Below, piece by piece: positions 1 through 64,000 of a stretch of 64,000 nucleotides of DNA. The notes below the pieces were generated by a model. That model was given only the letters and a program-made list of their open reading frames with translations, made no database searches and was not told the origin of the DNA. How positions within the stretch are numbered: the stretch's first letter is position 1; every line of letters starts with the position of its first letter. The translations under genes and the position numbers were made by a program. Location: the sequence record OL631478.1; one strand, 5' to 3'. The stretch comes from Escherichia phage ECML-1.

Positions 1-1602
1 ATGGACTTAAATGCTGTTAAGCAGAAGCGAGTGGAAGATGTTAGGAAAGTCCTAGCTGGAGAGTTGGGGCTTTCTGATGAAGTAAAAGAAATTATTAAAT
101 CATTCGGTAAAGACCCCTCTAAATTCCTTCCAACTCAAATTCTGACTTTATTAAGATACACACCAGACCAAGTTCGCCTTATCTTTAAATTGATGACTGA
201 TAAGAATTATGTAGCCCCTCAGCCGGGTTCTCAAGAGGTCTTTTTAAACACTAATGCTGACTTGGTTCTTTATGGTGGTGCTGCTGGTGCTGGTAAAACT
301 GCTGCATTGTTAATGGACTCTTTAAGATTTATTGAAGACCCTAACTATAATGCTGTATATTTCCGTCGAAATACAACACAGCTACAAGGTGGTTTATGGC
401 CTGCTGCAAAGAAACTATTTGGTAAGTTTGGTGGGGTTCCTCACGAGCAGAAAATGACTATCACATTCCCTTCTGGGGCAACTATCAAGTTTACCTACCT
501 AGAACTTGAAAAGCACGCTGAAGGTCATCAGGGTATTGAATACTCAGCTATTTACTTTGACGAAGGTACACACTTCTCTGCTTCACAGATTTCATACCTA
601 CAAACCCGTCTACGTTCTGGTGCTGAAGGCGATTCATACATGAAGATTTCCATGAACCCAGACAGAGACCACTTTATTTACGATTGGGTAGAGCCATTCT
701 TAGATGAAGAAGGCTATCCAGACCCTGAAAAATGTGGTCGTATTCGTTGGTATGTAATGAACGATGGTGTGATGGTTTCTGATTGGGAGAGAGACAAGAT
801 TCTTGAAATGTTCCCTCTTGAGATTCCTCAAACATACACCTTCATCTCTGGTACGATTGATGATAACCCAATTCTTGACTTCTTAGAACCAAAGTATCGC
901 GGTAAGCTTGAAAACAACACTCCTGTAAACGTTGCAAGACTTCGTTTCGGTAACTGGAAGGCTCGTGCAGAAGGTTCAAACTACTGGCAAAGACAATGGT
1001 GTGAGATTGTTGATTCACTCCCAGAAGATGTATTTGATGTTAGAGCATGGGACTTAGCAGCAACTTTACCATCTGAGGTTAACCCTAATCCAGACTGGAC
1101 AGCAGGTGTTAAGATGGGTAAATCTAAAAAAGACGGTTGCTATTATATCATTGATGTAGTAAGATTTAGAGATAGACCCTCTGGAGTCGAAACACAAATT
1201 AATTTGACTGCTGAAAGTGACGGTAAGCGAACTGGTATTTTTATCCCCCAAGACCCAGGCGCTGCTGGTAAATCCTACGCAACATCCCTCATCAGGAAAC
1301 TTGCCGAGAAAGGCTATCGTGCAAGAGCTAAACCAACAAATAAAGATAAAGTTACCCGATTTGCGGGGTTTTCTGCTGCTTCTGAAGCTGGACTTGTAAA
1401 AGTCTTGAGAGGTAGTTGGAATGAAGCTTACTTCCAAGAGCTTGAAGGCTTTTGTGGTGACGGCAAAACTAAAGATGACCAAGTGGATGCTACCAGTGAT
1501 GCTTTCAACAGTCTGAACGAAGTTAAATTATTCAAGCCACCATCAATGGGTGCTCACACAGACTTAGTGAGAGGAAACCCATATGAGGGGCTTAGACGTT
1601 GA
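1..1602 (+). CDS. Terminase large subunit (possibly 5'-partial at window edge)
   Basis: Walker A P-loop LYGGAAGAGKTAAL; size and position immediately upstream of a portal-sized gene; window starts exactly at the ATG so the N-terminus may be cut. Confidence 0.8.
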   Translation: MDLNAVKQKRVEDVRKVLAGELGLSDEVKEIIKSFGKDPSKFLPTQILTLLRYTPDQVRLIFKLMTDKNYVAPQPGSQEVFLNTNADLVLYGGAAGAGKTAALLMDSLRFIEDPNYNAVYFRRNTTQLQGGLWPAAKKLFGKFGGVPHEQKMTITFPSGATIKFTYLELEKHAEGHQGIEYSAIYFDEGTHFSASQISYLQTRLRSGAEGDSYMKISMNPDRDHFIYDWVEPFLDEEGYPDPEKCGRIRWYVMNDGVMVSDWERDKILEMFPLEIPQTYTFISGTIDDNPILDFLEPKYRGKLENNTPVNVARLRFGNWKARAEGSNYWQRQWCEIVDSLPEDVFDVRAWDLAATLPSEVNPNPDWTAGVKMGKSKKDGCYYIIDVVRFRDRPSGVETQINLTAESDGKRTGIFIPQDPGAAGKSYATSLIRKLAEKGYRARAKPTNKDKVTRFAGFSAASEAGLVKVLRGSWNEAYFQELEGFCGDGKTKDDQVDATSDAFNSLNEVKLFKPPSMGAHTDLVRGNPYEGLRR

Positions 1603-1609
1603 TAGCTAG

Positions 1610-3085
1610 GTGAGAAGAATGGCAGATATTACAGAAACACAAGAAAGCTTACCACCATTTAGAATGGGTGAAGTAGGTTCTTTGGGTCTGAAGGTTAAGA
1701 ATGGAAGAATCTATGAAGAACCTCGTCAGGCACTAAGGTTCCCTGAAAGTATTAAAACTTTCCAATTAATGATGCGTGACCCTGCTGTAGCAGCATCTGT
1801 AAATATTATTAAGATGTTTGTCAGAAAAGTCAACTGGAGATTCGTACCTCCAAAGGGAAAAGAGCAAGACCCTAAAATGCTTGAAAGAGCAGACTTCTTT
1901 AATTCTTTAATGGATGACATGGAGCATGATTGGGCAGATTTTATTAATTCTGTAATGTCATTCTGCACTTATGGGTTCTGTGTTAATGAGAAAGTTTATA
2001 AGAAGCGACAGGGTAAAAAAGGAAAGTACCAGTCAAAATTTGATGATGGTCTAATTGGATGGGCTAAATTACCAATCAGAAACCAATCAACACTTGATAA
2101 GTGGTATTTTGACGAAGACTTTAGGAAAGTTACTGGTGTTAGACAGAATCTGAGAAATGTTTCACATATTGCTGGAGCAATTAATCTTGGAGAAAGACCT
2201 CTAACAAGAAAACTTCCACGAGCTAAATTCATGCTGTTTAAGTATGACGATGAATATGGAAATCCAGAAGGTCGTTCACCACTACTTAATGCTTATGTAC
2301 CGTGGAAATATAAAGTACAGATTGAAGAGTATGAGGCTGTTGGCGTTTCAAGAGACTTAGTAGGTATGCCAAAGATTGGTTTACCACCAGACTATCTAGA
2401 TGAAAATGCAGAACCTGAAAAGAAAGCTTTCGTACAATACTGCAAAACTGTTGTTAATGATATGATTGCTAATGACAGAGCAGGTTTAATCTGGCCTAGA
2501 TATATCGACCCAGATACTAAAGAGGATATCTTTGAGTTCTCATTAGTTTCTAGACAGGGTGCTAAAGCATATGATACAGGTTCTATCATTGACAGATATT
2601 CCAAGCAAATCATGATGGCATTTATGTCGGATGTTCTTGCTATGGGTCAGTCAAAATATGGTTCATTCTCTCTTGCAGATTCTAAGACAAGCCTGTTAGC
2701 AATGTCAGTAGATATTCTGCTGAAGCAAATTAAGAACGTAATTAACCGTGATTTAGTTGCACAGACTTATGCTCTTAATATGTGGGATGATGAAGAACAT
2801 GTACAAATCACATATGATGATATCGAAACTCCAGACCTTGAAGCAATTGGTTCTTATATTCAGAAGACTGTTGCAGTAGGTGCTTTGGAAGTTGACAAAG
2901 AGCTATCTAACAAACTTAGAGAGCATATTGGTCTCCCTCCTGCTGATGAGTCTCAGCCAGTATCTGAAAAGCTTTCTCCAAATAGCCAAAGCCGCTCAGG
3001 AGATGGTTATAAGACCGCTGGAGAAGGTACTGCAAAGACACCTTCAGCGAAAGACCCAAGCACAGCAAATAAGGCAAATAAATAA
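1610..3085 (+). CDS. Portal protein (likely true start ATG at 1619 after AGGTGAG RBS)
   Basis: 491 aa ORF directly after terminase, before protease/capsid genes; Ser/Lys-rich C-terminus; no motif-level proof. Confidence 0.6.
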   Translation: MRRMADITETQESLPPFRMGEVGSLGLKVKNGRIYEEPRQALRFPESIKTFQLMMRDPAVAASVNIIKMFVRKVNWRFVPPKGKEQDPKMLERADFFNSLMDDMEHDWADFINSVMSFCTYGFCVNEKVYKKRQGKKGKYQSKFDDGLIGWAKLPIRNQSTLDKWYFDEDFRKVTGVRQNLRNVSHIAGAINLGERPLTRKLPRAKFMLFKYDDEYGNPEGRSPLLNAYVPWKYKVQIEEYEAVGVSRDLVGMPKIGLPPDYLDENAEPEKKAFVQYCKTVVNDMIANDRAGLIWPRYIDPDTKEDIFEFSLVSRQGAKAYDTGSIIDRYSKQIMMAFMSDVLAMGQSKYGSFSLADSKTSLLAMSVDILLKQIKNVINRDLVAQTYALNMWDDEEHVQITYDDIETPDLEAIGSYIQKTVAVGALEVDKELSNKLREHIGLPPADESQPVSEKLSPNSQSRSGDGYKTAGEGTAKTPSAKDPSTANKANK

Positions 3086-3585
3086 TGGCTGAAGTTATCT
3101 CTATTTCAAATGCTACACGAGTGCATTCGTATAGGGGTGTCCTTATCATTACTGACAAGTTATCTGTAGAGGCTGGCTCAAGGGTCAGCCTTTCAGGTTA
3201 TGTTAGTGATGGTGGAGTCTCTGACGTTTTCACTATTTGCAGGTTACTTGATGCACCAATGAGTGGAAAACCGTTTATTTCAGGAAATTGTAGTGAAATT
3301 GTTAAAATTCCATTTGACAGCTCATGCCTTTTGGGTGTAAAGTTATATAACTGCGAGAATAAACGTATCAATGTTAATAGCATTGAAGCCGCTTTCATTA
3401 CCCTCGATACTGCATTTCAATCTCCAATGACAGTTAATAAAGAAACAAACAGACTTGAATACATTTTTTCACAAAATGATTACAAAGTACTTGTCAAAGG
3501 TAAAGTATATGATATGATTGTAAATGTGGTAGATGAATCTGGTAACCATTCAACAGTCCTTAAACAAAAAGTAAGGTTTAATTAA
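3085..3585 (+). CDS. Hypothetical head-module protein
   Basis: 166 aa ORF tightly packed between portal and protease genes. Confidence 0.4.
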   Translation: MAEVISISNATRVHSYRGVLIITDKLSVEAGSRVSLSGYVSDGGVSDVFTICRLLDAPMSGKPFISGNCSEIVKIPFDSSCLLGVKLYNCENKRINVNSIEAAFITLDTAFQSPMTVNKETNRLEYIFSQNDYKVLVKGKVYDMIVNVVDESGNHSTVLKQKVRFN

Positions 3586-3917
3586 TGGGAACATTAACTA
3601 TTGATGGTAAGAATAAAATCCTCGCCACGCTAACCCCAACGACTATTATTTTACACAATGTAGACCCAACGGCAGACCCTACAGCAAATAAGGTTACTCA
3701 GCCAGTGGCTATTTATTTTTCTGAACCGGATAATGGCTTAATTGCCTCAGAAGATACAGTTAATATTACTGTTCCAGCTTCTGCAACGGTCTCACACTAT
3801 AGCTTGTGGGATGCTAACGATAAATGCGTGGCAACTGGTGCTCTTAGCAAACCTCAATTCTTCGCTGAAGAAGGTATCTATGTTATCTCTTCAGTCTCTG
3901 TAGATTTAAACAAATAG
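3585..3917 (+). CDS. Hypothetical head-module protein
   Basis: 110 aa ORF, start overlaps previous stop (ATGA-type coupling). Confidence 0.4.
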   Translation: MGTLTIDGKNKILATLTPTTIILHNVDPTADPTANKVTQPVAIYFSEPDNGLIASEDTVNITVPASATVSHYSLWDANDKCVATGALSKPQFFAEEGIYVISSVSVDLNK

Positions 3918-3928
3918 GGTGAGTAAAA

Positions 3929-5275
3929 ATGAGTTCGAATATCTTCAGACTTGCTGATAGATTATTCAACCAACCTTTACTAGCCACTGAATCATTAGCT
4001 CACTCAGCAGCAACTTATGTGAATAACAGATTGCTGGGTGATGTCCAAGCAGCAGTAAACTTTGATAAACCCAAAGGTGAAGCAAGAAGTCTTTTAAAAG
4101 TGAAAGATGACATTGCTATTATCCCTATTATGGGTGGTTTAACCCATCGTATGACATTCATTGATGCAATGTGTACAGGTGGATTAAGCTCTTATGAAGG
4201 TTTGCGTAGAGGCTTTGACGAAGCTTTAGCAGATGAGTCAATTAAGACTATCGTTCTGCATATTGATTCCGGTGGTGGTGAAGCTTCAGGTTGCTTTGAA
4301 TTAGCACGTCACATTATGGCTTCAAGAGGCCAAAAGAAAATTATTGCTTATGTAGATGAGTTCGCTTGTTCCGCTGCATACGCTCTTGCATCTTCTGCTG
4401 AAGAAATTATTGCATCACCAGATGCAGATGTTGGTTCTATTGGTGTAATTATGGTTCATCAGGAATTAACTAAGGCATTTGAAAAGAATGGCGTAACAAT
4501 TAACGTCATCAAAGCTGGTGAGTTTAAAGGTATGGGTTCACCATTCCAAGCACTCTCAGAAGAAAGCAAAGAAAGACTTCAAAAGAGAATTAATGATACC
4601 TACGCAACCTTTACAGGTTTTGTAGCCGAATCTCGTAATCTCTCTGAAGAAGCTGTAAAGAATACTGAGGCGAATGTTTATTCTGCTCAGGAAGCTCTTG
4701 AACTTGGTTTAATTAACTCAATCATGTCTCAAGATGATTTCTTAAATTACTTACAAGGTTCTGAAGAGGCTCCTGTAAGTTTAAACGTTAACAATTCAGG
4801 TGAAGAAATGACTGAACAAGAAAAGCAAGAACTAGAAGCTTTGCGTCTTCAGGTTGCTCAAATGAAAGCTAAAGAACAGGAAGCTGCTTTGTCAGATTTG
4901 ACTAATAAGATTTCTGCTTCTGCTGAAGCTTTTGGGTTTGATGCAAAAGAAGCTGCAACGACTATTTTAGGTGCTGGTCTTGATAACCCTCTGAGCATTC
5001 TGTTTATGAATGCTATGGAAGGTGCTAACCAGAAACTTAATGAAACTATCGCGTCCCATGCTTCTGCAATGGAAGAAAAAGAATCAGAAATTACCAAGCT
5101 GAAAGAAACTGCTGGTGCTGTTCTTGAACATTCTAATGCTATGGAAGAAATGGGTAATGACGGCGAAGCTGATTTGGTTGAAGAAGAAAAAGAACCAGCT
5201 AAGAATGCTTCCGAAGACACCGCTGAACAACGCAAACTGGCTCTCCAGAATGCTCTAAAATCTCTTATCAAATAA
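3929..5275 (+). CDS. Prohead protease (S49/ClpP-like serine peptidase) fused to Ala/Glu-rich scaffold-like C-terminal domain
   Basis: HIDSGGGEASG and EFACSAAYALASS motifs typical of S49/SppA-type peptidases; C-terminal half is low-complexity, E/A/K-rich and coiled-coil-like. Confidence 0.7.
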   Translation: MSSNIFRLADRLFNQPLLATESLAHSAATYVNNRLLGDVQAAVNFDKPKGEARSLLKVKDDIAIIPIMGGLTHRMTFIDAMCTGGLSSYEGLRRGFDEALADESIKTIVLHIDSGGGEASGCFELARHIMASRGQKKIIAYVDEFACSAAYALASSAEEIIASPDADVGSIGVIMVHQELTKAFEKNGVTINVIKAGEFKGMGSPFQALSEESKERLQKRINDTYATFTGFVAESRNLSEEAVKNTEANVYSAQEALELGLINSIMSQDDFLNYLQGSEEAPVSLNVNNSGEEMTEQEKQELEALRLQVAQMKAKEQEAALSDLTNKISASAEAFGFDAKEAATTILGAGLDNPLSILFMNAMEGANQKLNETIASHASAMEEKESEITKLKETAGAVLEHSNAMEEMGNDGEADLVEEEKEPAKNASEDTAEQRKLALQNALKSLIK

Positions 5276-5286
5276 GGAACACAATA

Positions 5287-5664
5287 ATGGCATATCAAGG
5301 TTTTACTAAGTTAGGTAACAGAGAACCTCTGAATGATATCATTCTTTGGGAACAGATTACCCCAACAGGCCACTCTCGTAAAGAGTACACCCCACAGGCA
5401 TCTACAGAGTATCGTGTAGGTGAAGTTCTGAAAGCAGATGGTACTAAGGTACAAGCTGGAGAAGAAGCCCAAGCAGACTCTGTATGTATCGTTAATTTCT
5501 ACGCAGACCTGCAACTGTCTTATCATGGTCAGTTGAAAGTAGTAGGTATCCACCGTGATGCAGAACTGAAAGACCTGCTAACTCTTGAATCAAGCGTTGA
5601 TGCTACTGAAGTCAAGAAAGCTCTGGCTGCTAAAGGTATTGATTTCGTACCAACTGGCCTGTAA
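5287..5664 (+). CDS. Hypothetical head protein (possible decoration protein)
   Basis: 125 aa ORF between protease and major capsid gene; position only. Confidence 0.35.
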   Translation: MAYQGFTKLGNREPLNDIILWEQITPTGHSRKEYTPQASTEYRVGEVLKADGTKVQAGEEAQADSVCIVNFYADLQLSYHGQLKVVGIHRDAELKDLLTLESSVDATEVKKALAAKGIDFVPTGL

Positions 5665-5697
5665 TAACAATAATAAGACATTCTGGAGAATTTTACA

Positions 5698-6804
5698 ATG
5701 TTGACTAATTCTGAAAAAAGCAGATTTTTCCTTGCTGACCTGACTGGTGAAGTCCAGTCTATCCCAAATACTTATGGGTATATTTCCAACTTAGGTCTGT
5801 TCCGTTCAGCACCAATCACCCAAACTACTTTCCTTATGGACTTGACTGATTGGGATGTTAGCTTGCTTGATGCGGTAGACCGTGATAGCCGTAAAGCAGA
5901 GACTAGCGCACCTGAGCGTGTTCGTCAAATCAGCTTCCCAATGATGTACTTCAAAGAAGTTGAAAGCATTACTCCTGATGAGATTCAGGGTGTACGTCAG
6001 CCAGGCACTGCAAACGAACTGACTACTGAAGCTGTAGTACGTGCTAAGAAGCTGATGAAGATTCGTACCAAGTTCGATATTACTCGTGAGTTCTTGTTTA
6101 TGCAAGCTCTGAAGGGTAAAGTTGTTGATGCTCGTGGTACTCTGTATGCTGACCTGTACAAGCAGTTCGACGTTGAGAAGAAGACTGTTTACTTCGACCT
6201 TGACAACCCTAATGCTGACATTGACGCTTCTATTGAAGAACTGCGTATGCACATGGAAGACGAAGCTAAGACTGGCACTGTAATCAACGGTGAAGAAATT
6301 CACGTAGTTGTTGACCGTGTATTCTTCAGCAAACTGACCAAGCATCCTAAGATTCGTGACGCTTATCTTGCACAGCAGACTCCACTGGCTTGGCAACAGA
6401 TTACTGGTTCTCTGAGAACTGGTGGTACTGACGGAGTTCAGGCTCACATGAACACTTTCTACTACGGTGGTGTGAAGTTTGTCCAGTACAACGGCAAGTT
6501 CAAAGACAAGCGTGGTAAGGTTCACACTCTGGTGAGCATTGACAGCGTAGCAGACACCGTTGGTGTTGGTCATGCTTTCCCTAACGTATCTATGCTGGGT
6601 GAAGCTAACAACATCTTCGAAGTGGCATATGGCCCATGTCCTAAGATGGGTTATGCAAATACACTTGGTCAGGAACTGTACGTATTTGAATACGAAAAAG
6701 ACCGTGACGAAGGTATTGACTTCGAAGCCCACTCTTACATGCTGCCATACTGTACTCGTCCTCAGTTGCTGGTAGATGTTCGTGCTGACGCTAAAGGCGA
6801 ATAA
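5698..6804 (+). CDS. Major capsid protein
   Basis: 368 aa ORF after protease/scaffold; codon usage looks highly-expressed (CTG/CGT/GGT-rich); pattern resembles lambda-E-type capsid proteins from memory. Confidence 0.7.
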   Translation: MLTNSEKSRFFLADLTGEVQSIPNTYGYISNLGLFRSAPITQTTFLMDLTDWDVSLLDAVDRDSRKAETSAPERVRQISFPMMYFKEVESITPDEIQGVRQPGTANELTTEAVVRAKKLMKIRTKFDITREFLFMQALKGKVVDARGTLYADLYKQFDVEKKTVYFDLDNPNADIDASIEELRMHMEDEAKTGTVINGEEIHVVVDRVFFSKLTKHPKIRDAYLAQQTPLAWQQITGSLRTGGTDGVQAHMNTFYYGGVKFVQYNGKFKDKRGKVHTLVSIDSVADTVGVGHAFPNVSMLGEANNIFEVAYGPCPKMGYANTLGQELYVFEYEKDRDEGIDFEAHSYMLPYCTRPQLLVDVRADAKGE

Positions 6805-6825
6805 TATTCTTAAGGAGGGTTATGA

Positions 6826-7275
6826 ATGTGTTATACAGGCGACCCAGCCAATAACCCTCTTGATAGAGTAAGAATCCTCTGCACAGACACTAATAATGAT
6901 GAAATTCTTATTGAGCAGTCTGTGCTAGAGTGGTTCTACCTAGAATCTGGAAAGGATGAAAAGAAAGCAGCCATCAAAGCTCTTAAATATTTACTCTTTC
7001 AAGTAGCCAAGATGGGAGATGAGAAAGTTGGTGGTGTTTACTTACGTAACTCTTCCAGATTCAAATCTCTGAAAGCTGTTTATGACGACCTTGTTAAAAG
7101 CTCTGTTTCAGGACTACCCTATGCAGGTGGTATTAATCAGTGTGATATTGACATGCGTCGTCATAATCCTTGCTCTGTCAAGAAATACACAGAATATGGT
7201 GATGCTGCCAGATACGAAGGCAGAGATTACTGCAACCGTGTTAATGGCGTATTTATTATCGAGCGAGATGAATAA
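6826..7275 (+). CDS. Hypothetical head-tail joining protein
   Basis: 149 aa ORF in head-completion position. Confidence 0.4.
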   Translation: MCYTGDPANNPLDRVRILCTDTNNDEILIEQSVLEWFYLESGKDEKKAAIKALKYLLFQVAKMGDEKVGGVYLRNSSRFKSLKAVYDDLVKSSVSGLPYAGGINQCDIDMRRHNPCSVKKYTEYGDAARYEGRDYCNRVNGVFIIERDE

Positions 7276-7757
7276 TGGTTAAAAGGGTTATTCACCCCGC
7301 TAGAGCAAAATTAGTCGGGGCTATGAAGAACTTGCAAACGGCTAATGCTCAAGTTGGGTATTTTCAAGAACAAGGTCAACATAGCTCTGGTTTTTCTTAT
7401 CCTGCTTTAATGTATTTACAAGAAGTTATTGGGGTTCCTTCAGCTTCTGGTAAAGTATATCGTAGGTTGTTTGAAATCACTATGATGCTAAACAAACAGA
7501 CCTTGTTAGAGCAGACTAAGAAGAATCTATATAAGCAACTTAGCAGTCTCAACACAGACCCTTCAAATACCTTAGAAGCATTTGCAAAGAATGCTCAAAA
7601 GGTAATTAAAAGAGGTTTTGGTAATTCTGCTATCCTCCCTCCTAACGCACCTTCCACAGTCAAGAAAAAAGGCTTTAATGCACCTCTTGTTGAGACAGGT
7701 GACTTAAGGGATAACCTTGCTTATAAAATTTCTACTAAGAAGGGTATTAAGAAATGA
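7275..7757 (+). CDS. Hypothetical head-tail joining protein
   Basis: 160 aa ORF, coupled start. Confidence 0.4.
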   Translation: MVKRVIHPARAKLVGAMKNLQTANAQVGYFQEQGQHSSGFSYPALMYLQEVIGVPSASGKVYRRLFEITMMLNKQTLLEQTKKNLYKQLSSLNTDPSNTLEAFAKNAQKVIKRGFGNSAILPPNAPSTVKKKGFNAPLVETGDLRDNLAYKISTKKGIKK

Positions 7758-8155
7758 GACTCTTAAACAGACACAGCTTTGTAGTAAAGCGTAAAGTCTC
7801 TGAAGACGGTTATTATAATGATGATGGTGATTGGGTAGCTTCACAAGATGTTGTAGAGGTTAACTGTAAAGGTAATATCCAGCCATATATCAAAGGTTCT
7901 GTAAAGAATGGTACACAGATTGCTTTACCGGAAGGTATTAGGCTTACCGATACAAGAATCCTGTACACTACATATAAACTTAGAACTTCAGACGATGTAG
8001 AGTGGAATGAGTCTGACATTGTTATGATTGATGGTCATGAGTATGAAGTATTTATGACTATGGATTGGTCACAGCAATTAGCCCATACATCCCATTATGA
8101 ATATATCATTATTAGAAGGGATAAAATGAATGCAGTTAGAAACAGCAGAACTTGA
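7754..8155 (+). CDS. Hypothetical head-tail joining protein
   Basis: 133 aa ORF, overlapping stop/start. Confidence 0.4.
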   Translation: MRLLNRHSFVVKRKVSEDGYYNDDGDWVASQDVVEVNCKGNIQPYIKGSVKNGTQIALPEGIRLTDTRILYTTYKLRTSDDVEWNESDIVMIDGHEYEVFMTMDWSQQLAHTSHYEYIIIRRDKMNAVRNSRT

Positions 8156-8729
8156 AAAAGGTCTAGTTAGAACCTTAGTGGATGTTATTGGTCACAGACT
8201 AGCTCGTGATAAGAATAATAGACCAAATGTAATTAGAGCTTACCCTTCTGATAACTCAAATGACAAAGGTTTAAAACCTGACCAGCCATTTATTACCGTA
8301 TATTGTCAAGATGCTGCAACACCTTATGGTTGGGTTCTTGATAAGTTTGTTGAGGATGATGTAGTTTGCTACAGAATTGCTTTTCAGATTCCTGTATTAA
8401 TTACGGTGAATGGTAAAGGTGCTCACAGTATTATGCTTGAGCTTAAACAACGATTAGAGATGAGTTCAGTCAGAGATTTAATCCTTGAAGAAACAGGAGC
8501 AACAGTTTTAGATACTGGAGCAATCCCAAATGATTACACTTATCTCAATACAGATTTCGAAAATTCTGCGCCTCTTGTTGTAACTCTTGTAAAAAATTCA
8601 GTCCTGAAAGATGAACGTGGAAGTATTATTGAGCGTGTCATTGTTGATGGTGAGTTGGTTTATGAAGAAGGACAAGAGCCACCAGAATATACTATCCATC
8701 TAGATGTAGACTCCAAAGGGGTAAAATAA
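8130..8729 (+). CDS. Hypothetical tail completion protein
   Basis: 199 aa ORF immediately upstream of sheath-sized gene. Confidence 0.4.
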   Translation: MQLETAELEKGLVRTLVDVIGHRLARDKNNRPNVIRAYPSDNSNDKGLKPDQPFITVYCQDAATPYGWVLDKFVEDDVVCYRIAFQIPVLITVNGKGAHSIMLELKQRLEMSSVRDLILEETGATVLDTGAIPNDYTYLNTDFENSAPLVVTLVKNSVLKDERGSIIERVIVDGELVYEEGQEPPEYTIHLDVDSKGVK

Positions 8730-10082
8730 ATGTGGAATCCAATTGTTAATGTAGATATTACATTGAACACCGCAGGAACTACAAGAGAAGGTTTTGGTTT
8801 GCCACTATTCTTAGCTTCAACAGATAATTTTGAAGAAAGAGTACGTGGTTACACTTCCTTAACTGAAGTTGCTGAAGATTTCGATGAGAATACTGCTGCA
8901 TATAAGGCTGCTAAACAACTTTGGAGTCAGACTCCTAAAGTAACTCAGCTTTATATTGGTAGACGTGCTATGCAGTACACTGTATCAATTCCTAATGCCG
9001 TTGCTGAAAGTACAGACTACTCAATTACTGTAGCTGCTGGCGGTGGAATTTCTCAACCATATCAGTATACAGCGCAAGCTGAAGACACTGCTGAAAACGT
9101 GTTGCAACAGTTTAAAACACAGATTGAAGCTGACCCAACAATCAAAGATAAGGTTTCTGTGAATGTAACTGGTAGCAATGGCTCTGCCACAATGATTATT
9201 ACCAAAGCTGGTGATAATGACTTTGTGAAAGTAACAACTACAGCACAGACTGTGTATATTGCAAGTACAACTGCCGATACAGCATCAACTGCTCTGGCAG
9301 CTATCGAAGCTTACTCTACTGACTGGTATTTCATTGCAGCAGAAGACAGAACTCAACAGTTTGTCTTAGCAATGGCTTCTGAGATTCAGGCTCGCAAGAA
9401 AATCTTCTTTACAGCTAACTCCGATGTAACAGCCCTGCAAGGTACAGAATTAGCCAGTGCAAATGATGTTCCAGCACAGCTTGCTAAGAATATGTACACT
9501 CGTACAGTTTGCTTGTGGCATCACGCAGCAGCAGAAGACTATCCAGAGATGGCATACATTGCTTATGGTGCTCCATATGATGCAGGTTCAATTGCTTGGG
9601 GTAATGCTCAGCTAACTGGTGTAGCAGCTTCTCTACAACCATCTAATCAGAGACCTCTGACAAGTATTCAGAAGTCTGCTTTAGATGTACGTCACTGTAA
9701 CTTTATTGACCTTGATGGTGGTGTTCCAGTGGTTCGTAGAGGGATTACTTCTGGTGGGGAATGGATTGATATCGTCCGTGGCGTTGACTGGTTAGAATCA
9801 GACCTGAAAACTTCTCTGAGAGACTTGCTAATTAACCAGAAGGGTGGTAAGATTACTTATGATGATACTGGTATTACCCGTATTCGTCAAGTCATTGAAA
9901 CCTCTCTACAAAGAGCAGTCAACAGAAACTTCCTGTCATCTTACACAGTTAATGTTCCTAAAGCCTCTCAAGTTGCTTTAGCAGACAAGAAAGCACGTAT
10001 CCTGAAAGACGTTACCTTCGCAGGTATCTTAGCAGGTGCTATCTTGGATGTTGACTTGAAAGGTACAGTGGCTTACGAATAA
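8730..10082 (+). CDS. Tail sheath protein
   Basis: 450 aa ORF directly upstream of a ~150 aa tube-sized gene, chaperone pair and tape measure (classic myovirus order). Confidence 0.55.
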   Translation: MWNPIVNVDITLNTAGTTREGFGLPLFLASTDNFEERVRGYTSLTEVAEDFDENTAAYKAAKQLWSQTPKVTQLYIGRRAMQYTVSIPNAVAESTDYSITVAAGGGISQPYQYTAQAEDTAENVLQQFKTQIEADPTIKDKVSVNVTGSNGSATMIITKAGDNDFVKVTTTAQTVYIASTTADTASTALAAIEAYSTDWYFIAAEDRTQQFVLAMASEIQARKKIFFTANSDVTALQGTELASANDVPAQLAKNMYTRTVCLWHHAAAEDYPEMAYIAYGAPYDAGSIAWGNAQLTGVAASLQPSNQRPLTSIQKSALDVRHCNFIDLDGGVPVVRRGITSGGEWIDIVRGVDWLESDLKTSLRDLLINQKGGKITYDDTGITRIRQVIETSLQRAVNRNFLSSYTVNVPKASQVALADKKARILKDVTFAGILAGAILDVDLKGTVAYE

Positions 10083-10097
10083 TAGAGGTAAATTGGA

Positions 10098-10544
10098 ATG
10101 GCTATGTATCAGCAATATTCCCCTAAAGACGTTGTATGTAGCTGGAATGGTATTGCCATTGAAGGCTTTGCCCCAGACTCATTCTTGCGTCTACAGAGAA
10201 CATCACCACTTGTGACACCAGTTGTTGGTGCAGGTGGTCAGGTTGCTCTGACAAGAAATGCAGACAAGACAGGTACTATTGAGATTGAGCTAATGCAGAC
10301 TTCTCTCTCTAACCAGATGCTTTCTGCAATTCAAGCTAAACAAGACAATATGGAACTTGAAGAAGATATCTCTTCTAACTTCGTAATCTACGACCCATCA
10401 GGCTCTGTTCTGGCAACTGGTATTAATGCTTGGTTGCAGGAATTACCGCAGATTGAACTTGGTCGTGACCAGAACTCTAAAACTTGGATTTTTGGTTGTG
10501 AGAAGCTAGACTACACTTCTACAATTCCAGCGTCAAGTGTTTAA
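10098..10544 (+). CDS. Tail tube protein
   Basis: 148 aa ORF after sheath, followed by strong intrinsic terminator. Confidence 0.5.
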   Translation: MAMYQQYSPKDVVCSWNGIAIEGFAPDSFLRLQRTSPLVTPVVGAGGQVALTRNADKTGTIEIELMQTSLSNQMLSAIQAKQDNMELEEDISSNFVIYDPSGSVLATGINAWLQELPQIELGRDQNSKTWIFGCEKLDYTSTIPASSV

Positions 10545-10556
10545 TAAATCCTATAA

Positions 10557-10592
10557 GGGGGAGACTTTAAAAGGTCTTCCCCTTTTTTGTTT
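10557..10592 (+). terminator. Rho-independent terminator after tail tube gene
   Basis: GGGGAGAC / GTCTTCCCC stem (one bulge) followed by TTTTTTGTTTCTTTT. Confidence 0.65.
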
Positions 10593-10617
10593 CTTTTAAA
10601 AGTATTAAGGAATCACA

Positions 10618-11016
10618 ATGAAAACAGAATCTAGAGTAATTAATGGTAAGAAAGTAAATATCGTTCTGCTTGGGGCAAGAGATGGTATTAAGATGTCTAT
10701 GAAGTTGGGTAAAATTGTTGTTCCAACTTTTGCACAGATGCTGTCAAGTCTGACTGACAAGGGTAAGAAAGAAGCTCCAATGGTTCCATTTAAAGAACTT
10801 GTTGAAGCTTGTTTTGACAGAATTGAAGAAATTAACCTTGAAGAGATGGCTACCCTGTTATTTCAAGGGGCAACTGTTGATGACTTCCCACTTAATATTG
10901 ATACATACTTCCAAGCAAACTATGGTGAATTTATTGATTACTTAGCATTTGCGCTGGAGGCAAACTTCGGAAGTTTTTTCGAAGCAAGCATTTTCAAAAG
11001 CCTAACTTCTCAGTAA
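10618..11016 (+). CDS. Tail assembly chaperone (G-like)
   Basis: 132 aa ORF between tube and tape measure; contains T_TTT_TTC slippery heptamer near its 3' end. Confidence 0.5.
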   Translation: MKTESRVINGKKVNIVLLGARDGIKMSMKLGKIVVPTFAQMLSSLTDKGKKEAPMVPFKELVEACFDRIEEINLEEMATLLFQGATVDDFPLNIDTYFQANYGEFIDYLAFALEANFGSFFEASIFKSLTSQ

Positions 11017-11018
11017 AC

Positions 11019-11257
11019 ATGGGTAACACTCTACAGACACCACTAACTGATGCTGCTGTAGAGGCAACCTATGAAGAAGCAGACGAGATGAAATTTGTGC
11101 TTGCTATTTATGGTATGGAAGGGTGTAAAGAAACACTTGACCAACTCTTTGCTATGACATTCTCTGATTTATTATCATTGAGACAATTTCTTGAAATTCA
11201 GAGGTCGTATAAAGAGGAAATTGCTTACAACGAACTTAGAAGAGCAGGAAAAATGTA

Positions 11258-11258
<1 letters not shown>
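11019..11258 (+). CDS. Tail assembly chaperone extension (T-like, probably expressed as -1 frameshift fusion)
   Basis: 79 aa ORF in -1 frame relative to upstream chaperone; -1 frame is open from slippery site at 10974-10980 into this ORF. Confidence 0.45.
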
Positions 11259-19277
<8,019 letters not shown>

Positions 19278-19279
19278 TA

Positions 19280-20467
19280 ATGGCAGTAGGTGAAATTCAA
19301 ATTAGTGCCTTGCCTCAAGCAGCCTTACCAATTGACCTTAGTGATATCTTCCATCTTAAGCAGGGTATTGAGGATAAGAGATGTACTCTTGAGCAATTAC
19401 TTGCTCCACACTCAAGCCTAAGAAATAACCCTCATGGTGTGACTAAAACACAAATTGGTTTAGATAACGTTATTAATGCTCTTCAGTTAGTTGCTGCAAA
19501 TAACTTATCAGACGTTACTAATGTAGCTCAGGCAAGAGCAAATCTACAGATTATGTCTTCAGAAGAGGTTAATAATCTTGTTCAACAGCATATTCAGGAC
19601 AAGAGCAACCCACATAATACAACTAAGGCACAGGTAGGATTGAGTAATGTTCAGAACTGGACAACATCGAATCTTTATAACGAAGATGCAGACAAGTACG
19701 CTACAGCAAGAGCAGTAAATAACTTGTACAAGGCTGTTCAGGCTTCCTATCCAGTAGGTACTATCCATCTTTCCATGAACTCTGCAAACCCTTCTACATA
19801 TTTAATTTGTGGAGGAACTTGGGAGTTAGTTTCAAAAGGTAGAGCATTGGTTGGTTATGACTCTGATACAAGACCAGCAGGCTCTGTATTTGGTGCTTCA
19901 ACTGTCACTTTGTCAGTTAATAACATGCCACAACACTCACACTCTGTGTCTCTTAGTGGTGGTGGTCACACTCATAATGCAACTGTGTCAATTTCAGCTT
20001 TTGATTATGGAAATAAGACTACCAACTCTTTTGACTATGGAACAAAGACCACTAACACGACTGGTAACCACAACCATGTTGGCAGTGGGTCAACAAGTGC
20101 TGCTGGTGCTCACAACCACAGATTGACCTATGAATCAGGTGGTGGTTTATCTGAAAGACCTGCAATGGTTTGGTCTTCAAGAAATGACCAATCATGGTAC
20201 TCAGCAGATGCTGTCTGTGAAGTCGCTGGTGCTCACAGCCACTCTTTCAGTGTTACCACTAACACGACTGGTAACCACAACCATACGGTTGGTATTGGTG
20301 CTCACAGCCACACAGTTGGTATTGGTTCACATACACACAATGGTACTGTAACAGTTTCTTCTTCTGAACATACGCATAGCGGGAACACTAATAGCGTTGG
20401 TGGTGGACAAGCTTTCAACATTGAGCAGCCATCCTTTGTACTGTATGTATGGCAGAGAACAGCTTAA
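19280..20467 (+). CDS. Tail fiber protein with His-rich (HxH) C-terminal module
   Basis: Repeated GNHNH / AHSHTVGIG motifs; C-terminal ...QPSFVLYVWQRTA shared with downstream fiber. Confidence 0.7.
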   Translation: MAVGEIQISALPQAALPIDLSDIFHLKQGIEDKRCTLEQLLAPHSSLRNNPHGVTKTQIGLDNVINALQLVAANNLSDVTNVAQARANLQIMSSEEVNNLVQQHIQDKSNPHNTTKAQVGLSNVQNWTTSNLYNEDADKYATARAVNNLYKAVQASYPVGTIHLSMNSANPSTYLICGGTWELVSKGRALVGYDSDTRPAGSVFGASTVTLSVNNMPQHSHSVSLSGGGHTHNATVSISAFDYGNKTTNSFDYGTKTTNTTGNHNHVGSGSTSAAGAHNHRLTYESGGGLSERPAMVWSSRNDQSWYSADAVCEVAGAHSHSFSVTTNTTGNHNHTVGIGAHSHTVGIGSHTHNGTVTVSSSEHTHSGNTNSVGGGQAFNIEQPSFVLYVWQRTA

Positions 20468-20477
20468 TTTCTTTACA

Positions 20478-20497
20478 GGGGCTTTATAGCCCCTTTT
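20478..20497 (+). terminator. Rho-independent terminator between the two tail fiber genes
   Basis: GGGGCT-TTAT-AGCCCC hairpin followed by TTTT. Confidence 0.55.
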
Positions 20498-20513
20498 AAG
20501 AGGAAAATTTATA

Positions 20514-22898
20514 ATGGCAGATTACAAGTTGAGTGAATTAAACTCAATCGATACAATCCGTTCAGACGACCTTCTTCATGTCAGGGTTAAAAAGAGACCT
20601 GAAATGCTGGGTGATGAAGACCGTCGAATGACCTATCAAGACTTCTTAGCATCTTTTAAACTTGAAAGATTTGTTCAGATTGCTGGTAGCACTATGGCGG
20701 GTGACTTAGGGATTGTTAAGTTACTTTATGGTGGTAAGGTAGTCTTTGACCCAACAGGCTCTTCTGAGATTACTATTGGGGATGTTTTAAAGTCTTTTAA
20801 AATCAATGCAAATGGCCTTAAACTAACTATTGCAGACGCTTCAAGGTCGGCAACTGTTTATCATACTCTGAATAAACCAAGCCCTAATGAACTTGGGATG
20901 AGAACTAATGAAGAGAATGATGCAAGATATGCAAGGCTTGCTGTGAATAATACCTTTAGAGGTACTCAAGCTATCCTCTCTGACAATGAAGCACTCATTA
21001 TTAAAAATATCACTCAAGGAGCACCACTCTATCTTCGTGGTCAAGATGCAGATGGCACTAACAGATGGTATCTAGGTAATGATAATAGGGGCACACATAA
21101 CCTTGTATTGAAGAATGTAAAAACTGACGTTTCAATTGCTATTTTAGAAAATTTGGTGACAGTCAATAGAACTCTTCAAATTGCTGGTCAAGTTCAGCCT
21201 TCAAGTTTTGCTAACTTAGATGCTAGATACTTTACTCAGACAGCAGCTAATCAGAGATTTGCGCAGTTAGCTGGCAATAATACATTTAGTGGTTCTAATA
21301 TTTTCACTAATTTTGTTATTAAGAAGAATGCTAATGCTATTACTATTCAAAATGTAGATACAACTACGGCTTTGTATATCCAAGCAAGGAAATCAGATGG
21401 AACTAATAAGTGGTACATTGGTAATGATGGTGATGAAAACATTGTAAACATCTATAACTATTTAGCAAAAACACAAATCTCATTAGGTAACACCATTACC
21501 ATGAGCAGAACAGTCCAAATTGGTGGTCAAGTTCAACCTTCTGATTGGTCTAACATTGATTCTCGATACATTCCAGCAGCTACTTTGAGTAATCTTGCTA
21601 AGATTAATGTGGCTAACACTTTTACAAATGTGCAGACTATTGTATCTAACAATGAAGGTCTAGTGTTGAGGAACTTAACACAGGGGCAGCCACAATATAT
21701 CCGTGGTGTTGATACTGCGAATGTATCTAGGTGGTGGGTAGGTGTAGGTGGCACAAATTCTACTGATGTAGCCTTAAACAACAGCTACTCTGGGACTCAA
21801 ATTACTCTTATGCCTTCAGCGATTAAGGCTAATAAGAATCTAACCATCACTGGTCAAGTTCAACCTTCTGATTGGTCTAACTTAGATGCTAGATATTTTG
21901 TTAAAACTCAGTTATTAAACCAATCTTTAATGACTGTCTCTGTAGATAACCTTGAAAACCCTTCAGGTTTTAATCTTGGATATTCAGGTTTTGTCAGAAA
22001 CAATGCGGTTACTAGTGGACTGAAAGAATTGGCAATTCATGTTGCGCACTCTAATAAGACTGCTGCACATGCAAGAGGAATCTCTTTTGTGTATGGCTCA
22101 AATGGACTGGCAACATTTACCTATGCCTATGACAAAAATGGTGACTATGCTGGAGAAGCACAGATTTATACAACTGATTTTAAACCAACCCCTTCAGATA
22201 TTGGTGCATACACTAAAGCTGAAACTGACCAGAAGATTGCACAGGCAGTAAGTGACTCTACAGACCTTAATAAAATCTATCCAGTAGGTATTGTAACGTG
22301 GTTTAACAGTAATGTTGACCCTAATACAGCACTTCCTGGGTTAACTTGGACGTACCTGAACAATGGTGTTGGTAGAACTATCAGAATTGCAGCAGCAAAC
22401 GGTTCAGATGTTGCTACAACTGGTGGTTCAGATTCTGTGACGTTAGCTGTTGGGAACTTACCATCACATACCCATAGTTTCTCTGCTACCACTTCATCTT
22501 TTGATTATGGTACGAAGGGAACTAACAGTACTGGTGGTCATTCTCACTCTGTAAGTGGTACAACAAGTGCTGCTGGCAACCACGCTCACCACTTAGGTCT
22601 GTTATTAGTTAACGGTGGTGATGCTTTGTACGGGTATACAACCGTTGGTAACAGCCTGCCTAGAACACTTGACTGGCTTGACAGAAGAGACAATAAATTC
22701 CCTAACACTAACACAACTGGTAACCATACACATACATGGTCTGGTACTACAAGCGGTGCTGGTGACCATTCCCACTCTGTAGGTATTGGTGCTCATAGCC
22801 ACACAGTTAGTGGTAATACTGGTAGTACAGGTTCTGGTTCAGCATTTAGTGTTACTAACCAGTTCTACAAATTAATGGCTTGGGTGAGAACTGCTTAA
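20514..22898 (+). CDS. Long tail fiber protein with internal tandem triplication and His-rich C-terminal module
   Basis: 794 aa; three ~108 aa repeats each ending GQVQPS(D/S)(W/F)(S/A)N(L/I)D(A/S)RY; C-terminus GHSHSVSG...AHSHTVSG...[11 protein letters not shown] parallels the upstream fiber. Confidence 0.75.
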
Positions 22899-22905
22899 TC
22901 CCTTG

Positions 22906-22934
22906 TTGACTGATTGTTAAGATGGTGTTAATAT
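22906..22934 (+). promoter_or_regulatory. Candidate sigma70-like promoter upstream of small membrane-protein genes
   Basis: TTGACT - 17 nt - TAATAT. Confidence 0.3.
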
Positions 22935-22977
22935 TCTTTATGGGTATTCTCACCATCTTGGCTGATGAGGTGATTAA

Positions 22978-23172
22978 ATGCCTACAATCCTAGCAATTCT
23001 TCTAAAAAATCTAGGTAGCTTCTTCTGGAAACTCATTTTATCCCTTCTAAGTGAATACATGATTGAGAAAGTGTTCTTTAGGCTTGCAAGATACCTTGCG
23101 AGTAAAACAGACACACCTATTGATGATGAGTTCGTAGATAACTTAGAAAAAGCTTTTAAGGGGGAGAAATAA
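22978..23172 (+). CDS. Small hydrophobic protein (possible holin-like)
   Basis: 64 aa, hydrophobic N-terminal half, GAGGTGA RBS 5 nt upstream of ATG. Confidence 0.4.
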   Translation: MPTILAILLKNLGSFFWKLILSLLSEYMIEKVFFRLARYLASKTDTPIDDEFVDNLEKAFKGEK

Positions 23173-23544
23173 ATGAAGTGGCTAGAGGAAGCTTTTAAAA
23201 ATAATATTGGTGCAATTGTAGTTGGTATTTTTAGTGTTATTGGGATGTATACCACCATGCAAGTCTCGGATGGTAAACAAGAAGTGTCTATCACAACAAA
23301 GTTACAGCAGTTAGATAATTATTCCAAAAGTAATTATTCAGCTATTCGTGATTTACAGTCTGATATGAGGCTGCTTCAGCTAGGGATGGAGAACCAGAAA
23401 GTTCAGTTAGAGAATGTTAAGGGTGAGAACGCAAAACTTACTAAAACCCTTGATAAATTCTCTGATAGTGTGAACAATCTGGCTCAATCAGTATCAGCCC
23501 TCCAAGCTATTACTGAAAAGAACACAAAGAGTACTGAAAAGTAA
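23173..23544 (+). CDS. Membrane-anchored coiled-coil protein (possible lysis/holin-associated)
   Basis: 123 aa; N-terminal TM segment IGAIVVGIFSVIGMY followed by heptad-rich periplasmic-like region. Confidence 0.4.
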   Translation: MKWLEEAFKNNIGAIVVGIFSVIGMYTTMQVSDGKQEVSITTKLQQLDNYSKSNYSAIRDLQSDMRLLQLGMENQKVQLENVKGENAKLTKTLDKFSDSVNNLAQSVSALQAITEKNTKSTEK

Positions 23545-23550
23545 AGTTTA

Positions 23551-23577
23551 AGGCTCCTTTTTACGGGAGCCTTTTTT
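23551..23577. terminator. Bidirectional intrinsic terminator between convergent late (+) and early (-) gene blocks
   Basis: AGGCTCC-TTTTTAC-GGGAGCCT hairpin followed by TTTTTT on + strand; sits between convergent stops at 23544 and 23581. Confidence 0.6.
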
Positions 23578-23580
23578 GTT

Positions 23581-24480
23581 TTATTTACCTACTGACAAAG
23601 GTGCTTCAATCTTTCCTGCATGTTTGTAGTTGTTGATGCCACCAATAAAGTCACTTGCAGTAAGATGTTTTAAGTCACTTAAGGTGTTAAGTTGTACACC
23701 AATCTCAAAAGTAGGTGCATGGAACTCTTCATTGTTCATCAGTTCATAAACCTGCTTCATATGGTTCTGGTAAATCTGAGTATCCCCAAAGACACCTATC
23801 AAGTATCGTGGAGTGTATCCAGTCATCTTACAAAGAACTTCCAGAATAAAACCATAAGACGCAATATTAAATGGAAGTCCTAAAAAGGTGTCTACAGAAC
23901 GTTGATACCATTGTAAATCAACTTCACCTTCGTTAGTGATATAAATCTGAAACAGAACATGACAAGGTGCTAAAGCCATCGAGTTGGCTGCAATATCTGC
24001 TGCATTCCAAGCATTAACAAGCATGTAACGGTCTGTGATATCACCTTTCATCTTCGTTACTAAGGTCTCTAACTGGTCTACAACACAACCATTATGACCT
24101 TCAAAGTTTCTCCACTGAACCCCGTAGATTCTCCCACCTGCATCTTCTAACCAGTCTTGCTCAGAAGAATAGTTAGAGCTTAACCAACGTTTAAAATCAT
24201 CTGACCAGATAGTCCAACGTTCTCCATCATTTTCACCCCAAGTGCGATAACGGAGTTCACCAAGTTTATTCTCACCATTCAGGAACCATAAAGCTTCCCC
24301 AATAACTTGCCGCGTAAACACCTGTTTAGAGGTTAAGAGTGGGAAACCAGTTCTCATATCAAAACGAAACTGTGGTGGAGCAAATGCAGAGATAACATCT
24401 CCAGTTCGTGTAGTACGCAGTTCACCAACGGATAAAACATGGTTCAGGATATTTTTGTAACTCAAATCAGCTTGTGACAT
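23581..24480 (-). CDS. thyA: Thymidylate synthase (ThyA family)
   Basis: MALAPCH active-site Cys motif, YQRSVDTFLGLPFNIASY (Asp and Asn specificity residues retained), N-terminal RTTRTGD; DHFR encoded immediately downstream. Confidence 0.85.
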   Translation of the reverse strand: MSQADLSYKNILNHVLSVGELRTTRTGDVISAFAPPQFRFDMRTGFPLLTSKQVFTRQVIGEALWFLNGENKLGELRYRTWGENDGERWTIWSDDFKRWLSSNYSSEQDWLEDAGGRIYGVQWRNFEGHNGCVVDQLETLVTKMKGDITDRYMLVNAWNAADIAANSMALAPCHVLFQIYITNEGEVDLQWYQRSVDTFLGLPFNIASYGFILEVLCKMTGYTPRYLIGVFGDTQIYQNHMKQVYELMNNEEFHAPTFEIGVQLNTLSDLKHLTASDFIGGINNYKHAGKIEAPLSVGK

Positions 24481-24481
24481 A

Positions 24482-25027
24482 TCAAAAGTGTCCTTTTACT
24501 TGTGGAACATAAATTTCAAAAGTTGCTTTACCATCCTCTGATGGTTTTGACTGTACCTTTGTAAATACACGGTTATCATACAGCTTCTCAAAGAAGTCTT
24601 CAAAAGGTAAATGTACAGTGACCTCTTCAGTAACTTTATGGAAAACAGTATGGAACACTACATCAGCATATGGTAAAGCATTGACAAGGACACCTGCACC
24701 ACCAATTACAAAGACATCTTCATCAATAGAGCTATCAAGATACTTCAAAAATGCTCCAAATGACTCTTTACTGGCTTTAGCATACATTACATCATCTTTG
24801 CCAAAGTCTATGCCTAAGTATGGTACAGAATTTGTTAAGATGAGGTTTGCACGTTCTGGTAAAGGCTTACTCCCCAGAGTCTTGAAAGTCTCATTACCCA
24901 TCACTACTAAGTTATTTTTAGTGAGTCTCTTAAACTCTTGCATGTCCTGTTTATGTCGAGGCCACGGCATACCAGTTGGAGTACCAAACTCACCATTTTC
25001 ACCACTTGCAAAGATTAATTTAATCAT
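24482..25027 (-). CDS. frd: Dihydrofolate reductase
   Basis: N-terminal MIKLIFASGENGEFG...MPW...LVVMGNETFKTLG...LPERANLILT pattern matching DHFR family. Confidence 0.8.
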   Translation of the reverse strand: MIKLIFASGENGEFGTPTGMPWPRHKQDMQEFKRLTKNNLVVMGNETFKTLGSKPLPERANLILTNSVPYLGIDFGKDDVMYAKASKESFGAFLKYLDSSIDEDVFVIGGAGVLVNALPYADVVFHTVFHKVTEEVTVHLPFEDFFEKLYDNRVFTKVQSKPSEDGKATFEIYVPQVKGHF

Positions 25028-25284
25028 TTTGTAAACCCTTTCTTAATGAACCAGTTGATGACACTCTTCACAACTTTACTACGATGGTAGATAAAATGTG
25101 GAGAGGGTTGGTATGAACCATAAGCCCAGAAAGCGATAATTTCATTACACCCTGTGCATCGGGTACTTTCTTCAGCAATATGACCGTTGACTATTTCACT
25201 TACCTCACCTTGTAAGTCTGTACACCCACAATGTGGACAACGGATAGGTGTTCCATCAGACTCATAGCAGTGTTCAATTTTCAT
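25024..25284 (-). CDS. Small zinc-ribbon protein
   Basis: 86 aa with CPHCGC...CTGC cysteine pairs. Confidence 0.45.
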   Translation of the reverse strand: MKIEHCYESDGTPIRCPHCGCTDLQGEVSEIVNGHIAEESTRCTGCNEIIAFWAYGSYQPSPHFIYHRSKVVKSVINWFIKKGFTK

Positions 25285-25800
25285 CTATTTAACCTCAAAA
25301 ACTGGTTCAAGAACCAATATAAAGTCTACACAGTCATCTTCTTCATCCAGAATACCATCAAAGTTCTTAGGAATGAAGTCGAAGAGGCTCATAACAAAAC
25401 AGTCAGAGGTAACCTTTATAGTTCCTCCCATGTTCTCTACAGTTAACACTGTGCGACTTTCTTTTACCTCCCTCAGAAGATTACCCACAAAGTCATCTAA
25501 GAAGTACTTCATCAATGACTTAAAACCTTTAGGATAATCTGTACCAGAGTATGTTTCAATCTGAGGTACAAGCTTAACATTTATACTGGTCTTTGTTAAG
25601 AATGCACTAGAGAACATACTATCAGGTAGCTTACAAACAGTCTTTCCAGTACCTTCATGTTCAATCTCAACAAAACCAGCTTCATCGCCACATGTAACTA
25701 TTTTAAAAGATGCTTCATTCTCATACTGTGAAGCCATAAACTTTTTAAGCATTTCTTTAAGGAAATCTGCATGAGCATCTTGTAAGTAGATATCAATCAT
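25285..25800 (-). CDS. Hypothetical protein
   Basis: 171 aa ORF in tightly packed minus-strand operon. Confidence 0.45.
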   Translation of the reverse strand: MIDIYLQDAHADFLKEMLKKFMASQYENEASFKIVTCGDEAGFVEIEHEGTGKTVCKLPDSMFSSAFLTKTSINVKLVPQIETYSGTDYPKGFKSLMKYFLDDFVGNLLREVKESRTVLTVENMGGTIKVTSDCFVMSLFDFIPKNFDGILDEEDDCVDFILVLEPVFEVK

Positions 25801-25813
25801 AGTTAATCACCTA

Positions 25814-26173
25814 TTATGGGAACAGACACTTAATGTCATCATTTTTGAAAACGAAACTTGTGTAGTTGTGACCGTCAACATCCAGCCAAACAGCCTGAAC
25901 ATCTACACCATCAAGATTCTGGTAAAGCTCTTTGATGAAGTGGTCTTTCACAACCTGACTGCTAGTTGTTTCCAGCTTAATGTTTGAGATTGCTGAGCCT
26001 ACAGCCATATAGCCCATGACACGTTTCTTCTCAGTGTGCTTAATCTTACCATCTTTGTAAGCCATAATGAGATTGGAGAGAATCTTCACACCATAATACT
26101 TTTCAAGGTGAGTTGGTACGCCATAAAAGCCTAATGCGAAGTTTTCAGAGTGGATAATGTTTTCACGTTTCAT
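25814..26173 (-). CDS. Hypothetical protein
   Basis: 119 aa ORF. Confidence 0.45.
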   Translation of the reverse strand: MKRENIIHSENFALGFYGVPTHLEKYYGVKILSNLIMAYKDGKIKHTEKKRVMGYMAVGSAISNIKLETTSSQVVKDHFIKELYQNLDGVDVQAVWLDVDGHNYTSFVFKNDDIKCLFP

Positions 26174-26174
26174 A

Positions 26175-26504
26175 TTAATCTGCCAACCTTAAATTGAAAT
26201 TAACACCAAATTTTTCACATACTTCCAACATATACTCAAGGGAGACGTTACCAGTGAGATGGATTATGTTGGATACACGAGCCTGAGAGATACCACAAAT
26301 TTTAGCAACTTGCTCTTGAGAAAGACCTCTGGATTTAATCTCTCTCTTAAAACGATGTGCAACGAAGTCTCTCATTTCGTCTACATCCATTGGACAAATA
26401 TAACTCTCCATTTCAGCCTCTCTGTCAGCCTCCCAATCATCTTGTGGAGCATAAGGGTCAAAAACCTCATTCATCTTTCTTCTTCCGTTTTCGTGAAGTG
26501 TCAA
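26175..26504 (-). CDS. Putative HTH DNA-binding protein (true start probably internal Met near 26474)
   Basis: C-terminal LSQEQVAKICGISQARVSNII helix-turn-helix-like segment. Confidence 0.45.
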   Translation of the reverse strand: MTLHENGRRKMNEVFDPYAPQDDWEADREAEMESYICPMDVDEMRDFVAHRFKREIKSRGLSQEQVAKICGISQARVSNIIHLTGNVSLEYMLEVCEKFGVNFNLRLAD

Positions 26505-26679
26505 TCAATGAATCTATGTTTGTAGCCCTAACCTTTTCACGTTCATCATTAAGATAATCATCAAGAGCCTTTTCAATCTGTGAATCATCTTGACAGATAA
26601 CTGTAAAGACTGTAAAGCCGTCTGTATCATCAATTACCTTACCATAACCGCTTCTGGGATGTAACTTTTTAAGAGCCAT
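26467..26679 (-). CDS. Hypothetical small protein
   Basis: 70 aa ORF, basic C-terminus. Confidence 0.35.
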   Translation of the reverse strand: MALKKLHPRSGYGKVIDDTDGFTVFTVICQDDSQIEKALDDYLNDEREKVRATNIDSLIDTSRKRKKKDE

Positions 26680-26680
26680 A

Positions 26681-27064
26681 TCAAATACCTGTGCAGCTTC
26701 TGTTTTCTAAGAAATACTCAACGCCATACATAGCTTTTTGCATCAAATCTTCTTTAAACTGGATACGGTGGTTGAGCATCGCCTGTACATCAATATCATC
26801 ATGGTGTTTCTCTTTAATGTTTGCAGATTGCAGGAAATACTCTGCAAGAACACGATATTGATAGTCAGTCACCTTATCAGTCATCTCTGTTAAAGACTCT
26901 TCAGAGATTGGTTTAAGTAGTTCACCTTTAGATAGAGCAACACCTTTTACAATCTGACAAGTATCCTCTGGGACACCTGATAAGTTCACATTTGGCAGTT
27001 CTGTTGCATTGACTGGTAAATTCATTGCCATAACCATTGCAGCAGCTAATAAAATCTTTTTCAT
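26681..27064 (-). CDS. Secreted/periplasmic hypothetical protein
   Basis: N-terminal signal peptide MKKILLAAAMVMAMNLPVNA; GAGG RBS; candidate promoter upstream. Confidence 0.5.
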   Translation of the reverse strand: MKKILLAAAMVMAMNLPVNATELPNVNLSGVPEDTCQIVKGVALSKGELLKPISEESLTEMTDKVTDYQYRVLAEYFLQSANIKEKHHDDIDVQAMLNHRIQFKEDLMQKAMYGVEYFLENRSCTGI

Positions 27065-27108
27065 AATGACCTCAAAGTTATATTAAATTTTGTATTACAT
27101 TGAGTATA

Positions 27109-27137
27109 AAAATAAGCTATAACACCTGACTTGTCAA
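27109..27137 (-). promoter_or_regulatory. Candidate sigma70-like promoter for gene 26681..27064
   Basis: On minus strand: TTGACA - 17 nt - TATTTT, ~55 nt upstream of start codon. Confidence 0.35.
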
Positions 27138-27161
27138 CAGATTTTATAGCTTATTTGGCAG

Positions 27162-27310
27162 ATTTTTTTATAAGGCTACTGCCATCCTTCCATACCTTAC
27201 CTAACCAAACCGAACCTCACACAACCAGACCGAGCCGCACCCCGCCTTATTAAAAGACCCTCTTAAAGACCTTTTAAAAAGGTAAGTCTCATTTTAATGT
27301 AGCTGAGACT
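27162..27310. repeat. Structured intergenic repeat unit A (X-block hairpin, C+A-rich tract, palindrome IR1)
   Basis: ATTTTTTTATAAGGCTACTGCCATCC block; ~66 nt tract ~77% C+A; palindrome CCTTATTAAAAG-accctcttaaagac-CTTTTAAAAAGG (27245-27282); hairpin AGTCTCA/TGAGACT (27285-27310). Confidence 0.75.
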
Positions 27311-27437
27311 AACTACCCGCACCGAACCTCACCTGACCTGACCGCGCCATACCTAACCGTGCCTTACCACACCTCACTTAAAAACCCTTTTAAAAGACTC
27401 TTAAGTGATGTAATCGAATTTTTATGTAGCTCCGATT
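27311..27437. repeat. Structured intergenic repeat unit B
   Basis: AACTACCC + C+A-rich tract with CCTCACC core; inverted repeat CACTTAA-N19-TTAAGTG (27375-27407); hairpin AATCG/CGATT around conserved ATTTTTATGTAGCT (27412-27437). Confidence 0.75.
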
Positions 27438-27564
27438 AACTACCCATACCTCACTTTACCTAACCTGACCTTACAAGACCGTACCTGACCCGACCCCACC
27501 TCGCAGTACCTTGTTAAAAGACCCTCTTAAAGACCTTTTAAAAAGGAGCCTCCGAAGAGGCTAC
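27438..27564. repeat. Structured intergenic repeat unit C (ends in minus-strand terminator)
   Basis: AACTACCC + C+A-rich tract; palindrome CCTTGTTAAAAG-accctcttaaagac-CTTTTAAAAAGG (27509-27546); terminal hairpin AGCCTC-CGAA-GAGGCT. Confidence 0.75.
27536..27564 (-). terminator. Rho-independent terminator (minus strand) downstream of gene 27574..28014
   Basis: Minus-strand reading: AGCCTC-TTCG-GAGGCT(CC) hairpin followed by TTTTT. Confidence 0.55.
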
Positions 27565-27573
27565 CTAGTCAAC

Positions 27574-28014
27574 TTAGAAAGGTTTTCTACGTTGCTTGTT
27601 AATGTTAGCTTTCATAGCAGCTAAATGGTTTTGCTGTTCAATCAGTCGTGAACGTTCTTGATGACTAAGTGCCATAGTGTTCACATTCTCAATCGCTTGA
27701 GTGGCTTGCTTTAAAGCACGACCAATCTTACCAGACATTTTACGTTTTGCAATAGTTGCTTGATGTTTAGGTTCAACCACACGATAACCAACACCCATTG
27801 AAGCAACCAGATAAATCTTCTCTTCTTTAAGAAGCTTCTCAATAAACTTCTCAAGTCGGTTTAGACGTGTAAGCGCATAAGCCTTCATTTCATCTTCGTA
27901 CTTAACAATGTCACCTTGATAAGTTGGCTTCACAATACCTAAGAAGGTGTCCATCTCAGAATGTGATACAGTGTCACCGTAACTAAACTTTGCTGCTAAT
28001 GCTTTTGTATTCAT
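27574..28014 (-). CDS. Hypothetical protein
   Basis: 146 aa ORF, bracketed by repeat units. Confidence 0.45.
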   Translation of the reverse strand: MNTKALAAKFSYGDTVSHSEMDTFLGIVKPTYQGDIVKYEDEMKAYALTRLNRLEKFIEKLLKEEKIYLVASMGVGYRVVEPKHQATIAKRKMSGKIGRALKQATQAIENVNTMALSHQERSRLIEQQNHLAAMKANINKQRRKPF

Positions 28015-28016
28015 AA

Positions 28017-28622
<606 letters not shown>

Positions 28623-28685
28623 TTAGTTGATTGTTAAGTTGTTTGTAAAGAACCCTCAACAGAAGACTCTTTAGAAACTTGGTAG

Positions 28686-28858
28686 ATTTTTAACGTGGCT
28701 ACTACCATCCACCCATACCTCACCTAACAACACCTAACAACACAAAACTACACCCCACACCACCGCACCACACCAAACATCACTTAAAAACCCTCTTAGA
28801 AGACCCTTAAGTGATGCTGGTGAGTACCCGTTGGTTTATGCTGCTCAGTATACTCACC
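28686..28858. repeat. Structured intergenic repeat unit D (fourth copy, non-tandem)
   Basis: GGTAG-atttttaacgtggCTACTACC X-block hairpin; 80 nt tract ~90% C+A with CCTCACC core; inverted repeat CACTTAA-N19-TTAAGTG (28781-28813); hairpin GGTGAGTA/TACTCACC (28819-28858). Confidence 0.75.
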
Positions 28859-28874
28859 AAATTTTCTATGTCAA
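28847..28874 (-). promoter_or_regulatory. Candidate sigma70-like promoter (minus strand) overlapping repeat-unit hairpin
   Basis: On minus strand: TTGACA - 16 nt - TATACT, located just downstream of ligase stop; -10 lies within the TACTCACC hairpin arm. Confidence 0.4.
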
Positions 28875-28881
28875 CAACTTT

Positions 28882-30018
28882 TTATTCGTAGTCTCGAATA
28901 ACTAACCCAACAGGGAACTGTAAAGAACCTTTACGAGTCATCTTCTGGAACTGAACCGTCAAAGGTTTCCCGATAAACTCTTCAGGATGTTCAGCAAGAT
29001 ACTGTTTCTTCTCATGAGTAGTCTTCCATGAGACATCTACAAAGACGTTAGGAAGAGTCTCTACAACGAACTTGCCATGACCACGTTTATCAGTCTTTAC
29101 ACCAGTCACTTTAAACTCTTCAGTGTGCATCTTCTTGTGCTTAATCAAGAAGTATGAACGGTGACAACACTCATAGAAGGAGTCTTCAGAGATTGAACGG
29201 TACATTGCGCCTTCAAACTTAGCTTCAACCCACTTATCATGAGCTTCATCAAACTCTTCCCAAGAGTTAACACGACGAGATTTAACAGGGACAACTTTAC
29301 AGCCATCTCTAAAGTCATTCAATGGTGAAGTCTCAATAATATCTCTACGCTCAGGCCACGTCTTAGTACTATCACAGATATCATACCAGTAGAACTTAAG
29401 TAAGTGTCTGTCAGGATTGTCTTCATTTTTAATCATGGAGACAATATCTTCTAAGTCCCACCCATGAGCATAAATCTCTCCATCAAATTCATCAACATCT
29501 TTGTGGAGCCTTAACATTGCCATAATGTCGGGTATTAGTTCAGTAGGGATTTTATAAACAGTATTCTCACGAGAGTATGCTGTGAATACACTACCAATGC
29601 TTAAGTGTCTTGAAATTCTACAACGGACACCATCAAGTTTTGGTTGAGCATCAGCAGGGAACTTCAAATACTTTGCATGGCTAACCTTTGCAGCATCATG
29701 AGCAAGCTGTACACCCACCTTCTCAGTATTCTGTGCAGACTCTTTTGTGTAAGCATAACCTTTACGGTCAACTTGCTTTTTATACTTAGCAGCAACTTCA
29801 AAGAGAGCTTGCTGTTCAGCGTTACGCTCATTCTTTTTACCGATGTTTTTAGGTTCTGCTGTATACTCTTCAAACATCATCTTGCCATTTTCTTTACCAT
29901 AGGTTGTAATAACTTTGTCACCTACAGCAACACATGACCAGACGTTGAAGGAACCGTCTTTATTTTGTTTGTACAGAATTGTCATTTTTATTCCTCTGAG
30001 TGATACCAAGTATTGCAA
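28882..30018 (-). CDS. ATP-dependent DNA ligase
   Basis: Adenylation motif I PKLDGVRC (KxDG), ~378 aa, adjacent to replication genes. Confidence 0.8.
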   Translation of the reverse strand: MQYLVSLRGIKMTILYKQNKDGSFNVWSCVAVGDKVITTYGKENGKMMFEEYTAEPKNIGKKNERNAEQQALFEVAAKYKKQVDRKGYAYTKESAQNTEKVGVQLAHDAAKVSHAKYLKFPADAQPKLDGVRCRISRHLSIGSVFTAYSRENTVYKIPTELIPDIMAMLRLHKDVDEFDGEIYAHGWDLEDIVSMIKNEDNPDRHLLKFYWYDICDSTKTWPERRDIIETSPLNDFRDGCKVVPVKSRRVNSWEEFDEAHDKWVEAKFEGAMYRSISEDSFYECCHRSYFLIKHKKMHTEEFKVTGVKTDKRGHGKFVVETLPNVFVDVSWKTTHEKKQYLAEHPEEFIGKPLTVQFQKMTRKGSLQFPVGLVIRDYE

Positions 30019-30179
30019 GCATTACATGCGTAAAGCTCTAAGTCATTTTTATCCGGTTTATGAAAGCAGTTTGCTCCGCAGTGGCAACGGAATGGCTTTC
30101 CATCAACTGTCAGGATGAATGATTGAATCTTCCCATCAGGAGTTCGTACAGCATTTTTATGCTTGTCTTCTTTGTTCAT
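29988..30179 (-). CDS. Small zinc-ribbon protein
   Basis: 63 aa with CHCGANC...CNACN cysteine/histidine pairs. Confidence 0.4.
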   Translation of the reverse strand: MNKEDKHKNAVRTPDGKIQSFILTVDGKPFRCHCGANCFHKPDKNDLELYACNACNTWYHSEE

Positions 30180-30478
30180 TTTCTCTTACCACCAATCTCT
30201 ACGTCGATAACTTGAACATCGCCAGCAACATCAAACTTATGAATGATGCTTTCAGCAGTGTAAGTCCAACCATCAATGCGAACCAACTCACCTTCTCGTG
30301 GGACGATTGGATTACGTTGAGCTATGGTTGCAGTGGAGTGAACAACGTCATAACGATAGATATAGTTTACTAGGACTTCCATCGTGAAAACCTCACTCAA
30401 TAACCGTAGTATGTGATTGACCATTTTTGCCGTAGCTATAAGATGTTGTTGTTTGAGAGTTTGGACATCTGACAACAA
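30176..30478 (-). CDS. Hypothetical protein (likely true start at internal ATG ~30382 with GAGG RBS)
   Basis: ORF in dense minus-strand operon; longest version overlaps upstream lipoprotein gene, shorter 68-aa version does not. Confidence 0.35.
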   Translation of the reverse strand: MLSDVQTLKQQHLIATAKMVNHILRLLSEVFTMEVLVNYIYRYDVVHSTATIAQRNPIVPREGELVRIDGWTYTAESIIHKFDVAGDVQVIDVEIGGKRK

Positions 30479-30653
30479 TAATATCCCTACTTATAGCATC
30501 ACCATGTAACTTGTATACTCTGCAATCTTGCATCTCTGGTGGGAGACTGTAAGAAGCATTTTTATCTTCATAAGAAGGGTTGCAGCCAGATAGAAAAATA
30601 ACACCAAGTGCAATTACTGCTTTCCACATAATACTCACCCTATTACTGTTCAC
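30393..30653 (-). CDS. Putative lipoprotein (likely start at 30629, MWKAVIALGVIFLSGC)
   Basis: Signal peptide with lipobox LSGC; GGTGAG RBS upstream of internal Met. Confidence 0.5.
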   Translation of the reverse strand: MNSNRVSIMWKAVIALGVIFLSGCNPSYEDKNASYSLPPEMQDCRVYKLHGDAISRDIIVVRCPNSQTTTSYSYGKNGQSHTTVIE

Positions 30654-30798
30654 GATGTTCTACTTCTCTGTATGTGCGTCGGTAGTTTATGATAAGAGGT
30701 GCTAATTCATTGCTTTTAACATTTGAACGTAACAGTTGCCAGTCAAAACCTTTAGCGACTCTTCCATATAAATTAAATAACTTTACTTTGCGTTTCAT
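30643..30798 (-). CDS. Small basic hypothetical protein (51 aa)
   Basis: ATG preceded by GGAGAT RBS at correct spacing; fills otherwise unexplained gap; not in ORF track because <60 aa. Confidence 0.3.
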   Translation of the reverse strand: MKRKVKLFNLYGRVAKGFDWQLLRSNVKSNELAPLIINYRRTYREVEHREQ

Positions 30799-30816
30799 TT
30801 TTGGTATCTCCAATAC

Positions 30817-31029
30817 TCAGATGTCAATATTAATACGCTCACCCTTAAGGACTCCTGTACGGTCTCTTGCAATCTTACCGTCAACAATAAGAATGTGTGC
30901 AGACCTTAAAGAATCATGATTAAAACCTTTTACGAACTTACTAGGCATCACTACAATAAGCATCTCCTGAATTAACTCTGGAGTGTAGCAATTGCCATGA
31001 AGTTGCTGAATAACGTCTGCAAGTGTCAT
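30817..31029 (-). CDS. Hypothetical protein
   Basis: 70 aa ORF with GGAGG RBS upstream. Confidence 0.4.
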   Translation of the reverse strand: MTLADVIQQLHGNCYTPELIQEMLIVVMPSKFVKGFNHDSLRSAHILIVDGKIARDRTGVLKGERINIDI

Positions 31030-31090
31030 ATAACCTCCTATACAAGATACAGTATAAGGTACTCTTCCATGAGCACCTTGTCAACACTAA

Positions 31091-33790
31091 TTAGTGAACC
31101 TCAAGCCAGCTTTTACCAACCTTACCAGTACCTGTAACAAGCGTTTCTTTCTTAAGACCTAAGTTCTTAGAAGCTTGTCCATAATACCAGTCAGTAACTG
31201 CTTTCACTTCTGCCGTCATACTTTCTGGACATTCCCAACTCGTCTCGTCGTGATATGCGCAGAGTAAACGAGCACCAATAGCTGGTTTACGCCCATTTAA
31301 CTTCATTAAGCCTTCGTCAATCATACGACGGCAAGCAAGGTTAATTGCCTCATTTTGAATCTGAGCCTCTGAACCCATGAGCAAATAATTCAACAGCTTA
31401 TGCGGAGATTTACACCACAACCAAGCTCCAGCAACCTTTACAAAACCCCCTTTAGAGATTGCAGCAGTCTTACCAAACACCTCTTCAAGTGCCTTTTTAG
31501 TTGCTTTGTAGTCAGCTTCCAAGTCATCTAACAGCTTCTTAATTTTAGGCAAACGTATAAAGTAAGTCTGTTTAGTCAGCGCACCTTCCTTAGTAGTCGC
31601 AGCTTTAATCGTCTTAGCAAACTTCTCATCACCTGCACCGAACAGCAGTGCATAGATACCATTCTTAGCTTTCTTACGACCTTTGCTAATCTCATGAAGA
31701 AGATTCTCATCCTGAGTAGCTCGACAAGTCAAGATGTCCTGCTCATCATTCAAGCTAAAGTAAATACTGTTCAGTGTATGTGCATCAGTTCCTGAATAGA
31801 CAACGTACAGGTCATTCTCAGAGTCATAGCGAAGGTACTTATCAATCTCTGGGTTGAGGTACTCATCAAAGTGTTTGCAGTAATAGCGTCCATCTTCTTG
31901 ACGAATGAACTCAATTTCTTCTTTACCTTGCGTTACCGCTTTGGTGAAGTCTTTATCACCCATAAAGTTACAAAGTAGAACTAGCTGGGCTGAGTTCATA
32001 TCTACAGAGACAACGTTAGTACCTTCCTCACAAATCCACACTGCCCTCATTGGTTCCCCATAGACAGCAGCACCAGACGGTACGTTTACAATACCATATT
32101 GTGTCATACGTCCAGTTGAAGTACCAAACACCATTGCACCAGCACTAAGGCGACCATCAGGACGAATCTGGTTCAACCAACCTTTTTCATCATCCTTTGA
32201 GTTCTCAATAGTTCTGCGTCGGTGCATCAAAGTATAGTACTTAGCAATCTTCTGTCCAAGCTCACCTTCAATCGTATCATAAGATGATTCAGTAAGTTTT
32301 GGTGAAGTACGGATTAAGCAAGGCTCAAGCAAATCTGTGTACTTCTTCACAGACCAGTTATGCTCAATGTACTGTACACCTTCATGTTCAACATAGCTCA
32401 AACCACACCGCTCAACCATTTCCTGCCACTTAGGATGTTTTGTAATCATCTTTTTATTGTCTTTGAAACGACAAACTTTGACAGGGCGACCGTCTGAGTC
32501 TTTCTTGTAGTTCCAGTCATCTGGAATCCAACCAACTGATTTCAAGTAGTCTTTAACAACTGCTACCTGAGTCATACGAGAAACTTCAAAATCAATTGGT
32601 GTATATGGTGCATCAATCAAACCTGTGTAGCGACTTGACTCAAGCTCAAAGTGGTTAACAACGTGACTGTTATAGTACTTCACAGTTTTGACTGTTTTCA
32701 CTGGCTTCCAGTCTTTGCATTTCTTACCAATCTTTGCATTCAACTCATTGCAAATTGCACGAGCATCCTTCATTGCTACAAAGCCTTCCTTGTACTCTTC
32801 ACCAGTTACAGAGTTGGTTGGTGTATAGCAATTCCTCTTTTCAATGTTAAAAATCTTTGTAGTTGGCTTACCAAATGGTTTGATTTCGTATGTCTGCATC
32901 TCACCGTTACGCACCTGTTGACGGTACTTCGTCTTAGGATACTTGGTGATTCTCTTCAACCCATCTGCATGACCAAATGTTTCAACATACTCATTCCAAG
33001 CCTTTGCAAACTCTTCACCAGTTACTTTACCTTTGGTCTTAATAGTTGGAGGTAGATGTGGTTCAACCTCTGAAGCAAGCTCATTAGTCAACTTGTCAAG
33101 TTCCTTTACATGGAACTCCATAAGCTCTTTATCAGCTTTCCAACCATTGATAGCTTGCTGGCTCATCCAGAAAGATGTTTCTTTAGCTCGCATGTAGGTT
33201 TCATAAGTATCTATGCCACACTTCTTAAGCTTGAGATACTCATTATCAAGTGCCCGTTTAGTTTTGGCGTTAATACGGATATCTTCTACAACACGAGTGA
33301 AGATTTCTGCATTCCACACACCCCAATGTTCAATCTCTGGTTTACGAACACCAACACGAGCACCCCATGCAGCCAAACCATGAGCACCTTTATAACCCTT
33401 TGGAGTTGGTCTATCCATCCACTGAACACGAGACTGGATAAGAGAATCCTGAAAGAAATTACTCCACGGTTTACACTTTGGGTTATCAAAGTTCCATAAA
33501 TCAGGTGCAATGTGATTGAAAACCCACCAGTCATAACCGAGACCGTTATGGATGCAAAGACGTTTTGCCTTTAACGCAAACTCAATACCTTCACGTAAGC
33601 CACCCTTGATGTACTTGGTGTACTTGTGACCGAGAATAGGTTCATCTGTAAAGACCCATACAGGTGGCTCTTCATCGTCAGATTTATAGTCTGCGAAAGC
33701 CATTACGTGCACTTTAGTGAACTCAAGGAGTAAACCATCAGTTTCTGTATCACCAACTAAATGTAAGTTTTTAAAATCTACGTTTTCCAT
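31091..33790 (-). CDS. DNA polymerase, family A, with 3'-5' exonuclease domain (start at MENVDF, GAGGGAG RBS)
   Basis: Exo I motif LVGDTETDGL; motif B-like RATQDENL...KxxxNGIYALLFG; motif C LLCAYHDETSWE. Confidence 0.85.
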   Translation of the reverse strand: MENVDFKNLHLVGDTETDGLLLEFTKVHVMAFADYKSDDEEPPVWVFTDEPILGHKYTKYIKGGLREGIEFALKAKRLCIHNGLGYDWWVFNHIAPDLWNFDNPKCKPWSNFFQDSLIQSRVQWMDRPTPKGYKGAHGLAAWGARVGVRKPEIEHWGVWNAEIFTRVVEDIRINAKTKRALDNEYLKLKKCGIDTYETYMRAKETSFWMSQQAINGWKADKELMEFHVKELDKLTNELASEVEPHLPPTIKTKGKVTGEEFAKAWNEYVETFGHADGLKRITKYPKTKYRQQVRNGEMQTYEIKPFGKPTTKIFNIEKRNCYTPTNSVTGEEYKEGFVAMKDARAICNELNAKIGKKCKDWKPVKTVKTVKYYNSHVVNHFELESSRYTGLIDAPYTPIDFEVSRMTQVAVVKDYLKSVGWIPDDWNYKKDSDGRPVKVCRFKDNKKMITKHPKWQEMVERCGLSYVEHEGVQYIEHNWSVKKYTDLLEPCLIRTSPKLTESSYDTIEGELGQKIAKYYTLMHRRRTIENSKDDEKGWLNQIRPDGRLSAGAMVFGTSTGRMTQYGIVNVPSGAAVYGEPMRAVWICEEGTNVVSVDMNSAQLVLLCNFMGDKDFTKAVTQGKEEIEFIRQEDGRYYCKHFDEYLNPEIDKYLRYDSENDLYVVYSGTDAHTLNSIYFSLNDEQDILTCRATQDENLLHEISKGRKKAKNGIYALLFGAGDEKFAKTIKAATTKEGALTKQTYFIRLPKIKKLLDDLEADYKATKKALEEVFGKTAAISKGGFVKVAGAWLWCKSPHKLLNYLLMGSEAQIQNEAINLACRRMIDEGLMKLNGRKPAIGARLLCAYHDETSWECPESMTAEVKAVTDWYYGQASKNLGLKKETLVTGTGKVGKSWLEVH

Positions 33791-33962
33791 TTTTACTCCC
33801 TCTAAAATCATTAACCTCATACATTACTGCAAAAAATTATAAAAAGCAAGTTGACAATGCACTTGACAAGGTGTTAATCTTTGCGAAGTGGGTTTTTACT
33901 TAAAAGGTTACTTAACAGTTTAACTATACAGATACTTTAAAACTCTTAAAAGATTATTTAAT

Positions 33963-33977
33963 AGCTTTTAAAAAGCT
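33963..33977. promoter_or_regulatory. Palindromic candidate operator in divergent control region
   Basis: AGCTTTT-A-AAAAGCT perfect 7-bp inverted repeat. Confidence 0.35.
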
Positions 33978-33985
33978 TTAAAGTA

Positions 33986-34004
33986 TAACGTATAGAATAC
34001 GTTA
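33986..34004. promoter_or_regulatory. Palindromic candidate operator in divergent control region
   Basis: TAACGTAT-AGA-ATACGTTA perfect 8-bp inverted repeat. Confidence 0.4.
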
Positions 34005-34047
34005 AGATAAAAGATTAAAACTTAATAGTTACTTAAAAGAGGCTTAC

Positions 34048-34470
34048 ATGCAGAAAATGTTTGTTCACCCAGACATAGCTGACTTTGTTAGAGCTTTGCA
34101 GAAGTTGGAAGAACTTGACATTGCTGCTCAACGGGAATATGCTCACCATCACAGGAGAATGGTTGATATACAACATGAAATAGAGTTGTCTGAAAACTAT
34201 GAAGATGACTTAAAATGCTCTGTATTTGAGCATATGAAAGATGTTGCTACAGCTAGACGTAAAGCCAAAGACACAGTTGCTTTACTAGATTCTCTTAAAA
34301 AGAGGTTGCAAAGTGGTACAGACCTGTGTAATCTAGCATCACTGATTAACGATGTCGAAACTTCTTGGGATAGACACTACTATCCACGTTCTGAAAAGAC
34401 ACTTGACTTTTCTTCATCAGAAAACTTAAAATGTTCTAGAAAGAAACTTAACCAACTGAGAGAGAAATAA
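34048..34470 (+). CDS. Hypothetical early protein
   Basis: 140 aa ORF with AAGAGG RBS; first gene of rightward block. Confidence 0.45.
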   Translation: MQKMFVHPDIADFVRALQKLEELDIAAQREYAHHHRRMVDIQHEIELSENYEDDLKCSVFEHMKDVATARRKAKDTVALLDSLKKRLQSGTDLCNLASLINDVETSWDRHYYPRSEKTLDFSSSENLKCSRKKLNQLREK

Positions 34471-34471
34471 T

Positions 34472-35272
34472 ATGAATATCGATGTAGAAAAGATGCTTGA
34501 AGAGAAAGGTGTTGATGAAGCATTCTTAATCAATGCCGTAGAAAGCATGGCTATGATTCTTCGTGGTAACAACTACACAGAACAGTTTATGCCTGCAAGC
34601 TATAACTTGCCTGAAGACAAGTCTGATAACGGTGCTTTTGCAGAACAGGTCAACATGATGTTAACAGACACTACACTTGCTCTGGCATCTATTGCGGTTG
34701 GTGTTGATGCACTTGCTGAGTTCATTTTTTATGAAATGCAAAAGAATGACTATATCAGGATGTCAGACGAAGATAAGGAACTGTTGCTGACTAAGGACAC
34801 TGATTCCATTATTGATACGCTTATCTCATCAACGAGTGCTGTTATGGCTGTTCTTGAGAAGCGTATGGAAGAGAAACTTTCACGATATGAAAAACTTGAT
34901 TGGGGCGTAGAAGAATTAAACCCACGAATCAAAGAGATTATCCAGCAAACTAAAGAGTCTTTGGAAGAAGCTGTTGAAAATGACTCTGTAGCTGACATTG
35001 AACCACTTCAGGTGAAAGTTGCACTGATGATTCCAGCTATCTCTACGATGATGAATATCGTTGCACTAATCCAACTGTCACAGATGATGGGTGTGAGTAT
35101 TGAGTTCATTGAGGAAATGACTGGTGGCGTTAGTATGCAAGCAATCAATGATGTTTTGGTGAATATTGGTGCTTCAATCATTGAAGAGAAGCTACGCATT
35201 AACTTCGGTGATGATTTTGTGAAGCAAATCTCAGCTATGGCTGAAAAAGAGTCTGCTGACCAACTGCACTAA
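34472..35272 (+). CDS. Hypothetical acidic early protein
   Basis: 266 aa, strongly Asp/Glu-rich; coupled start. Confidence 0.45.
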   Translation: MNIDVEKMLEEKGVDEAFLINAVESMAMILRGNNYTEQFMPASYNLPEDKSDNGAFAEQVNMMLTDTTLALASIAVGVDALAEFIFYEMQKNDYIRMSDEDKELLLTKDTDSIIDTLISSTSAVMAVLEKRMEEKLSRYEKLDWGVEELNPRIKEIIQQTKESLEEAVENDSVADIEPLQVKVALMIPAISTMMNIVALIQLSQMMGVSIEFIEEMTGGVSMQAINDVLVNIGASIIEEKLRINFGDDFVKQISAMAEKESADQLH

Positions 35273-35290
35273 GTCTTTATAAATCTTACA

Positions 35291-35314
35291 AGCCTCCTTA
35301 GTTGGGGGCTTTTT
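35291..35314 (+). terminator. Rho-independent terminator
   Basis: AGCCTCC-TTAGTT-GGGGGCT hairpin (one G-U pair) followed by TTTTT. Confidence 0.5.
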
Positions 35315-35333
35315 AGTAATTAAGGGAGATAAA

Positions 35334-36077
35334 ATGAGTAATATTATCGCATTTACTGGAAAGGCACGTTCTGGAAAAGACACCTCATGTTCTATTGTGA
35401 AGAACATCTTAGAGGATGAGTATGGCTACAATGTTGCTGTAATGGCCTTTGCAGACAACCTTAAACTGTCTGCATCAAAGATATTTGACCTGACTTGGAA
35501 TGACCTGTATGGTGAAACTAAAGAGACTCCACAGGTATTTGACTTATCATATCCTGAACTGATGTTTAAAGTTACGGAAGCTATGGAGTTCACCTTCAGA
35601 GATGAACGTTACCATATGGACTTCAAGCTTATGTCAGAGTTAACCGGACGATTAATCATGGAGCTTAAGAAGGTTGCTAAACCTACCCTATTAACACGTC
35701 TGGGATTTAGTAAAAAGTATAAATTCTCATCAAGACAAATTCAACAGATTTGGGGTACTGAAGTTGTCCGTAAAGTAATGGGCGACAAGTTCTGGTCTAA
35801 AGACCTTGAAAAAAGAATGGTTAGATTCCATGAAATGTGCTCACTTAGAAATCAATATGGTTTTGTCTTAATCAGTGATTTAAGATTTGACTCTGAAGCT
35901 GAATGGCTGAGTAGATTTGCACACCAAACTATTGAAGTAAAAAGAGACAATGTGGACAAAGTTTCATCACATGTTTCAGAAAATGGGATTTCTACAAAAT
36001 ATGAGCGTGACATTATTCATAATAATGGTACTCTTGCAGACCTTGAGAACAAGCTAAGAGCCATCATTAAAGTTTAA
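35334..36077 (+). CDS. Deoxynucleoside monophosphate kinase (T4 gp1-like)
   Basis: N-terminal P-loop AFTGKARSGKDT and C-terminal ...NNGTLADLENKL pattern resembling T4 dNMP kinase (from memory). Confidence 0.65.
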   Translation: MSNIIAFTGKARSGKDTSCSIVKNILEDEYGYNVAVMAFADNLKLSASKIFDLTWNDLYGETKETPQVFDLSYPELMFKVTEAMEFTFRDERYHMDFKLMSELTGRLIMELKKVAKPTLLTRLGFSKKYKFSSRQIQQIWGTEVVRKVMGDKFWSKDLEKRMVRFHEMCSLRNQYGFVLISDLRFDSEAEWLSRFAHQTIEVKRDNVDKVSSHVSENGISTKYERDIIHNNGTLADLENKLRAIIKV

Positions 36078-36085
36078 AAGAGAGA

Positions 36086-36286
36086 ATGAAGATGAGAGTA
36101 AAAGACAATTTTAAAGTTATTGACCACCGTTTAGTGGAACTCTCATCTCTTTCCAATGAGGTAATGATTGAACGTCTTAAGAGAGTTGAATCACGAAGGA
36201 AAGAGATTGCAGATGAAATTCATGAACTGGACAAGATTGAAAATGGATTGAAGGCAGAACTACAACGAAGAGGTGCTAATGTCTAA
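36086..36286 (+). CDS. Hypothetical small coiled-coil protein
   Basis: 66 aa ORF. Confidence 0.35.
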   Translation: MKMRVKDNFKVIDHRLVELSSLSNEVMIERLKRVESRRKEIADEIHELDKIENGLKAELQRRGANV

Positions 36287-38264
36287 AGGTCGTAAATTGA
36301 AAGAGGCTGGTCAGTTTATTGGTCATTGTGCATGTCCACGTTGTGGTTCATCAGATGCTGGTTCAATCTATCATCATGACGATGATTCTTATTCGATGAC
36401 TTGCTTTAGTTGTAACAAAGGTTTCCCAGAGTGGGATTTTGATAAAGGACAAATCGTGAGCACTTATTCTACTGGTTCAGACAATAAAAACCGTACTTTC
36501 CGTGGAATGGATTTAGACGATGTAAAAGAAAACCTTGAAGCAATGGACTTGAAAGACAGGAAGATTCCTGCAAAAGTTCTTGAGCGTTTGGGTATTAAGG
36601 TTGACATTGACAGTGATGGTGAAATTGACGCGCATTTCTACCCAACTTACAAACGCAATGAAGATGGCAAGCTAGAGCATGTTGGCTACCGTGTTCGTCA
36701 CCGTTACCCAGAAGACCATCCAAAAGAACACCTACGTGGTAAGCTAAAAGACTTTTCAGGTGGTGTTGGAGACATTAAAGGTGAACTGGCAATGTTCGGT
36801 TCATGGATTGCTCCAGAAGGTGGCAACCGTCTATTCATCTGGGAAGGTGAGATGGAATGCGCTACAGCAATCTACATGACTTCTCTGGCGATTAAAGATA
36901 AGTCTCGTCGTAAGAATTACTGTCACGTATCTGTTCCATCAGGTGCAAACATTAAGTCTATCAAAGACAACTATCAGTACATCACATCGTTTGATGAGAT
37001 TTACTTGTGCTTTGATAACGATGAAGCAGGTGCTAAAGCTACCAAAGAGGCTGCTGGTATCCTACCTATTGAGAAGGTTCGTTTATTCCAGTATCCAGAA
37101 GGTGTAAAAGACCTTAACGAATGGTGGACAAAGTTCTATAAAGAGAAAGATACAGTTCTGGAAGGATTTAAGCAGCGTATCTACAACGCACCTCGTTACT
37201 GCCCTGCTGGTATCAAGAACTTTGCAGATGGTTTTGAGGCAATGAGGAATCGTGGTCAGATTCCATTGATTCCTTTCCCAGAGTCTTTCGGAGATTTGAA
37301 CAGGCTGACTTATGGTGGTTATGGTTTAGGTGAGATTACAACTATTGCAGCACCATCTTCAGTAGGTAAGTCAGCTTACACTCGTGAGATGATTTATTCA
37401 GCTTGGAAAGAAACTGATTATAATATCGGTGTAATTCCTGTAGAAGATACCTATGAAGAGTTGATGGAGATGCTCTGTGCAATTCACCTGAGCAAACAGA
37501 TTTCTGAGATTCCTTATGATGAACGGGATTGGGATGAATTAAAAGGAGCACACGCAGAACTATCTAAAGGTCGTCGTATCCATATCGTTGACCATCAAGG
37601 GGCAATTGACCAAGATAACCTGCTAGAGTTTGTTGACTATCTTGTTAACAGTTTAGATTGCAAGATTATCATTCTTGACCCTATCACGTTAGCCCTGTCA
37701 CGTTCAGATACGGATGAAGAGGAAGTTTTGTCTGAGCTATTGCGTCGTTGCAAACGCTACCAGTATGCGCAGGTAAACGTATGTCACGTTCGTAAGAGTG
37801 CAGGTGGTCAGAAAGCTAACTCTGAAGGTGGGGATATCTCTGAAGAGGATATCAAGGGTTCTGGTGCGTATTTCCAGATTTCCATGAATAATATTTTGTT
37901 AATGCGTAACAAGGTTGACCCAGACCCTGTTAAGAAAAACTTGACAAAAATCAAGTTAACTAAATGTCGTCGTCACGGTAAGTCAACGGGTATTGCTGGT
38001 CATACTTGGTACAATCCAGATACAGGGCGTCTCATTAAAGCATCTGGTTGTGGAGTTGACATTGATGGTGCAGCAGAAAATATCCGTCAACAGTTTGGTA
38101 TTGGTGAGGCTGAAGACCATTACGATGACTCTTTGCCACATTATGAGGATGAAGTGTTTGACCGTGAGACTGGTGAAGTCTATACTGATGAGCAGCGTCA
38201 AAGCTCAACGATTCCACCTGTATTAAGTGAGGATGCAGATGACTGCCCGTTCGAAACTGAGTGA
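36273..38264 (+). CDS. DNA primase-helicase (T7 gp4-like; likely start ATG ~36280)
   Basis: Zinc ribbon CPRCGSSD...CFSCNKG; TOPRIM-like FIWEGEMECATA / DNDEAG; helicase Walker A APSSVGKSAYT. Confidence 0.85.
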   Translation: MLMSKGRKLKEAGQFIGHCACPRCGSSDAGSIYHHDDDSYSMTCFSCNKGFPEWDFDKGQIVSTYSTGSDNKNRTFRGMDLDDVKENLEAMDLKDRKIPAKVLERLGIKVDIDSDGEIDAHFYPTYKRNEDGKLEHVGYRVRHRYPEDHPKEHLRGKLKDFSGGVGDIKGELAMFGSWIAPEGGNRLFIWEGEMECATAIYMTSLAIKDKSRRKNYCHVSVPSGANIKSIKDNYQYITSFDEIYLCFDNDEAGAKATKEAAGILPIEKVRLFQYPEGVKDLNEWWTKFYKEKDTVLEGFKQRIYNAPRYCPAGIKNFADGFEAMRNRGQIPLIPFPESFGDLNRLTYGGYGLGEITTIAAPSSVGKSAYTREMIYSAWKETDYNIGVIPVEDTYEELMEMLCAIHLSKQISEIPYDERDWDELKGAHAELSKGRRIHIVDHQGAIDQDNLLEFVDYLVNSLDCKIIILDPITLALSRSDTDEEEVLSELLRRCKRYQYAQVNVCHVRKSAGGQKANSEGGDISEEDIKGSGAYFQISMNNILLMRNKVDPDPVKKNLTKIKLTKCRRHGKSTGIAGHTWYNPDTGRLIKASGCGVDIDGAAENIRQQFGIGEAEDHYDDSLPHYEDEVFDRETGEVYTDEQRQSSTIPPVLSEDADDCPFETE

Positions 38265-38520
38265 TAGCTATAAAAGAGAGGGGTTCATACCCTTCTTTGA
38301 AGAAAAAAGTTTAAATAAATTTCAGGAAGAGTGTTTGACAAAGGTTGATAGGTTCTATAGAATGCTCTACATGAAATGTGATGGTGGTGTCGAAGTAGAG
38401 AAAAAGTCCTATCACAATACTGTCACAGTCATCATCACTATACCTGAACATAATATTGGTTGGCTGTTTGTAATAAAAGAAAATGTGTTTGAATATCAAG
38501 TATATCGGAGAATATCATGA
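38227..38520 (+). CDS. Hypothetical protein
   Basis: 97 aa ORF overlapping primase-helicase 3' end. Confidence 0.35.
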   Translation: MRMQMTARSKLSDSYKREGFIPFFEEKSLNKFQEECLTKVDRFYRMLYMKCDGGVEVEKKSYHNTVTVIITIPEHNIGWLFVIKENVFEYQVYRRIS

Positions 38521-38666
38521 AACACTCTAAAGCATTTGAAAAAGTTTTTGGGGATTCCTTAAAAGTCACTGCTGGAAAACCAGCAAAATACTATGAAGAG
38601 AAGCGTGTAAGAACTGGAAAAACTGCACGTAAAGCAGCTTCTAAAGATAAGCACAACTTCCAGTAA
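38517..38666 (+). CDS. Small basic hypothetical protein (49 aa)
   Basis: ATGA start/stop overlap with upstream ORF; Lys-rich; below ORF-track size cutoff. Confidence 0.3.
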   Translation: MKHSKAFEKVFGDSLKVTAGKPAKYYEEKRVRTGKTARKAASKDKHNFQ

Positions 38667-38673
38667 TTAATGT

Positions 38674-38702
38674 TTGACAATAGAGTATCAACAAATTAGA
38701 AT
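38674..38702 (+). promoter_or_regulatory. Candidate sigma70-like promoter upstream of SSB-like gene
   Basis: TTGACA - 17 nt - TAGAAT, ~37 nt upstream of start codon. Confidence 0.45.
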
Positions 38703-38738
38703 TGGTACTCTTCATAAATTGAGATAGAGGTTTAAATA

Positions 38739-39596
38739 ATGTCTAAAGTTGTTAAAATGAAAGCTCCGGTAGAGAAGTACAACGGTACTGAACGTCAAAC
38801 TCTGCGTTACCTTCTGAAAGATGTCTGGTTTTATTACCTGAACACTTCACCACGTCCGGGAAAAGGCAAGTCCATTGATAAGAAATTCCCAGGCAAAGAC
38901 TGTAACTACAGCGTTTCAATTCTGGCAGAAGATGGTAACAAGCTGTTTAAAGAGTTTACTAAGTCTAAGAAAAACCCAGAAGGTTGGGATAAAGTTACCA
39001 CTGAAGCAGTTGATGCAGATGACTTCGAAGAGAAGTTTGGTTGCAAACCACCATTTGAAGCAGACACTTACTACATCTTGAAAGTAAGTCGTGCAGCAGC
39101 TTATAAAGATGGTGCTGTATGGACAGCTAAACAGTCATTCCCTGTAATGCTGATTGAAGAAGTAAATGGTAAGCGTGTAGCTGTTAAGCAGCCGATGAAG
39201 AAAATCAAAGCTCAAGCATCTGACAAACATGAAGATGATAAGAACTATGATGTAATTCATCCAGATATTGCAGTTGGTAACGGTTCTTTTGGTAGTGTGA
39301 TTCTTTCTACTCACTTCTACACTTTTGAGAACAATGTCTTGACAAAGCCTATTCAGGAACAGTTTATCATTGATACTCTTGTACCTTACACTGGTGGTAA
39401 CGGTGCTAACGGTGAACCTGAACTGGATGAAGATGAACTGGCTATGCTTGGTCTTGATGGTGTCGAAGATAACGGTGAAATCACTGAAGAAGACGCAACA
39501 GACCATAAATCTTCGAATGATTCTGATGATGGTGACGATGAAGACTTGCCAGACCCAGATGACGAAGAAGATGAAGACTTCGATACAGAAGACTAA
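38739..39596 (+). CDS. Putative single-stranded DNA-binding protein
   Basis: 285 aa with highly acidic C-terminal tail DDGDDEDLPDPDDEEDEDFDTED; between primase-helicase and exonuclease; own promoter and terminator. Confidence 0.5.
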   Translation: MSKVVKMKAPVEKYNGTERQTLRYLLKDVWFYYLNTSPRPGKGKSIDKKFPGKDCNYSVSILAEDGNKLFKEFTKSKKNPEGWDKVTTEAVDADDFEEKFGCKPPFEADTYYILKVSRAAAYKDGAVWTAKQSFPVMLIEEVNGKRVAVKQPMKKIKAQASDKHEDDKNYDVIHPDIAVGNGSFGSVILSTHFYTFENNVLTKPIQEQFIIDTLVPYTGGNGANGEPELDEDELAMLGLDGVEDNGEITEEDATDHKSSNDSDDGDDEDLPDPDDEEDEDFDTED

Positions 39597-39613
39597 TCTC
39601 TAAAAGTTACTTT

Positions 39614-39642
39614 AAAGCCCTGTACTTAGTATGGGGCTTTTT
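39614..39642 (+). terminator. Rho-independent terminator after SSB-like gene
   Basis: AAAGCCC / GGGCTTT stem followed by TTTTC. Confidence 0.5.
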
Positions 39643-39658
39643 CATATGGAGAGCCATA

Positions 39659-40705
39659 ATGGAGAAGTACACATTAACAAAGCTTCCCGATTCAGTTACA
39701 CATATCTTTATTGACTCTGACAGCATTGCCTATAAAGGTGCTTGTGTAGTTGAGAAAGCAAAGTATAAATACGTTAATAAACTCACAGCAGAAGAATCTG
39801 AACCATTTGATAATGCGAAAGATGCTGCAAGATGGTTAGCAGACCAGAGAATCCTTGTGGAAGAGCTTGGCCTGACATTTGATGAAGATGAATGGGAAAG
39901 ACAGACTTGGAAAGAAGCTAAGAGTGAAAAAGAAGCTATCATGGCTACTCAACAGGTGCTTCAGGAATGGCTTAAGGTTGTTGGGAAAGAAAGAACTTGG
40001 GTAGGCTATTTAACAGAGAAAGGTGTGCATAAACATAAAGACATTAAAGGTCTTGAGCACCAATATCAAGGTAACCGTAAAGATGCTGTCACACCAACAC
40101 ACTTAGTCGCTTGTCGTGAATATCTTTTATCCAGACCAGAGTTCAAACTGATTCTTGATGGATTTGAAGCTGACTCTATCGTTATTGCTAAAGCTGAAAA
40201 GATGGGAAAAAAAGCTGCCTTAATGAGTATTGATAAAGACCTTCGCCAAGCTGAAGGTACTTACTGCATTGATATGACCTATGAAAAATCACCTTTAATT
40301 TTCATTGCTGATAACAACGTTGGTGAAATTTGGGATTGTCCAATAAAATCGACACCAAAAGCTAAGAAGACAGTTGGTGTAGGTTTTAAGTTTCTTTGTT
40401 ATCAAGCTGTTGCTGGTGATAATGCGGATAATTATTTTGGTTTAAAGGGTGTTGGTAAGGCTGCTGTGATGAAGGCTCTTGAAGGGAAAACAACTTACAA
40501 AGAGTGTCTTGATGCAATTTACGAGTTATATGCTAAGAAAGACTCCTATACTTATGTATCATGGGATGGTCAGACAATCACCAGAACACCTTTAGAATTA
40601 ATGCAGCAACACTTTTTCTTAGCTTATCAGGAAAGAAACAAGAAAGACGATTTTACTTTTGATAAGTATGGGTGGACACCAAATGTTAACTCAACAAACT
40701 CTTAA
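39659..40705 (+). CDS. 5'-3' exonuclease / flap endonuclease (FEN family)
   Basis: N-terminal acidic cluster IFIDSDSIAYKGA and H3TH-like AGDNADNYFGLKGVGKAAVMK. Confidence 0.7.
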   Translation: MEKYTLTKLPDSVTHIFIDSDSIAYKGACVVEKAKYKYVNKLTAEESEPFDNAKDAARWLADQRILVEELGLTFDEDEWERQTWKEAKSEKEAIMATQQVLQEWLKVVGKERTWVGYLTEKGVHKHKDIKGLEHQYQGNRKDAVTPTHLVACREYLLSRPEFKLILDGFEADSIVIAKAEKMGKKAALMSIDKDLRQAEGTYCIDMTYEKSPLIFIADNNVGEIWDCPIKSTPKAKKTVGVGFKFLCYQAVAGDNADNYFGLKGVGKAAVMKALEGKTTYKECLDAIYELYAKKDSYTYVSWDGQTITRTPLELMQQHFFLAYQERNKKDDFTFDKYGWTPNVNSTNS

Positions 40706-41174
40706 AGAATACCTGCACTATGACCCCGAAACAGGGGTCTTTACTTGGATTAAGAAGTCTGCTAAGCACACAAAAATTGGTTCTGTTGCAGGTACAAACT
40801 TAAGGGGATACATCAGAATCTATTTGTTTGGTAAGGGTTATTATGCACATACACTGGCTGTTCTGTATATGGACGGTTACCTTCCTGAGTGTGTTGACCA
40901 TAAAAACCATGTAACCCTAGATAATCGCTGGATAAATCTTAGGGCATGTACGTTATCAGAGAACCAATGTAATAGGTTACTCAATAAGAATAATAAATCA
41001 GGTGTTAAAGGTGTGTACTACAAAAAACAGTATGGTAAGTGGGCTACACAGATAACTTTTAAGAAGAGAGTTTACTTCTTCGGCAACTATGACACGATTG
41101 CTGAAGCAGCAGAGGTTGTAAATAGGGAACGCCAACGTTTACACAGAGAGTTTGCTAATAAAGGTGATGAATGA
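40659..41174 (+). CDS. HNH homing endonuclease with AP2-like DNA-binding domain
   Basis: YAHTLAV...CVDHKNHVTLDNRWINL (HNH) and NKSGVKGVYYKK...WATQI (AP2-like); paralog of 53570..54061. Confidence 0.65.
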   Translation: MISMGGHQMLTQQTLKEYLHYDPETGVFTWIKKSAKHTKIGSVAGTNLRGYIRIYLFGKGYYAHTLAVLYMDGYLPECVDHKNHVTLDNRWINLRACTLSENQCNRLLNKNNKSGVKGVYYKKQYGKWATQITFKKRVYFFGNYDTIAEAAEVVNRERQRLHREFANKGDE

Positions 41175-41671
41175 GAAAAATAAAAGGTTTTGGCAATTGC
41201 CCTGAATATGGTCACTGGATTTCACTATGTGGTGAAGTTGACCCAGCAAAGCACTTTGGTTTTGTCTACCTAGTGTACTGTAAAAAGACTGGACAGTACT
41301 ATTTGGGTAAGAAACAGCTTAATAGTGTGACCAAAAGAAAAGTTGCTGGGAAGACTCGGAAGAAGGTAGTCACTAAGGAGAGTGATTGGATGACTTACGA
41401 AACCTCTTCTGAGTATATTAAAAAAGATATTGAGAGCTTTGGAAAAGAATTTTTTGACTTTTACATTATTCAGACCTACTACACAAAAGGTGGCCTAGTC
41501 TATGGTGAAGCAAACCTTCAACATAAATTCGATGTAATGACAAAAAGGATTGACTCGAAGCTCAGACTCTTCTACAATGCCAATATTGCAGCAATTAAGT
41601 TTATTACTAAAGAAACTTATGAAGATGCTGAAAAAAGAATCCATAAGGTAATGAAAGCAAATTGTGCTTGA
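41171..41671 (+). CDS. Putative GIY-YIG-like endonuclease
   Basis: FVYLVYCKKTGQYYLGKK resembles GIY-(N10)-YIG motif; weak. Confidence 0.35.
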   Translation: MRKIKGFGNCPEYGHWISLCGEVDPAKHFGFVYLVYCKKTGQYYLGKKQLNSVTKRKVAGKTRKKVVTKESDWMTYETSSEYIKKDIESFGKEFFDFYIIQTYYTKGGLVYGEANLQHKFDVMTKRIDSKLRLFYNANIAAIKFITKETYEDAEKRIHKVMKANCA

Positions 41672-41677
41672 TAACTA

Positions 41678-41941
41678 TTGAGAGAGAATAAAATGTTTAA
41701 CAAAAGCAAAGCTGTGAGTCATGTAGCAAAAGTTGACAGCAAGATTGAAGAACTTGAGCGCATCCTTGCAAATGCTAGAGAGTCAATAATCAAAGAAGTT
41801 GAAGCTGTTGAATCTCAAATGCAGCACCTAATGCTTAAACGTCAAGAGCTACGTGAGCATCTAGAATATATTGAAACACGAGAGCTAAAAGTTAACAGAT
41901 ATTTTAAGGAGTCCGAATGTTTAACTCAAGAGAATCAGTAA
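41678..41941 (+). CDS. Hypothetical coiled-coil protein
   Basis: 87 aa ORF. Confidence 0.35.
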   Translation: MRENKMFNKSKAVSHVAKVDSKIEELERILANARESIIKEVEAVESQMQHLMLKRQELREHLEYIETRELKVNRYFKESECLTQENQ

Positions 41942-42672
41942 AAAACTGGAACCTTCGTTGTGGAAACACTCAAAAGCAACCTTACAGTAATGAGTATTGG
42001 GAATCTTTAAAATCTCAATCTCTGTGTATGCTTGAAGAAGCAAAAGAGCTTGTAAAAGCAATTGAAGAGAAAGACCCCATTGAGACACTGGATGCTCAGG
42101 CAGATTTACAATATGTTCTTGACGGTTTGATTTACCTGTCACAACATGACCATAACGGTGCTATGGAAGCTGTTTGCCATAATAATGACCTGAAGTACAC
42201 AGATGACTATGAAGAAGCTTTAAAACGTCTTGCAGACATTGAAAAGCGTACTGGTCAAGAGTGTATTATTCGAATGTCAGTGGTTGATGGTAAAGAGTGG
42301 TATGCGATTGTCCGTGCAGCCGATGGGAAGATTATGAAGCAATCAAATCTCCCTAAAGTACAGCTTGGTGAATACATTGTAGAGCTTGAAAGCCAAGAAC
42401 TTTTTGTGGTAGTATCTGAGACATGCGTTATCTGCAAAGGTATTGTAGGTAGCTTAAAGGATTTGGGTGTAGATGGTTTTGTAGAAGTTAATCCAATTAC
42501 CTCTAAAGCAGATAAAGACTTCTGTAAAGAGAATGGACTATGGATTGCAGATATTGTCTACTATGATGGTGAGCAGTTCCATGTAACCTCATACCCGAAA
42601 CTGAATTATGATGCTAATAACCTGAAGTGCTGGTTAAAAGGGGTTGGTTATAATGGATTCACAGAACATTAA
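41917..42672 (+). CDS. Hypothetical protein with MazG-like NTP-pyrophosphohydrolase N-terminal segment
   Basis: EEAKELVKAIEEKDPIETLDAQADLQYVLDGL resembles MazG EExxE...D motif; weak. Confidence 0.4.
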   Translation: MFNSRESVKNWNLRCGNTQKQPYSNEYWESLKSQSLCMLEEAKELVKAIEEKDPIETLDAQADLQYVLDGLIYLSQHDHNGAMEAVCHNNDLKYTDDYEEALKRLADIEKRTGQECIIRMSVVDGKEWYAIVRAADGKIMKQSNLPKVQLGEYIVELESQELFVVVSETCVICKGIVGSLKDLGVDGFVEVNPITSKADKDFCKENGLWIADIVYYDGEQFHVTSYPKLNYDANNLKCWLKGVGYNGFTEH

Positions 42673-42976
42673 TAAAGAAGGTGTGGCTCAGAAGAGCCAC
42701 TTCTCAAACTACAATATCTCTATGACGGTGTTTATGAATGACCCGTTACTTGAGAAGTATGGTGAGACTCCAGATACACTTCTGGATAATGAACAAGTTT
42801 TAAAAGCAGTCCTGTACAAATACGGGATTGATATTGAGAAAGAGTATTCTTTTGAAATCTGTCAACACAGGAATACTTTTGGTAAAGTTGTAATGGCTCC
42901 ACTCTTCATGGGTGTAGAAAGAACTGACTATGGTTGGTTATATCTAAAAAGAAACTTGGAGAAATACCGTGTCTAA
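42644..42976 (+). CDS. Hypothetical protein
   Basis: 110 aa ORF. Confidence 0.35.
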   Translation: MVIMDSQNINKEGVAQKSHFSNYNISMTVFMNDPLLEKYGETPDTLLDNEQVLKAVLYKYGIDIEKEYSFEICQHRNTFGKVVMAPLFMGVERTDYGWLYLKRNLEKYRV

Positions 42977-43304
42977 AGCAAAAAAGCTATCTTATGATGA
43001 CATTATCTCAGGTGCTAAATTAGGTGTTGATAGTATCGGACAAGATGTTAAGCACGGAGACACAGTTATGTACTGTGACGACAGAAGAGGCAGAAGTGCA
43101 ATCTTGTTTGGAAGAATTGTTTGCAAGATGCGAGGCAATTACGTTGTTGCAGACATGGATGTGAATGTCACACAAAAACTTGAAACAATTATGGATGCTA
43201 GTACACCGTCATGGTTCCTAAATTGTATGCACGCCTCTTCAGTCACAAAAGTAAGTGATAAGTTTTACGATATGTGGCAGAATGAGCAAATTTTCAAGAT
43301 TTAA
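42969..43304 (+). CDS. Hypothetical protein
   Basis: 111 aa ORF followed by terminator. Confidence 0.4.
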   Translation: MSKAKKLSYDDIISGAKLGVDSIGQDVKHGDTVMYCDDRRGRSAILFGRIVCKMRGNYVVADMDVNVTQKLETIMDASTPSWFLNCMHASSVTKVSDKFYDMWQNEQIFKI

Positions 43305-43310
43305 ACTAGG

Positions 43311-43332
43311 GAGCCTCTTCGGAGGCTCTTTT
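43311..43332 (+). terminator. Rho-independent terminator
   Basis: GAGCCTC-TTCG-GAGGCTC hairpin followed by TTTT. Confidence 0.6.
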
Positions 43333-43350
43333 CATCTGTAGGATTCAAAA

Positions 43351-45585
43351 ATGATTAAGACAATTAAAAAATCAAACGGTACAGTAGTAAGCTTTGACCC
43401 AGAAAGACTGAATAAGTGGGCATCATGGGCAGATAAGCGCGGAATCATCTGGTCAGAAGTCACTATGGAAGCCATGAAACGTGTCTATGAAGGTTGCACT
43501 ACAAAAGAGATGCACCAAGCCATGATTGATGTTTGTGTTGATAAACAAACTCAAGAGTACTCAGATATGGCTGGACGACTGCTTTTGGGTATTATCTACA
43601 AAGAAGCCTTTGGAGGCTTTACTAAGGTTCCTACGCTGATTACCTTCGTTAAAAATATGGAGAGAGCAGGACTTTGGGAGAAGATGGATTATTCACAGGA
43701 AGAGCTTGAATACCTGCAAGGTTACATCGTGCACTCAAAAGATATCTCTTACGGTTATGCAGTCTTGAAACAGTTCAGAGACAAGTATGGTATCCGTGAT
43801 ATTAAAACGGGAAGACTGTTTGAGTCACCACAATTTATGTTTATGGGTATGGCTATGAAAGCCTTTGAGAAGCAACCAAAGCACCGTAGACTGCAAGATG
43901 TTATCAAGCTGTACACTTACCTATCTGACCTGAAGATTAACGCTCCTACTCCTTACCTGAATGGTTTAAGAGCCACTAAATCAGGTTATGCGTCATGCTG
44001 TTTGATTAAGGCGAATGATACCGCTGAATCTCTCGGTATTGCTGCAAAGGTTGCTTATGATATGACTACAAAGCAAGCTGGTATCGGGATGCTGATGGAG
44101 ACTCGCACTATTGGTGATGGTATCCGTCAAAATACTATTGAACACATGGGTAAGCTACCTTATTACAAGCTTGTACGTTCATCTGTAGAGGCAAACAAAC
44201 AGAAGAGTCGTGGTGGTTCAGCTAACAACTTCTATACTGCTCTAGACCCGCAGATTGAAGATTTACTGCGTTTGAAGCACCCTACAACGGTTCCTTCGAA
44301 ACGTATTAACGAGATGGACTACTCATTTGGTACAAATGATTATTTCTGGCAGTGTGTTCAATATGATACGGATTGGTTGCTATTCTCTTACAAAGATGCA
44401 CCAAAACTCTATGACATGTTCTACACAGCATCTGCTGATGAGTTTGCTATGGCAGTTGGTCACGCAGTACATTCAGGAGTTAAGCACAGACGAGTAAAGG
44501 CTCGTGAAATTGCCAAGCTGTTTATTCAACAGCGTTATGCTACAGGTCGTGTGTATCCATTCTTCACTAACAATGCGAACACACATACACCATTTAAAGA
44601 ACCATTGAAGATGTCAAATCTTTGTATGGAAATTGTGTTGCCAGTGTATGGTTTTGAGAAAGAGACAGACCTTTACAGAGACGATGCTGTGAAAGAGGAT
44701 GGTGAGGTGGCTCTTTGCTTCCTAGCTAGTTTGGTTGCAGGGAGAATTTCAGAAGATGAATACGCTGACGTTGCTTATTATGCTCTTGCAATGGTTGACT
44801 CCGTTATTGACCTTATGGATTATCCGTATCCGTCGATGCGTAACCATGTTCAGAAGCGTCGTTCTGTTGGGATTGGCCTTACAAATGTGGCTCATTACCT
44901 TGCGAAGAACTACGTGAACTACTCTTCACGAGCAGGTAAAACGAAACTTCATGAACTTGCAGAGATGCACTCTTACTATCTGCATGAAGCCTCGCTGAGA
45001 CTTGCTAAAGAGCGTGGCGTTCCAGAATACATGAAGTTCACTAAGTATCCTGAAGGCTGGGTTCCTCCAAAGACAGCTAACAAGAAGATTGATGAAAAGC
45101 ATGATGCGAAACTACGATATGATTGGGATGACTTAGCACAACGTATCAAAGAGAATGGTGGAATCCGAAACTCTGTATTAGAAGCTTACATGCCTAATGA
45201 GAGTTCTTCACTAGCAACTAATACGACAAATGGCTTGTATCCAATTCGTGACTTTATTTTAACTAAAAAGTCTGCAACTGGTAACGTGCTGTTTATTGTT
45301 CCAGATTATGAAGAGTTGAAGTATGTCTATGAAATTGCTTGGGATATCGACACCTTTGATATGATTGACTGTTATGCAATTGTTCAAAAGTTCACTGGTC
45401 AAGCTATCTCTTCAGACTTCTATGTTGACTACGCAAAAGCTAAGAAGGTATCATTGGCTCAAGCTTTGAAGTACATGATTTATGCCAACTCGGTAGGTAT
45501 GAAAACCATGTACTACCTTAACAGCCGCATTGGTGTAGGTAAATCTGCACTGCAAGATGCTTATTGCGAGGGTTGTGGTGTTTAG
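43351..45585 (+). CDS. nrdA: Ribonucleoside-diphosphate reductase alpha subunit (class I)
   Basis: 744 aa; N-terminal ATP-cone-like region; C-terminal cysteine pair CEGCGV; followed by NrdB- and NrdH-like genes. Confidence 0.8.
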   Translation: MIKTIKKSNGTVVSFDPERLNKWASWADKRGIIWSEVTMEAMKRVYEGCTTKEMHQAMIDVCVDKQTQEYSDMAGRLLLGIIYKEAFGGFTKVPTLITFVKNMERAGLWEKMDYSQEELEYLQGYIVHSKDISYGYAVLKQFRDKYGIRDIKTGRLFESPQFMFMGMAMKAFEKQPKHRRLQDVIKLYTYLSDLKINAPTPYLNGLRATKSGYASCCLIKANDTAESLGIAAKVAYDMTTKQAGIGMLMETRTIGDGIRQNTIEHMGKLPYYKLVRSSVEANKQKSRGGSANNFYTALDPQIEDLLRLKHPTTVPSKRINEMDYSFGTNDYFWQCVQYDTDWLLFSYKDAPKLYDMFYTASADEFAMAVGHAVHSGVKHRRVKAREIAKLFIQQRYATGRVYPFFTNNANTHTPFKEPLKMSNLCMEIVLPVYGFEKETDLYRDDAVKEDGEVALCFLASLVAGRISEDEYADVAYYALAMVDSVIDLMDYPYPSMRNHVQKRRSVGIGLTNVAHYLAKNYVNYSSRAGKTKLHELAEMHSYYLHEASLRLAKERGVPEYMKFTKYPEGWVPPKTANKKIDEKHDAKLRYDWDDLAQRIKENGGIRNSVLEAYMPNESSSLATNTTNGLYPIRDFILTKKSATGNVLFIVPDYEELKYVYEIAWDIDTFDMIDCYAIVQKFTGQAISSDFYVDYAKAKKVSLAQALKYMIYANSVGMKTMYYLNSRIGVGKSALQDAYCEGCGV

Positions 45586-45640
45586 TTTTAACAACTATGA
45601 GGGTCGTAAAAGACCCTCTAAAAATAACTTTGGAGAGACC

Positions 45641-45898
45641 ATGAAAGATTTAATAGAAAAACATGAGCGACCAATATACTTGCTCTACAAACCCCGCAAA
45701 GCATTGTACTATGTGAGCAGCACAGGTATCATGATAAAGCAGAATAATGACTTATGGGTCACTGGAGCCTCTTACATCTCTACAGTAGATGGTAAAATCT
45801 ACGCAAGACCTTATGAGATGTTTAACAAAGAAAATTGGGAAGTTTTAGACAGAAAACAAGCCTTAGAAATGATAAAGAAAGGAGAAATCACGCTATGA
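45641..45898 (+). CDS. Hypothetical small protein between nrdA and nrdB
   Basis: 85 aa from ATG with GGAGAG RBS; longer upstream extension in ORF track would overlap nrdA. Confidence 0.35.
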   Translation: MKDLIEKHERPIYLLYKPRKALYYVSSTGIMIKQNNDLWVTGASYISTVDGKIYARPYEMFNKENWEVLDRKQALEMIKKGEITL

Positions 45899-46968
45899 TT
45901 AACCAGCACCCAATCTTTTTAGGTGGCGAGAGAAAAACTTTTGACTCACTTAACAAGCACTACCCAAAAATCTTTGAACTTTATAAACAACAAAAAGCAC
46001 AAGATTGGTCAGAAGATGAGTTCCCTTTTGAACAATCACGTCTTGATTTTGAGAGTGTCCCAGCATCAATGTCAGGTGTAATGCTTGAGATTCTTAAGTG
46101 GCAATGGGAAGCGGATACTCAAGTTGCTAAGAGCTTGGCATTTGCCTTTGCACCATTTATCTCTGATGACATCTATGCAACTGCAATTATGAAGCAGTCT
46201 GAGATTGAAAACCTACATGCTCTTACTTACTCAGAGATTGTAAGGCAATGTATTAAAAACCCTGAAACAATCTTAGATGAGATTAACCAGAATGTTGCTG
46301 TGCAAGACCGATTAAAAACTGTGAATCGTGTTCTTGAAGAATTACTGGATGAAGGCATAAACTATCGTCTCAGTTATGTGCGTGACTCACTTCTGGACAA
46401 AGACCCATTACACTTCCATAAAGTGATTCTAAAAGGTCTATTTGCAGTGACTGCACTTGAAGGCATTTCCTTCATGGCATCCTTTGCATGTACCTTTGCA
46501 CTTGATGCTCAGGATAAATTTCAGGGTATTGCTCAAGCTGTCCAGAAAATTATGCTTGATGAAATCCTTCACACCAAGATTGATATTGAAGTTTTAAAAG
46601 AAACTTTAAGAGATGATGAGTGGCAGAAAGCTTTTCAACAAATTCTTCCAGAGATTAAAGTAATCTTAGATGAAGTAGTTGAAAGTGAAGAGAAATGGTC
46701 GTATTATATCTTCTCCGAAGGACGTGCTGTAGTTGGCTTAAATACAAAACTTCTTCATGAGTGGGTTTACTATAATGCTGCCCCACTGTATGATATGTTT
46801 GGCATTCCCAGAGATTTTGTAGCTCCTAAAGAACCACCTTTGAAGTATATGATTAAGAAGATGGAAATTGATAAAGAGCAGAATGCTAATCAGGAGCAAC
46901 AGAACGGTGCGTACCTGTTGAATACTGTTGTAGATGATTTGAATAGTGGATTTTTAGAGGTTCCTTAA
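45895..46968 (+). CDS. nrdB: Ribonucleoside-diphosphate reductase beta subunit (class I)
   Basis: Position between NrdA and glutaredoxin-like gene; ~357 aa from ATG after AAAGGAGAAA RBS; motif-level evidence limited. Confidence 0.7.
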   Translation: MINQHPIFLGGERKTFDSLNKHYPKIFELYKQQKAQDWSEDEFPFEQSRLDFESVPASMSGVMLEILKWQWEADTQVAKSLAFAFAPFISDDIYATAIMKQSEIENLHALTYSEIVRQCIKNPETILDEINQNVAVQDRLKTVNRVLEELLDEGINYRLSYVRDSLLDKDPLHFHKVILKGLFAVTALEGISFMASFACTFALDAQDKFQGIAQAVQKIMLDEILHTKIDIEVLKETLRDDEWQKAFQQILPEIKVILDEVVESEEKWSYYIFSEGRAVVGLNTKLLHEWVYYNAAPLYDMFGIPRDFVAPKEPPLKYMIKKMEIDKEQNANQEQQNGAYLLNTVVDDLNSGFLEVP

Positions 46969-47210
46969 TGACTTATGTGATTTACTCCAAAACTGGATGC
47001 CCTCAGTGTGAGACTGCAAAGAATTTTGCAAAAGCTCGTGGTATTGACCATGTTGTGAGAATGTTAGGGCAGGACTATGAACTGTCAGACCTGATGGATA
47101 TTGCACAGATGCCAGTTCGTCAGATGCCATTCATCATGAAAACTGATGGACAAAACCTAAAACCTGTTGGGACGCTACAGAATTTTATGGCAGAGGTGAA
47201 TAATGCTTAA
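46968..47210 (+). CDS. nrdH: Glutaredoxin-like protein (NrdH-type)
   Basis: 80 aa with CPQC redox motif near N-terminus. Confidence 0.6.
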   Translation: MTYVIYSKTGCPQCETAKNFAKARGIDHVVRMLGQDYELSDLMDIAQMPVRQMPFIMKTDGQNLKPVGTLQNFMAEVNNA

Positions 47211-47409
47211 ACGCATTTGGGAAGGTTTGGTTGTCGATGCACCAGCTATTGTGATTGGTATGCTGATTGTTAACCTATTTACTGATTTTGAACAAGGTTC
47301 ATTGTTTGGGGCCATGTTACTATGGGTTATCTTTGAAATATTAGAGATACAGTTAGGTATCACTGAAAAACTGAGAAAACTCTTTGCGAAGTTTTCTAAA
47401 AAGATTTAA
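47203..47409 (+). CDS. Small hydrophobic membrane protein
   Basis: 68 aa, two hydrophobic segments. Confidence 0.35.
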   Translation: MLKRIWEGLVVDAPAIVIGMLIVNLFTDFEQGSLFGAMLLWVIFEILEIQLGITEKLRKLFAKFSKKI

Positions 47410-47417
47410 AATGAAAG

Positions 47418-47438
47418 GGTCTCTTCGGAGACCTTTTT
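47418..47438 (+). terminator. Rho-independent terminator
   Basis: GGTCTC-TTCG-GAGACC hairpin followed by TTTTT. Confidence 0.6.
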
Positions 47439-47457
47439 AGCATGTAAAGGGGCAATA

Positions 47458-49602
47458 ATGAACAAAGTACAGATTATTAAAAAGAATGGCTCACTTGAAG
47501 AACCTGATATCAAAAAAGTTTTAGCAGCAGTCACAAAGTCAGCTAACAGAGTTGGTTATAAAGAGCTTCCACCAGATGTTACTCAAGCTCTTGAGTCAGC
47601 ATTTATGAGGATTCTGGTAAAGTCCACTAAGCAGAATAATTTGCTAATTTCTGTAAATGATATTCACAGTATTGTTGAAGGTGCTTTGGCAGAGGTCAAT
47701 CACGAGATTTATGAGTCTTACTCAACATACAGAAATTACCGTAAAGAGGTTGCTCAAAATTGGGACGAACTCTACCAGAAGACTAAAGATACACTCTTCT
47801 TAGGTGACCGTGAAAATGCTAACTTTGACAGCAGTTTAATTTCTACGAAAGGTTCAATTATCCGTGGTTACCTGACTAAAGAAATATTTAAACAGTATCA
47901 TCTAACACCAGAGGAACTTGAAGCCATTGAGAAAGGCTTTATCTATATCCACGATTTGAGAGACCTGATTTTTGGTGGTATTAACTGTTGCCTGTTTGAC
48001 ATTGGTAAAGTACTAAAAGGTGGCTTTGAAATGTCCGGCATTGAGTACTGTGAACCTAAATCTGTACTGTCAGCGTTGCAGGTTATTGGTGACGTAGTAC
48101 TTTCAGCAACTGCACAGCAATTTGGTGGTTTTACTTTAGCAGAGATTGATAAGGTACTTGTACCGTATGCTAAGAAGTCTCTACGCTATCATGCTGAGAA
48201 AGCATCATCTTATGGTATTCCTAAAGAGCATTACCACAATTATGTAATGGAGCAGCTACAGATTGAACTAACTCAAGGTTTCCAGTCACTTGAAATGAAA
48301 CTAAATACCGTACCTTGTAGCCGTGGGGATTTTGCATTTACAACTTTGACATTCGGGTTACTTGACTCAGATATGTCTAATGAAGATAACCGACTGCAAT
48401 ATATGATTGCAAGTACTCTCCTAGATGTTCGTATGAATGGACAAGGTAAGAGCAAGAAACCTGTTGTATTCCCTAAACTGGTTTATATTTATGACCAGAA
48501 GAGACATAATGAGAATATCTGTCAAGGCCACCTGTACAGTAAAGCTATAGAGTGTTGCTCTAAAGCGATGTATCCAGATTTCTTAAGTGTATCTGGTCAT
48601 GGTGCTGTAGCAGAAGCTTTTGAGCGTTCTGGCAAGGTAATCTCGCCGATGGGTTGTAGAGCCTTCTTATCTCCATATCTTAACGAGGATGGGGAAGAGT
48701 TTTACGTTGGTCGTGCTAACATTGGTGCTGTATCTTTGAACTTGCCAATGATTTACCAGTACTCTAAAGAGAATGGTTTAGATTTCTGGAAAGAGCTTGA
48801 TAAGTACCTAGAGATGATTCGCAACTTCCACAAGAAACGCTACGAAATGATTGCTAATATGCCAGCAAGTTCTAACCCTCTTGCGTTCACACAAGGTGGT
48901 CTGTACAAAGGAACTAAGAAACCTACTGACAAGGTTGGTTGGGATATTGTGAAGTCCTTCACAGCTTCTTTTGGTGTTACTGCGCTTGATGAGTTGTCTG
49001 TTCTTGCTGAAGGTAAACGACTTCATGAAGTTGGAAGCTATAGTTTTGCATATGATGTTCTGGCATACATTAACATGAAAACCGAAGAGTTTAAAAATGA
49101 AGATGGCTTCTTATATGCCGTCTATGGTACTCCAGCAGAATCACTTTGTGGAACTCAGTTAAAACAGTTCAGAGATATGTTTGGCGTCATTAAAGGTGTC
49201 TCTGACAAGGAATACTTTACAAACAGTTTCCATATGAATGTTGCAGCAGACATCTCACCATTTGAGAAGCAGGACTTAGAAGAGCCATTCTTCCATATCT
49301 GTAGAGGCGGCAGAATCCAGTATGTAAGGGTAGCTAACCCAGAAAACTTGCCAGCACTTAAAAGTTGTATTACCAGAGGGATGTTGAAGGGTTTTTATCA
49401 GGGACTTAACTTTGACTTAGCAATCTGTGAACATTGTGGTAACAGACCAAAGGCTGATGTTGAAGAATGTGAGGTTTGCCATTCACACGACATCTCTGTG
49501 ATTAACAGGGTGTGCGGATATCTTGGGTGGACTAAGATTAAAGGTGAATCTCGAATGAATGATGCAAAAATCGCTGAGATTCGTGACAGAATTTCTATGT
49601 AA
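47458..49602 (+). CDS. nrdD: Anaerobic ribonucleoside-triphosphate reductase (class III)
   Basis: C-terminal glycyl-radical motif RVCGYLG and Cys cluster CEHCGN...CEVC; N-terminal ATP-cone-like. Confidence 0.85.
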   Translation: MNKVQIIKKNGSLEEPDIKKVLAAVTKSANRVGYKELPPDVTQALESAFMRILVKSTKQNNLLISVNDIHSIVEGALAEVNHEIYESYSTYRNYRKEVAQNWDELYQKTKDTLFLGDRENANFDSSLISTKGSIIRGYLTKEIFKQYHLTPEELEAIEKGFIYIHDLRDLIFGGINCCLFDIGKVLKGGFEMSGIEYCEPKSVLSALQVIGDVVLSATAQQFGGFTLAEIDKVLVPYAKKSLRYHAEKASSYGIPKEHYHNYVMEQLQIELTQGFQSLEMKLNTVPCSRGDFAFTTLTFGLLDSDMSNEDNRLQYMIASTLLDVRMNGQGKSKKPVVFPKLVYIYDQKRHNENICQGHLYSKAIECCSKAMYPDFLSVSGHGAVAEAFERSGKVISPMGCRAFLSPYLNEDGEEFYVGRANIGAVSLNLPMIYQYSKENGLDFWKELDKYLEMIRNFHKKRYEMIANMPASSNPLAFTQGGLYKGTKKPTDKVGWDIVKSFTASFGVTALDELSVLAEGKRLHEVGSYSFAYDVLAYINMKTEEFKNEDGFLYAVYGTPAESLCGTQLKQFRDMFGVIKGVSDKEYFTNSFHMNVAADISPFEKQDLEEPFFHICRGGRIQYVRVANPENLPALKSCITRGMLKGFYQGLNFDLAICEHCGNRPKADVEECEVCHSHDISVINRVCGYLGWTKIKGESRMNDAKIAEIRDRISM

Positions 49603-49610
49603 AACTTGAC

Positions 49611-49651
49611 AAGGTGATGTGGGTCTTGATAGGCTTGCATCACCTTTTTTA
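49611..49651 (+). terminator. Candidate terminator after nrdD (long-loop hairpin)
   Basis: AAGGTGATG / CATCACCTT stem with 18-nt loop followed by TTTTTT; overlaps a TTGACAAGGTG motif. Confidence 0.45.
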
Positions 49652-49756
49652 TTGGATGTTAGATATGGCAGAGAACATCATTGGCCTATTCATAGGTTCT
49701 GTCTTACTAGGGTTCTTTTTAGGACTCTCTTATTGTGAATTGAGAGATAAGTTAAA

Positions 49757-49957
49757 ATGTTTAAGATATCAAAAACGATGATATACATACTCCACATTCT
49801 AATCTTCTTCTTTGGGGTTAGTGTTATGTTATGGGGTTTTTCAGACCCACAATGGAGTTTATCATATCATGGTCAGATGGATTTATGGTCATGCTTCAAA
49901 CCATTTTTAGGGTTAGCTATAGCATTCAGTGCATTACCAACTAAGGTGAAATTATGA
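49757..49957 (+). CDS. Small membrane protein
   Basis: 66 aa, hydrophobic. Confidence 0.35.
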   Translation: MFKISKTMIYILHILIFFFGVSVMLWGFSDPQWSLSYHGQMDLWSCFKPFLGLAIAFSALPTKVKL

Positions 49958-50349
49958 TTAAGTTAAACCAAAAACAGTTAGAGTGGATTAAAGATTACGC
50001 CTCAGAGTGTGGCTCTTGCGAAAAGAATCACGTAAAATACTCAACATTCCATACGGCCTTCACATTGTATATCAGCGACAACGTTCTAAGCGATTCCGTA
50101 GAAGATGGTGTAGCATTGCCTAATGAATTGCTTGATAAATTAGCTGTAGTCACTGGAACGTGGAGTGAAGAAGATGGTCACGAGCTATCTGACGATGTTG
50201 TCTTCTACAGTCTTGAAAATATTATGAATCCAGAGTACATTATGCTAATGACTTGTGCACAAGACTGTGTGCCACTACAAAACTTCATTAAAGAGCACTG
50301 TGAAGAATTTATTACTAAACAGGTTCCTTGTCAGGTGGTGTTTGAATGA
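49954..50349 (+). CDS. Hypothetical protein
   Basis: 131 aa ORF. Confidence 0.4.
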   Translation: MIKLNQKQLEWIKDYASECGSCEKNHVKYSTFHTAFTLYISDNVLSDSVEDGVALPNELLDKLAVVTGTWSEEDGHELSDDVVFYSLENIMNPEYIMLMTCAQDCVPLQNFIKEHCEEFITKQVPCQVVFE

Positions 50350-50645
50350 GTAAAACAATTCGAAGAAAAGGTTTAAAGAACGTTCATGGACTCTATGAGT
50401 GGAGAAATGAGGTACGTAACAGAGAAAATGCTTCAGATGTCTACTTCCATTCTGATATGATGTCCAGAAAAGGTGGCTCTTACGACTTCACAAGCCAGCC
50501 TTGTAGAGAGATTAAGAAGGCCACTAAACGTCTTACAAGAACACAAATAAGGCAGCTTTCTAAGACATCCTTCTTAGATGAAGATTTTGATATTGATAGC
50601 AAGTCTCCAAAGAAAGCCGCTAAGAACACTTATATGTATTGGTGA
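50346..50645 (+). CDS. Hypothetical protein
   Basis: 99 aa ORF, coupled start. Confidence 0.4.
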   Translation: MSKTIRRKGLKNVHGLYEWRNEVRNRENASDVYFHSDMMSRKGGSYDFTSQPCREIKKATKRLTRTQIRQLSKTSFLDEDFDIDSKSPKKAAKNTYMYW

Positions 50646-50654
50646 GGTAACTAG

Positions 50655-51140
50655 ATGAATTACATGGAGATTCGACCATTTGACACAGCTAATGGTGAAG
50701 GGGTTCGTGTAAGCCTCTTCGTAGCTGGTTGTAAGCATCACTGTGAAGGTTGCTTTAATAAGGAATCTTGGAAGTTTAATGCTGGTAAAGAGTTCACTTA
50801 TGCAAACCTCTATGGCATCATTAAATTAATGGATGATAATGCCGTCAGTGGGTTGTCAATACTTGGTGGAGAACCTCTGGATGATAGAAATATTCAAGAG
50901 GTTACCAACATATGCAAACGTATTAAAACCGTTTACCCAGAAAAATCTATCTGGCTATGGACAGGTTTTCAGTTACACGAAAAAATTCACCTAGATGTGA
51001 TGAAATATGTTGACGTGGTGATTGATGGTAAGTATGATTCATCTAAACCAACAGTTAAACCATATCGTGGTTCTGATAACCAAAACCTCTGGAGAAAAGA
51101 GTACGGATGGCAAGGTGATTGTCAGTGGAGAGCAGAGTGA
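50655..51140 (+). CDS. nrdG: Anaerobic RNR activating protein (radical SAM)
   Basis: CKHHCEGC (CxxxCxxC) radical-SAM cluster motif near N-terminus; 161 aa. Confidence 0.8.
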   Translation: MNYMEIRPFDTANGEGVRVSLFVAGCKHHCEGCFNKESWKFNAGKEFTYANLYGIIKLMDDNAVSGLSILGGEPLDDRNIQEVTNICKRIKTVYPEKSIWLWTGFQLHEKIHLDVMKYVDVVIDGKYDSSKPTVKPYRGSDNQNLWRKEYGWQGDCQWRAE

Positions 51141-51236
51141 TTATTCTGGCAAATGGACTAAGGTATAACTCCAATTGGTATCACTGAAGAAGAACTTCAT
51201 AAGTTCTGTATTAAACTTTAATGAGAGAGACTAAAA

Positions 51237-51503
51237 ATGGGAATTTTAGGTAATATGAAAGCTGGATTCTTGAAGGCACTGGAAAAAGCAGCAGCAATTG
51301 TTTCTATGACTGGAAAGCAGGTCGGTGTAGATGCTTCAGCGGTTGCACAGGTTCTTGCAAGCCAAATTGAACAGCAGCCTTACATCTACGTAGGACGTGG
51401 TAAAGGTGGTAAGAAACAAGCCCACCGCCAATCTGGTGCAGCAGCTATTAAACGAGCAGCTAAGAAAGCTCGTAACCGTAAACGTAACAAGAAGGTTAAA
51501 TAA
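51237..51503 (+). CDS. Hypothetical protein with basic C-terminus
   Basis: 88 aa ORF, Lys/Arg-rich tail. Confidence 0.4.
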   Translation: MGILGNMKAGFLKALEKAAAIVSMTGKQVGVDASAVAQVLASQIEQQPYIYVGRGKGGKKQAHRQSGAAAIKRAAKKARNRKRNKKVK

Positions 51504-51505
51504 CC

Positions 51506-51826
51506 ATGAGCAAAGTTTATAACACTCGTAAATTACAGATTTTCGTACTGTGCCAGTTTATGGCTAAAGAATACAACTTCTACTATTGTGGTACAGGTTT
51601 TATTAGCGATGATGATGGCTCATACCTCCCATTCAAAGAAGCTGTAAAACTCTTTAATGAAGAGAAAAGCTCTAAGAAAGATATTGAAAAGGTTAAGCTA
51701 ACCTACAGCAAGAAAGATAAGAAGATTATCTGCCTAGATAACTTTGTGAAAGTTACTGGAGAAGCAAAAGAGTTTATGGATGAGAGTGATATTTCATTCA
51801 CAAGCATCTTGAAAGTAGCTCAGTAA
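51506..51826 (+). CDS. Hypothetical protein
   Basis: 106 aa ORF. Confidence 0.4.
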   Translation: MSKVYNTRKLQIFVLCQFMAKEYNFYYCGTGFISDDDGSYLPFKEAVKLFNEEKSSKKDIEKVKLTYSKKDKKIICLDNFVKVTGEAKEFMDESDISFTSILKVAQ

Positions 51827-51839
51827 ACAGATACTATAA

Positions 51840-51867
51840 GGGGACTGTAAAGGTTCCCTTTTTATTT
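51840..51867 (+). terminator. Rho-independent terminator
   Basis: GGGGAC-TGTAAAG-GTTCCC hairpin (one G-U pair) followed by TTTTTATTTT. Confidence 0.55.
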
Positions 51868-51877
51868 TGGAGGTAAA

Positions 51878-52393
51878 ATGTATCTGTCAAACCTGAAACG
51901 TTCGGTTGCAATGTCAGTTCTAAGACTCAGCTTTGATGAGCGTCAAGAGTTTATAGACTCCCACAAATATGACCCTTCAAATTCTAATCACATGGTTCTT
52001 TGGAATCGTGATAACTTCCGTGAAAGAGCACTTGTCCGTTATTACCCACACTACACAATAGATAACCTGTATGAATGGTGTGTTGTGAAGAACACCATTG
52101 CAACACTGAACAATCTTTGCAGGTATACGGGTAAGCAAACATTTACATTAGGTCATCACAAACCTGTTACAAAAGGTGGTGAACATCACTGTGCAAACTG
52201 GTTTATCCAAACTAAAACTGATAACCAGAAGCAAGGAGATAGCCTCCTAAGTATCCCTAAGATGACCTATGAAGAGCAAGAGAAATATATCAAAAATAAT
52301 ATGCCAGATGTGCTTGACAACAACTATACAGATTTGGCAATATCTCTCCTGTTGAAGTTCGAGACAGTTTATAGGGCAACTTATAATGGCTAA
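51878..52393 (+). CDS. HNH endonuclease
   Basis: LGHHKPVTKGGEHHCANWFIQTKTDNQ matches HNH nuclease core. Confidence 0.55.
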   Translation: MYLSNLKRSVAMSVLRLSFDERQEFIDSHKYDPSNSNHMVLWNRDNFRERALVRYYPHYTIDNLYEWCVVKNTIATLNNLCRYTGKQTFTLGHHKPVTKGGEHHCANWFIQTKTDNQKQGDSLLSIPKMTYEEQEKYIKNNMPDVLDNNYTDLAISLLLKFETVYRATYNG

Positions 52394-52664
52394 AGAAAAG
52401 TGGGAGATTTTACCATTAGTCAGTGAAGGTGGTAATGGTTGTGAGATGTACATGATACGTGGTCATGTTCCAGAACCAATTGCACTTGAGATGGTAAACA
52501 ACTTTACAGATGGTTCTTACAAAGACTTAGGAGAGCCAACTATAAAGCATCAATGGGTAAAGCCTGTACCAGACAGCACAGGTAACTGTAGTGTACTTTA
52601 CCACGTTGTAGACCCTGTAAAATGCAAATCTGCAATGGCAGTAACAAACGTAACCTTTGATTGA
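52386..52664 (+). CDS. Hypothetical protein
   Basis: 92 aa ORF. Confidence 0.4.
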   Translation: MAKEKWEILPLVSEGGNGCEMYMIRGHVPEPIALEMVNNFTDGSYKDLGEPTIKHQWVKPVPDSTGNCSVLYHVVDPVKCKSAMAVTNVTFD

Positions 52665-52679
52665 GATAGAGAGAAAACT

Positions 52680-53561
52680 ATGAAAACTGTTATTGAAGCC
52701 GTCATCACCGCACAAGAGAAATTCTTCCACACAGAAAAATTTAATATCATCCAATTCCCATCTGGAGAAATTGGTGGAAACTTCTCTGAAGATTTTGTTA
52801 AGTTTGCTGAGCGTAATGCTGGTAAGATTGATAATGTTATATTTACTGTACAGGGGTATGACAAAGATACACTGTTTGCATTAGCTTTGGCTAAGGATGC
52901 CGTTGACAGTCTTGTTCCCCAGAAATCAGCGATGAAAACCGTTGTTTTCGGGTTCTTACCAAATGCTCGATATGACCGCCACATGTTCAAAGGTGATGCA
53001 GCAGCACTGAAAGTCTTTGCCAACCTTGTTAATGCAATGGGTTTTGATGCAGTATGTGCTCTTGACCCTCACAGTAATGTTGCAGAAAACTTATTTAAGT
53101 GTTTTCAGAGCATGAAGCAAAAAGATGTGGCAGTACACTTTGCAAGTGACCCACGCATTGATTTCTTAGTAGCCCCAGATGCAGGTGCAGCTAAGAAGAC
53201 TGAAGATGCCGCTAAAGAGGTAGATAAACCATATATCACAATGTCTAAGGTGCGCAATCTTAAGACTGGAGAAATCACTGGTATGCGAATCCTTGATGAT
53301 GTTGATTTGACAGATAAAACTGTCATGATTCTTGATGATATTTGTGATGGTGGTCGAACCTTCGTAGAAGCAGCGAAACATCTTCGTGAAGCAGGTGCAA
53401 AACGTGTGGAACTCTATGTAACACATGGTATCTTCTCTAAAGGTGTTGAAAACCTTCTTGACAATGGTATTGACCATATTTACACTACAAACTCTTTAGG
53501 CGAAGCTAAAGACCGTGGCTTAACACACTATGGTCAAGTTACTGTAGCAACCATTGATTAG
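52680..53561 (+). CDS. prs: Ribose-phosphate pyrophosphokinase (PRPP synthetase)-like protein; possibly ADP-ribose pyrophosphokinase of a NAD+ reconstitution pathway
   Basis: PRPP/phosphoribosyl-binding loop MILDDICDGGRTF; 293 aa; adjacent to NAMPT-like gene. Confidence 0.7.
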   Translation: MKTVIEAVITAQEKFFHTEKFNIIQFPSGEIGGNFSEDFVKFAERNAGKIDNVIFTVQGYDKDTLFALALAKDAVDSLVPQKSAMKTVVFGFLPNARYDRHMFKGDAAALKVFANLVNAMGFDAVCALDPHSNVAENLFKCFQSMKQKDVAVHFASDPRIDFLVAPDAGAAKKTEDAAKEVDKPYITMSKVRNLKTGEITGMRILDDVDLTDKTVMILDDICDGGRTFVEAAKHLREAGAKRVELYVTHGIFSKGVENLLDNGIDHIYTTNSLGEAKDRGLTHYGQVTVATID

Positions 53562-53569
53562 GTAACAGT

Positions 53570-54061
53570 ATGAATAAGGGTTATTTTGAAAAATACCTAA
53601 TATATGAACCAGATACAGGTTTATTAATTTGGAGAGTAACCCTTTGCAGTACCGCTATTGCTGGTAATGTGGCTGGCACAAGGTCTAAGAAGGGTTATAT
53701 CCAAGTCCAGATAAATAAGAATAGGTACTATGCACATAATATTGCATGGATTATGTCTGGAGGTGAGATACCAAGTGGATATGAGATAGACCACATAGAC
53801 CTTGATAAAGCTAATAATAAGTTGGAGAACTTAAGACTTAGCACAAAGTCACAAAATCAGAGGAATAGAGGTATATACAAGAATAATAAAACTGGTGTGA
53901 AGGGTGTAAGTTTTTGTAAACAAACAGGTCTTTACAAAGCAAGAGTCACGCTTTACCATAAAGAATACTTTTGTGGAAGATTTAAAACGGTAGAAGAAGC
54001 AAAAGAAGCTGTAATTAAAAAGCGAATAGAACTTCATGGTGAGTTTGCAAGACATAACTAA
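53570..54061 (+). CDS. HNH homing endonuclease with AP2-like domain (second paralog)
   Basis: YAHNIAW...EIDHIDLDKANNKLENL and NKTGVKGVSF...LHGEFA; parallels 40659..41174. Confidence 0.65.
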   Translation: MNKGYFEKYLIYEPDTGLLIWRVTLCSTAIAGNVAGTRSKKGYIQVQINKNRYYAHNIAWIMSGGEIPSGYEIDHIDLDKANNKLENLRLSTKSQNQRNRGIYKNNKTGVKGVSFCKQTGLYKARVTLYHKEYFCGRFKTVEEAKEAVIKKRIELHGEFARHN

Positions 54062-54075
54062 GAGAGAGATAAAAT

Positions 54076-55857
54076 ATGAGTAAGTCACTTTACGCAGTAC
54101 CAGCAGGTCTTAATGCAGATGCTTACAAGGCATCACATATATATCAGTATCCAGATGCTACGCAATATCTTATGTTGAACCTGACACCACGTAGTGACAA
54201 ATGGTTTAACAGTCCATTAGCAATTGATGGTGTAGTCGCTTTTGGTATTCAACGTTTTGTTAAAGATTACTTGATAGACCACTGGAATGCCACCTTCTTT
54301 GAACGTGACAAAAAAGAAGCAATTGACGAAATCTTAGAAGTCATGAACGGTGTTCTGGGCAAAGATGCTATTGGTCGAGAGCATTGGGAAGCACTTCACG
54401 ACTTAGGTTATCTGCCAGTCGAAGTATACGCTGTAGAAGAAGGCACAGTTGTTCCTATGCGTGTCCCAATGATTGTCTTCCAGAACACTGTTTCAGGTTT
54501 CCATTGGGTAGCAGGTTATCTGGAAGATGCTTTCTCTGCTGAGATTTGGAAGGCTTGCACTATTGCAACTATTGCATTGCATTACAAACGCATCTGTAAG
54601 AAGTGGGCTGACCTTACTTGTGACAACGACTTGCATCTGCCCTATCAGTGTCATGACTTTGCTATGCGTGGTATGTCAGGCTTTACTGATGACGCATTTA
54701 ATGCTGTAGGTCACTTAACCAGCTTTAAAGGGACTGATAGCTTCCCTGCTGTATACACGGCTAAACGAATCTATGGACAGTCCTACCCAATCTCTGATAT
54801 TGGTAGTTCTGTACCAGCCACTGAGCACTCTGTAATGTGTGCAAACATTGCTTGGGAAGGTGGTAATGAGTTGATTGAAGAAGAAAGACGCTTTAAAGGT
54901 GAGTTACAAACCTTCCGTCGTTTCTTAACAGAAACTTACCCAACAGGTATTGCAAGCATTGTTTCAGATACTTATAACTTCTGGAGAACTGTGTCAGAAA
55001 TCTTACCAGCACTTCGTAAAGAAATTATGGAACGTGATGGCAAACTGGTAATTCGCCCTGACTCTGGAGACCCTGTACATATTGTCACAGGTTATAAAGC
55101 AATCCACTTAGAATGTGCTAAGAAGGCTTATTACGAGCACCTAAGCAAGCTGGAAGCCAGTGACACAATGTTGAATGCTGTTCTGAACATGAAGCTTGAG
55201 AACATCAACTATGGTATTGCTGGATGGCTACTGTCAGAAGGCTACGAGATGGTTGTTGACAGAGAAGACTTTGAAGTTGCTGATACAGTGATGTTGAAAA
55301 ATGCTTATATGGTTGGTTCTGCAAACGTTGTAACACGTCCTGTAGCTGAGATTGATGGAGCTATTAAGACACTGTACAACATCTTTGGGGGAACTATTAA
55401 CTCTAAAGGCTTTAAAGTACTGGATGAGCATATTGGACTTATTTATGGCGACTCTATCACGTTGGAACGTGCAAATGAAATACTGAAGCGTTTGTATGAA
55501 ATGGGTTTTGCAAGCTCTAACGTAGTGTTTGGTGTAGGTTCTTACACTTACCAGTACATGACTCGTGACACCTTTGCATTTGCTGTCAAAGCAACCCTTG
55601 CAAGCATTGGTGGTAAAGAGATTATGCTTGCAAAAGACCCTAAAACAGATAGTGGTGTTAAGAAGTCTGCTTTTGGTGGTGTAGCACCTATGTGGGATGG
55701 TGAAAATCTGAAAGCTGTAGATGGCTATGGGTTCCAGAGCTTTGCAGATGCACTTGAACATCCAGCTTGTGCTTTACGTCTAGTCTTTAGCGACTCTGAG
55801 CAGTTCGGCTACACAACTCTTGGTGATATTCGAAATAATATTGACAAGCAGCTTTAA
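54076..55857 (+). CDS. nadV: Nicotinamide phosphoribosyltransferase (NAMPT/NadV)-like protein
   Basis: VIRPDSGDP and IYGDSITLERA motifs typical of NAMPT/NAPRTase family; 593 aa (longer than typical ~480 aa). Confidence 0.75.
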   Translation: MSKSLYAVPAGLNADAYKASHIYQYPDATQYLMLNLTPRSDKWFNSPLAIDGVVAFGIQRFVKDYLIDHWNATFFERDKKEAIDEILEVMNGVLGKDAIGREHWEALHDLGYLPVEVYAVEEGTVVPMRVPMIVFQNTVSGFHWVAGYLEDAFSAEIWKACTIATIALHYKRICKKWADLTCDNDLHLPYQCHDFAMRGMSGFTDDAFNAVGHLTSFKGTDSFPAVYTAKRIYGQSYPISDIGSSVPATEHSVMCANIAWEGGNELIEEERRFKGELQTFRRFLTETYPTGIASIVSDTYNFWRTVSEILPALRKEIMERDGKLVIRPDSGDPVHIVTGYKAIHLECAKKAYYEHLSKLEASDTMLNAVLNMKLENINYGIAGWLLSEGYEMVVDREDFEVADTVMLKNAYMVGSANVVTRPVAEIDGAIKTLYNIFGGTINSKGFKVLDEHIGLIYGDSITLERANEILKRLYEMGFASSNVVFGVGSYTYQYMTRDTFAFAVKATLASIGGKEIMLAKDPKTDSGVKKSAFGGVAPMWDGENLKAVDGYGFQSFADALEHPACALRLVFSDSEQFGYTTLGDIRNNIDKQL

Positions 55858-55871
55858 AAGTATATGATAAG

Positions 55872-55893
55872 AGGCTCCTACGGGAGCCTTTTT
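55872..55893 (+). terminator. Rho-independent terminator
   Basis: AGGCTCC-TACG-GGAGCCT hairpin followed by TTTTT. Confidence 0.6.
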
Positions 55894-55910
55894 AATTTCT
55901 GGAGAAGATT

Positions 55911-56246
55911 ATGAAAATCAAAGAGATGAACATCAACATCGTCTTAGAGGAACGTTGGGAGAACATCAAGAAACCTGAAAATGGTCATAAGTTCCTTAAC
56001 AAAATTTTAGTAGCAGCTAAAGAAGAACTGACTGGTAAGATTGCAGCAGCAATCACAATAAAGGTCTGTGTAAAAGGTCTTCCAGACAATCACCAATTTG
56101 CACTTGACGAGTTTAAAGAAAGCTTCTACAATCCAAATAAACAGATGCTTGAAAGTAACTTTGCAGTATCTACAAGTATCGTCCATGACAGAAGCTTTAT
56201 CCTTTACAAGAATATGAGAGGTGAGTCATGCAAGCATATTGGATAG
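55911..56246 (+). CDS. Hypothetical protein
   Basis: 111 aa ORF. Confidence 0.4.
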   Translation: MKIKEMNINIVLEERWENIKKPENGHKFLNKILVAAKEELTGKIAAAITIKVCVKGLPDNHQFALDEFKESFYNPNKQMLESNFAVSTSIVHDRSFILYKNMRGESCKHIG

Positions 56247-56404
56247 AAATTTTACTGTCACTTGGTGGCGTAGCAGTGTTTGTTTACCTTCTTTGTAAGT
56301 ACTATGCAGAGCACAAAAAATGTGACTACTGTAATGGGGAAGGTTATACAAGAGCAGGTTGTTGCCCTATGTGTGGTGGTTCTGGTAAAATGTTTAACAA
56401 GTAA
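56228..56404 (+). CDS. Small membrane-anchored zinc-ribbon protein (58 aa)
   Basis: N-terminal hydrophobic helix then CDYC...CPMC; below ORF-track cutoff. Confidence 0.3.
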   Translation: MQAYWIEILLSLGGVAVFVYLLCKYYAEHKKCDYCNGEGYTRAGCCPMCGGSGKMFNK

Positions 56405-56432
56405 TTTAACAGTAAACTAAGAGGAAAGTATT

Positions 56433-58799
56433 ATGCGCATGGTAAACGACCACGCAGAAGTGATTAAGAGTTCAACTTCTTTAGAGACGTCTCAAGCACA
56501 GATTACAATGACACCTGAGATGTTCAGCCTTTTGAGTTCTGGTGTATATACCTTTAAAGAAAGGGCAGTGATTCGTGAACTGTCATGTAACGCAGTAGAT
56601 GCTCAGAAAGAAGCTGGAAAAGAGAACATCCCATTCCATGTGCATTTACCTACTCGTTTTGAGCCTTACTTCGAAGTTCGTGATTTTGGAACTGGATTGA
56701 CTCATGATAAAGTTATGAGTTTGTACCTAAACTATGGAGCTTCTACGAAGAATGACTCTAATGACTACATTGGTGCAATGGGTATCGGCTCAAAGTCACC
56801 ATTTGCAATTGCTCAGTCATTCACAGTATCTAGCTATGTTGATGGTGTTGTTAATAAGTACTCTGTTTATCTTGAGAATGGTATCCCTCAAGTAACTAAG
56901 CTGACAACTAACCCAACAAAAGAACCTAATGGTTTAGCTGTACGTGTGGCGGTTGCTGACCACCGTATCTCAAAGTTCTTTGAAGAAGCTGGGAATGTGT
57001 ACTCATACTTCACTGTAAAACCAGAAAGTAATATTGAGTACGACGATGTATTAGCAGATATGAACGTCATTGCCCGTGAAGAAGGTGTTTATGATGCCAT
57101 GATTCATAAGCACAGCTGGCGTTCTAGTGATAACAGGACAGAGTTTAATGTGGTGATGGGTAACATTGCCTACCCTGTTAACATGGAAGCATTACTTGGT
57201 GATGATTTCTTCAAAGTATTGCCAGAATTTTTCCGTAGGAGCGTAGACCTTGTAAACATCTACATGCCTATTGGTTCAGTCGCTATTGCAGCTTCTCGTG
57301 AAGCATTGCAGATGAATGACACGACAAAAAATGTTATCATTGAGGCTACTAAAAAGATAACTGAAGCAATTACAAAGGATGTTATCAAGAAAGTTAACAG
57401 TCAACCTACACTCATGGATGCTGCACAGGCTTATGCTGAGTTACGTTTGAACTCACGAGAGATGTTTAATGCTGTGTGTCCAAAGTTAGAGTGGGGAGGC
57501 GTTAAGCTTGATTCTCTGGAAGAAGAATTACTAAACATTCGTCGTGGAATTATCTACGCAGAAGACGGCTCAGTCATTTATGAACGTGACGGTAAAGGTA
57601 ATATTAAGGTTGATAGGAACGGAAACAACATCCCTAAAGTAGATTATCTTTATGACCCAGTTGCTTATGTCAAGTTCAACTCTTTAGAGAGTAAGATTCG
57701 TGCAACAGCACTTTCCTACACTCAAGAGGCAAGTATGTTCAATATCTTTGGCGCAATGCGTAAAAGCCAAATTGAACAGTTTTTGTTTGTTATAAATGAC
57801 CGTCGCAATAAAAATGGTACTGAGAAGACTGTAGGACGCAACCAAATCTTGCGTGGTGCATGTCGAGACTATGCCAGTGAGTCAAGTCTGTTTCACAGAT
57901 ACAATGGTATTGTCTTTGTATTCTCGACTGAAAAAGAGTTAGATGACTTAATCAATCTGCACAAACTTGATAAAAGCTTGTTAAAGATTGTGAAAATGTC
58001 TGATAAGGAACACCATTACCAGCGTAAAGAAGCTGTAAGAGGTGTTGTAAAACTCTGGAAAGCTGTTCCAGCAGAAGGTGTAGCTTCCTATAAAGAGGTT
58101 TCAGAGGACTTTGATACAATTGAAGAGCCTCAGCTTTACATTAAGGCAGTTGGTGATACAGTTGATGGTAGATGTTTTTGCTCATCTCCAGAAGATGTAG
58201 CTAAGTCAGTTGCTAATGTTACAGGTAAGACAGTCTATGTTTTCCGAAAAGCAAATTGGAAAAAGATACCAGAAGATTGGATTGAAGTAGATGAGAAACT
58301 CTTGAACGACAGCTTAACTGATGTTCACTGGATTAACCATAACAGATATATGACGCGTATCTATATGAATGGTGTCCTTGACCTTACAAGCAGTTGGATT
58401 ATTGCCAGAAACTTTACGTTTAATAACAGGAAGATTTCTCGCGGGTATTGTTATTCAAGGGATACTATTAAGACAATCTTCTTAGAAGGGAATGAAGATG
58501 CTGTTGAGGCAATGTTTGGTAAGATTCAGTATGTGGCTGCACCGTTTGCATACACTTACACTATCAGTGTTCTTCAGGATTTGAAGTCATGCCTTGATAA
58601 TGACACAAAACTGTACAAAAAGATTAAGAAAGCAGGTGACCGCATGGTTATCAAGCTGACAAACTATCTTTCAAAAAGAAAACAAGAAAACTTCTTGCTT
58701 TCACACTTAGATTGGAATAAAGTATCACCTATCGAAGTGAGTAAGTTTTTAGGCTTTGATGTGAAGTGTGTTCCAGAAGGGACTACAATTTACGATTAA
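56433..58799 (+). CDS. rIIA: rIIA-like protein
   Basis: N-terminal region FSLLSSGVYTFKERAVIRELSCNAVDA resembles T4 rIIA N-terminus (from memory); 788 aa; followed by rIIB-like gene. Confidence 0.65.
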   Translation: MRMVNDHAEVIKSSTSLETSQAQITMTPEMFSLLSSGVYTFKERAVIRELSCNAVDAQKEAGKENIPFHVHLPTRFEPYFEVRDFGTGLTHDKVMSLYLNYGASTKNDSNDYIGAMGIGSKSPFAIAQSFTVSSYVDGVVNKYSVYLENGIPQVTKLTTNPTKEPNGLAVRVAVADHRISKFFEEAGNVYSYFTVKPESNIEYDDVLADMNVIAREEGVYDAMIHKHSWRSSDNRTEFNVVMGNIAYPVNMEALLGDDFFKVLPEFFRRSVDLVNIYMPIGSVAIAASREALQMNDTTKNVIIEATKKITEAITKDVIKKVNSQPTLMDAAQAYAELRLNSREMFNAVCPKLEWGGVKLDSLEEELLNIRRGIIYAEDGSVIYERDGKGNIKVDRNGNNIPKVDYLYDPVAYVKFNSLESKIRATALSYTQEASMFNIFGAMRKSQIEQFLFVINDRRNKNGTEKTVGRNQILRGACRDYASESSLFHRYNGIVFVFSTEKELDDLINLHKLDKSLLKIVKMSDKEHHYQRKEAVRGVVKLWKAVPAEGVASYKEVSEDFDTIEEPQLYIKAVGDTVDGRCFCSSPEDVAKSVANVTGKTVYVFRKANWKKIPEDWIEVDEKLLNDSLTDVHWINHNRYMTRIYMNGVLDLTSSWIIARNFTFNNRKISRGYCYSRDTIKTIFLEGNEDAVEAMFGKIQYVAAPFAYTYTISVLQDLKSCLDNDTKLYKKIKKAGDRMVIKLTNYLSKRKQENFLLSHLDWNKVSPIEVSKFLGFDVKCVPEGTTIYD

Positions 58800-58804
58800 A
58801 GTGT

Positions 58805-58834
58805 TTGACAAGGGGCTTCAAAGCCCCTTAGAAT
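58805..58834 (+). promoter_or_regulatory. Candidate sigma70-like promoter with hairpin-forming spacer upstream of rIIB-like gene
   Basis: TTGACA - 18 nt - TAGAAT; spacer contains GGGGC-TTCAAA-GCCCC stem-loop. Confidence 0.45.
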
Positions 58835-58878
58835 AGCCTCACAAATTGATTGATTAACTAACAAGAGAGAGTAATAAG

Positions 58879-59988
58879 ATGACTACTAAAACTAAAGCAC
58901 AGATTGACGCAGAAATTTACAAACTGGTTAAAGAAGGTAAGCTGACCAAAACAGCTATTGCACAGAAATTTAACACTTCAACCCGTTCAGTTGGTCGTGC
59001 TGTAGAGCGTCATGAAGCAACCTTAAAAGGGAAGAAGAAGGTGACTTCTACACCAGCTACGAAGACTTTGAAGCAAGTTGCTAAGACTTTTAAAAAGAAA
59101 GCTGGCAAACCAGTTGAAAAGGTCGTTAAAGACGCTGTACAGAAAGCTCCAGTAAATAAACTGCACGAAGCTATGCAGAAAGATGACAAGATTGAGTACA
59201 TGATTACTGGTGATTCTGTAATTATGACTTATGGTTCAGAATCTGAAATTGTTGAGTCTACTCATCCGAACTATCAAGAGATTGTAGTTCATGTTGTGAA
59301 AGGTGAGTTCAAGAAAGCATTTGAACTGATGAACATTCGTAAGTCTATCGAAAACTTCACTCAGGGTGCTATCACAATCAAAGGCGACAAGCTATTCTAC
59401 GGTGCTGTTGAGATGCGTTCTACTCTGGTTGACCGTATTCTTCACATGATGAAAACTGGCGATAAAGGTTTTGAACGACTTGTAATGTTCTTCGAAAAAC
59501 TGATGGAAAACCCATCTAAAGATTCTGTAGAACAACTTTGGGGATTTGTATCTCACCTTGATGTTGAAATTGATGAAGAAGGCTACATCATTGGTTGGAA
59601 GAAAGTCTCTACTCGTGAAGGCAAGCTGGTTGACTCTCACACCTACAAAGTGCCTAATGATTTGGGTAACATTGTAGAAATGCCACGTTGGATGGTTGAT
59701 AATAACCGTAACGTAACTTGCTCTCAAGGTCTTCATGTTGGTGCTTGGGATTATGTTCGTTGCTTCTCAGGTGATACAATCCTGAAGGTTCGCGTACATC
59801 CACGAGATGTTGTATCTGTTCCAACTGATTACAACGATATGAAGATGCGTTCCTCTCGTTATGAAGTTGCAGCAATCGTTGATAATCAACGTAAAGTGCT
59901 GGAAGCATGGGACGGTAAGACTGAAGCTTTGCATGTCATCGTTGGCACTGCTGGTGAACTCATCTCTCAACGTAAACGTGAAATCTAA
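58879..59988 (+). CDS. rIIB: rIIB-like protein
   Basis: 369 aa gene immediately downstream of rIIA-like gene; N-terminal HTH-like segment; assignment by synteny. Confidence 0.5.
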   Translation: MTTKTKAQIDAEIYKLVKEGKLTKTAIAQKFNTSTRSVGRAVERHEATLKGKKKVTSTPATKTLKQVAKTFKKKAGKPVEKVVKDAVQKAPVNKLHEAMQKDDKIEYMITGDSVIMTYGSESEIVESTHPNYQEIVVHVVKGEFKKAFELMNIRKSIENFTQGAITIKGDKLFYGAVEMRSTLVDRILHMMKTGDKGFERLVMFFEKLMENPSKDSVEQLWGFVSHLDVEIDEEGYIIGWKKVSTREGKLVDSHTYKVPNDLGNIVEMPRWMVDNNRNVTCSQGLHVGAWDYVRCFSGDTILKVRVHPRDVVSVPTDYNDMKMRSSRYEVAAIVDNQRKVLEAWDGKTEALHVIVGTAGELISQRKREI

Positions 59989-60004
59989 TAAGTAATTTCT
60001 TAAA

Positions 60005-60028
60005 AGGCTGCTTCGGCGGCCTTTTTTA
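60005..60028 (+). terminator. Rho-independent terminator
   Basis: AGGCTGC-TTCG-GCGGCCT hairpin followed by TTTTTT; consensus TATAAT -10 box 24 nt downstream at 60052-60057. Confidence 0.6.
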
Positions 60029-60088
60029 TTTGTATTTTGTGCAGAGTGCTGTATAATTGTTGTCACGATAAACTAAACAGGAGAACCA

Positions 60089-60637
60089 ATGAAGAAATTG
60101 ATTCTAGGTTTGTGCTTAATGTTTACAGCACACTTATCTTATGCAGTTGACTGCCCAGAGCTATCAATTAGCCAAAAAGTGAACATGTTAAAAGCTTACC
60201 AGTATGGTGAGAATAACATGGGGAAAGGTTGGGGTATCACTCTAGCAGCTATAGCCTTACAAGAGTCAGAGTTAGGTCTGAAGGTAGAAAATAAAAAGAC
60301 CCATGACTATGGTATCTTCCAGAATCACTTGAAGACTGTTGTAAAGCGTAACAAAATTAGTCCTAATGTTGCTAAAAAGAAACTCTTAAAAGATTTTGAC
60401 TATGCCGCAAAAGAAACACATAAAGAGCTTGAGTTTTGGACGAAGGTACATGGTCACCCAAAGTCAAAGAAGACTTTACAAAAAGTTTTAGCATCATATA
60501 ATGCTGGGTATTCGTACAGAATCCCTAAAGCTAAGAAATACTCTCAAGATGTCTATAACAATATGAAAGTTATCGCTCAATGTGAATTTGCAACAAACAT
60601 TTCTAAGGTAAATCATGAAAAAATTAAGAAAGTCTGA
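60089..60637 (+). CDS. Secreted lytic transglycosylase (SLT-domain)-like protein
   Basis: Signal peptide MKKLILGLCLMFTAHLSYA; AIALQESELG...YGIFQ resembles SLT catalytic ES...GxxQ motif. Confidence 0.5.
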   Translation: MKKLILGLCLMFTAHLSYAVDCPELSISQKVNMLKAYQYGENNMGKGWGITLAAIALQESELGLKVENKKTHDYGIFQNHLKTVVKRNKISPNVAKKKLLKDFDYAAKETHKELEFWTKVHGHPKSKKTLQKVLASYNAGYSYRIPKAKKYSQDVYNNMKVIAQCEFATNISKVNHEKIKKV

Positions 60638-61310
60638 TGAAGTCCTGTGCCACGCTTATGACTTGCATCCTCATGAGTTAGGTCTTGATTCCTGTGTATG
60701 GACTCCAGAACAGTGCAGAGATTTTGAAGACACTGCAAGAGAGGTTGTATGTTCACTTGAAGAGTTCCACACATCAGAACCCATTGTGAACGTTGTGGAC
60801 AAAGAGACTGGACAAACTATAGGTGTAAGGCGTGATAGTTTAGTGATAGTCAATAAAGACCTTGTAGAAAAAGGTAACCTCATCTTAGCAGATATTGATG
60901 GTGTTCTTACAAATTTTAATCACGAAGATTGCTCAACGGAATTGACTGATGGGTCATTCTCACAGTACACTAATCTTCTTGATTCTGTAAGAGCAAAACC
61001 AACATATGTTTTCAACATTATTGATGCAATTGCAAATCATGCAGCAGTTGGACTCTTGACAGCAAGAGGTGAATCTCAGAGAATACCTACTGAGATGTTT
61101 TTAAGGCACAATATAGAGCATGATTACTTGCTTTTTATGCGTGGTTTTGGAACTAACTCTATAAGTGCAGAAAGTTTGAAAGTGAGGATGATTCAGTCTT
61201 GCATTCTTCCTTACTTTAATATAGTATGCTTTATAGAAGATACAGAGAAGAATGTTCAGAAGGTAAACAGAATCCTTCCACACATTAAAACTATGTTAGT
61301 TAAACATTGA
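60615..61310 (+). CDS. Hypothetical protein
   Basis: 231 aa ORF. Confidence 0.45.
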   Translation: MKKLRKSDEVLCHAYDLHPHELGLDSCVWTPEQCRDFEDTAREVVCSLEEFHTSEPIVNVVDKETGQTIGVRRDSLVIVNKDLVEKGNLILADIDGVLTNFNHEDCSTELTDGSFSQYTNLLDSVRAKPTYVFNIIDAIANHAAVGLLTARGESQRIPTEMFLRHNIEHDYLLFMRGFGTNSISAESLKVRMIQSCILPYFNIVCFIEDTEKNVQKVNRILPHIKTMLVKH

Positions 61311-61786
61311 GAGAAGAACTTATGAACAATATCATTACGGTAGCACTGGACGATACGGCAAACAAATCTGAAGTAGTTCGTAAAATGATTCAAGGTAACT
61401 TTGAAGGTAAAATTTTCCGTGCTGTTAATGTAAAAGCTGATGGTAGCATTCGCGAATATCGTGCATTGTTGAACGTTAAGAAGCACGTAAAAGGTGTTGG
61501 TTCAACGACTGCACACAAAGAAAACCTGATGACTATCTATGATATGGGTAAGGCTTCAGAGTTAGGTGCTGAAGGTATCGTTAAAGAAGGTGCTCCGTAT
61601 CGCTCTTTCAATCTGGAAACTACTCTTATGCTTTCCTTTACAAGTGGTTCCAAAACAATCACTTATCTCTTTACTGATGCTGCAACGGTATCTGCTATTA
61701 AGGATAGCACTGTCAAAGCTGGCGTAGTTGCTGCTGCAAAAGCTTCTTCGATGGCTGCGAATATCCTTGCTAAAGTCCTCGGTTAA
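61307..61786 (+). CDS. Hypothetical protein (likely start ATG 61322)
   Basis: ORF followed by strong terminator. Confidence 0.45.
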   Translation: MREELMNNIITVALDDTANKSEVVRKMIQGNFEGKIFRAVNVKADGSIREYRALLNVKKHVKGVGSTTAHKENLMTIYDMGKASELGAEGIVKEGAPYRSFNLETTLMLSFTSGSKTITYLFTDAATVSAIKDSTVKAGVVAAAKASSMAANILAKVLG

Positions 61787-61797
61787 GGTTAAGATAC

Positions 61798-61819
61798 AGG
61801 CTCCTTCGGGAGCCTTTTT
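61798..61819 (+). terminator. Rho-independent terminator
   Basis: AGGCTCC-TTCG-GGAGCCT hairpin followed by TTTTT. Confidence 0.65.
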
Positions 61820-61838
61820 CATTTTAGGAGATTGTTAA

Positions 61839-62186
61839 ATGACATTTAAAGAGTTCTGTCAAGCTACTTTCATAATTGTTTTCTTAGTTGGGGCAGGTGT
61901 CTGGGGAGGATACTCTTACAGAGACTACCAAGTTGCTGAAACTGAGCTAAATAATGAGAAGCTGATAAGTGTTGCTAAAGATGCTTATCAGGAAGGTTTA
62001 GCCACACTCAGCACCAATTACAAAAATGATTTGAAAGACGTGCTTGCTAAGAATAAGCATACAAAAGAGGTACTAACGTATGAAAAGACTAAGCCAGAGT
62101 TTTATAATGTTTGTGTTACTGATAATTATGTCAGGGTGTTCAACGAACAAAGTGAACAGTACATTCAAAAACTCCCAAGTAAGTGA
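61839..62186 (+). CDS. Membrane-anchored protein, candidate i-spanin
   Basis: N-terminal TM FIIVFLVGAGVWGGY then coiled-coil-like region; 3' end overlaps a lipoprotein ORF in another frame. Confidence 0.4.
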   Translation: MTFKEFCQATFIIVFLVGAGVWGGYSYRDYQVAETELNNEKLISVAKDAYQEGLATLSTNYKNDLKDVLAKNKHTKEVLTYEKTKPEFYNVCVTDNYVRVFNEQSEQYIQKLPSK

Positions 62187-62349
62187 GAGTGACAAGTACA
62201 CTCAAGAAGAATCAAGATTCACTGTCAAAGGTAATACTGGTAGTGATGTGGCAGCAGCCCTTGAGTTTTATCGTGATGGTTTTTACCAGTGCACAATCAA
62301 AGCTAATAACCTTATTGATATGATTTTATTAGGAAACAAACAGCAATGA
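62080..62349 (+). CDS. Lipoprotein, candidate o-spanin
   Basis: AAAGAGGT RBS 8 nt upstream of ATG; signal peptide with lipobox IIMSGC; starts inside upstream gene in +1 frame. Confidence 0.45.
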   Translation: MKRLSQSFIMFVLLIIMSGCSTNKVNSTFKNSQVSESDKYTQEESRFTVKGNTGSDVAAALEFYRDGFYQCTIKANNLIDMILLGNKQQ

Positions 62350-62615
62350 CAGAGAATGAAGACACTTTCTATGTAGAAGGGTACTTACTGCTACCACGAC
62401 CAAAAGAAACTTATATGCGGGTTGATTTCTCACCAACCATTATGGATAACGTGATGTGTCATATCTTTATGCAAGGTGTCACAGCACAGCTTAAGCATGT
62501 TGGTAAAGAGTGCAAAATAAAGGTTGACACTCATCCAGAAATCAAAGAGAATCACTACACATGGTTCTTACCAGACTCTAAAGAAATCTTAGCAGTTCTC
62601 AAAACGAGGAAGTAA
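62346..62615 (+). CDS. Hypothetical protein
   Basis: 89 aa ORF, ATGA-coupled. Confidence 0.4.
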   Translation: MTENEDTFYVEGYLLLPRPKETYMRVDFSPTIMDNVMCHIFMQGVTAQLKHVGKECKIKVDTHPEIKENHYTWFLPDSKEILAVLKTRK

Positions 62616-62617
62616 CT

Positions 62618-62941
62618 ATGCAGATTAATGGAAGAGACTTTGTAGCCGTTTACTACGAGAAAGATAAAGAAGTTGGCGTAGCACAAGTATCTTATGGCAA
62701 TGGTAAGTGGTTGTATGGGACAATCGCAGTAGTTGGAACAAGAAGTGATACAAAAACTTTTAAAGATTGTGTTGACCTTCTTGAAGAATCCATCCAGAAT
62801 CATTGGTGTCTGATATGGATGACTGACAACGAAGTGATAGAACGTTTCAAAAAGATTGATATCAACATTGACAGTATTGAGCATGTTGATTTATATGAGC
62901 TAACTGAGAAGGTAAACTATGAAAGCTCTAGAGGTAATTGA
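62618..62941 (+). CDS. Hypothetical protein
   Basis: 107 aa ORF. Confidence 0.4.
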   Translation: MQINGRDFVAVYYEKDKEVGVAQVSYGNGKWLYGTIAVVGTRSDTKTFKDCVDLLEESIQNHWCLIWMTDNEVIERFKKIDINIDSIEHVDLYELTEKVNYESSRGN

Positions 62942-63146
62942 TAAAGACACTGGAGAAGTTACATCAGCATGTGTTTTCGTTAGTGACGACACAGTGATAC
63001 CGTTTTACAATCTCGATAACTTTAGTTTCACAGGGATAACTCCAGAAGAATACTTTGAAGACCTCACCTTTGCCAGAATTTCTATAGATACATTTTATAA
63101 ATGCTTCTATGATGAAGGCAAAGAATTACGAGAAACTGAACTATAA
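62919..63146 (+). CDS. Hypothetical protein
   Basis: 75 aa ORF. Confidence 0.35.
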   Translation: MKALEVIDKDTGEVTSACVFVSDDTVIPFYNLDNFSFTGITPEEYFEDLTFARISIDTFYKCFYDEGKELRETEL

Positions 63147-63158
63147 GGTGTATATTAT

Positions 63159-63359
63159 ATGGCTGACTTCTGCAAAGACTGTTCTATCGAAATGTTCGGA
63201 CGTGATACAGGTGACTTAAAAGGTCTTATCACTGAAGATGACTTTAAAGCTGGCTATGCAATGCCAGTAATCTGTGAAGGTTGCGGGTGTATCTGGGTAG
63301 ACCACGAAGGACAACGTGTAAAACCTTCAGAAGATAAAGAATCTTGGGAGAGATGTTAA
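63159..63359 (+). CDS. Small zinc-ribbon protein
   Basis: 66 aa with CKDC...CEGCGC. Confidence 0.4.
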   Translation: MADFCKDCSIEMFGRDTGDLKGLITEDDFKAGYAMPVICEGCGCIWVDHEGQRVKPSEDKESWERC

Positions 63360-64000
63360 ATGGGTATTGTAAAAGTTGTAAAAGGTAACTTACTGGCTGC
63401 CTTCAAAAACACAGATATTGAGTTAATTGCTCATGGTTGCAACTGTCGTAACCTCATGGGTGCTGGAATCGCTCAAAAAATTGCTAAGATTTTCCCAAAA
63501 GCTGAAGAAGCTGACCGGAAATTCCATAAAAAGTTTGGCTACAGTGCTCATGATATCGGATACCAGATGGTTGGTGAGGTGTCACATGCTCGAACGGAGT
63601 ATGGTTACATTTTTAACCTATATACACAGTTGGATGTTGGGAAGTGTGCATCATACCGATACTTAGTGGAGTCACTAGAAAAACTCCGTAAATTTTGCTG
63701 GCTGCACAACATTCGTAAGATTGGTTTACCCATGATTGGGGCAGGTATAGGCGGTTTAGATGCACAAGCTGTGAAAAGCCTCATTAATAGTGTTATGTAT
63801 AACGTTGATGTGTACCTCTACGTCTATGATGAAGCAATGGCAAGTGTAGTTACCCCTAAGTATGCTACCTCAGCACCACAATTCTATGATGGTGTCGTGC
63901 TAAGTGACGGGAAGACTAATCAAGTTACCCTCTATCAGCTTGTTGATGGCAAGGTTGAGGTTAGTTACCCTCTGGTTAGTGAGATGGGTATGTGTAACAG
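63360..64000 (+). CDS. Macro-domain protein (ADP-ribose binding/processing), 3'-partial
   Basis: ELIAHGCNCRNLMGAGIAQKIAKIF and LPMIGAGIGGL match macro-domain glycine-rich motifs; open frame from ATG at 63360 to window end. Confidence 0.65.
   Translation, partial: MGIVKVVKGNLLAAFKNTDIELIAHGCNCRNLMGAGIAQKIAKIFPKAEEADRKFHKKFGYSAHDIGYQMVGEVSHARTEYGYIFNLYTQLDVGKCASYRYLVESLEKLRKFCWLHNIRKIGLPMIGAGIGGLDAQAVKSLINSVMYNVDVYLYVYDEAMASVVTPKYATSAPQFYDGVVLSDGKTNQVTLYQLVDGKVEVSYPLVSEMGMCN

Follow-up and report, generated by a model that had tools for sequence, protein, structure and literature searches.

A probable NARP1 NAD+ reconstitution operon in Escherichia phage ECML-1 with an HNH gene in its intergenic spacer

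Background

NARP1 was discovered in genes 79-80 of Escherichia phage Bas63, whose deletion sensitises the phage to the SIR2-HerA defence and makes NAD+ drop further (10.1101/2024.02.11.579819). In the same study, metabolomics detected ADPR-PP only when the wild-type phage met the defence, and the effect of NARP1 was independent of host pncC and nadR. An independent knockout study found that single deletions of g79 or g80 reduced plating efficiency by 1e4-1e6, and that the loss could be complemented (10.1101/2024.10.10.617714). The in vitro work was done with purified homologues from SPbetaL1, not with the Bas63 enzymes: ADPR and ATP were converted to ADPR-PP, and ADPR-PP and nicotinamide to NAD+ (10.1101/2024.02.11.579819). 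Bas63 Adps is a founding member of the published Adps clade and was one of the queries of the clade analysis (10.1101/2024.02.11.579819). According to the NARP1 literature, 97% of the genes in that clade have a Namat homologue nearby.

The DNA analysed here, called the window below, is a stretch of 64,000 nucleotides from Escherichia phage ECML-1 (record OL631478.1), a Felixounavirus.

The ECML-1 locus

Rechecking the ORF coordinates gave three intact, co-oriented ORFs on the + strand at 52680-55857 (Table 1), and the PHROG, Pfam and NCBIfam profile matches put the family assignments of their products far beyond chance. The namat start lies 514 nt past the adps stop codon. Both genes are on the same strand, and the HNH gene, the sole gene between them, begins 8 nt after the end of adps and ends 14 nt ahead of the namat start codon. 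The initial annotation had proposed that the two outer genes rebuild NAD+ after NAD+-depleting defences, and the comparison with the Bas63 NARP1 pair bears this out: Adps is identical to Bas63_0079 at 287/293 residues (98%) and Namat to Bas63_0080 at 578/593 (97%), each at equal length. The two genes very probably form a NARP1 NAD+ reconstitution operon, with the HNH gene a homing endonuclease gene that is not part of the pathway. The system itself is already described, and the ECML-1 genes are near-identical copies of the pair in which it was discovered; from this identity, the ECML-1 copy would be expected to have the same chemistry and anti-defence role. The initial annotation had also held that sequence alone could not tell a Prs/NadV pair from such a pathway. 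That was too cautious, since the genes are almost identical to those tested in Bas63, Namat has the published selectivity-clamp motif and Adps fails the Prs equivalog thresholds.

Table 1. Features in and around the adps-namat locus of ECML-1, in window positions
Feature	Coordinates	Strand	Basis or remark
Terminator-like hairpin, 9-bp stem and then a T run	51838..51860	+	-11.9 kcal/mol, z -2.3; also in Bas63
171-aa ORF, ortholog of Bas63 gp77	51878..52393	+	89% amino acid identity to bas63_0077; PHROG 3500; weak HNH-like match
92-aa ORF, ortholog of bas63_0078	52386..52664	+	overlaps the 171-aa ORF; PHROG 4726
adps, Prs-like, 293 aa	52680..53561	+	ORF; 98% identical to Bas63_0079
Adps flexible-loop motif SKVRN, K190	53244..53258	+	alignment with SPbetaL1 Adps
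Phosphoribosyl-binding loop MILDDICDGGRTF, aa 216-228	53325..53363	+	motif scan, alignment
HNH gene, 163 aa, HNH_3 and weak AP2	53570..54061	+	ORF; Pfam HNH_3 6e-19, PHROG 99 7e-67
namat, Nampt-like, 593 aa	54076..55857	+	ORF; 97% identical to Bas63_0080
Selectivity-clamp loop (SCL) region TPRSDKWF, K42-W43	54184..54207	+	as in Bas63 Namat
Short insertion relative to SPbetaL1 Namat, aa ~260-275	54853..54900	+	alignment
VIRPDSGDP, aa 325-333	55048..55074	+	motif scan, alignment
~85-aa insertion domain, aa ~340-427	55093..55356	+	absent from crystallised Namat and Nampt
Selectivity-clamp helix (SCH) signature GSYTYQYMTRD, aa 488-498	55537..55569	+	motif scan
Intrinsic-terminator-like hairpin, 11 nt past the namat stop codon	55869..55892	+	-16.6 kcal/mol, z -4.05; also in Bas63

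Adps

The Prs-like protein has a match of 2e-99 to PHROG 619, "ribose-phosphate pyrophosphokinase", and passes the broad subfamily model TIGR01251 (136 bits against a cut-off of 113, 1e-39). It falls below every NCBIfam Prs equivalog cut-off (NF002095, 111 against 296; NF002844, 79 against 438) and also below the Prs subfamily model NF002320 (100 against 297). A comparison with Prs and with Adps, as the initial annotation had suggested, placed it nearer to SPbetaL1 Adps (33% identity, 95 bits, local alignment) than to E. coli Prs b1207 (28%, 65 bits). By this comparison and its 98% identity to Bas63 Adps, the ECML-1 protein would belong to the phage Adps clade, not to cellular Prs. A sequence search returned no solved Adps structure, the best matches being cellular Prs.

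K190, in the flexible loop, aligns with the active-site K162 of SPbetaL1 Adps (in GHKQRN), and the K162A mutation abolishes the activity of that enzyme (10.1101/2024.02.11.579819). The gene had been recognised at the outset, with correct coordinates, by its phosphoribosyl-binding loop, which is present. The Prs-type ribose-5-phosphate loop DDxx(D/S)T(G/C)GT is absent from the protein; the loop reads DDICDGGRT, with DGGRT at the position of DT(G/C)GT or ST(G)GT in E. coli, human and archaeal Prs. The replacement may have functional meaning, and it is not uniform among Adps. A universal loop signature for Adps was sought and dropped, as the loop reads DDICDGGRT in Ounavirinae, DDICDGGAT in PAK_P1, DDICDGAAS in ICP1 and DDLSSFGGT in SPbetaL1, with no form common to them.

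Namat

The Nampt-like protein matches PHROG 448 (5e-202), Pfam NAPRTase (7e-35) and NAMPT_N (9e-6), and its top sequence matches in the PDB are the Namat entries 9w5w and 9w5x (1e-128), compared with 1e-41 for human NAMPT. The closest fold to its AF2 model (pLDDT 92.6) is 9w5x, at a TM score of 0.95. The VIRPDSGDP motif, from which the 593-aa protein had first been called NAMPT-like, was found again, and its R327 and D329 correspond to R306 and D308 of SPbetaL1 Namat, which make catalytic and ribose contacts; data on R306 mutants are published (PMC12774641; 10.1101/2024.02.11.579819). The core residues F195, R198, D221, H251, R327 and D329 all fall in invariant alignment columns, leaving the Nampt-like core intact relative to F189, R192, D215, the catalytic His, R306 and D308 of SPbetaL1.

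Namat has an adenine-clamp motif that is missing in Nampt. The SCL supplies the adenine-stacking residue, either Arg, or Lys/Tyr followed by a stacking residue, with Bas63 Namat as an example of the Lys type; K42-W43 of ECML-1 Namat would fit this description. The published Namat signature of the SCH is GSXΦ1XΦ2XΦ3TRD (PMC12774641), and in ECML-1 it carries the aromatic residues Y490 and Y494. The motif is kept in 44/44 aligned homologues.

Database entries everywhere name the two genes Prs and NadV/Nampt, that is, as a canonical salvage pair which would make PRPP from ribose-5-phosphate and NMN from PRPP and nicotinamide, with host NadR/PncC completing NAD+. The subfamily-level pass of TIGR01251 agrees with these names, as does the chemistry of Namat enzymes, which still turn PRPP into NMN in vitro (PMC12774641), so that ECML-1 Namat may have some canonical Nampt activity. 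However, Bas63, with genes 97-98% identical to these, beats SIR2-HerA even when the host is deleted for both pncC and nadR, and makes ADPR-PP, SPbetaL1 Adps gave no product in a ribose-5-phosphate/PRPP test, and Namat offered both donors made NAD+ only (10.1101/2024.02.11.579819). Moreover, ECML-1 Namat has the adenine-clamp motif missing in Nampt, and Adps misses all Prs equivalog thresholds by a factor of ~3 or more. A salvage pair is therefore very unlikely.

The initial annotation had called 593 aa unusually long. This holds against the crystallised SPbetaL1 Namat, which has 491 aa and is without both insertions, but it is the normal length in the phage group of ECML-1, and Bas63 Namat likewise has 593 aa. 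The length is due to two insertions relative to SPbetaL1 Namat, both common to ECML-1 and Bas63. The larger was modelled confidently as a compact alpha/beta unit, and no solved structural relative of it was found. It is without counterpart in the Namat whose structure and kinetics are published. This orphan domain is a minor new point, and so is a pair of deeply diverged adps alleles which circulate among otherwise near-identical Felixounavirus genomes: allele A in ECML-1 and Bas63, and allele B in Alf5, HY02 and VSe11. The domain could be a functional add-on (e.g. for regulation, partner docking or altered substrate handling), and the adps alleles could likewise result from selection exerted by a host factor targeting or sensing Adps. 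We consider either rather unlikely; if true, it would extend the NAD+ arms race by a new layer.

The HNH gene

The middle gene encodes a protein that scores 67.9 bits against Pfam HNH_3 (cut-off 24.8) and matches 18 PHROG HNH families; its AP2 match, at 21.2 bits, is under the Pfam cut-off of 33.3, and a sequence search found no solved relative. The gene, 492 bp long, sits in place of a 45-nt hairpin spacer, the form in which adps and namat are separated in HNH-free relatives. In a comparison of 7 genomes with the gene and 5 without, the boundaries of the insertion were sharp, running from the adps stop codon to just 5' of the namat ribosome-binding site. An early description of the module as split by an endonuclease gene is thus right for the operon, which is interrupted, but not for the genes: the HNH gene lies in the intergenic spacer, and adps and namat are both intact.

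By megablast, 61 of the ~250 related phage records that carry adps/namat have the HNH gene, Felix O1 included, and always at the same site; the prs-like/HNH/namat arrangement persists across three genera. Compared with Moogle/SUSP1, the HNH gene has 85-95% nucleotide identity and its flanks have 60-88%. This presence or absence at a fixed site, together with cross-genus conservation above the flanks, fits a free-standing HNH homing endonuclease gene. With the HNH_3 match it upholds the reading as a homing endonuclease given in the initial annotation, in which the AP2 part would be a candidate DNA-binding region, and the endonuclease is presumably active.

Just 3' of the HNH gene, identity to Bas63 falls to 71-77% (54029-54228). 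A co-conversion tract or immunity variant tied to the HNH gene was considered and rejected as a strict link, since momo and IME338, which are HNH-free, carry the namat 5' allele of ECML-1. Fixed differences between genomes with and without the gene are confined to the adps stop codon, the spacer and codon 2 of namat. As the namat 5' allele is not strictly linked to the presence of the HNH gene, the comparison yielded no clean co-conversion tract.

Insertion of the HNH gene might instead have crippled the module, by a polar effect or by decay, leaving adps and namat as relics in ECML-1. Two other HNH-bearing phages could be read in this way, ekra with 2 bp inserted near codon 21 of namat and ST11 with a truncated adps and a split namat, but all of these may equally be sequencing errors. 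In ECML-1 itself neither gene is truncated and no catalytic or signature residue is missing, a consensus scan found no terminator-like site between the two, and the ribosome-binding region of namat, GAGAGAGA, is kept. The persistence of the three-gene arrangement in 61 records also argues against decay, which makes the relic explanation highly improbable. There is next to no chance that the HNH gene is a third NARP1 component comparable to the Macro-domain phosphatase Adpp (NARP1-AP) or the RyR-domain glycosidase RyDEP: accessory genes inside NARP1 operons are documented and this gene is tightly packed between its neighbours, but it encodes an HNH_3 endonuclease in which Macro and RyR domains are absent, it is missing from Bas63, where two genes suffice, and its distribution and conservation are those of a mobile element.

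Transcription unit and neighbours

Consensus scans suggest that adps, the HNH gene and namat are co-transcribed between two flanking terminators. The hairpin past namat, whose stability was reached by 0/200 shuffles, is the 3' boundary of the predicted transcription unit, and the upstream hairpin probably forms the 5' limit of the unit containing the module. The 171-aa ORF is a neighbour within the predicted unit and lies outside NARP1; its Bas63 ortholog, gp77, is reported to counter retron Ec67. The 92-aa ORF has no Pfam match. In the middle gene, four upstream ORFs and two downstream ORFs, no Macro domain (Adpp, NARP1-AP) and no RyR (R12) domain glycosidase (RyDEP) was found, and Nmnat, which in NARP2 is the partner of a PRPP-using Nampt, is absent from the scanned neighbour ORFs and from the annotation of Bas63 at 38-87 kb. 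PADLOC returned just weak PRTase-domain and generic homing-endonuclease matches.

Proposed mechanism

Under the NARP1 reading, an NADase defence (SIR2-HerA/Nezha, Thoeris, DSR1/2, SEFIR and similar) would split NAD+ into ADP-ribose and nicotinamide. Adps would then use ATP to convert ADP-ribose to ADPR-PP, and Namat would let nicotinamide displace the pyrophosphate of ADPR-PP, giving NAD+ directly, without host NMN salvage. The HNH gene would stand outside this pathway, having taken over the short hairpin-bearing spacer, and would most likely spread by cleaving endonuclease-free alleles during co-infection.

Significance

As a discovery the locus has little weight: the description of NARP1 in a phage of the same genus dates from 2024 and has been followed by structural and genetic studies. 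The practical value is in annotation: in hundreds of Felix O1-like genomes, therapeutic and diagnostic phages included, these genes are still labelled as Prs/NadV salvage, and an intervening HNH gene can mask a NARP1 operon from adjacency-based detection. An intact NARP1 in a candidate phage predicts resistance to NAD+-depleting defences of the SIR2, TIR and SEFIR types, and because there is no Adpp phosphatase, sensitivity to aRES-type systems is predicted. Small leads that can be tested are offered by the insertion domain and by the dimorphism of adps.

Comparison with described systems

The closest described system is that of Bas63 (Escherichia phage JohannRWettstein, GenBank MZ501086), which is of the same genus and has the genes at the same genomic position. 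Protein lengths (293 and 593 aa), clamp motifs, both Namat insertions, flanking genes and terminators are shared with ECML-1. Between adps and namat, Bas63 has a 45-nt spacer with the hairpin GGGGCUUGAAAGCCCC, where ECML-1 has the HNH gene. The adps gene of Bas63 ends in TGA and that of ECML-1 in TAG, Namat residue 2 is T in Bas63 and S in ECML-1, and residues 19-34 are different alleles. Unlike ECML-1, Bas63 has an extra gene, 0081, past namat.

SPbetaL1 NARP1 shares the two-enzyme logic, the Namat fold (TM 0.95; 9w5w, 9w5x), the catalytic residues, the SCH signature and the Adps lysine, at identities to ECML-1 of 29-33% for Adps and 46% for Namat. Its Namat clamp loop has Arg40 where ECML-1 has K-W, its phosphoribosyl loop is DDLSSFGGT against DDICDGGRT, and its adps and namat abut, with no gene between them.

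The ORF127-ORF128-nadV locus of Salmonella phage Felix O1 (NC_005282) has the identical Prs-like/HNH/Nampt-like order and 93.7% nucleotide identity over the whole locus; its HNH gene is 90% identical to that of ECML-1, and its spacer has 3 additional nt. The locus carries an annotation as classical pyridine salvage (NadV), which dates from before NARP1. The middle gene resembles other free-standing HNH genes of T4-like and Felix O1-like phages, which are small ORFs wedged between conserved genes, polymorphic at one site and conserved above their neighbours, and variable numbers of such genes have been reported across Felixounavirus.

Cellular Prs (E. coli b1207) and Nampt (human, Xanthomonas, Haemophilus ducreyi NadV) have folds and catalytic cores in common with the ECML-1 pair. 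ECML-1 Adps, however, reaches 100-111 bits with the closest Prs equivalog and subfamily models, whose cut-offs are 296-297, and ECML-1 Namat has the aromatic adenine-clamp motif, which Nampt is without. The reported substrates differ as well, being ADP-ribose and ADPR-PP for Adps and Namat, and ribose-5-phosphate and PRPP for cellular Prs and Nampt.

Gene layout

The initial annotation had described a Prs-like (PRPP-synthetase-like) gene and a NAMPT-like gene separated by an HNH-AP2 homing endonuclease gene. All three ORFs lie where it placed them, packed closely with gaps of 8 nt and then 14 nt, and the motifs it quoted were found at aa 216-228 of the 293-aa protein and aa 325-333 of the 593-aa protein. 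Profile searches assigned the first protein to ribose-phosphate pyrophosphokinase families (PHROG 619, 2e-99; TIGR01251, 136 bits) and the last to Nampt-type families (PHROG 448, 5e-202; also NAPRTase and NAMPT_N). The 163-aa protein matched Pfam HNH_3 (6e-19), and its AP2 match was sub-threshold. Pattern scans showed hairpins flanking a five-ORF unit, as in Escherichia phage JohannRWettstein (Bas63, MZ501086), and found no terminator-like site in the adps-namat interval.

Features of the locus and its surroundings (L005 is the Bas63 genome)
Feature	Window position	Strand	Length	Position in L005
Upstream hairpin	51838-51860
Upstream ORF	51878-52393		171 aa
Diverged adps segment (codons 1 to ~180)	52628-53228
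Prs-like ORF (adps)	52680-53561	+	293 aa
HNH ORF	53570-54061	+	163 aa
Nampt-like ORF (namat)	54076-55857	+	593 aa
Downstream hairpin	55869-55892
rIIA counterpart	56433-58799		788 aa
Bas63-only segment with bas63_0081	absent after 55908		350 bp	17507-17856
Bas63-only segment near bas63_0074	absent after 51159		157 bp	13075-13231
GGGGCUUGAAAGCCCC hairpin				15638-15653

Adps and Namat assignment

NARP1, a phage NAD+ reconstitution pathway, uses two enzymes: Adps, a Prs homologue, and Namat, a Nampt homologue. The profile comparison with bona fide Prs that had been proposed for the Prs-like protein was run, and the protein fell well short of all NCBIfam equivalog cut-offs for Prs. It is closer to the biochemically tested Adps of SPbetaL1 (95 bits) than to host Prs (65 bits), and its K190 is aligned with K162, an active-site residue of SPbetaL1 Adps. 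Where cellular Prs has the phosphoribosyl loop DT(G/C)GT, the window protein has DDICDGGRT; replacements of this type vary among Adps, and the loop was therefore rejected as an Adps signature. A sequence search found no solved Adps structure.

Namat is separated from Nampt by a selectivity clamp, made of the helix motif GSXΦ1XΦ2XΦ3TRD and a variable loop (PMC12774641). The window Namat has GSYTYQYMTRD at aa 488-498, shares the clamp loop K42-W43 with Bas63 Namat, and carries its catalytic-core equivalents (F195, R198, D221, H251, R327 and D329) in invariant alignment columns. By sequence, its top solved relatives are the Namat entries 9w5w/9w5x (1e-128; human NAMPT, 1e-41), and its AlphaFold2 model (pLDDT 92.6) matched 9w5x best, with a TM of 0.95 on the target.

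Namat insertion domain

The 593-aa length of the window protein is explained by two insertions, aa ~260-275 (short) and aa ~340-427 (large), which SPbetaL1 Namat (491 aa) lacks and Bas63 Namat has. The large insertion lies directly C-terminal to the RPDSGDP strand and was confined by tblastn to 253 Ounavirinae-type records. Homologues from other enterobacterial myophages (Yersinia P778, Pectobacterium Arno162) have versions of it that range from 79 to 105 aa and share a conserved EG-YEMVV core, and in the PAK_P1 homologue the insert at this position is shorter. The insertion is confidently modelled as a small alpha/beta unit, with pLDDT 93-96 in context and 86.6 (pTM 0.77) alone. No discussion of it was found in published structural work on Namat.

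Intervening HNH gene

In the window, ~470 extra bases replace the 45-nt adps-namat spacer of Bas63, a spacer length found in all five HNH-free genomes compared (Bas63, momo, IME338, Alf5 and HY02). Megablast, which would miss more diverged copies, found the HNH gene in 61 records, versus ~250 with adps and namat, and always between those two genes; Felix O1 (ORF128), Moogle (Mooglevirus) and phiSUSP1 (Suspvirus) are among the carriers. Seven HNH-bearing and five HNH-free genomes show fixed differences at the adps stop (TAG versus TGA), the spacer and namat codon 2, and the namat ribosome-binding region is kept. Nucleotide identity to Moogle/SUSP1 is 85-95% for the HNH gene, against 60-88% for the flanks, which is more in keeping with a free-standing, mobile homing endonuclease gene than with a pathway component. 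An HNH gene at this site is already known, having been annotated since the Felix O1 genome.

The Bas63 spacer carries a GC-rich GGGGCUUGAAAGCCCC hairpin (-11.5 kcal/mol), which is conserved in HNH-free phages and lost when the HNH gene is in place; it may act in RNA stability, in attenuation or as an endonuclease target. Some HNH-bearing relatives show apparent NARP1 damage: phage ekra (L011 ~2575) has gained 2 bp (AT) close to codon 21 of namat, and phage ST11 (L016 2046-4895) has a truncated adps with a split namat; these lesions may be pseudogenes or sequencing errors.

Relatives and adps alleles

The region matched 259 phage records, nearly all of them Felix O1-like myoviruses of Escherichia, Salmonella, Shigella and Citrobacter, the closest being ekra (96.5%). 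No record in the phage collection exceeded ~95% identity over window 40000-64000 (24 kb), so the window is from a Felixounavirus lineage unrepresented in that collection. A Namat identical to the window's (protein record P0001) occurs in public assemblies, on Logan/ENA contigs as long as 88.5 kb. Two Bas63 segments, one of them 3' of namat, are absent from the window (table). Chromosomal homologues of 496 aa on Mb-scale contigs of Klebsiella, Cronobacter, Phytobacter and Kosakonia (P0069, P0072, P0087, P0100, P0108) share 46-48% identity with the window Namat and have GS[YF]TYQYNTRD, a motif of the Namat type; by sequence they would fit the bacterial homologues of NARP1 to which PMC12774641 refers.

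Felixounavirus genomes that are otherwise near-identical carry two deeply diverged adps alleles, one in the window, Bas63, ekra, FelixO1, momo and IME338, the other in VSe11, Alf5 and HY02. Nucleotide identity between alleles is 60-78% across approximately the tabulated segment and 93-99% in the flanks. By tblastn, aa identity is >=95% in 39 records and 60-80% in 162, and which allele a genome has does not depend on whether it carries the HNH gene. This sharp dimorphism and the orphan Namat insertion domain were the two features not found described.

Comparison with known NARP1 systems

Known extended NARP1 operons include either a phosphatase with a Macro domain (Adpp, a counter to aRES) or a glycosidase with a RyR domain (RyDEP). 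Both domains were absent from the HNH gene product and the neighbours scanned, and the window therefore has the plain two-enzyme NARP1, a form which cannot use ADPR-1''-phosphate according to the aRES paper.

The 171-aa ORF immediately upstream belongs to the same predicted unit and is 89% identical to Bas63 gp77; it gave only a weak PHROG HNH-endonuclease match and no Pfam match. A knockout screen described gp77 as GIY-YIG and as countering retron Ec67, and the same screen found that Bas63 g84 and g85 counter qatABCD defence; the 788-aa ORF is the counterpart of gene 84 (rIIA). Because of these reports, ~51.8-60 kb looks like an anti-defence gene cluster.

NARP1 was first found in Bas63, a Felixounavirus of the BASEL collection, as genes 79-80. 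Deleting both lowered plating on SIR2-HerA ~20-fold and deepened NAD+ loss, an effect that remains in a pncC nadR double-deletion host, and ADPR-pyrophosphate was seen only with wild-type Bas63 plus the defence system. SPbetaL1 Adps pyrophosphorylated ADP-ribose, and SPbetaL1 Namat made NAD+ from ADPR-PP and nicotinamide, preferring ADPR-PP to PRPP (bioRxiv 10.1101/2024.02.11.579819). In an independent knockout screen, single g79 or g80 deletions cost 1e4-1e6 in plating efficiency on Sir2-HerA and were complemented (10.1101/2024.10.10.617714).

The window proteins align without gaps and at equal length with these founding proteins, with 287/293 residues identical to bas63_0079 and 578/593 to bas63_0080, which supports the proposed NAD+ reconstitution module. 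The earlier caveat that sequence cannot tell a Prs/NadV pair from an NAD+ rebuilding pathway can be lifted on present knowledge. The window gene pair is an ortholog of the founding NARP1 example, a system already known.

Follow-up and report, generated by a model that had tools for sequence, protein, structure and literature searches.

Between rIIA and rIIB of Escherichia phage ECML-1, an intergenic region of just 79 nt accommodates what reads as a sigma-70-type promoter with a stem-loop folded into its spacer (58805-58834). This raises the question of what a promoter and a hairpin might accomplish by occupying the same bases, and whether the arrangement recurs elsewhere in the genome. The original prediction, made from a 64,000-nt stretch of this phage (record OL631478.1; the whole stretch is hereafter termed the window), had grouped the site with several others and proposed that they allow read-through transcripts to terminate while new ones start, or that they serve as portable cassettes. 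By megablast and blastn, the window belongs to Felixounavirus, a genus of Felix O1/wV8-like myoviruses, with LF82P5, KhF3, Felix O1, and others sharing 95-98% identity with it in a mosaic fashion. The gene map was drawn from the Felix O1 annotation (Table 1). Phages of the Felix O1 type are employed for Salmonella and E. coli typing, for biocontrol, and, recently, for cell-free rebooting.

Composite promoter-hairpin junctions in the window

In an AT-rich genome such as this one (61% A+T over the whole window), consensus matches alone prove nothing, because they occur at chance level. The hexamer TTGACA by itself is not enriched over the whole window (70 copies vs 69 expected), nor are generic promoter-like matches enriched between 22 and 41 kb (43 vs 49 expected), and generic promoter counts were dropped as evidence for this reason. 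What stands out is the intergenic sequence, which holds eight copies of TTGACA in 2372 nt, where we estimate about 1.3 from the window-wide rate, and all eight lie on the transcribed strand. Furthermore, local structure is far more stable under high-scoring intergenic promoters than under equal-scoring matches within genes (Mann-Whitney p = 0.0008). Equally high position-weight (PWM) scores are also found inside genes.

An intrinsic (rho-independent) terminator consists of a G+C-rich stem with a U-tract directly after it on the transcribed strand, and this combination was found at 47414, 49611, 51838, 55869, and 61798. A position-weight scan, folding, and a listing of all intergenic regions together yielded ten composites, more than the original prediction had listed, in two layouts. 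In layout A (four sites), the -10 abuts an intrinsic terminator; in layout B (six sites), the hairpin occupies the spacer or surrounds the -10. Six sites combine a perfect TTGACA with a -10 matching at 4-5 of 6 positions at a spacer of 16-18, and all ten composites have a stable stem-loop overlapping the promoter, with energies of -9.8 to -23.7 kcal/mol and z values of -1.5 to -5.3 relative to shuffles. The hairpin at 28817-28860 does not reach significance against shuffles (z -1.5), and that of the rIIA/rIIB junction (58810-58829) has an energy of -12.5 to -14.2 kcal/mol. At four of the 15 terminators, the -10 ends 0-1 nt before the stem, an arrangement with a null frequency of at most 0.008 in each case. 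Five layout-B hairpins have no U-tract and are followed by AGAAT (58810), TCATA (38682), TGATG (22916), ATACT (31056-31079), and CATCA (28817-28860). Across the whole window, there was no Rfam match to a known RNA family at gathering thresholds. Two of the -10 elements in the set, TACCTT and TAGGCT, are weak. Short intergenic regions also crowd signals together anyway, and a plain tandem pair can be seen after rIIB, where a terminator (60002-60027) precedes a promoter TTGTAT-N16-TATAAT (60030-60057).

Table 1. Gene blocks, genes, putative promoters, and predicted hairpins of the window (energies in kcal/mol; z against shuffles).
Feature	Positions	Strand	Composition	Remarks
Structural block	1-23544	+		
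Block with DNA polymerase at its end	23581-33820	-		polymerase gene 31091-33820
Divergent intergenic region	33820-34048			
Replication, nucleotide-metabolism, and early block	34048-64000	+		
nrdD	47458-49602	+		
nadV	54076-55857	+		
rIIA	56433-58799	+		
rIIB	58879-59988	+		
Promoter, layout A	47384-47412	+	TTGCGA-N17-TAAAAT	score 11.5; null fraction 0.003
Intrinsic terminator	47414-47438	+	AAAGGGTCTC-TTCG-GAGACCTTTTT	1 nt past -10; -15.8, z -4.2
Promoter, layout A	51809-51837	+	TTGAAA-N17-TACTAT	score 10.6; null fraction 0.004
Intrinsic terminator	51838-51868	+	AAGGGGACT-GTAAA-GGTTCCCTTTTTATTTT	abuts -10
Promoter, layout A	55841-55868	+	TTGACA-N16-TATGAT	score 13.4; null fraction 0.001
Intrinsic terminator	55869-55893	+	AAGAGGCTCC-TACG-GGAGCCTTTTT	0 nt past -10; -16.6, z -4.45
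Promoter, layout A	61767-61795	+	TTGCTA-N17-TAAGAT	score 9.4; null fraction 0.008
Intrinsic terminator	61798-61819	+	AGGCTCC-TTCG-GGAGCCTTTTT	shares about 48 nt with 55841 composite
Promoter, layout B	22906-22934	+	TTGACT-N17-TAATAT	after tail-fibre gene
Bipartite hairpin	22916-22962	+	12 bp, internal loop, 7 bp	-23.7, z -5.25; no U-tract
Promoter, layout B	28847-28874	-	TTGACA-N16-TATACT	downstream of ligase gene; 11/12 matches
Hairpin	28817-28860	-	5' arm over -10	-15.3, z -1.5; weakest of set
Promoter, layout B	31056-31084	-	TTGACA-N17-TACCTT	downstream of DNA polymerase gene; score 13.0
9-bp hairpin	31056-31079	-	AAGGTGCTC-ATGGAA-GAGTACCTT	over spacer and -10; no U-tract
Promoter, layout B	38674-38702	+	TTGACA-N17-TAGAAT	upstream of ORF104 homologue; 11/12 matches
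10-bp hairpin	38682-38711	+	around -10	-9.8; no U-tract
Promoter-like, layout B	49606-49635	+	TTGACA-N18-(TGa)TAGGCT	after nrdD; score 12.8; -10 in hairpin loop
16-bp terminator hairpin	49611-49650	+	stem and T-tract	-22.5, z -5.3
Promoter, layout B	58805-58834	+	TTGACA-N18-TAGAAT	rIIA/rIIB; -35, hairpin, and -10 kept in relatives
Perfect hairpin	58810-58829	+	AAGGGGCT-TCAA-AGCCCCTT, 8-bp stem, 4-nt loop	in spacer; no U-tract
Rightward promoter	33851-33880	+	TTGACA-N18-(TGt)TAATCT	divergent pol/ORF97 region; score 12.4

The promoter and hairpin sites named in the original prediction were all found in the sequence, with the exception of one placed at 31047 on the minus strand. This position is a slip of a digit for 31074-31084(-), where the match to TTGACAAGGKG is indeed present. 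The rIIA/rIIB site reads TTGACA-AGGGGCTTCAAAGCCCCT-TAGAAT and carries the GGGGC/GCCCC-type hairpin in its spacer as described, the 55841 promoter has its terminator directly after it and its predicted start inside the 5' arm of the stem, TTGACAAGGTG at 49606 leads into the 16-bp post-nrdD stem and then into a T-tract, and the minus-strand promoter at 28874-28847 overlaps a hairpin. Two sites had been thought to have no clear -10, and here the description needs correction. The TTGACAAGGTG match at 33863-33873 is genuine, but it falls within the spacer of the 33851 promoter, while the site at 31084(-) has a plausible TACCTT at a spacer of 17. The 49606 site likewise has a plausible -10, TGaTAGGCT, at a spacer of 18.

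The 11-mer TTGACAAGGKG, which had been put forward as an extended -35, occurs four times in the window, as compared with 0.09 expected, and none of 100 shuffles reached four copies. An independent extended -35 or protein-binding box was nevertheless rejected as the main reading, given that the AAGGKG portion supplies the 5' arm of a hairpin at 31084, 49606, and 58805, three of its four locations. Most hairpins in the genome begin with A(2-4)GG, and positions 7-8 of the TTGACAAGG box differ among relatives without compensation. The 11-mer thus appears to be largely a -35 hexamer meeting a stem that begins with AAGG (TTGACAAGG). The block at 33851 is kept across genera and is paralogous to 'P41' of Felix O1, which lies in the other divergent intergenic region (TTGACAATGCACTTGACAAGGTG vs TTGACAAAGCACTTGACAAGGTA). 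A CTTGACAAGGT box is common to both of these divergent start regions as well as to three junctions, and it might represent an additional regulatory site.

Conservation and folding across relatives

Orthologous junctions were extracted from about 90 related loci in IMG/VR together with Felix O1 and LF82P5. In the seven multi-genus alignments, positions 1, 2, and 6 of the -10 are 99.8% conserved and the -35 is 97% conserved, while positions 3-5 of the -10 are conserved at 90% and other intergenic columns at 86% (p = 5e-9). Such T-A-x-x-x-T conservation is the pattern expected of sigma-70 recognition. At four sites (51809, 55841, 61767, and 38674), another -10-like hexamer has been substituted at a fixed distance even as the surroundings diverged. 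Distant relatives have TATGAT at 51809 with the spacing unchanged and the rest of the spacer diverged; 55841 has TATGAT or TATTAT at a spacer of 16, with divergence in the stretch from the stop codon to the -10; 61767 alternates between TAAGAT, TATTAT, TAATAT, and TATGAT, always retaining T-A-x-x-A-T; and 38674 has an invariant TTGACA across genera with a -10 of TAGAAT, TAAGAT, TAACAT, or TAATAT. The -35 hexamers of layout A (55841, 51809, 47384, and 61767) lie in codons, that of 55841 in the last codons of nadV, and their conservation could therefore stem from the protein.

The rIIA/rIIB junction is similarly maintained. Among relatives with 76-99% amino acid identity in rIIB, TTGACA, the GGGGCT...AGCCCC stem, and TAGAAT or TAAAAT are all kept, whereas the flanks diverge. 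The spacer measures 17 nt in more distant genera, as opposed to 18 here, and a relative with 60% rIIB identity has TTGACA-N17-TCTAAT with another hairpin over its -10. The 22906 promoter is kept across genera with a variable spacer, the 28874(-) promoter is kept in every relative having this junction, and the 31084(-) element is kept in all relatives despite insertion of HNH or small genes on either side of it.

The stems also remain paired among relatives, with some compensatory changes (49606 and 38674). At 49606, the lower stem shows covariation below an invariant loop (GGGTCTTGATAGGCTT); pairing holds in 98.3% of the cells in the alignment, both partners have changed in two of the pairs, and several pairs switch between G·U and A-U. 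For the 38682 hairpin, the lowest pair is A-T in some genera and G-C in others, and a T·G pair alternates with T-A or C-G, as read straight from the sequences, since the ungapped MAFFT alignment sets the 3' arm one base off. Eight of the ten hairpins fold more stably as sense RNA than as antisense, with two ties and no reversals, which favors a role in RNA over symmetric DNA operators. Examples include 49611 (-21.9 vs -10.2 kcal/mol), whose sense strand uses four G·U pairs, 22916 (-22.5 vs -12.8 kcal/mol), whose -10 is located at the start of the loop, 31056 (-12.1 vs -8.0 kcal/mol; -15.8 kcal/mol and z -3.2 for the hairpin), and terminator 51838 (-11.4 vs -5.1 kcal/mol). The loops of two hairpins are inverted among relatives, from TCAA to TTGA or the reverse at 58810 and from TACG to CGTA or the reverse at 55869.

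Probable stop and restart of transcription and its rivals

Based upon these features, we consider it probable, at roughly 0.62, that about ten early and middle junctions of this phage employ a compact form of punctuation, in which a sigma-70-type promoter overlaps a hairpin that is formed only by transcripts arriving from upstream. Whereas sequence, structure, placement, conservation, covariation of the stems, and sense-strand bias were observed directly, we infer that the promoters are active, where +1 lies, and that transcripts terminate or escape. With +1 predicted at about 7 nt past the -10, it falls downstream of or inside the hairpin at all ten composites, and the whole hairpin should therefore occur only in RNA from upstream. 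The phage presumably relies on the host sigma-70 RNA polymerase. In layout A, upstream transcripts would terminate at the intrinsic terminator; since the -10 ends 0-1 nt before it, the predicted +1 lies in the 5' arm of the stem. New transcripts, with either none or 4-6 bp of the 7-10 bp that make up the stem, would then be expected to continue past this point, although a stem of 4-6 bp is still possible before the U-tract at three of these sites and escape is thus not assured. A layout-B hairpin occupies the spacer or surrounds the -10, and a new transcript should consequently be devoid of at least its 5' arm. The hairpin at 49606 would function as a full terminator, whereas the other five, none of which has a U-tract, more likely attenuate transcription or protect the 3' end of the mRNA from upstream; our guess is that they are attenuators, 3'-end protectors, or RNase III-like sites. 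The stop-and-restart proposal of the original prediction is supported by sequence and comparison, as the geometry fits at ten of ten composites and the hexamers and spacing are conserved. Only some of the hairpins, though, are intrinsic terminators.

Expression data from Felix O1 bear upon this reading as well. By RT-PCR, the rIIB peak (10 min) precedes that of rIIA (25 min), the ORF78 peak (25 min) precedes that of the upstream ORF76/77 (60 min), and the peak of nrdD (60 min) comes after that of the downstream ORF120 (25 min) (PMC3185647). This timing fits with internal promoters at 58805, 22906, and 49606. Felix O1 has neither an RNA polymerase of its own nor any known factor that alters the promoter specificity of the host enzyme (PMC3185647), and the genomes of both Felix O1 and VpaE1 give rise to phage in E. 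coli cell-free extract (PMC10933291), which is consistent with the host polymerase starting transcription.

Certainly, one could argue that only the hairpins are functional, as terminators or stabilizers of mRNA 3' ends, and that the hexamers are chance products of AT-rich sequence or by-products of codons and stop codons from which no transcript starts. The chance-level abundance of promoter-like matches overall, the equally high scores inside genes, and the coding location of the four layout-A -35 hexamers are all in keeping with this view. It would leave unexplained why the key -10 positions are invariant amid diverging non-coding bases, why hexamers are swapped at fixed spacing, why every intergenic TTGACA is found on the sense strand, and why four of 15 terminators have a promoter abutting them at the low null frequencies given above. 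The RT-PCR timing differences across rIIA/rIIB and ORF77/78 also speak against it, and we regard it as unlikely.

A second possibility is that the composites are mobile linkers of the PeSL (promoter-early stem-loop) type, whose main role is to provide homology for recombining gene cassettes that have their own promoter and terminator. Indels among relatives are found directly beside 31084, 49606, 55841, and 28874, and the last of these is the most suggestive, as a 1.37-kb two-gene cassette beside the 28874 promoter is bracketed by four copies of a hairpin-plus-G/T-rich unit, and the LF82P5 deletion junction at this location falls within one hairpin copy. Similarly, the 55841 and 61767 composites have about 48 nt in common at approximately 80% identity, and the ORFan region of Felix O1, outside of the window, contains 57-bp repeated composites of TTTACA and a GGGGC hairpin between small genes. 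On the other hand, most copies in the window share no more than 12 nt, and an attempt to treat the composites as a repeat family failed, with pairwise local alignments of eleven 100-nt elements mostly at the null level. Other than 55841/61767, the pair above null was 38674/58805 (score 19 vs a null 99th percentile of 15), in which the flanks are shared and the hairpins are different. Likewise, the HNH insertions beside 31084 and 49606 show no duplication of the element, which is present in a single copy, with the junction located at the upstream stop codon. There are no indels at 58805, 38674, and 22906 in approximately 20-50 loci, and insertions land in intergenic DNA anyway. As a main role, recombination is accordingly quite improbable in our estimation. 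The portable cassettes of the original prediction receive weak support for the same reason, in that the copies share too little sequence, even though repeats do recombine beside 28874. Taken together, its interpretation is partly supported: the sequence data favor stop and restart, offer little for portability, and suggest that the 11-mer is not a motif of its own.

The least credible explanation, which we consider very improbable, is that the inverted repeats act as DNA, switching the promoters either as operators bound by a dimeric regulator from phage or host or as cruciforms that respond to supercoiling: the perfect 20-bp palindrome in the 58805 spacer does occupy a classical operator position, the inverted loops (TCAA/TTGA and TACG/CGTA) show that folding of the repeats does take place in DNA at some stage, and a transcriptional regulator, ORF85, is annotated in Felix O1, but the palindromes are unrelated between sites, so one protein could not read them all, their stems conserve complementarity rather than sequence, eight of ten hairpins depend on G·U pairing and lose stability when the other strand is folded, and positions 7-8 of TTGACAAGG vary among relatives.

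It may be possible to extend the stop-and-restart reading to a rule for the Ounavirinae, in which every hairpin associated with a promoter is placed upstream of or across +1, as at all ten sites here, each block of genes is thereby insulated, and repeated versions double as recombination linkers. Three groups would count as such versions: terminator cassettes with GGCTCC, hairpin units of the CACTTAAG type next to the 28874 promoter, and repeats in the ORFan region that combine TTTACA with GGGGC. This extension is doubtful at present; if true, it would mean that PeSL-type modular shuffling has arisen independently outside of the T4 group.

Felix O1 and other known systems

Several of the signals described here have counterparts in Felix O1, as terminators 47414, 51838, 61798, and 60002 correspond to its t116, t124, t5, and t2, respectively. 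Five promoters (P11, P41, P45, P102, and P117) were predicted for that phage, its 57-bp and 39-bp repeats were reported as direct repeats only, and the passage of transcription past its many terminators was left open by the authors (Whichard et al. 2010, PMC3185647). None of the five promoters is located at a composite junction. An overlap between promoter and hairpin is not described in the Felix O1 paper (PMC3185647) or in other searchable Felixounavirus papers, those on wV8 and VpaE1 make no mention of promoters, and a literature search found no TSS mapping, 3'-end mapping, or RNA-seq for any Felixounavirus. The composites would provide a concrete answer to the terminator question, namely, re-initiation at the terminator itself, and they supply about ten exact coordinates at which to look for TSSs and transcript 3' ends. 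To the phage engineer, the sites mark where an insertion would spare the expression of neighboring genes and which short sequences to keep.

The closest known parallels are the PeSLs of the T4-like phages RB49/phi1, PST, and nt-1, in which a sigma-70 consensus promoter with an AT-rich upstream tract is combined with a stem-loop that falls between the two hexamers, on one of them, or immediately past the -10. A genome has about 50 of them, located mainly in ORFan-rich regions and similar to one another over about 100 bp; they have been shown to work as promoters and terminators, and they recombine to give mini-circles (Arbiol et al. 2010, PMC2839356; Comeau et al. 2014, PMC4122927). The anatomy of the composites appears to agree with the PeSL-like character assigned to them by the original prediction. 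Both have a near-consensus sigma-70 promoter with the stem-loop at positions that equal the listed PeSL subclasses, a GGGG...CCCC stem (as at 58805), and a location that follows the stop codon of one gene and precedes the ribosome-binding site of the next. Both have also been proposed to stop and restart transcription, and some copies are found at indel junctions. The 22 nt upstream of the -35 are about 59-73% A+T by hand count at 31084, 28874, 38674, and 58805, which is only modestly above the window background of 61%. A motif, AAAGT(G/T)(T/C), recurs at some sites.

There are also differences. The composites belong to the Ounavirinae and number about ten in 64 kb as compared with about 50 per T4-like genome, they form no repeat family with roughly 100 bp of shared sequence, and they are mostly found in conserved replication and nucleotide-metabolism modules, unlike the ORFan-rich hyperplastic regions where PeSLs mostly reside. 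Several of the hairpins are canonical U-tract terminators abutting the -10. Activity and mini-circles have been shown for PeSLs, whereas the composites are predicted from sequence and comparison. The most PeSL-like elements appear to be the TTTACA and GGGGC-hairpin composites in the Felix O1 ORFan region, outside of the window.

A further parallel is found in tandem terminator-promoter junctions and in the morons of lambdoid phages, which are genes with their own promoter and terminator. Here too, a terminator and an own promoter insulate a block of genes. In tandem junctions, the two signals are separate, whereas those of the composites overlap and share bases, the promoter preceding the hairpin or flanking it on both sides. 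What defines a moron is its inserted gene rather than an overlapping signal. The overlapping punctuation described here is best viewed as real but fairly ordinary. It invokes no new mechanism, and it extends a PeSL-like arrangement from the T4-like phages to the Ounavirinae.

Loop inversions and gene content around the hairpins

In two of the composites, which are predicted promoters overlapping a hairpin or terminator and are named here by the start of the -35 hexamer, the hairpin loops vary among close relatives. The loop at 58818-58821 (58805 composite, rIIA/rIIB junction) occurs as TCAA or TTGA and the loop at 55879-55882 (55841 composite) as TACG or CGTA. Each pair consists of exact reverse complements without intermediates, which indicates that these loops have been repeatedly inverted via inverted-repeat folding in the DNA rather than altered through stepwise substitution.

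Beside the 28874(-) promoter, each of four noncoding repeat units (Table) consists of a hairpin CACTTAAG...CTTAAGTG followed by a G/T-rich tract of ~50 nt having a GGTNNN periodicity. The units enclose two genes (27574-28619), which are absent from the related Felix O1 and LF82P5 genomes. LF82P5 lacks window positions 27410-28777, and its deletion junction lies within one of the hairpin copies, where recombination between repeat units would be expected to place it. It also lacks 40752-41177 and 53560-54062, the regions of the two HNH endonuclease genes. In other genomes, related HNH genes are inserted 3' of the polymerase gene, and each of them has a hairpin-like GACCCCGAAACAGGGGTC within the first ~90 nt of the insert, counted from the junction flank; this is probably coding sequence for a YDPETG motif.

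Features of the region
Feature	Position	Strand	Remarks
Terminator GGGGCT-TTAT-AGCCCC abutted by TTTACA	20472-20495		3' of tail-fibre gene
Noncoding repeat unit, 4 copies	27064-27574 and 28619-28882	sense strand -	~90-130 nt each
Leftward promoter-like TTGCTT-17-TAATGT	33849-33821	-	back-to-back, pol/ORF97 region
Promoter-like TTGACC-17-TATACT	38158-38186	sense strand	within gene
Promoter-like TTGACA-17-TAGAAT	38335-38363	sense strand	within gene; tied for the window's best score
HNH endonuclease gene	40659-41174		present/absent between close relatives
HNH endonuclease gene	53570-54061		present/absent between close relatives
Promoter-like TTGCCC-18-TGgTAAAAT	56362-56391	sense strand	within gene
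Plain terminator-then-promoter junction	60002-60057		3' of rIIB; TTGTAT-16-TATAAT

Promoter-like sequences within genes and between divergent genes

None of the three intragenic promoter-like sites (38335, 38158 and 56362) has a hairpin. The 38158 site shares its hexamers and spacing with 'P102', a promoter predicted in Felix O1, and the 56362 sequence ends ~40 nt (42) upstream of the rIIA start. All three are strong matches that, judged by sequence, may be real internal promoters or chance occurrences.

The divergent pol/ORF97 region (33821-33880) contains a conserved double box, TTGACAATGCACTTGACAAGGTG, paralogous to the sequence of the predicted Felix O1 promoter 'P41', which lies in that genome's other divergent region (21515-21541, locus L003), contrary to the Felix O1 paper, which reported no homologous sequence there (PMC3185647). 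Relatives keep T-A-x-x-G-T in the leftward -10.

Shared modules and terminator cores

Local alignment of 38644-38743 with 58775-58874 scored 19 (null 99th percentile, 15). The 38674 and 58805 promoters have in common the upstream flank TAA..TGTTTGACAA, the -10 TTAGAAT and the predicted initial transcribed sequence CTCAYAAATTGA; the hairpins between their hexamers are unrelated. A 48-nt stretch (55888-55935 versus 61785-61831) is ~80% identical between the composites at 55841 and 61767 and takes in the -10, GGCTCC-loop-GGAGCC, T5, ATTT and GGAG. Further copies of this GGCTCC...GGAGCC terminator core occur at 23550 and among the Felix O1 terminators (t5, t35 and t79/t80), which makes it a small repeated terminator cassette.

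At the junction 3' of rIIB, the terminator's T-tract enters the -35, which is TTGAAA in distant relatives, and the -10 is invariant among 25 unique sequences. The TTTACA 3' of the tail-fibre gene has no -10, and its arrangement is similar in form to the repeated TTTACA + GGGGC composites that Felix O1 carries in its ORFan region (L003 8637, 9239 and 10306).

Follow-up and report, generated by a model that had tools for sequence, protein, structure and literature searches.

Two overlapping genes occupy positions 61839–62349 on the plus strand of the window, by which we mean the whole 64,000-nt stretch of Escherichia phage ECML-1 (sequence record OL631478.1) that was analysed. The first, a candidate i-spanin gene (61839–62186), starts with ATG and encodes 115 aa; the second, a candidate o-spanin gene (62080–62349), also starts with ATG and encodes an 89-aa precursor of a 70-aa mature lipoprotein. 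The first-pass annotation had claimed an overlapped i-spanin/o-spanin pair here, and the claim agrees with a published catalogue, GenBank annotation, PHROG matches, and our tests of conservation and context. Both reading frames were found exactly as it had given them, with the second starting inside the first in the +1 frame.

A nucleotide search with the region 60000–63400 matched 257 phage records, the closest of which are the O157 typing phages 8, 11 and 12, wV8, EC6, and BPS17L1 (95–97% nucleotide identity); by sequence similarity, the window is assigned to a Felixounavirus genome. Upstream of the pair lie rIIA (56433–58799), rIIB (58879–59988), a gene for a secreted lysozyme-like protein (60089–60637), the polynucleotide kinase gene (60615–61310), and a conserved hypothetical gene that ends at 61786, and small hypothetical genes follow on the 3' side of the pair. 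The pair sits in this rIIA–rIIB–polynucleotide kinase region, right behind a terminator hairpin. The hairpin (61798–61815, plus strand; AGGCTCC-TTCG-GGAGCCT followed by a T-run) resembles a Rho-independent terminator, and the wV8 and Mordin records carry a terminator annotation for the same element. Between its end and the start codon of the i-spanin gene there are 23 nt, so transcription of the pair must either read through it or use an unrecognised promoter. Transcription of Felix O1 ORF 6 was reported to peak at 25 min, which puts it in one class with the lysin gene ORF 35 (Whichard et al. 2010), and by gene order counted from rIIA as 1, ORF 6 is probably the i-spanin gene. The two genes were not recognised in that paper, whose text mentions neither Rz1 nor a lipoprotein.

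The protein encoded at 60089–60637 had been described as a secreted SLT-domain protein. It does have a Sec-type signal peptide, but the SLT domain was not confirmed: the match to the Pfam SLT model (E=9e-4) scores 19.2 bits, below the cut-off of 21.3 bits. The protein carries E-S, GIFQ, and YNAG-like motifs and belongs to phrog_600, a family with no assigned function. The endolysin of phage Bas63 is annotated at 76395–76859, and since Bas63 coordinates are nearly collinear with those of the window, this gene would lie about 14 kb 3' of the spanin pair, past the end of the window. With the recognised endolysin of the genus that far away, the pair stands here without a lysis cassette, and the holin/endolysin linkage that is supportive, but not obligatory, for spanin genes is absent from the pair in Felixounavirus. 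A local lysis cassette made up of the 60089–60637 protein and the pair was considered and rejected, because the recognised endolysin lies elsewhere and phrog_600 carries a label without function. In the genome papers of Moogle and Mushroom, the counterparts of both genes were called spanins and the lysis genes were described as scattered.

Features of the i-spanin and o-spanin genes

The operational definition of a two-component spanin used here is that of Summer et al. 2007 and Kongari et al. 2018, which asks for a small i-spanin with one transmembrane segment at the N-terminus and a periplasmic C-terminal domain, a lipoprotein with a signal peptidase II signal and no Asp at +2, genes arranged together on one strand, and at least one periplasmic cysteine. 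The i-spanin gene is preceded by the Shine-Dalgarno sequence AGGAG (61826–61830, plus strand) with an 8-nt spacer to the start codon, and the same ribosome-binding site is given for Felix01 and JH2 in the supplement of Kongari et al. 2018 (BMC Bioinformatics 19:326; PMC6139136). Hydropathy analysis of the 115-aa product located its maximum at residues 6–24 (FCQATFIIVFLVGAGVWGG; codons 61854–61910, plus strand), the most hydrophobic 19-mer of the protein with a mean Kyte-Doolittle value of 1.75. The N-terminal transmembrane anchor claimed for this reading frame is supported by this peak, and the hydrophobic segment is kept in all eight aligned homologues. The C-terminal domain of 88 aa is polar, contains a single cysteine (C92), and by sequence-based prediction is mostly helical. 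The protein is small, with a single transmembrane segment at its N-terminus, and the predicted topology is that of a type II inner-membrane protein (N-in, C-out), which would place the C-terminal domain in the periplasm. Cys92 (codon 62112–62114, plus strand) is the only periplasmic cysteine and forms an invariant column of the i-spanin alignment. A homodimer-disulfide role of periplasmic cysteines has been reported from lambda and T4 work (PMC6139136), and by analogy Cys92 would be the site of such a disulfide.

The i-spanin assignment draws on a match to PHROG 1152, "Rz-like spanin" (E=8e-42), on 98–100% identity in tblastn to Felixounavirus proteins annotated as i-spanin, and on the GenBank annotation itself. 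The coiled-coil-like domain that had been proposed behind the anchor was not recovered: when the periplasmic domain was scanned for heptad a/d positions, the score was 4/8, a value reached by 93% of shuffles, and the table of Kongari et al. lists 0 coiled coils for the i-spanins of Felix01 and wV8 (PMC6139136).

Translation of the o-spanin gene would start from the Shine-Dalgarno sequence AAAGAGGT (62064–62071, plus strand), which lies within the i-spanin coding sequence, contains GAGGT, and stands 8 nt before the ATG, in keeping with the strong ribosome-binding site noted earlier. The same GAGGT is given for the EC6 o-spanin in the supplement of Kongari et al. (PMC6139136) and is annotated as a ribosome-binding site in the Mordin record. 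The N-terminus of the precursor, MKRLSQSFIMFVLLIIMSGC, consists of a basic n-region, an uncharged h-region, and the lipobox Met-Ser-Gly-Cys (62128–62139, plus strand), in which Cys20 (62137–62139) is the predicted lipidation site. The next residue, at +2, is Ser21 and not the Asp retention signal, so that the predicted signal is of the outer-membrane sorting type. Signal peptidase II is predicted to cleave between MKRLSQSFIMFVLLIIMSG and CS, with Cys20 and Ser21 both invariant. The earlier description of this product as a lipoprotein with the lipobox IIMSGC is in agreement with these features. Met stands at -3, where the strict consensus calls for [LVI], and Kongari et al. give IMSG/C as the lipobox of the JH2 o-spanin family (PMC6139136).

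To place this signal against the background of the whole window, a lipoprotein-signal filter was applied in all six frames to 1389 start-to-stop ORFs with a length of at least 40 aa. Just two distinct ORFs passed, 62080–62349 on the plus strand and 30393–30653 on the minus strand, which argues that the lipobox is not a chance pattern. The listing of ORFs of at least 50 aa around ORF 30393–30653 contains no overlapping or adjacent membrane-anchored partner for it, and no other spanin candidate turned up in the window.

The 70-aa mature o-spanin contains 0 Pro and one further cysteine, Cys71 (codon 62290–62292, plus strand), which is the sole cysteine of the mature domain besides the lipidated one and is invariant in the family. 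Each protein of the pair has one invariant periplasmic cysteine, C92 in the i-spanin and C71 in the o-spanin, through which a disulfide may form. Some helix and strand are predicted for the o-spanin in the secondary-structure table of Kongari et al. (PMC6139136). The protein matches phrog_4180 (E=9e-51), a family without a function label, and more weakly phrog_456, "Rz-like spanin" (E=6e-5); tblastn showed complete identity (100%) with the o-spanin of BPS17L1 and the protein of EC6. Single-sequence AlphaFold2 models of the two proteins were of low confidence (mean pLDDT 48.7 and 53.7), and profile searches of PDB sequences gave nothing significant. The o-spanin profile aligned with the N-termini of BamD and BamE at E=0.02–0.1, covering the signal and lipobox segment only.

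The dual-coding overlap and its conservation

The o-spanin gene overlaps the i-spanin gene on the same strand by 107 nt (62080–62186, plus strand), beginning 241 nt into the i-spanin reading frame. In the i-frame, the overlap encodes the C-terminal 35 codons of the i-spanin and the stop codon, and in the +1 frame it encodes the signal peptide, the lipobox, and the first mature residues of the o-spanin. To compare the two frames, the 511-nt locus was aligned without gaps between the window and seven genomes of Felixounavirus, Suspvirus, and Mooglevirus (79–98% identity), and both reading frames are intact in all eight. In the segment that encodes only the i-spanin (alignment positions 1–241), 72 of 241 sites vary (29.9%), and 40 of these are at the third position of the i-frame. 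The overlap (242–348) is the least variable of the three segments, with 20 variable sites in 107 (18.7%) that are spread over the codon positions as 5/6/9 without marked bias. In the segment that encodes only the o-spanin (349–511), 62 of 163 sites vary (38.0%), with 41 at the third position of the o-frame, and past the i-spanin stop codon synonymous changes outnumber non-synonymous changes in the o-frame only. This pattern of third positions by segment is that expected if both frames are constrained, and purifying selection on both frames is shown by the alignment.

Within the overlap, the string TGTTCAACG encodes Cys-Ser-Thr when read in the o-frame and x-Phe-Asn-x when read in the i-frame; since one string codes for both, the lipidated cysteine and the conserved FN motif of the i-spanin share nucleotides. 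The string is identical in 6 of 8 loci, counting the window and the seven loci outside Felixounavirus described below, and phiEco32 has TGTTCAATG (Cys-Ser-Met). In the seven loci whose codons were read here (Yersinia P778 being left out), the i-spanin residue before the Phe is Val, Leu, or Met, all from NTG codons.

The conservation of the pair extends well beyond the genus. A tblastn search returned 402 phage records for the i-spanin and 319 for the o-spanin. Seven loci outside Felixounavirus were analysed, namely those of SUSP1, Hafnia Zyzzx, Erwinia phiEa21-4, Yersinia P778, Pectobacterium Arno162, phiEco32, and Proteus Isfahan, and a +1-frame overlapped pair with an overlap of 107–143 nt is present in each of them. 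The SUSP1 proteins are 76% (i-spanin) and 80% (o-spanin) identical to those of the window, and in the six more distant phages the identity falls to 21–35% for the i-spanin and 27–47% for the o-spanin. Across eight homologues, the invariant residues are G24, E82, K83, C92, Y97, F101, and N102 in the i-spanin and C20, S21, G54, C71, N76, and L78 in the o-spanin. Conserved motifs are EKTKPxFxNxC..Y..FNE in the former and EFYRDxYxxC..xNxLID in the latter.

These data bear on whether the second reading frame is real. If ORF 62080–62349 were a chance, untranslated frame, only the 115-aa membrane protein would be a true product, and the annotation record lends this some colour: several GenBank records omit the o-spanin reading frame, truncate it at the 5' end, or label it hypothetical, and one paper states that phage vB_Si_DR094 has an i-spanin only. 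Inspection of vB_Si_DR094 revealed a full o-spanin reading frame with its lipobox intact, and the "missing" o-spanin of this phage is an annotation artefact. Against a chance frame also stand the 41 of 62 variable sites at the o-frame third position past the i-spanin stop codon, the preservation of the frame, its lipobox Cys-Ser, and C71 at 27–47% identity in the six distant phages, and its own GAGGT with an 8-nt spacer. Given the codon-position pattern and the depth of conservation, we consider a spurious second reading frame exceedingly improbable, and the analysis confirms the upstream start as the correct one for the o-spanin, a protein that many Felixounavirus records shorten or call hypothetical.

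Relation to catalogued and tested spanins

The pair is already known: it has stood in a published spanin census since 2018 (PMC6139136), and many GenBank records name the two products as i-spanin and o-spanin. Since the pair had been catalogued and annotated before, its detection here is a rediscovery. In the census, one i-spanin family and one o-spanin family, both named after JH2, comprise the proteins of EC6, FO1a, FSL_SP-010/012/107, Felix01, Moogle, Mushroom, UAB_Phi87, and wV8, and the i-spanin family also takes in phiEco32-like phages (PMC6139136). Felix01, wV8, JH2, and EC6 all fall in the class "ovl", their i-spanin genes measuring 348 nt and the overlaps 107 nt, and for the first three the census gives protein lengths of 115 aa for the i-spanin (88 aa of it periplasmic) and 89 aa for the o-spanin (70 aa when mature), a single periplasmic cysteine in each protein, and no coiled coil (PMC6139136). 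The supplement row for EC6 gives the lipobox as IMSG before the cysteine, together with the same two ribosome-binding sites as in the window (PMC6139136). The o-spanin of the window agrees at every residue with the EC6 sequence given in that supplement, and its i-spanin differs by 1–2 residues from the printed EC6, JH2, and Felix01 sequences.

Comparison with the Felix O1/JH2 family revealed the same genes throughout, with 98–100% identity for the i-spanin and 94–100% for the o-spanin (EC6, wV8, and BPS17L1); by sequence similarity, the pair falls within this family (94–100% in tblastn). The family agrees with the window in protein lengths, lipobox, number of cysteines, +1 overlap, and the two ribosome-binding sites; itself defined by computation only, it differs from the window by a few substitutions. 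According to Kongari et al., essentially all experimental spanin work has been done on lambda, and these authors themselves tested T4 spanins and lipobox variants of phage T1 gp11 only (PMC6139136). Our literature search for spanin experiments on Felix O1, SUSP1, and Felixounavirus (complementation, deletion, lipid labelling, and localisation) returned annotations only. The discovery value of the locus is little and its practical value modest; Felix O1-like phages are used in biocontrol of Salmonella and E. coli, for which a complete inventory of lysis genes is useful.

To relate the pair to tested spanins, both proteins were compared with Pfam and NCBIfam, in which no spanin family was matched beyond sub-threshold noise, and neither the lambda Rz (Phage_lysis) nor the Rz1 family was matched in the Pfam scan at E<=1. 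Alignment of the family profiles with T4 PseT.3 and PseT.2 by hhalign gave probabilities of 0.4% and 4.3% over only 14 and 13 columns, which correspond to the anchor and lipobox segments. No homology to T4 PseT.3/PseT.2 was detected, as no similarity extends beyond these segments. By its definitional features the pair is classified as a spanin, yet at the level of sequence it belongs to a family separate from those of lambda and T4.

In architecture, the pair resembles lambda Rz/Rz1 in combining a type II inner-membrane protein with an outer-membrane lipoprotein whose gene lies in the +1 frame, in having periplasmic cysteines for homodimer disulfides, and in its presumed role in outer-membrane disruption. 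Lambda Rz1 is wholly embedded in Rz, whereas the o-spanin gene here overlaps the i-spanin gene and runs past its stop codon. The Felix O1-type pair also differs from lambda in having no predicted coiled coil and no Pfam Rz/Rz1 match and in lying outside a lysis cassette. Lambda Rz1, at 40 aa, is short and proline-rich, in contrast to the 70-aa, proline-free mature o-spanin here. Rz1 has been described as unstructured (PMC6139136).

The likeness to T4 PseT.3/PseT.2 lies mainly in location, neither pair being linked to holin or endolysin and each having a polynucleotide kinase gene (pseT) close by, with the proven T4 spanins away from t and e (PMC6139136). Both o-spanins exceed Rz1 in size, and secondary structure is predicted for them (PMC6139136). 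The T4 genes are "separated", with a 4-nt junction, whereas those described here overlap by 107 nt, and the periplasmic cysteines number 0 in the T4 i-spanin and 2 in the T4 o-spanin, compared with 1 and 1 here. The LysB/LysC pair of P2 is part of a lysis cassette. It shares the overlapped architecture class with the pair in the window and is assigned to a different sequence family in the tables of Kongari et al. (PMC6139136).

Proposed mode of action and competing readings

Taken as a whole, the pair is very probably the two-component spanin of a Felix O1-like myophage, with overlapped architecture. If lambda Rz/Rz1 and T4 PseT.3/PseT.2 are taken as models, the i-spanin would insert into the inner membrane, the 70-aa mature o-spanin would reside in the inner leaflet of the outer membrane, and their C-terminal domains would bind each other across the periplasm. 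Homodimers may be held together through the single conserved periplasmic cysteine of each protein (C92 in the i-spanin and C71 in the o-spanin). After the peptidoglycan mesh has been cleared by holin and endolysin, the spanin complexes would be freed and would disrupt the outer membrane, or fuse it with the inner one, and lysis would be complete.

Several features were counted against the spanin reading, namely the lack of homology to tested spanins, the lack of a coiled coil, the proline-free o-spanin, the absence of an adjoining holin or endolysin here, and the terminator hairpin directly upstream. The pair might instead have another job in the envelope, such as superinfection exclusion or envelope protection, with early or middle expression from the rII region. 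Its place in the rIIA–rIIB–polynucleotide kinase region, with the endolysin some 14 kb away, would suit such a role, as would the lack of homology to experimentally tested spanins and of coiled-coil and proline-rich features. Small phage lipoproteins with exclusion roles do exist, as in T5 Llp and Cor. However, the proven spanins of T4 are likewise unlinked from t and e and lie beside pseT, so the location of the pair is no argument against a function in lysis, and no other spanin candidate turned up, the lipoprotein-like ORF 30393–30653 on the minus strand having no overlapping or adjacent membrane-anchored partner among the listed ORFs of 50 aa or more.

The gene order in distant relatives weighs further against a role outside lysis. 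In Yersinia P778 and Pectobacterium Arno162, the homologous pair begins 8 to 44 nt past the end of the endolysin gene, which matches phrog_7 in both phages (E=3e-54 and 1e-41, respectively). In Proteus Isfahan, a holin gene (phrog_198) comes first, followed by an 86-aa ORF that matches no family, then an endolysin-like gene, and last the pair. The position directly behind the endolysin in these three phages ties the family to lysis independently of its name, and with this linkage in relatives we regard a non-lysis envelope function as quite improbable and retain the spanin reading.

Within the spanin reading, a further proposal is that the Felix O1-type pair constitutes a mechanistically distinct class of two-component spanins, which we consider doubtful, though it merits mention. 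If it were true, membrane bridging or fusion might differ from that of lambda Rz-Rz1, and the timing could differ too. The traits behind this proposal are the lack of a predicted coiled coil together with a proline-free o-spanin that is partly helical in the table of Kongari et al., the one invariant cysteine in each protein, the tie between x-Phe-Asn and Cys-Ser-Thr through TGTTCAACG, and the location of the pair in the rII/pseT region, where it follows a terminator and has no linkage to holin or endolysin.

Annotation of spanin genes in related and distant phages

In many GenBank records, the o-spanin start is placed 3' of the signal peptide and lipobox, or the gene is called hypothetical. 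Among loci from other phage records, the annotated homologues of the ECML-1 o-spanin gene (62080-62349) lie at L003 3305-3484, L015 1805-2011, L016 1549-1767, L017 1573-1767, and L018 914-1111. The last of these loci belongs to vB_Si_DR094, which is said to carry an i-spanin only (PMC8300805). Analysis of its genome revealed a complete o-spanin ORF of 89 aa (L018 842-1111) with the lipobox TMSGC. Because the full ORF and its lipobox are intact there, the reported absence of the o-spanin from this phage is an annotation artefact.

In four more distant phages, one member of the overlapped pair either lacks an annotation or has its start misplaced. The i-spanin of Yersinia phage P778 (L008 2778-3143) and the o-spanin of Proteus phage Isfahan (L009 3001-3240) are unannotated, while the annotated o-spanins of Pectobacterium phage Arno162 (L010 3001-3276) and phiEco32 (L005 3179-3439) are truncated. 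In all four phages, the full-length ORFs encode a membrane anchor or a lipobox.

Genomic neighbourhood of the spanin pair

Comparison of the window (polynucleotide kinase gene, 60615-61310; spanin pair, 61839-62349) with the pseT to pseT.3 region of T4 (L011 3003-4782) revealed two features common to T4 and the Felix O1-like phages: the polynucleotide kinase gene is located within about 1 kb of the spanin pair, and the pair is far from the holin and endolysin. No homology was detectable between the Felix O1-like and T4 spanin proteins, and the shared proximity of kinase and spanin genes may reflect either common ancestry of the neighbourhood or coincidence. The spanin pair is among the genes downstream of strong terminator-like hairpins, one of which (61798-61815, +) lies directly 3' of the gene preceding the pair, with another (60002-60025, +) directly 3' of rIIB.

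The ORF at 60089-60637 (+) shares its last 23 nt with the polynucleotide kinase gene and encodes a secreted lysozyme-like protein of 182 aa, with a Sec-type signal peptide (MKKLILGLCLMFTAHLSYA, followed by VD) and the lysozyme-like motifs ALQESELG, GIFQ, and SYNAGYSY. Its Pfam SLT score is sub-threshold (19.2 bits against a cut-off of 21.3), and it falls in phrog_600, a family without assigned function. Labels given to its homologues in relatives range from 'putative lysin' and 'lysozyme-like domain' to 'hypothetical protein'. The product is a putative exported muralytic-like protein encoded in the early/middle region.

A second ORF with a lipoprotein signal

Besides the o-spanin gene, the only ORF in the window that passed the lipoprotein-signal filter was 30393-30653 (-), with the signal …AVIALGVIFLSGC-N and a product of 78-86 aa, depending on the start chosen. 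It is located between a DNA ligase-like ORF (28882-30018) and a DNA polymerase ORF (31091-33820), and a listing of ORFs of 50 aa or more at that locus showed no overlapping or adjoining membrane-anchored partner. The product matches phrog_902 (E=4e-17), which has no assigned function, and might be an exclusion-type lipoprotein.

Follow-up and report, generated by a model that had tools for sequence, protein, structure and literature searches.

A two-domain macrodomain protein of Felix O1-like phages as a possible AdfM-like counter-defence ADP-ribosyl hydrolase

Growth of phage T4 on hosts with DarTG2 requires the gene tk.4, as established by a transposon screen and a clean knock-out, and the gene has been named adfM (bioRxiv 10.1101/2025.11.20.689424). 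It is placed between vs and tk.3, and its product is a macrodomain of 155 aa. A further AdfM is that of the chimallivirus PhiKZ, gp104 (PMC13309987), which keeps the DarG-type lysine (PTK, K78) and is imported into the phage nucleus, a structure not known to form in Felixounaviruses. Among bacterial chromosomal macrodomains, SCO6735 of Streptomyces coelicolor (PDB 5E3B) carries a glutamine, Gln85, which occupies the position held in the structures of TARG1 and DarG by K84 and K80, respectively, and whose exchange in the Q85A variant abolishes activity (PMC9411070). The same enzyme efficiently removes thymidine-linked ADP-ribose from DNA (PMC9411070), a result confirmed with synthetic substrates (PMC12879935).

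Phage macrodomains also take part in NAD+ metabolism. NARP1, consisting of Adps and Namat, was first characterised in Bas63 (bioRxiv 10.1101/2024.02.11.579819; PMC12774641), which is by taxonomy a Felixounavirus. The host RES-domain enzyme aRES converts NAD+ to nicotinamide and ADPR-1''-phosphate, a product that NARP1 is unable to use, and about 15% of NARP1 phages carry in the operon a Poa1p-like protein, Adpp, which dephosphorylates ADPR-1''-P and thereby restores NAD+ synthesis (bioRxiv 10.64898/2026.01.28.702374). For Vibrio phage Gary, Adpp (KNV71_gp137) was reported to turn ADPR-1P into ADPR and to let NARP1 beat aRES (same preprint).

The stretch of DNA analysed here, 64,000 nucleotides of Escherichia phage ECML-1 (OL631478.1; hereafter the window), comes from a Felixounavirus as judged by sequence comparison; positions 62000 to 64000 are 97.6% identical at the nucleotide level to Salmonella phage BPS17L1 and match 257 phage records, almost all of them Felix O1-like. 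A sequence-only reading had described an open frame running from 63360 to the window end, absent from the list of ORFs for want of a stop within the window, and had quoted two glycine-rich macrodomain strings from it. On translation, the frame indeed starts with an ATG at 63360 and continues for 213 sense codons with zero stops (63360-63998, + strand) until it leaves the window, which accounts for its absence from the list; the two strings are found at aa 25-45 (HGCNCRNLMGAGIAQKIAKIF) and aa 123-133 (LPMIGAGIGGL). At the window's G+C content of 39%, the chance of one given frame staying open over 213 codons is ~3e-7, and ORFs that overlap it in other frames reach at most 79 aa. The macro gene of BPS17L1 comprises 780 nt and encodes 259 aa, with all 213 window residues identical, so that 46 codons and the stop fall beyond the window edge. 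In BPS17L1 the frame is intact over the 259 aa, and no frame-disrupting stop was seen in the relatives carrying the window's allele. Because the TAA (63357-63359) of an upstream 66-aa ORF (63159-63359) abuts the ATG of the macro gene, the two are probably translationally coupled. The features of the locus and of the two NARP1 genes are as follows.

52680..53561, + strand: Adps-like gene (annotated Prs), the first NARP1 gene; Pfam Pribosyltran and Pribosyl_synth
54076..55857, + strand: Namat-like gene (annotated NAMPT), the second NARP1 gene; Pfam NAPRTase and NAMPT_N
63346..63352, + strand: Shine-Dalgarno-like GGGAGAG, 7 nt before the start codon, read from the sequence
63360..63830, + strand: macro domain, aa 1-157, with loop 1 (MGAGIA) at aa 33-38 and loop 2 (GAGIGG) at aa 127-132
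63831..63872, + strand: linker, aa 158-171, including a short helix and with the lowest model confidence (AF2 secondary structure; mean pLDDT 77 for aa 161-170)
63873..64000, + strand: first half (aa ~172-213) of the C-terminal beta-rich domain, which ends at aa 259 beyond the window

The macrodomain assignment made from the letters alone is upheld by profile matches as well as by the predicted fold. Pfam Macro (PF01661) matches aa 25-140 with an E value of 7e-7, its 29.6 bits lying above the curated cut-off of 22, and a full-length relative scores 28.9 bits; the predicted fold is that of a three-layer α/β/α macrodomain, with the two glycine-rich loops lining the ADP-ribose cleft. In an alignment of 34 homologues, obtained from a search of 5.8 billion proteins, G9, H25, G26, N28, Q90 and both glycine loops are invariant, among other columns, Q90 being part of the motif NLYTQ. 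When the family profile was compared with known structures, the matches were TARG1/OARD1 (4e-17), the DarG proteins of M. tuberculosis and T. aquaticus (~1e-15), SCO6735 (4e-12), yeast Poa1p (~5e-12) and BT1257. MacroD/YmdB-type macrodomains were only distant in the same search (E > 0.01), and since the best matches are of the TARG1/DarG/Poa1p kind, we place the protein in the ALC1-like class (TARG1/DarG/Poa1p/SCO6735). In both sequence and structure its nearest relatives are of this class, not of the MacroD, PARG or viral types.

Within this class, the protein classifies as a glutamine variant. The catalytic lysine (TARG1 K84, DarG K80) is missing, its position being taken by Gln90, which aligns with TARG1 K84 in the profile alignment; we call it a variant of the class because SCO6735 (Q85) and T4 Tk.4 also have glutamine at the lysine position. 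The equivalence of Q90 and SCO6735 Q85 rests on both aligning to TARG1 K84, by the profile alignment and a published structural alignment. TARG1 uses the dyad K84/D125; D134 of the present protein varies within the family. As for charge, the macro domain has a pI of ~9, and this basic character was considered and rejected as a sign of a DNA substrate, given that T4 AdfM and PhiKZ AdfM are acidic.

SCO6735 thus shares with the Felixounavirus protein the ALC1-like fold and the glutamine at the catalytic position, but is encoded on a bacterial chromosome, has a long mobile loop and lacks a comparable C-terminal domain. DarG (PDB 5M3I, 5M31, 7OMU) is similar in its two-domain layout with the macro part at the N terminus, and DarG, over its macro part, is the best NCBIfam match, no other reaching an E value below 0.01, as well as the sole match in PADLOC. 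It differs in its catalytic lysine, which is a glutamine here, and no darT adjoins the phage gene. A full DarG antitoxin (NCBIfam NF048014) was rejected, the score being 56.7 against a cut-off of 250 bits with only the macro part matching. Yeast Poa1p and human TARG1/OARD1, for their part, are eukaryotic housekeeping or repair enzymes.

In tblastn searches, the macro family was present in 2,825 phage records, T4 among them. By BLASTP, the Felixounavirus protein is 33% identical to T4 Tk.4 (E 1e-22), which makes it an orphan phage macrodomain with homology to an AdfM of tested function. The two have in common the motifs HGCNC, MG(A/S)G(I/V)A, NLYTQ and IGAGIG, a loop of 8 aa after the glutamine, and a gene placed among early, non-essential genes. 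They are set apart by an additional domain of ~88 aa in the Felixounavirus protein and by NARP1, which T4 does not have; moreover, the function of T4 AdfM has been shown genetically, while the Felixounavirus protein is known from its sequence. Identity to PhiKZ gp104 is ~23%, with TQ in place of the PTK lysine.

Our leading interpretation, which we put forward tentatively, is that of an ALC1-like ADP-ribosyl hydrolase that serves the phage in counter-defence and belongs with T4 Tk.4 (AdfM) in an NLYTQ subgroup. Expression would be early, from the block of genes behind rIIA and rIIB, and the macro domain would bind ADP-ribose that the host toxin DarT2 puts on thymidines of single-stranded phage DNA. 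Hydrolysis of the C1''-N bond would then free ADP-ribose and leave DNA that can again be replicated. The catalytic mechanism would resemble that of SCO6735, Gln90 replacing the lysine of TARG1 and DarG and Asn28 standing across the pocket. The sequence-only reading had proposed an ADP-ribose-processing counter-defence role, and homology to two tested phage proteins argues in favour of it; the two options it named, removal of ADP-ribosyl marks and feeding of ADPR into NAD+ regeneration, both correspond to published mechanisms of homologues, namely T4 AdfM and Adpp.

The Prs/NAMPT pair invoked in that reading is present and is the Adps/Namat pair of NARP1, which makes NAD+ regeneration a live mechanism; as NARP1 consumes ADPR, the proposed link is in fact more apt than could be told from the letters alone. 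The NARP1 operon is conserved in 259 phage records, nearly all Felix O1-like. The macro gene, the only one of this phage, shares strand and gene block with NARP1 and starts 7.5 kb past the end of Namat at 55857; about a dozen ORFs, rIIA and rIIB among them, separate the two, and it is hence well beyond two genes from Adps or Namat. As a caveat to the link with NARP1, many phages that lack NARP1, including T4, have members of the macro family. As a counterpoint to an AdfM assignment, an ADPR-1''-P phosphatase would be useful to a NARP1-carrying phage with a single macro gene.

These observations lead to an alternative that we regard as somewhat unlikely, namely that the protein is an Adpp-like ADPR-1''-phosphate phosphatase which acts in trans with the phage's NARP1, stripping the phosphate from ADPR-1''-P made by aRES such that Adps and Namat rebuild NAD+. 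Only under this reading would the Adps-like and Namat-like genes be possible metabolic partners of the macrodomain protein. The setting would suit it, as the window carries both NARP1 genes, which share strand and block with this lone macro gene, NARP1 has been demonstrated in the Felixounavirus Bas63 (10.1101/2024.02.11.579819), and there is the precedent of Gary Adpp along with the presence of aRES in E. coli, Klebsiella and Enterobacter (10.64898/2026.01.28.702374). The Adpp gene of Gary, however, lies between Adps and Namat, whereas the present gene is outside the operon, past rIIA and rIIB, and the preprint's Table S1 of NARP1-associated macrodomains, compiled from two genes either side of the operon, contains no Escherichia or Salmonella phage. 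Likewise, no Adps or Namat was found within 6 kb around the three nearest stand-alone relatives looked up (0 of 3).

At the protein level, the relationship to Adpp is real, with 29% identity (E 8e-14) to Cody gp176, a near-identical relative of Gary Adpp, and with H-x-C-N-C, G-x-G-I-A and Y-x-Q as common motifs; both proteins belong to the same macro family, have glutamine at the same position and come from phages that also carry Adps and Namat. In detail they differ, Adpp having H-Q-C-N-C, V-Y-G-Q and a 15-aa loop where the present protein has H-G-C-N-C, L-Y-T-Q and an 8-aa loop, and being devoid of the C-terminal domain. The loop after the glutamine measures 10 to 15 aa and starts with Y-x-[Y/W] in NARP1-associated macrodomains, but 8 aa here and in T4. 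A small-molecule phosphatase, moreover, would give no obvious reason for an extra, fast-evolving domain or for the allele replacement described below.

Neighbour-joining trees over 150 columns, which included T4 Tk.4, PhiKZ AdfM, TARG1 and NARP1-associated macrodomains (first one, then eleven from Table S1 of the preprint), place the protein and its relatives bearing the C-terminal domain in a clade with T4 Tk.4 and other stand-alone NLYTQ macrodomains, the NARP1-associated proteins falling outside. Grouping with T4 Tk.4 to the exclusion of Adpp was recovered with moderate support, in 149/200 and 65/100 bootstraps, and only 2/200 and 2/100 joined the protein to Gary Adpp and left T4 out, although a clade with T4 that is free of every NARP1-associated macrodomain appeared in only 42/100. 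T4 Tk.4 is 35% identical to the Adpp-like Cody protein, as close as it is to the present one, and in tblastn the NARP1-associated macrodomain of Pseudomonas phage JG004 scores 87 bits against the present protein, slightly more than the 78 bits of T4. The sequence does not cleanly separate AdfM from Adpp. Taken together, the trees, the length of the loop and the location of the gene tip the balance slightly towards AdfM rather than Adpp.

A single promiscuous enzyme that accepts any leaving group at C1'', be it thymine in DNA or phosphate, could cover both DarTG2 and aRES and pass ADPR on to NARP1. Such breadth is conceivable in that AdfM and Adpp types form one sequence family with the same best PDB relatives, that the bond broken is in either case one at C1'' of ADP-ribose, and that this phage combines a single macro gene with NARP1; the loop lengths after the glutamine nevertheless suggest that the two groups have specialised, DarG has been described as DNA-specific (PMC9411070), and the literature searched reports no family member assayed on both substrates. 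We consider this plainly unlikely.

Another ADP-ribose target is improbable in our estimation, whether marks on protein or RNA (for instance, CmdTAC-type marks on mRNA), cyclic ADPR isomers of Thoeris, to be degraded or sequestered, or O-acetyl-ADP-ribose, to be deacetylated. TARG1 and SCO6735, which are close in fold, also act on proteins (PMC9411070), and a comparative survey has argued that phage macrodomains mainly target soluble ADPR derivatives (PMC9503650), yet none of the tested phage homologues shows such an activity. In part of the GenBank records the gene is named an O-acetyl-ADP-ribose deacetylase, but the MacroD/YmdB-type deacetylases are distant (E > 0.01). As for Thoeris, one close relative (P0027) has a Tad2-like anti-Thoeris gene two genes away, while the strictness with which N28 and Q90 are kept speaks for catalysis and against a sponge.

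Housekeeping RNA repair of the Poa1p kind, clearing ADPR-1''-P that arises from Tpt1/KptA-type removal of 2'-phosphates on repaired tRNA, would account for the "phosphatase" label of the matching PHROG 335 (E 4e-77), which originates from this Poa1p-like role, for the Poa1p-like N-terminal motif, and for a gene 2 kb upstream that is annotated as polynucleotide kinase and whose counterparts in relatives give weak HAD_PNKP matches, but is most improbable in view of the lack of a Pfam match for the upstream ORF (60615-61310) here, the hypervariability, which would be unexpected for such an enzyme, and the complete genome of a near-identical phage, whose annotation contains neither an RNA ligase nor Tpt1/KptA nor a 2H phosphoesterase. 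No ADP-ribosyltransferase is annotated there either, making a self-regulating role, like one in RNA repair, less likely.

The gene position extends beyond the close relatives. More distant Ounavirinae-like contigs share the order rIIA, rIIB, a lytic-transglycosylase-like gene, a PNKP-like gene, small genes and the macro gene, with the C-terminal domain kept in position. A constant pairing with the upstream Cys-rich ORF was considered and rejected as a general feature, one relative (L008) having a different small CxxC protein and another (L009) an unrelated protein at this place.

Within the genus, by contrast with its flanks, the gene is highly divergent. Compared with phage warpig, the flanking DNA is 93-99% identical, while the gene itself drops to 42-62% nucleotide identity from about window position 63400 onward. 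The window's allele is rare, occurring in 12 of ~256 Felixounavirus records, with BPS17L1, FSL SP-107 and phiWec172 among its carriers, whereas Bas63 and Felix O1 have the common allele; the remaining alleles are ~40% identical to it at the protein level and form several classes that are 64-93% identical to one another. Divergence is not evenly spread over the protein, the C-terminal domain diverging ~2x faster than the macro domain (9-31% versus 41-53% identity). Such a divergence island with a fast C-terminal domain is, we infer, commonly seen where a gene directly opposes host proteins that vary, and the pattern would suit a protein that contacts them.

The C-terminal domain itself (aa ~172-259, ~88 aa) is beta-rich and confidently predicted by AlphaFold2, both in the whole protein and alone. 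A profile search of 1.84 billion representative proteins found it only fused to this macro family; a 114-aa "stand-alone" match and a 54-aa fragment were rejected as truncated ORF calls of the same protein. Its profile gives weak multi-repeat matches to beta-propellers of the PQQ/BamB and sortilin/BNR types, hhalign against one of these returning 57% probability over 69 columns, and its motif P-x-[FY]-D-G-V...G-K...S-Y resembles one to two propeller blades, which we take as a lead, not a result. We also considered a general role of this domain as a DNA binder or DNA mimic and rejected it, as alleles differ widely in the pI of the domain (4.6 to 10.2).

T4 Tk.4, PhiKZ AdfM and Adpp all do without the C-terminal domain, and because Tk.4 lacks it, it would seem dispensable for the chemistry and would not be needed for hydrolysis. 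Probably it provides targeting, oligomerisation or partner binding. By analogy with the second domain of DarG, it could bind and block the host toxin (DarT2 or aRES) or else dock on the replication machinery; alternatively, it could assemble the protein into a ring, an idea that stems from the weak resemblance of the sequence to one to two PQQ-type beta-propeller blades. A wider proposal is that the fused, fast-evolving domain constitutes a second mode of action, be it toxin block, replication docking or ring, with replacement of whole alleles tracking the diversity of host toxins, and that one gene might thus cover DNA ADP-ribosylation as well as RES-type NAD+ phosphorolysis, the ADPR going to NARP1. 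We consider this proposal doubtful.

Since GenBank records already annotate the gene, labels in Felixounaviruses being "phosphatase", "macro domain protein", "Poa1p-like" and "O-acetyl-ADP-ribose deacetylase", the domain call is not new; a literature search found no function reported for the Felixounavirus protein. Judged by sequence, it is neither a full DarG nor an operon-encoded Adpp but a homologue of AdfM, and is best filed as a two-domain form in the phage counter-defence macrodomain family (AdfM/Adpp). While this assignment may not surprise the specialist, the orphan domain, the allele replacement and the lone macro gene in a NARP1 phage stand out.

Felix O1-like phages are widely used in typing, biocontrol and therapy of Salmonella and E. 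coli, and knowing which defences they target helps to predict host range. The gene described here connects two recent arms races, that of DarTG2 with AdfM and that of aRES with NARP1 and Adpp. If its substrate is DarT2-modified DNA, AdfM would extend to a third major phage group and gain a two-domain form; if, instead, it supplies NARP1 in trans, NARP1-AP would be more widespread than the figure of 15% derived from operons of NARP1 phages. In turn, the allele replacement and the C-terminal domain, an orphan, bear on how counter-defence enzymes diversify.

The macro gene of Escherichia phage ECML-1, which begins at 63360 (+) and runs off the window end, is preceded by two small open reading frames.

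62919-63146, + strand: 75-aa ORF, second gene 5′ of the macro gene
63159-63359, + strand: 66-aa Cys-rich protein (CxxC ... CxxCxC), immediately 5′ of the macro gene

The stop codon of the Cys-rich ORF directly abuts the ATG of the macro gene. Its product is 98% identical to the counterpart in the sister phage warpig, which carries a different allele of the macro gene. At the same position, the distant relative L008 encodes a different small CxxC protein and the relative L009 an unrelated protein. The 75-aa ORF returned no match in a Pfam search and shares 33-66% nucleotide identity with warpig, against 96-99% for the DNA around it, forming a second small divergence island besides the macro gene itself.

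P0027 and P0028, two stand-alone proteins closely related to the macro domain, are encoded near other ADP-ribose-related genes. Specifically, a Tad2-like (anti-Thoeris) gene lies two genes away from P0027 (locus L013, 6001-8073), and genes for an ADP-ribosylglycohydrolase and an Alt-like ADP-ribosyltransferase are found near P0028 (locus L014, 6001-12465).

A macro gene within an operon of NARP1 genes is seen in Vibrio phage Cody.

L010 2578-5584: Adps, macro, Namat operon of Cody

The macro protein of this operon, gp176, whose sole annotation is "hypothetical protein", is a near-identical counterpart of Adpp, the tested ADPR-1''-P phosphatase of Vibrio phage Gary.

Three further ORFs of ECML-1 concern annotations in related phages.

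60615-61310, + strand: annotated polynucleotide kinase in relatives
41171-41671, + strand: 166-aa ORF, match to the SegE GIY-YIG endonuclease domain (E 9e-27)
53570-54061, + strand: 163-aa ORF between Adps and Namat

For the first, a Pfam search of the window ORF gave no match, the counterparts in distant relatives gave HAD_PNKP matches that were weak or faint, and no RNA ligase is among the annotations of a near-identical phage's complete genome. As for the SegE-like ORF, a same-size gene at the corresponding position in the RefSeq record of Salmonella phage BPS17L1 is labelled "NAD synthetase", a label that looks wrong. Finally, in relatives matching over the entire Adps-Namat stretch, an HNH homing endonuclease is annotated in the region of the 163-aa ORF, and this segment is absent from many other Felixounaviruses, whose match falls into two pieces. 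The 163-aa ORF looks like a mobile endonuclease inserted within the NARP1 operon.
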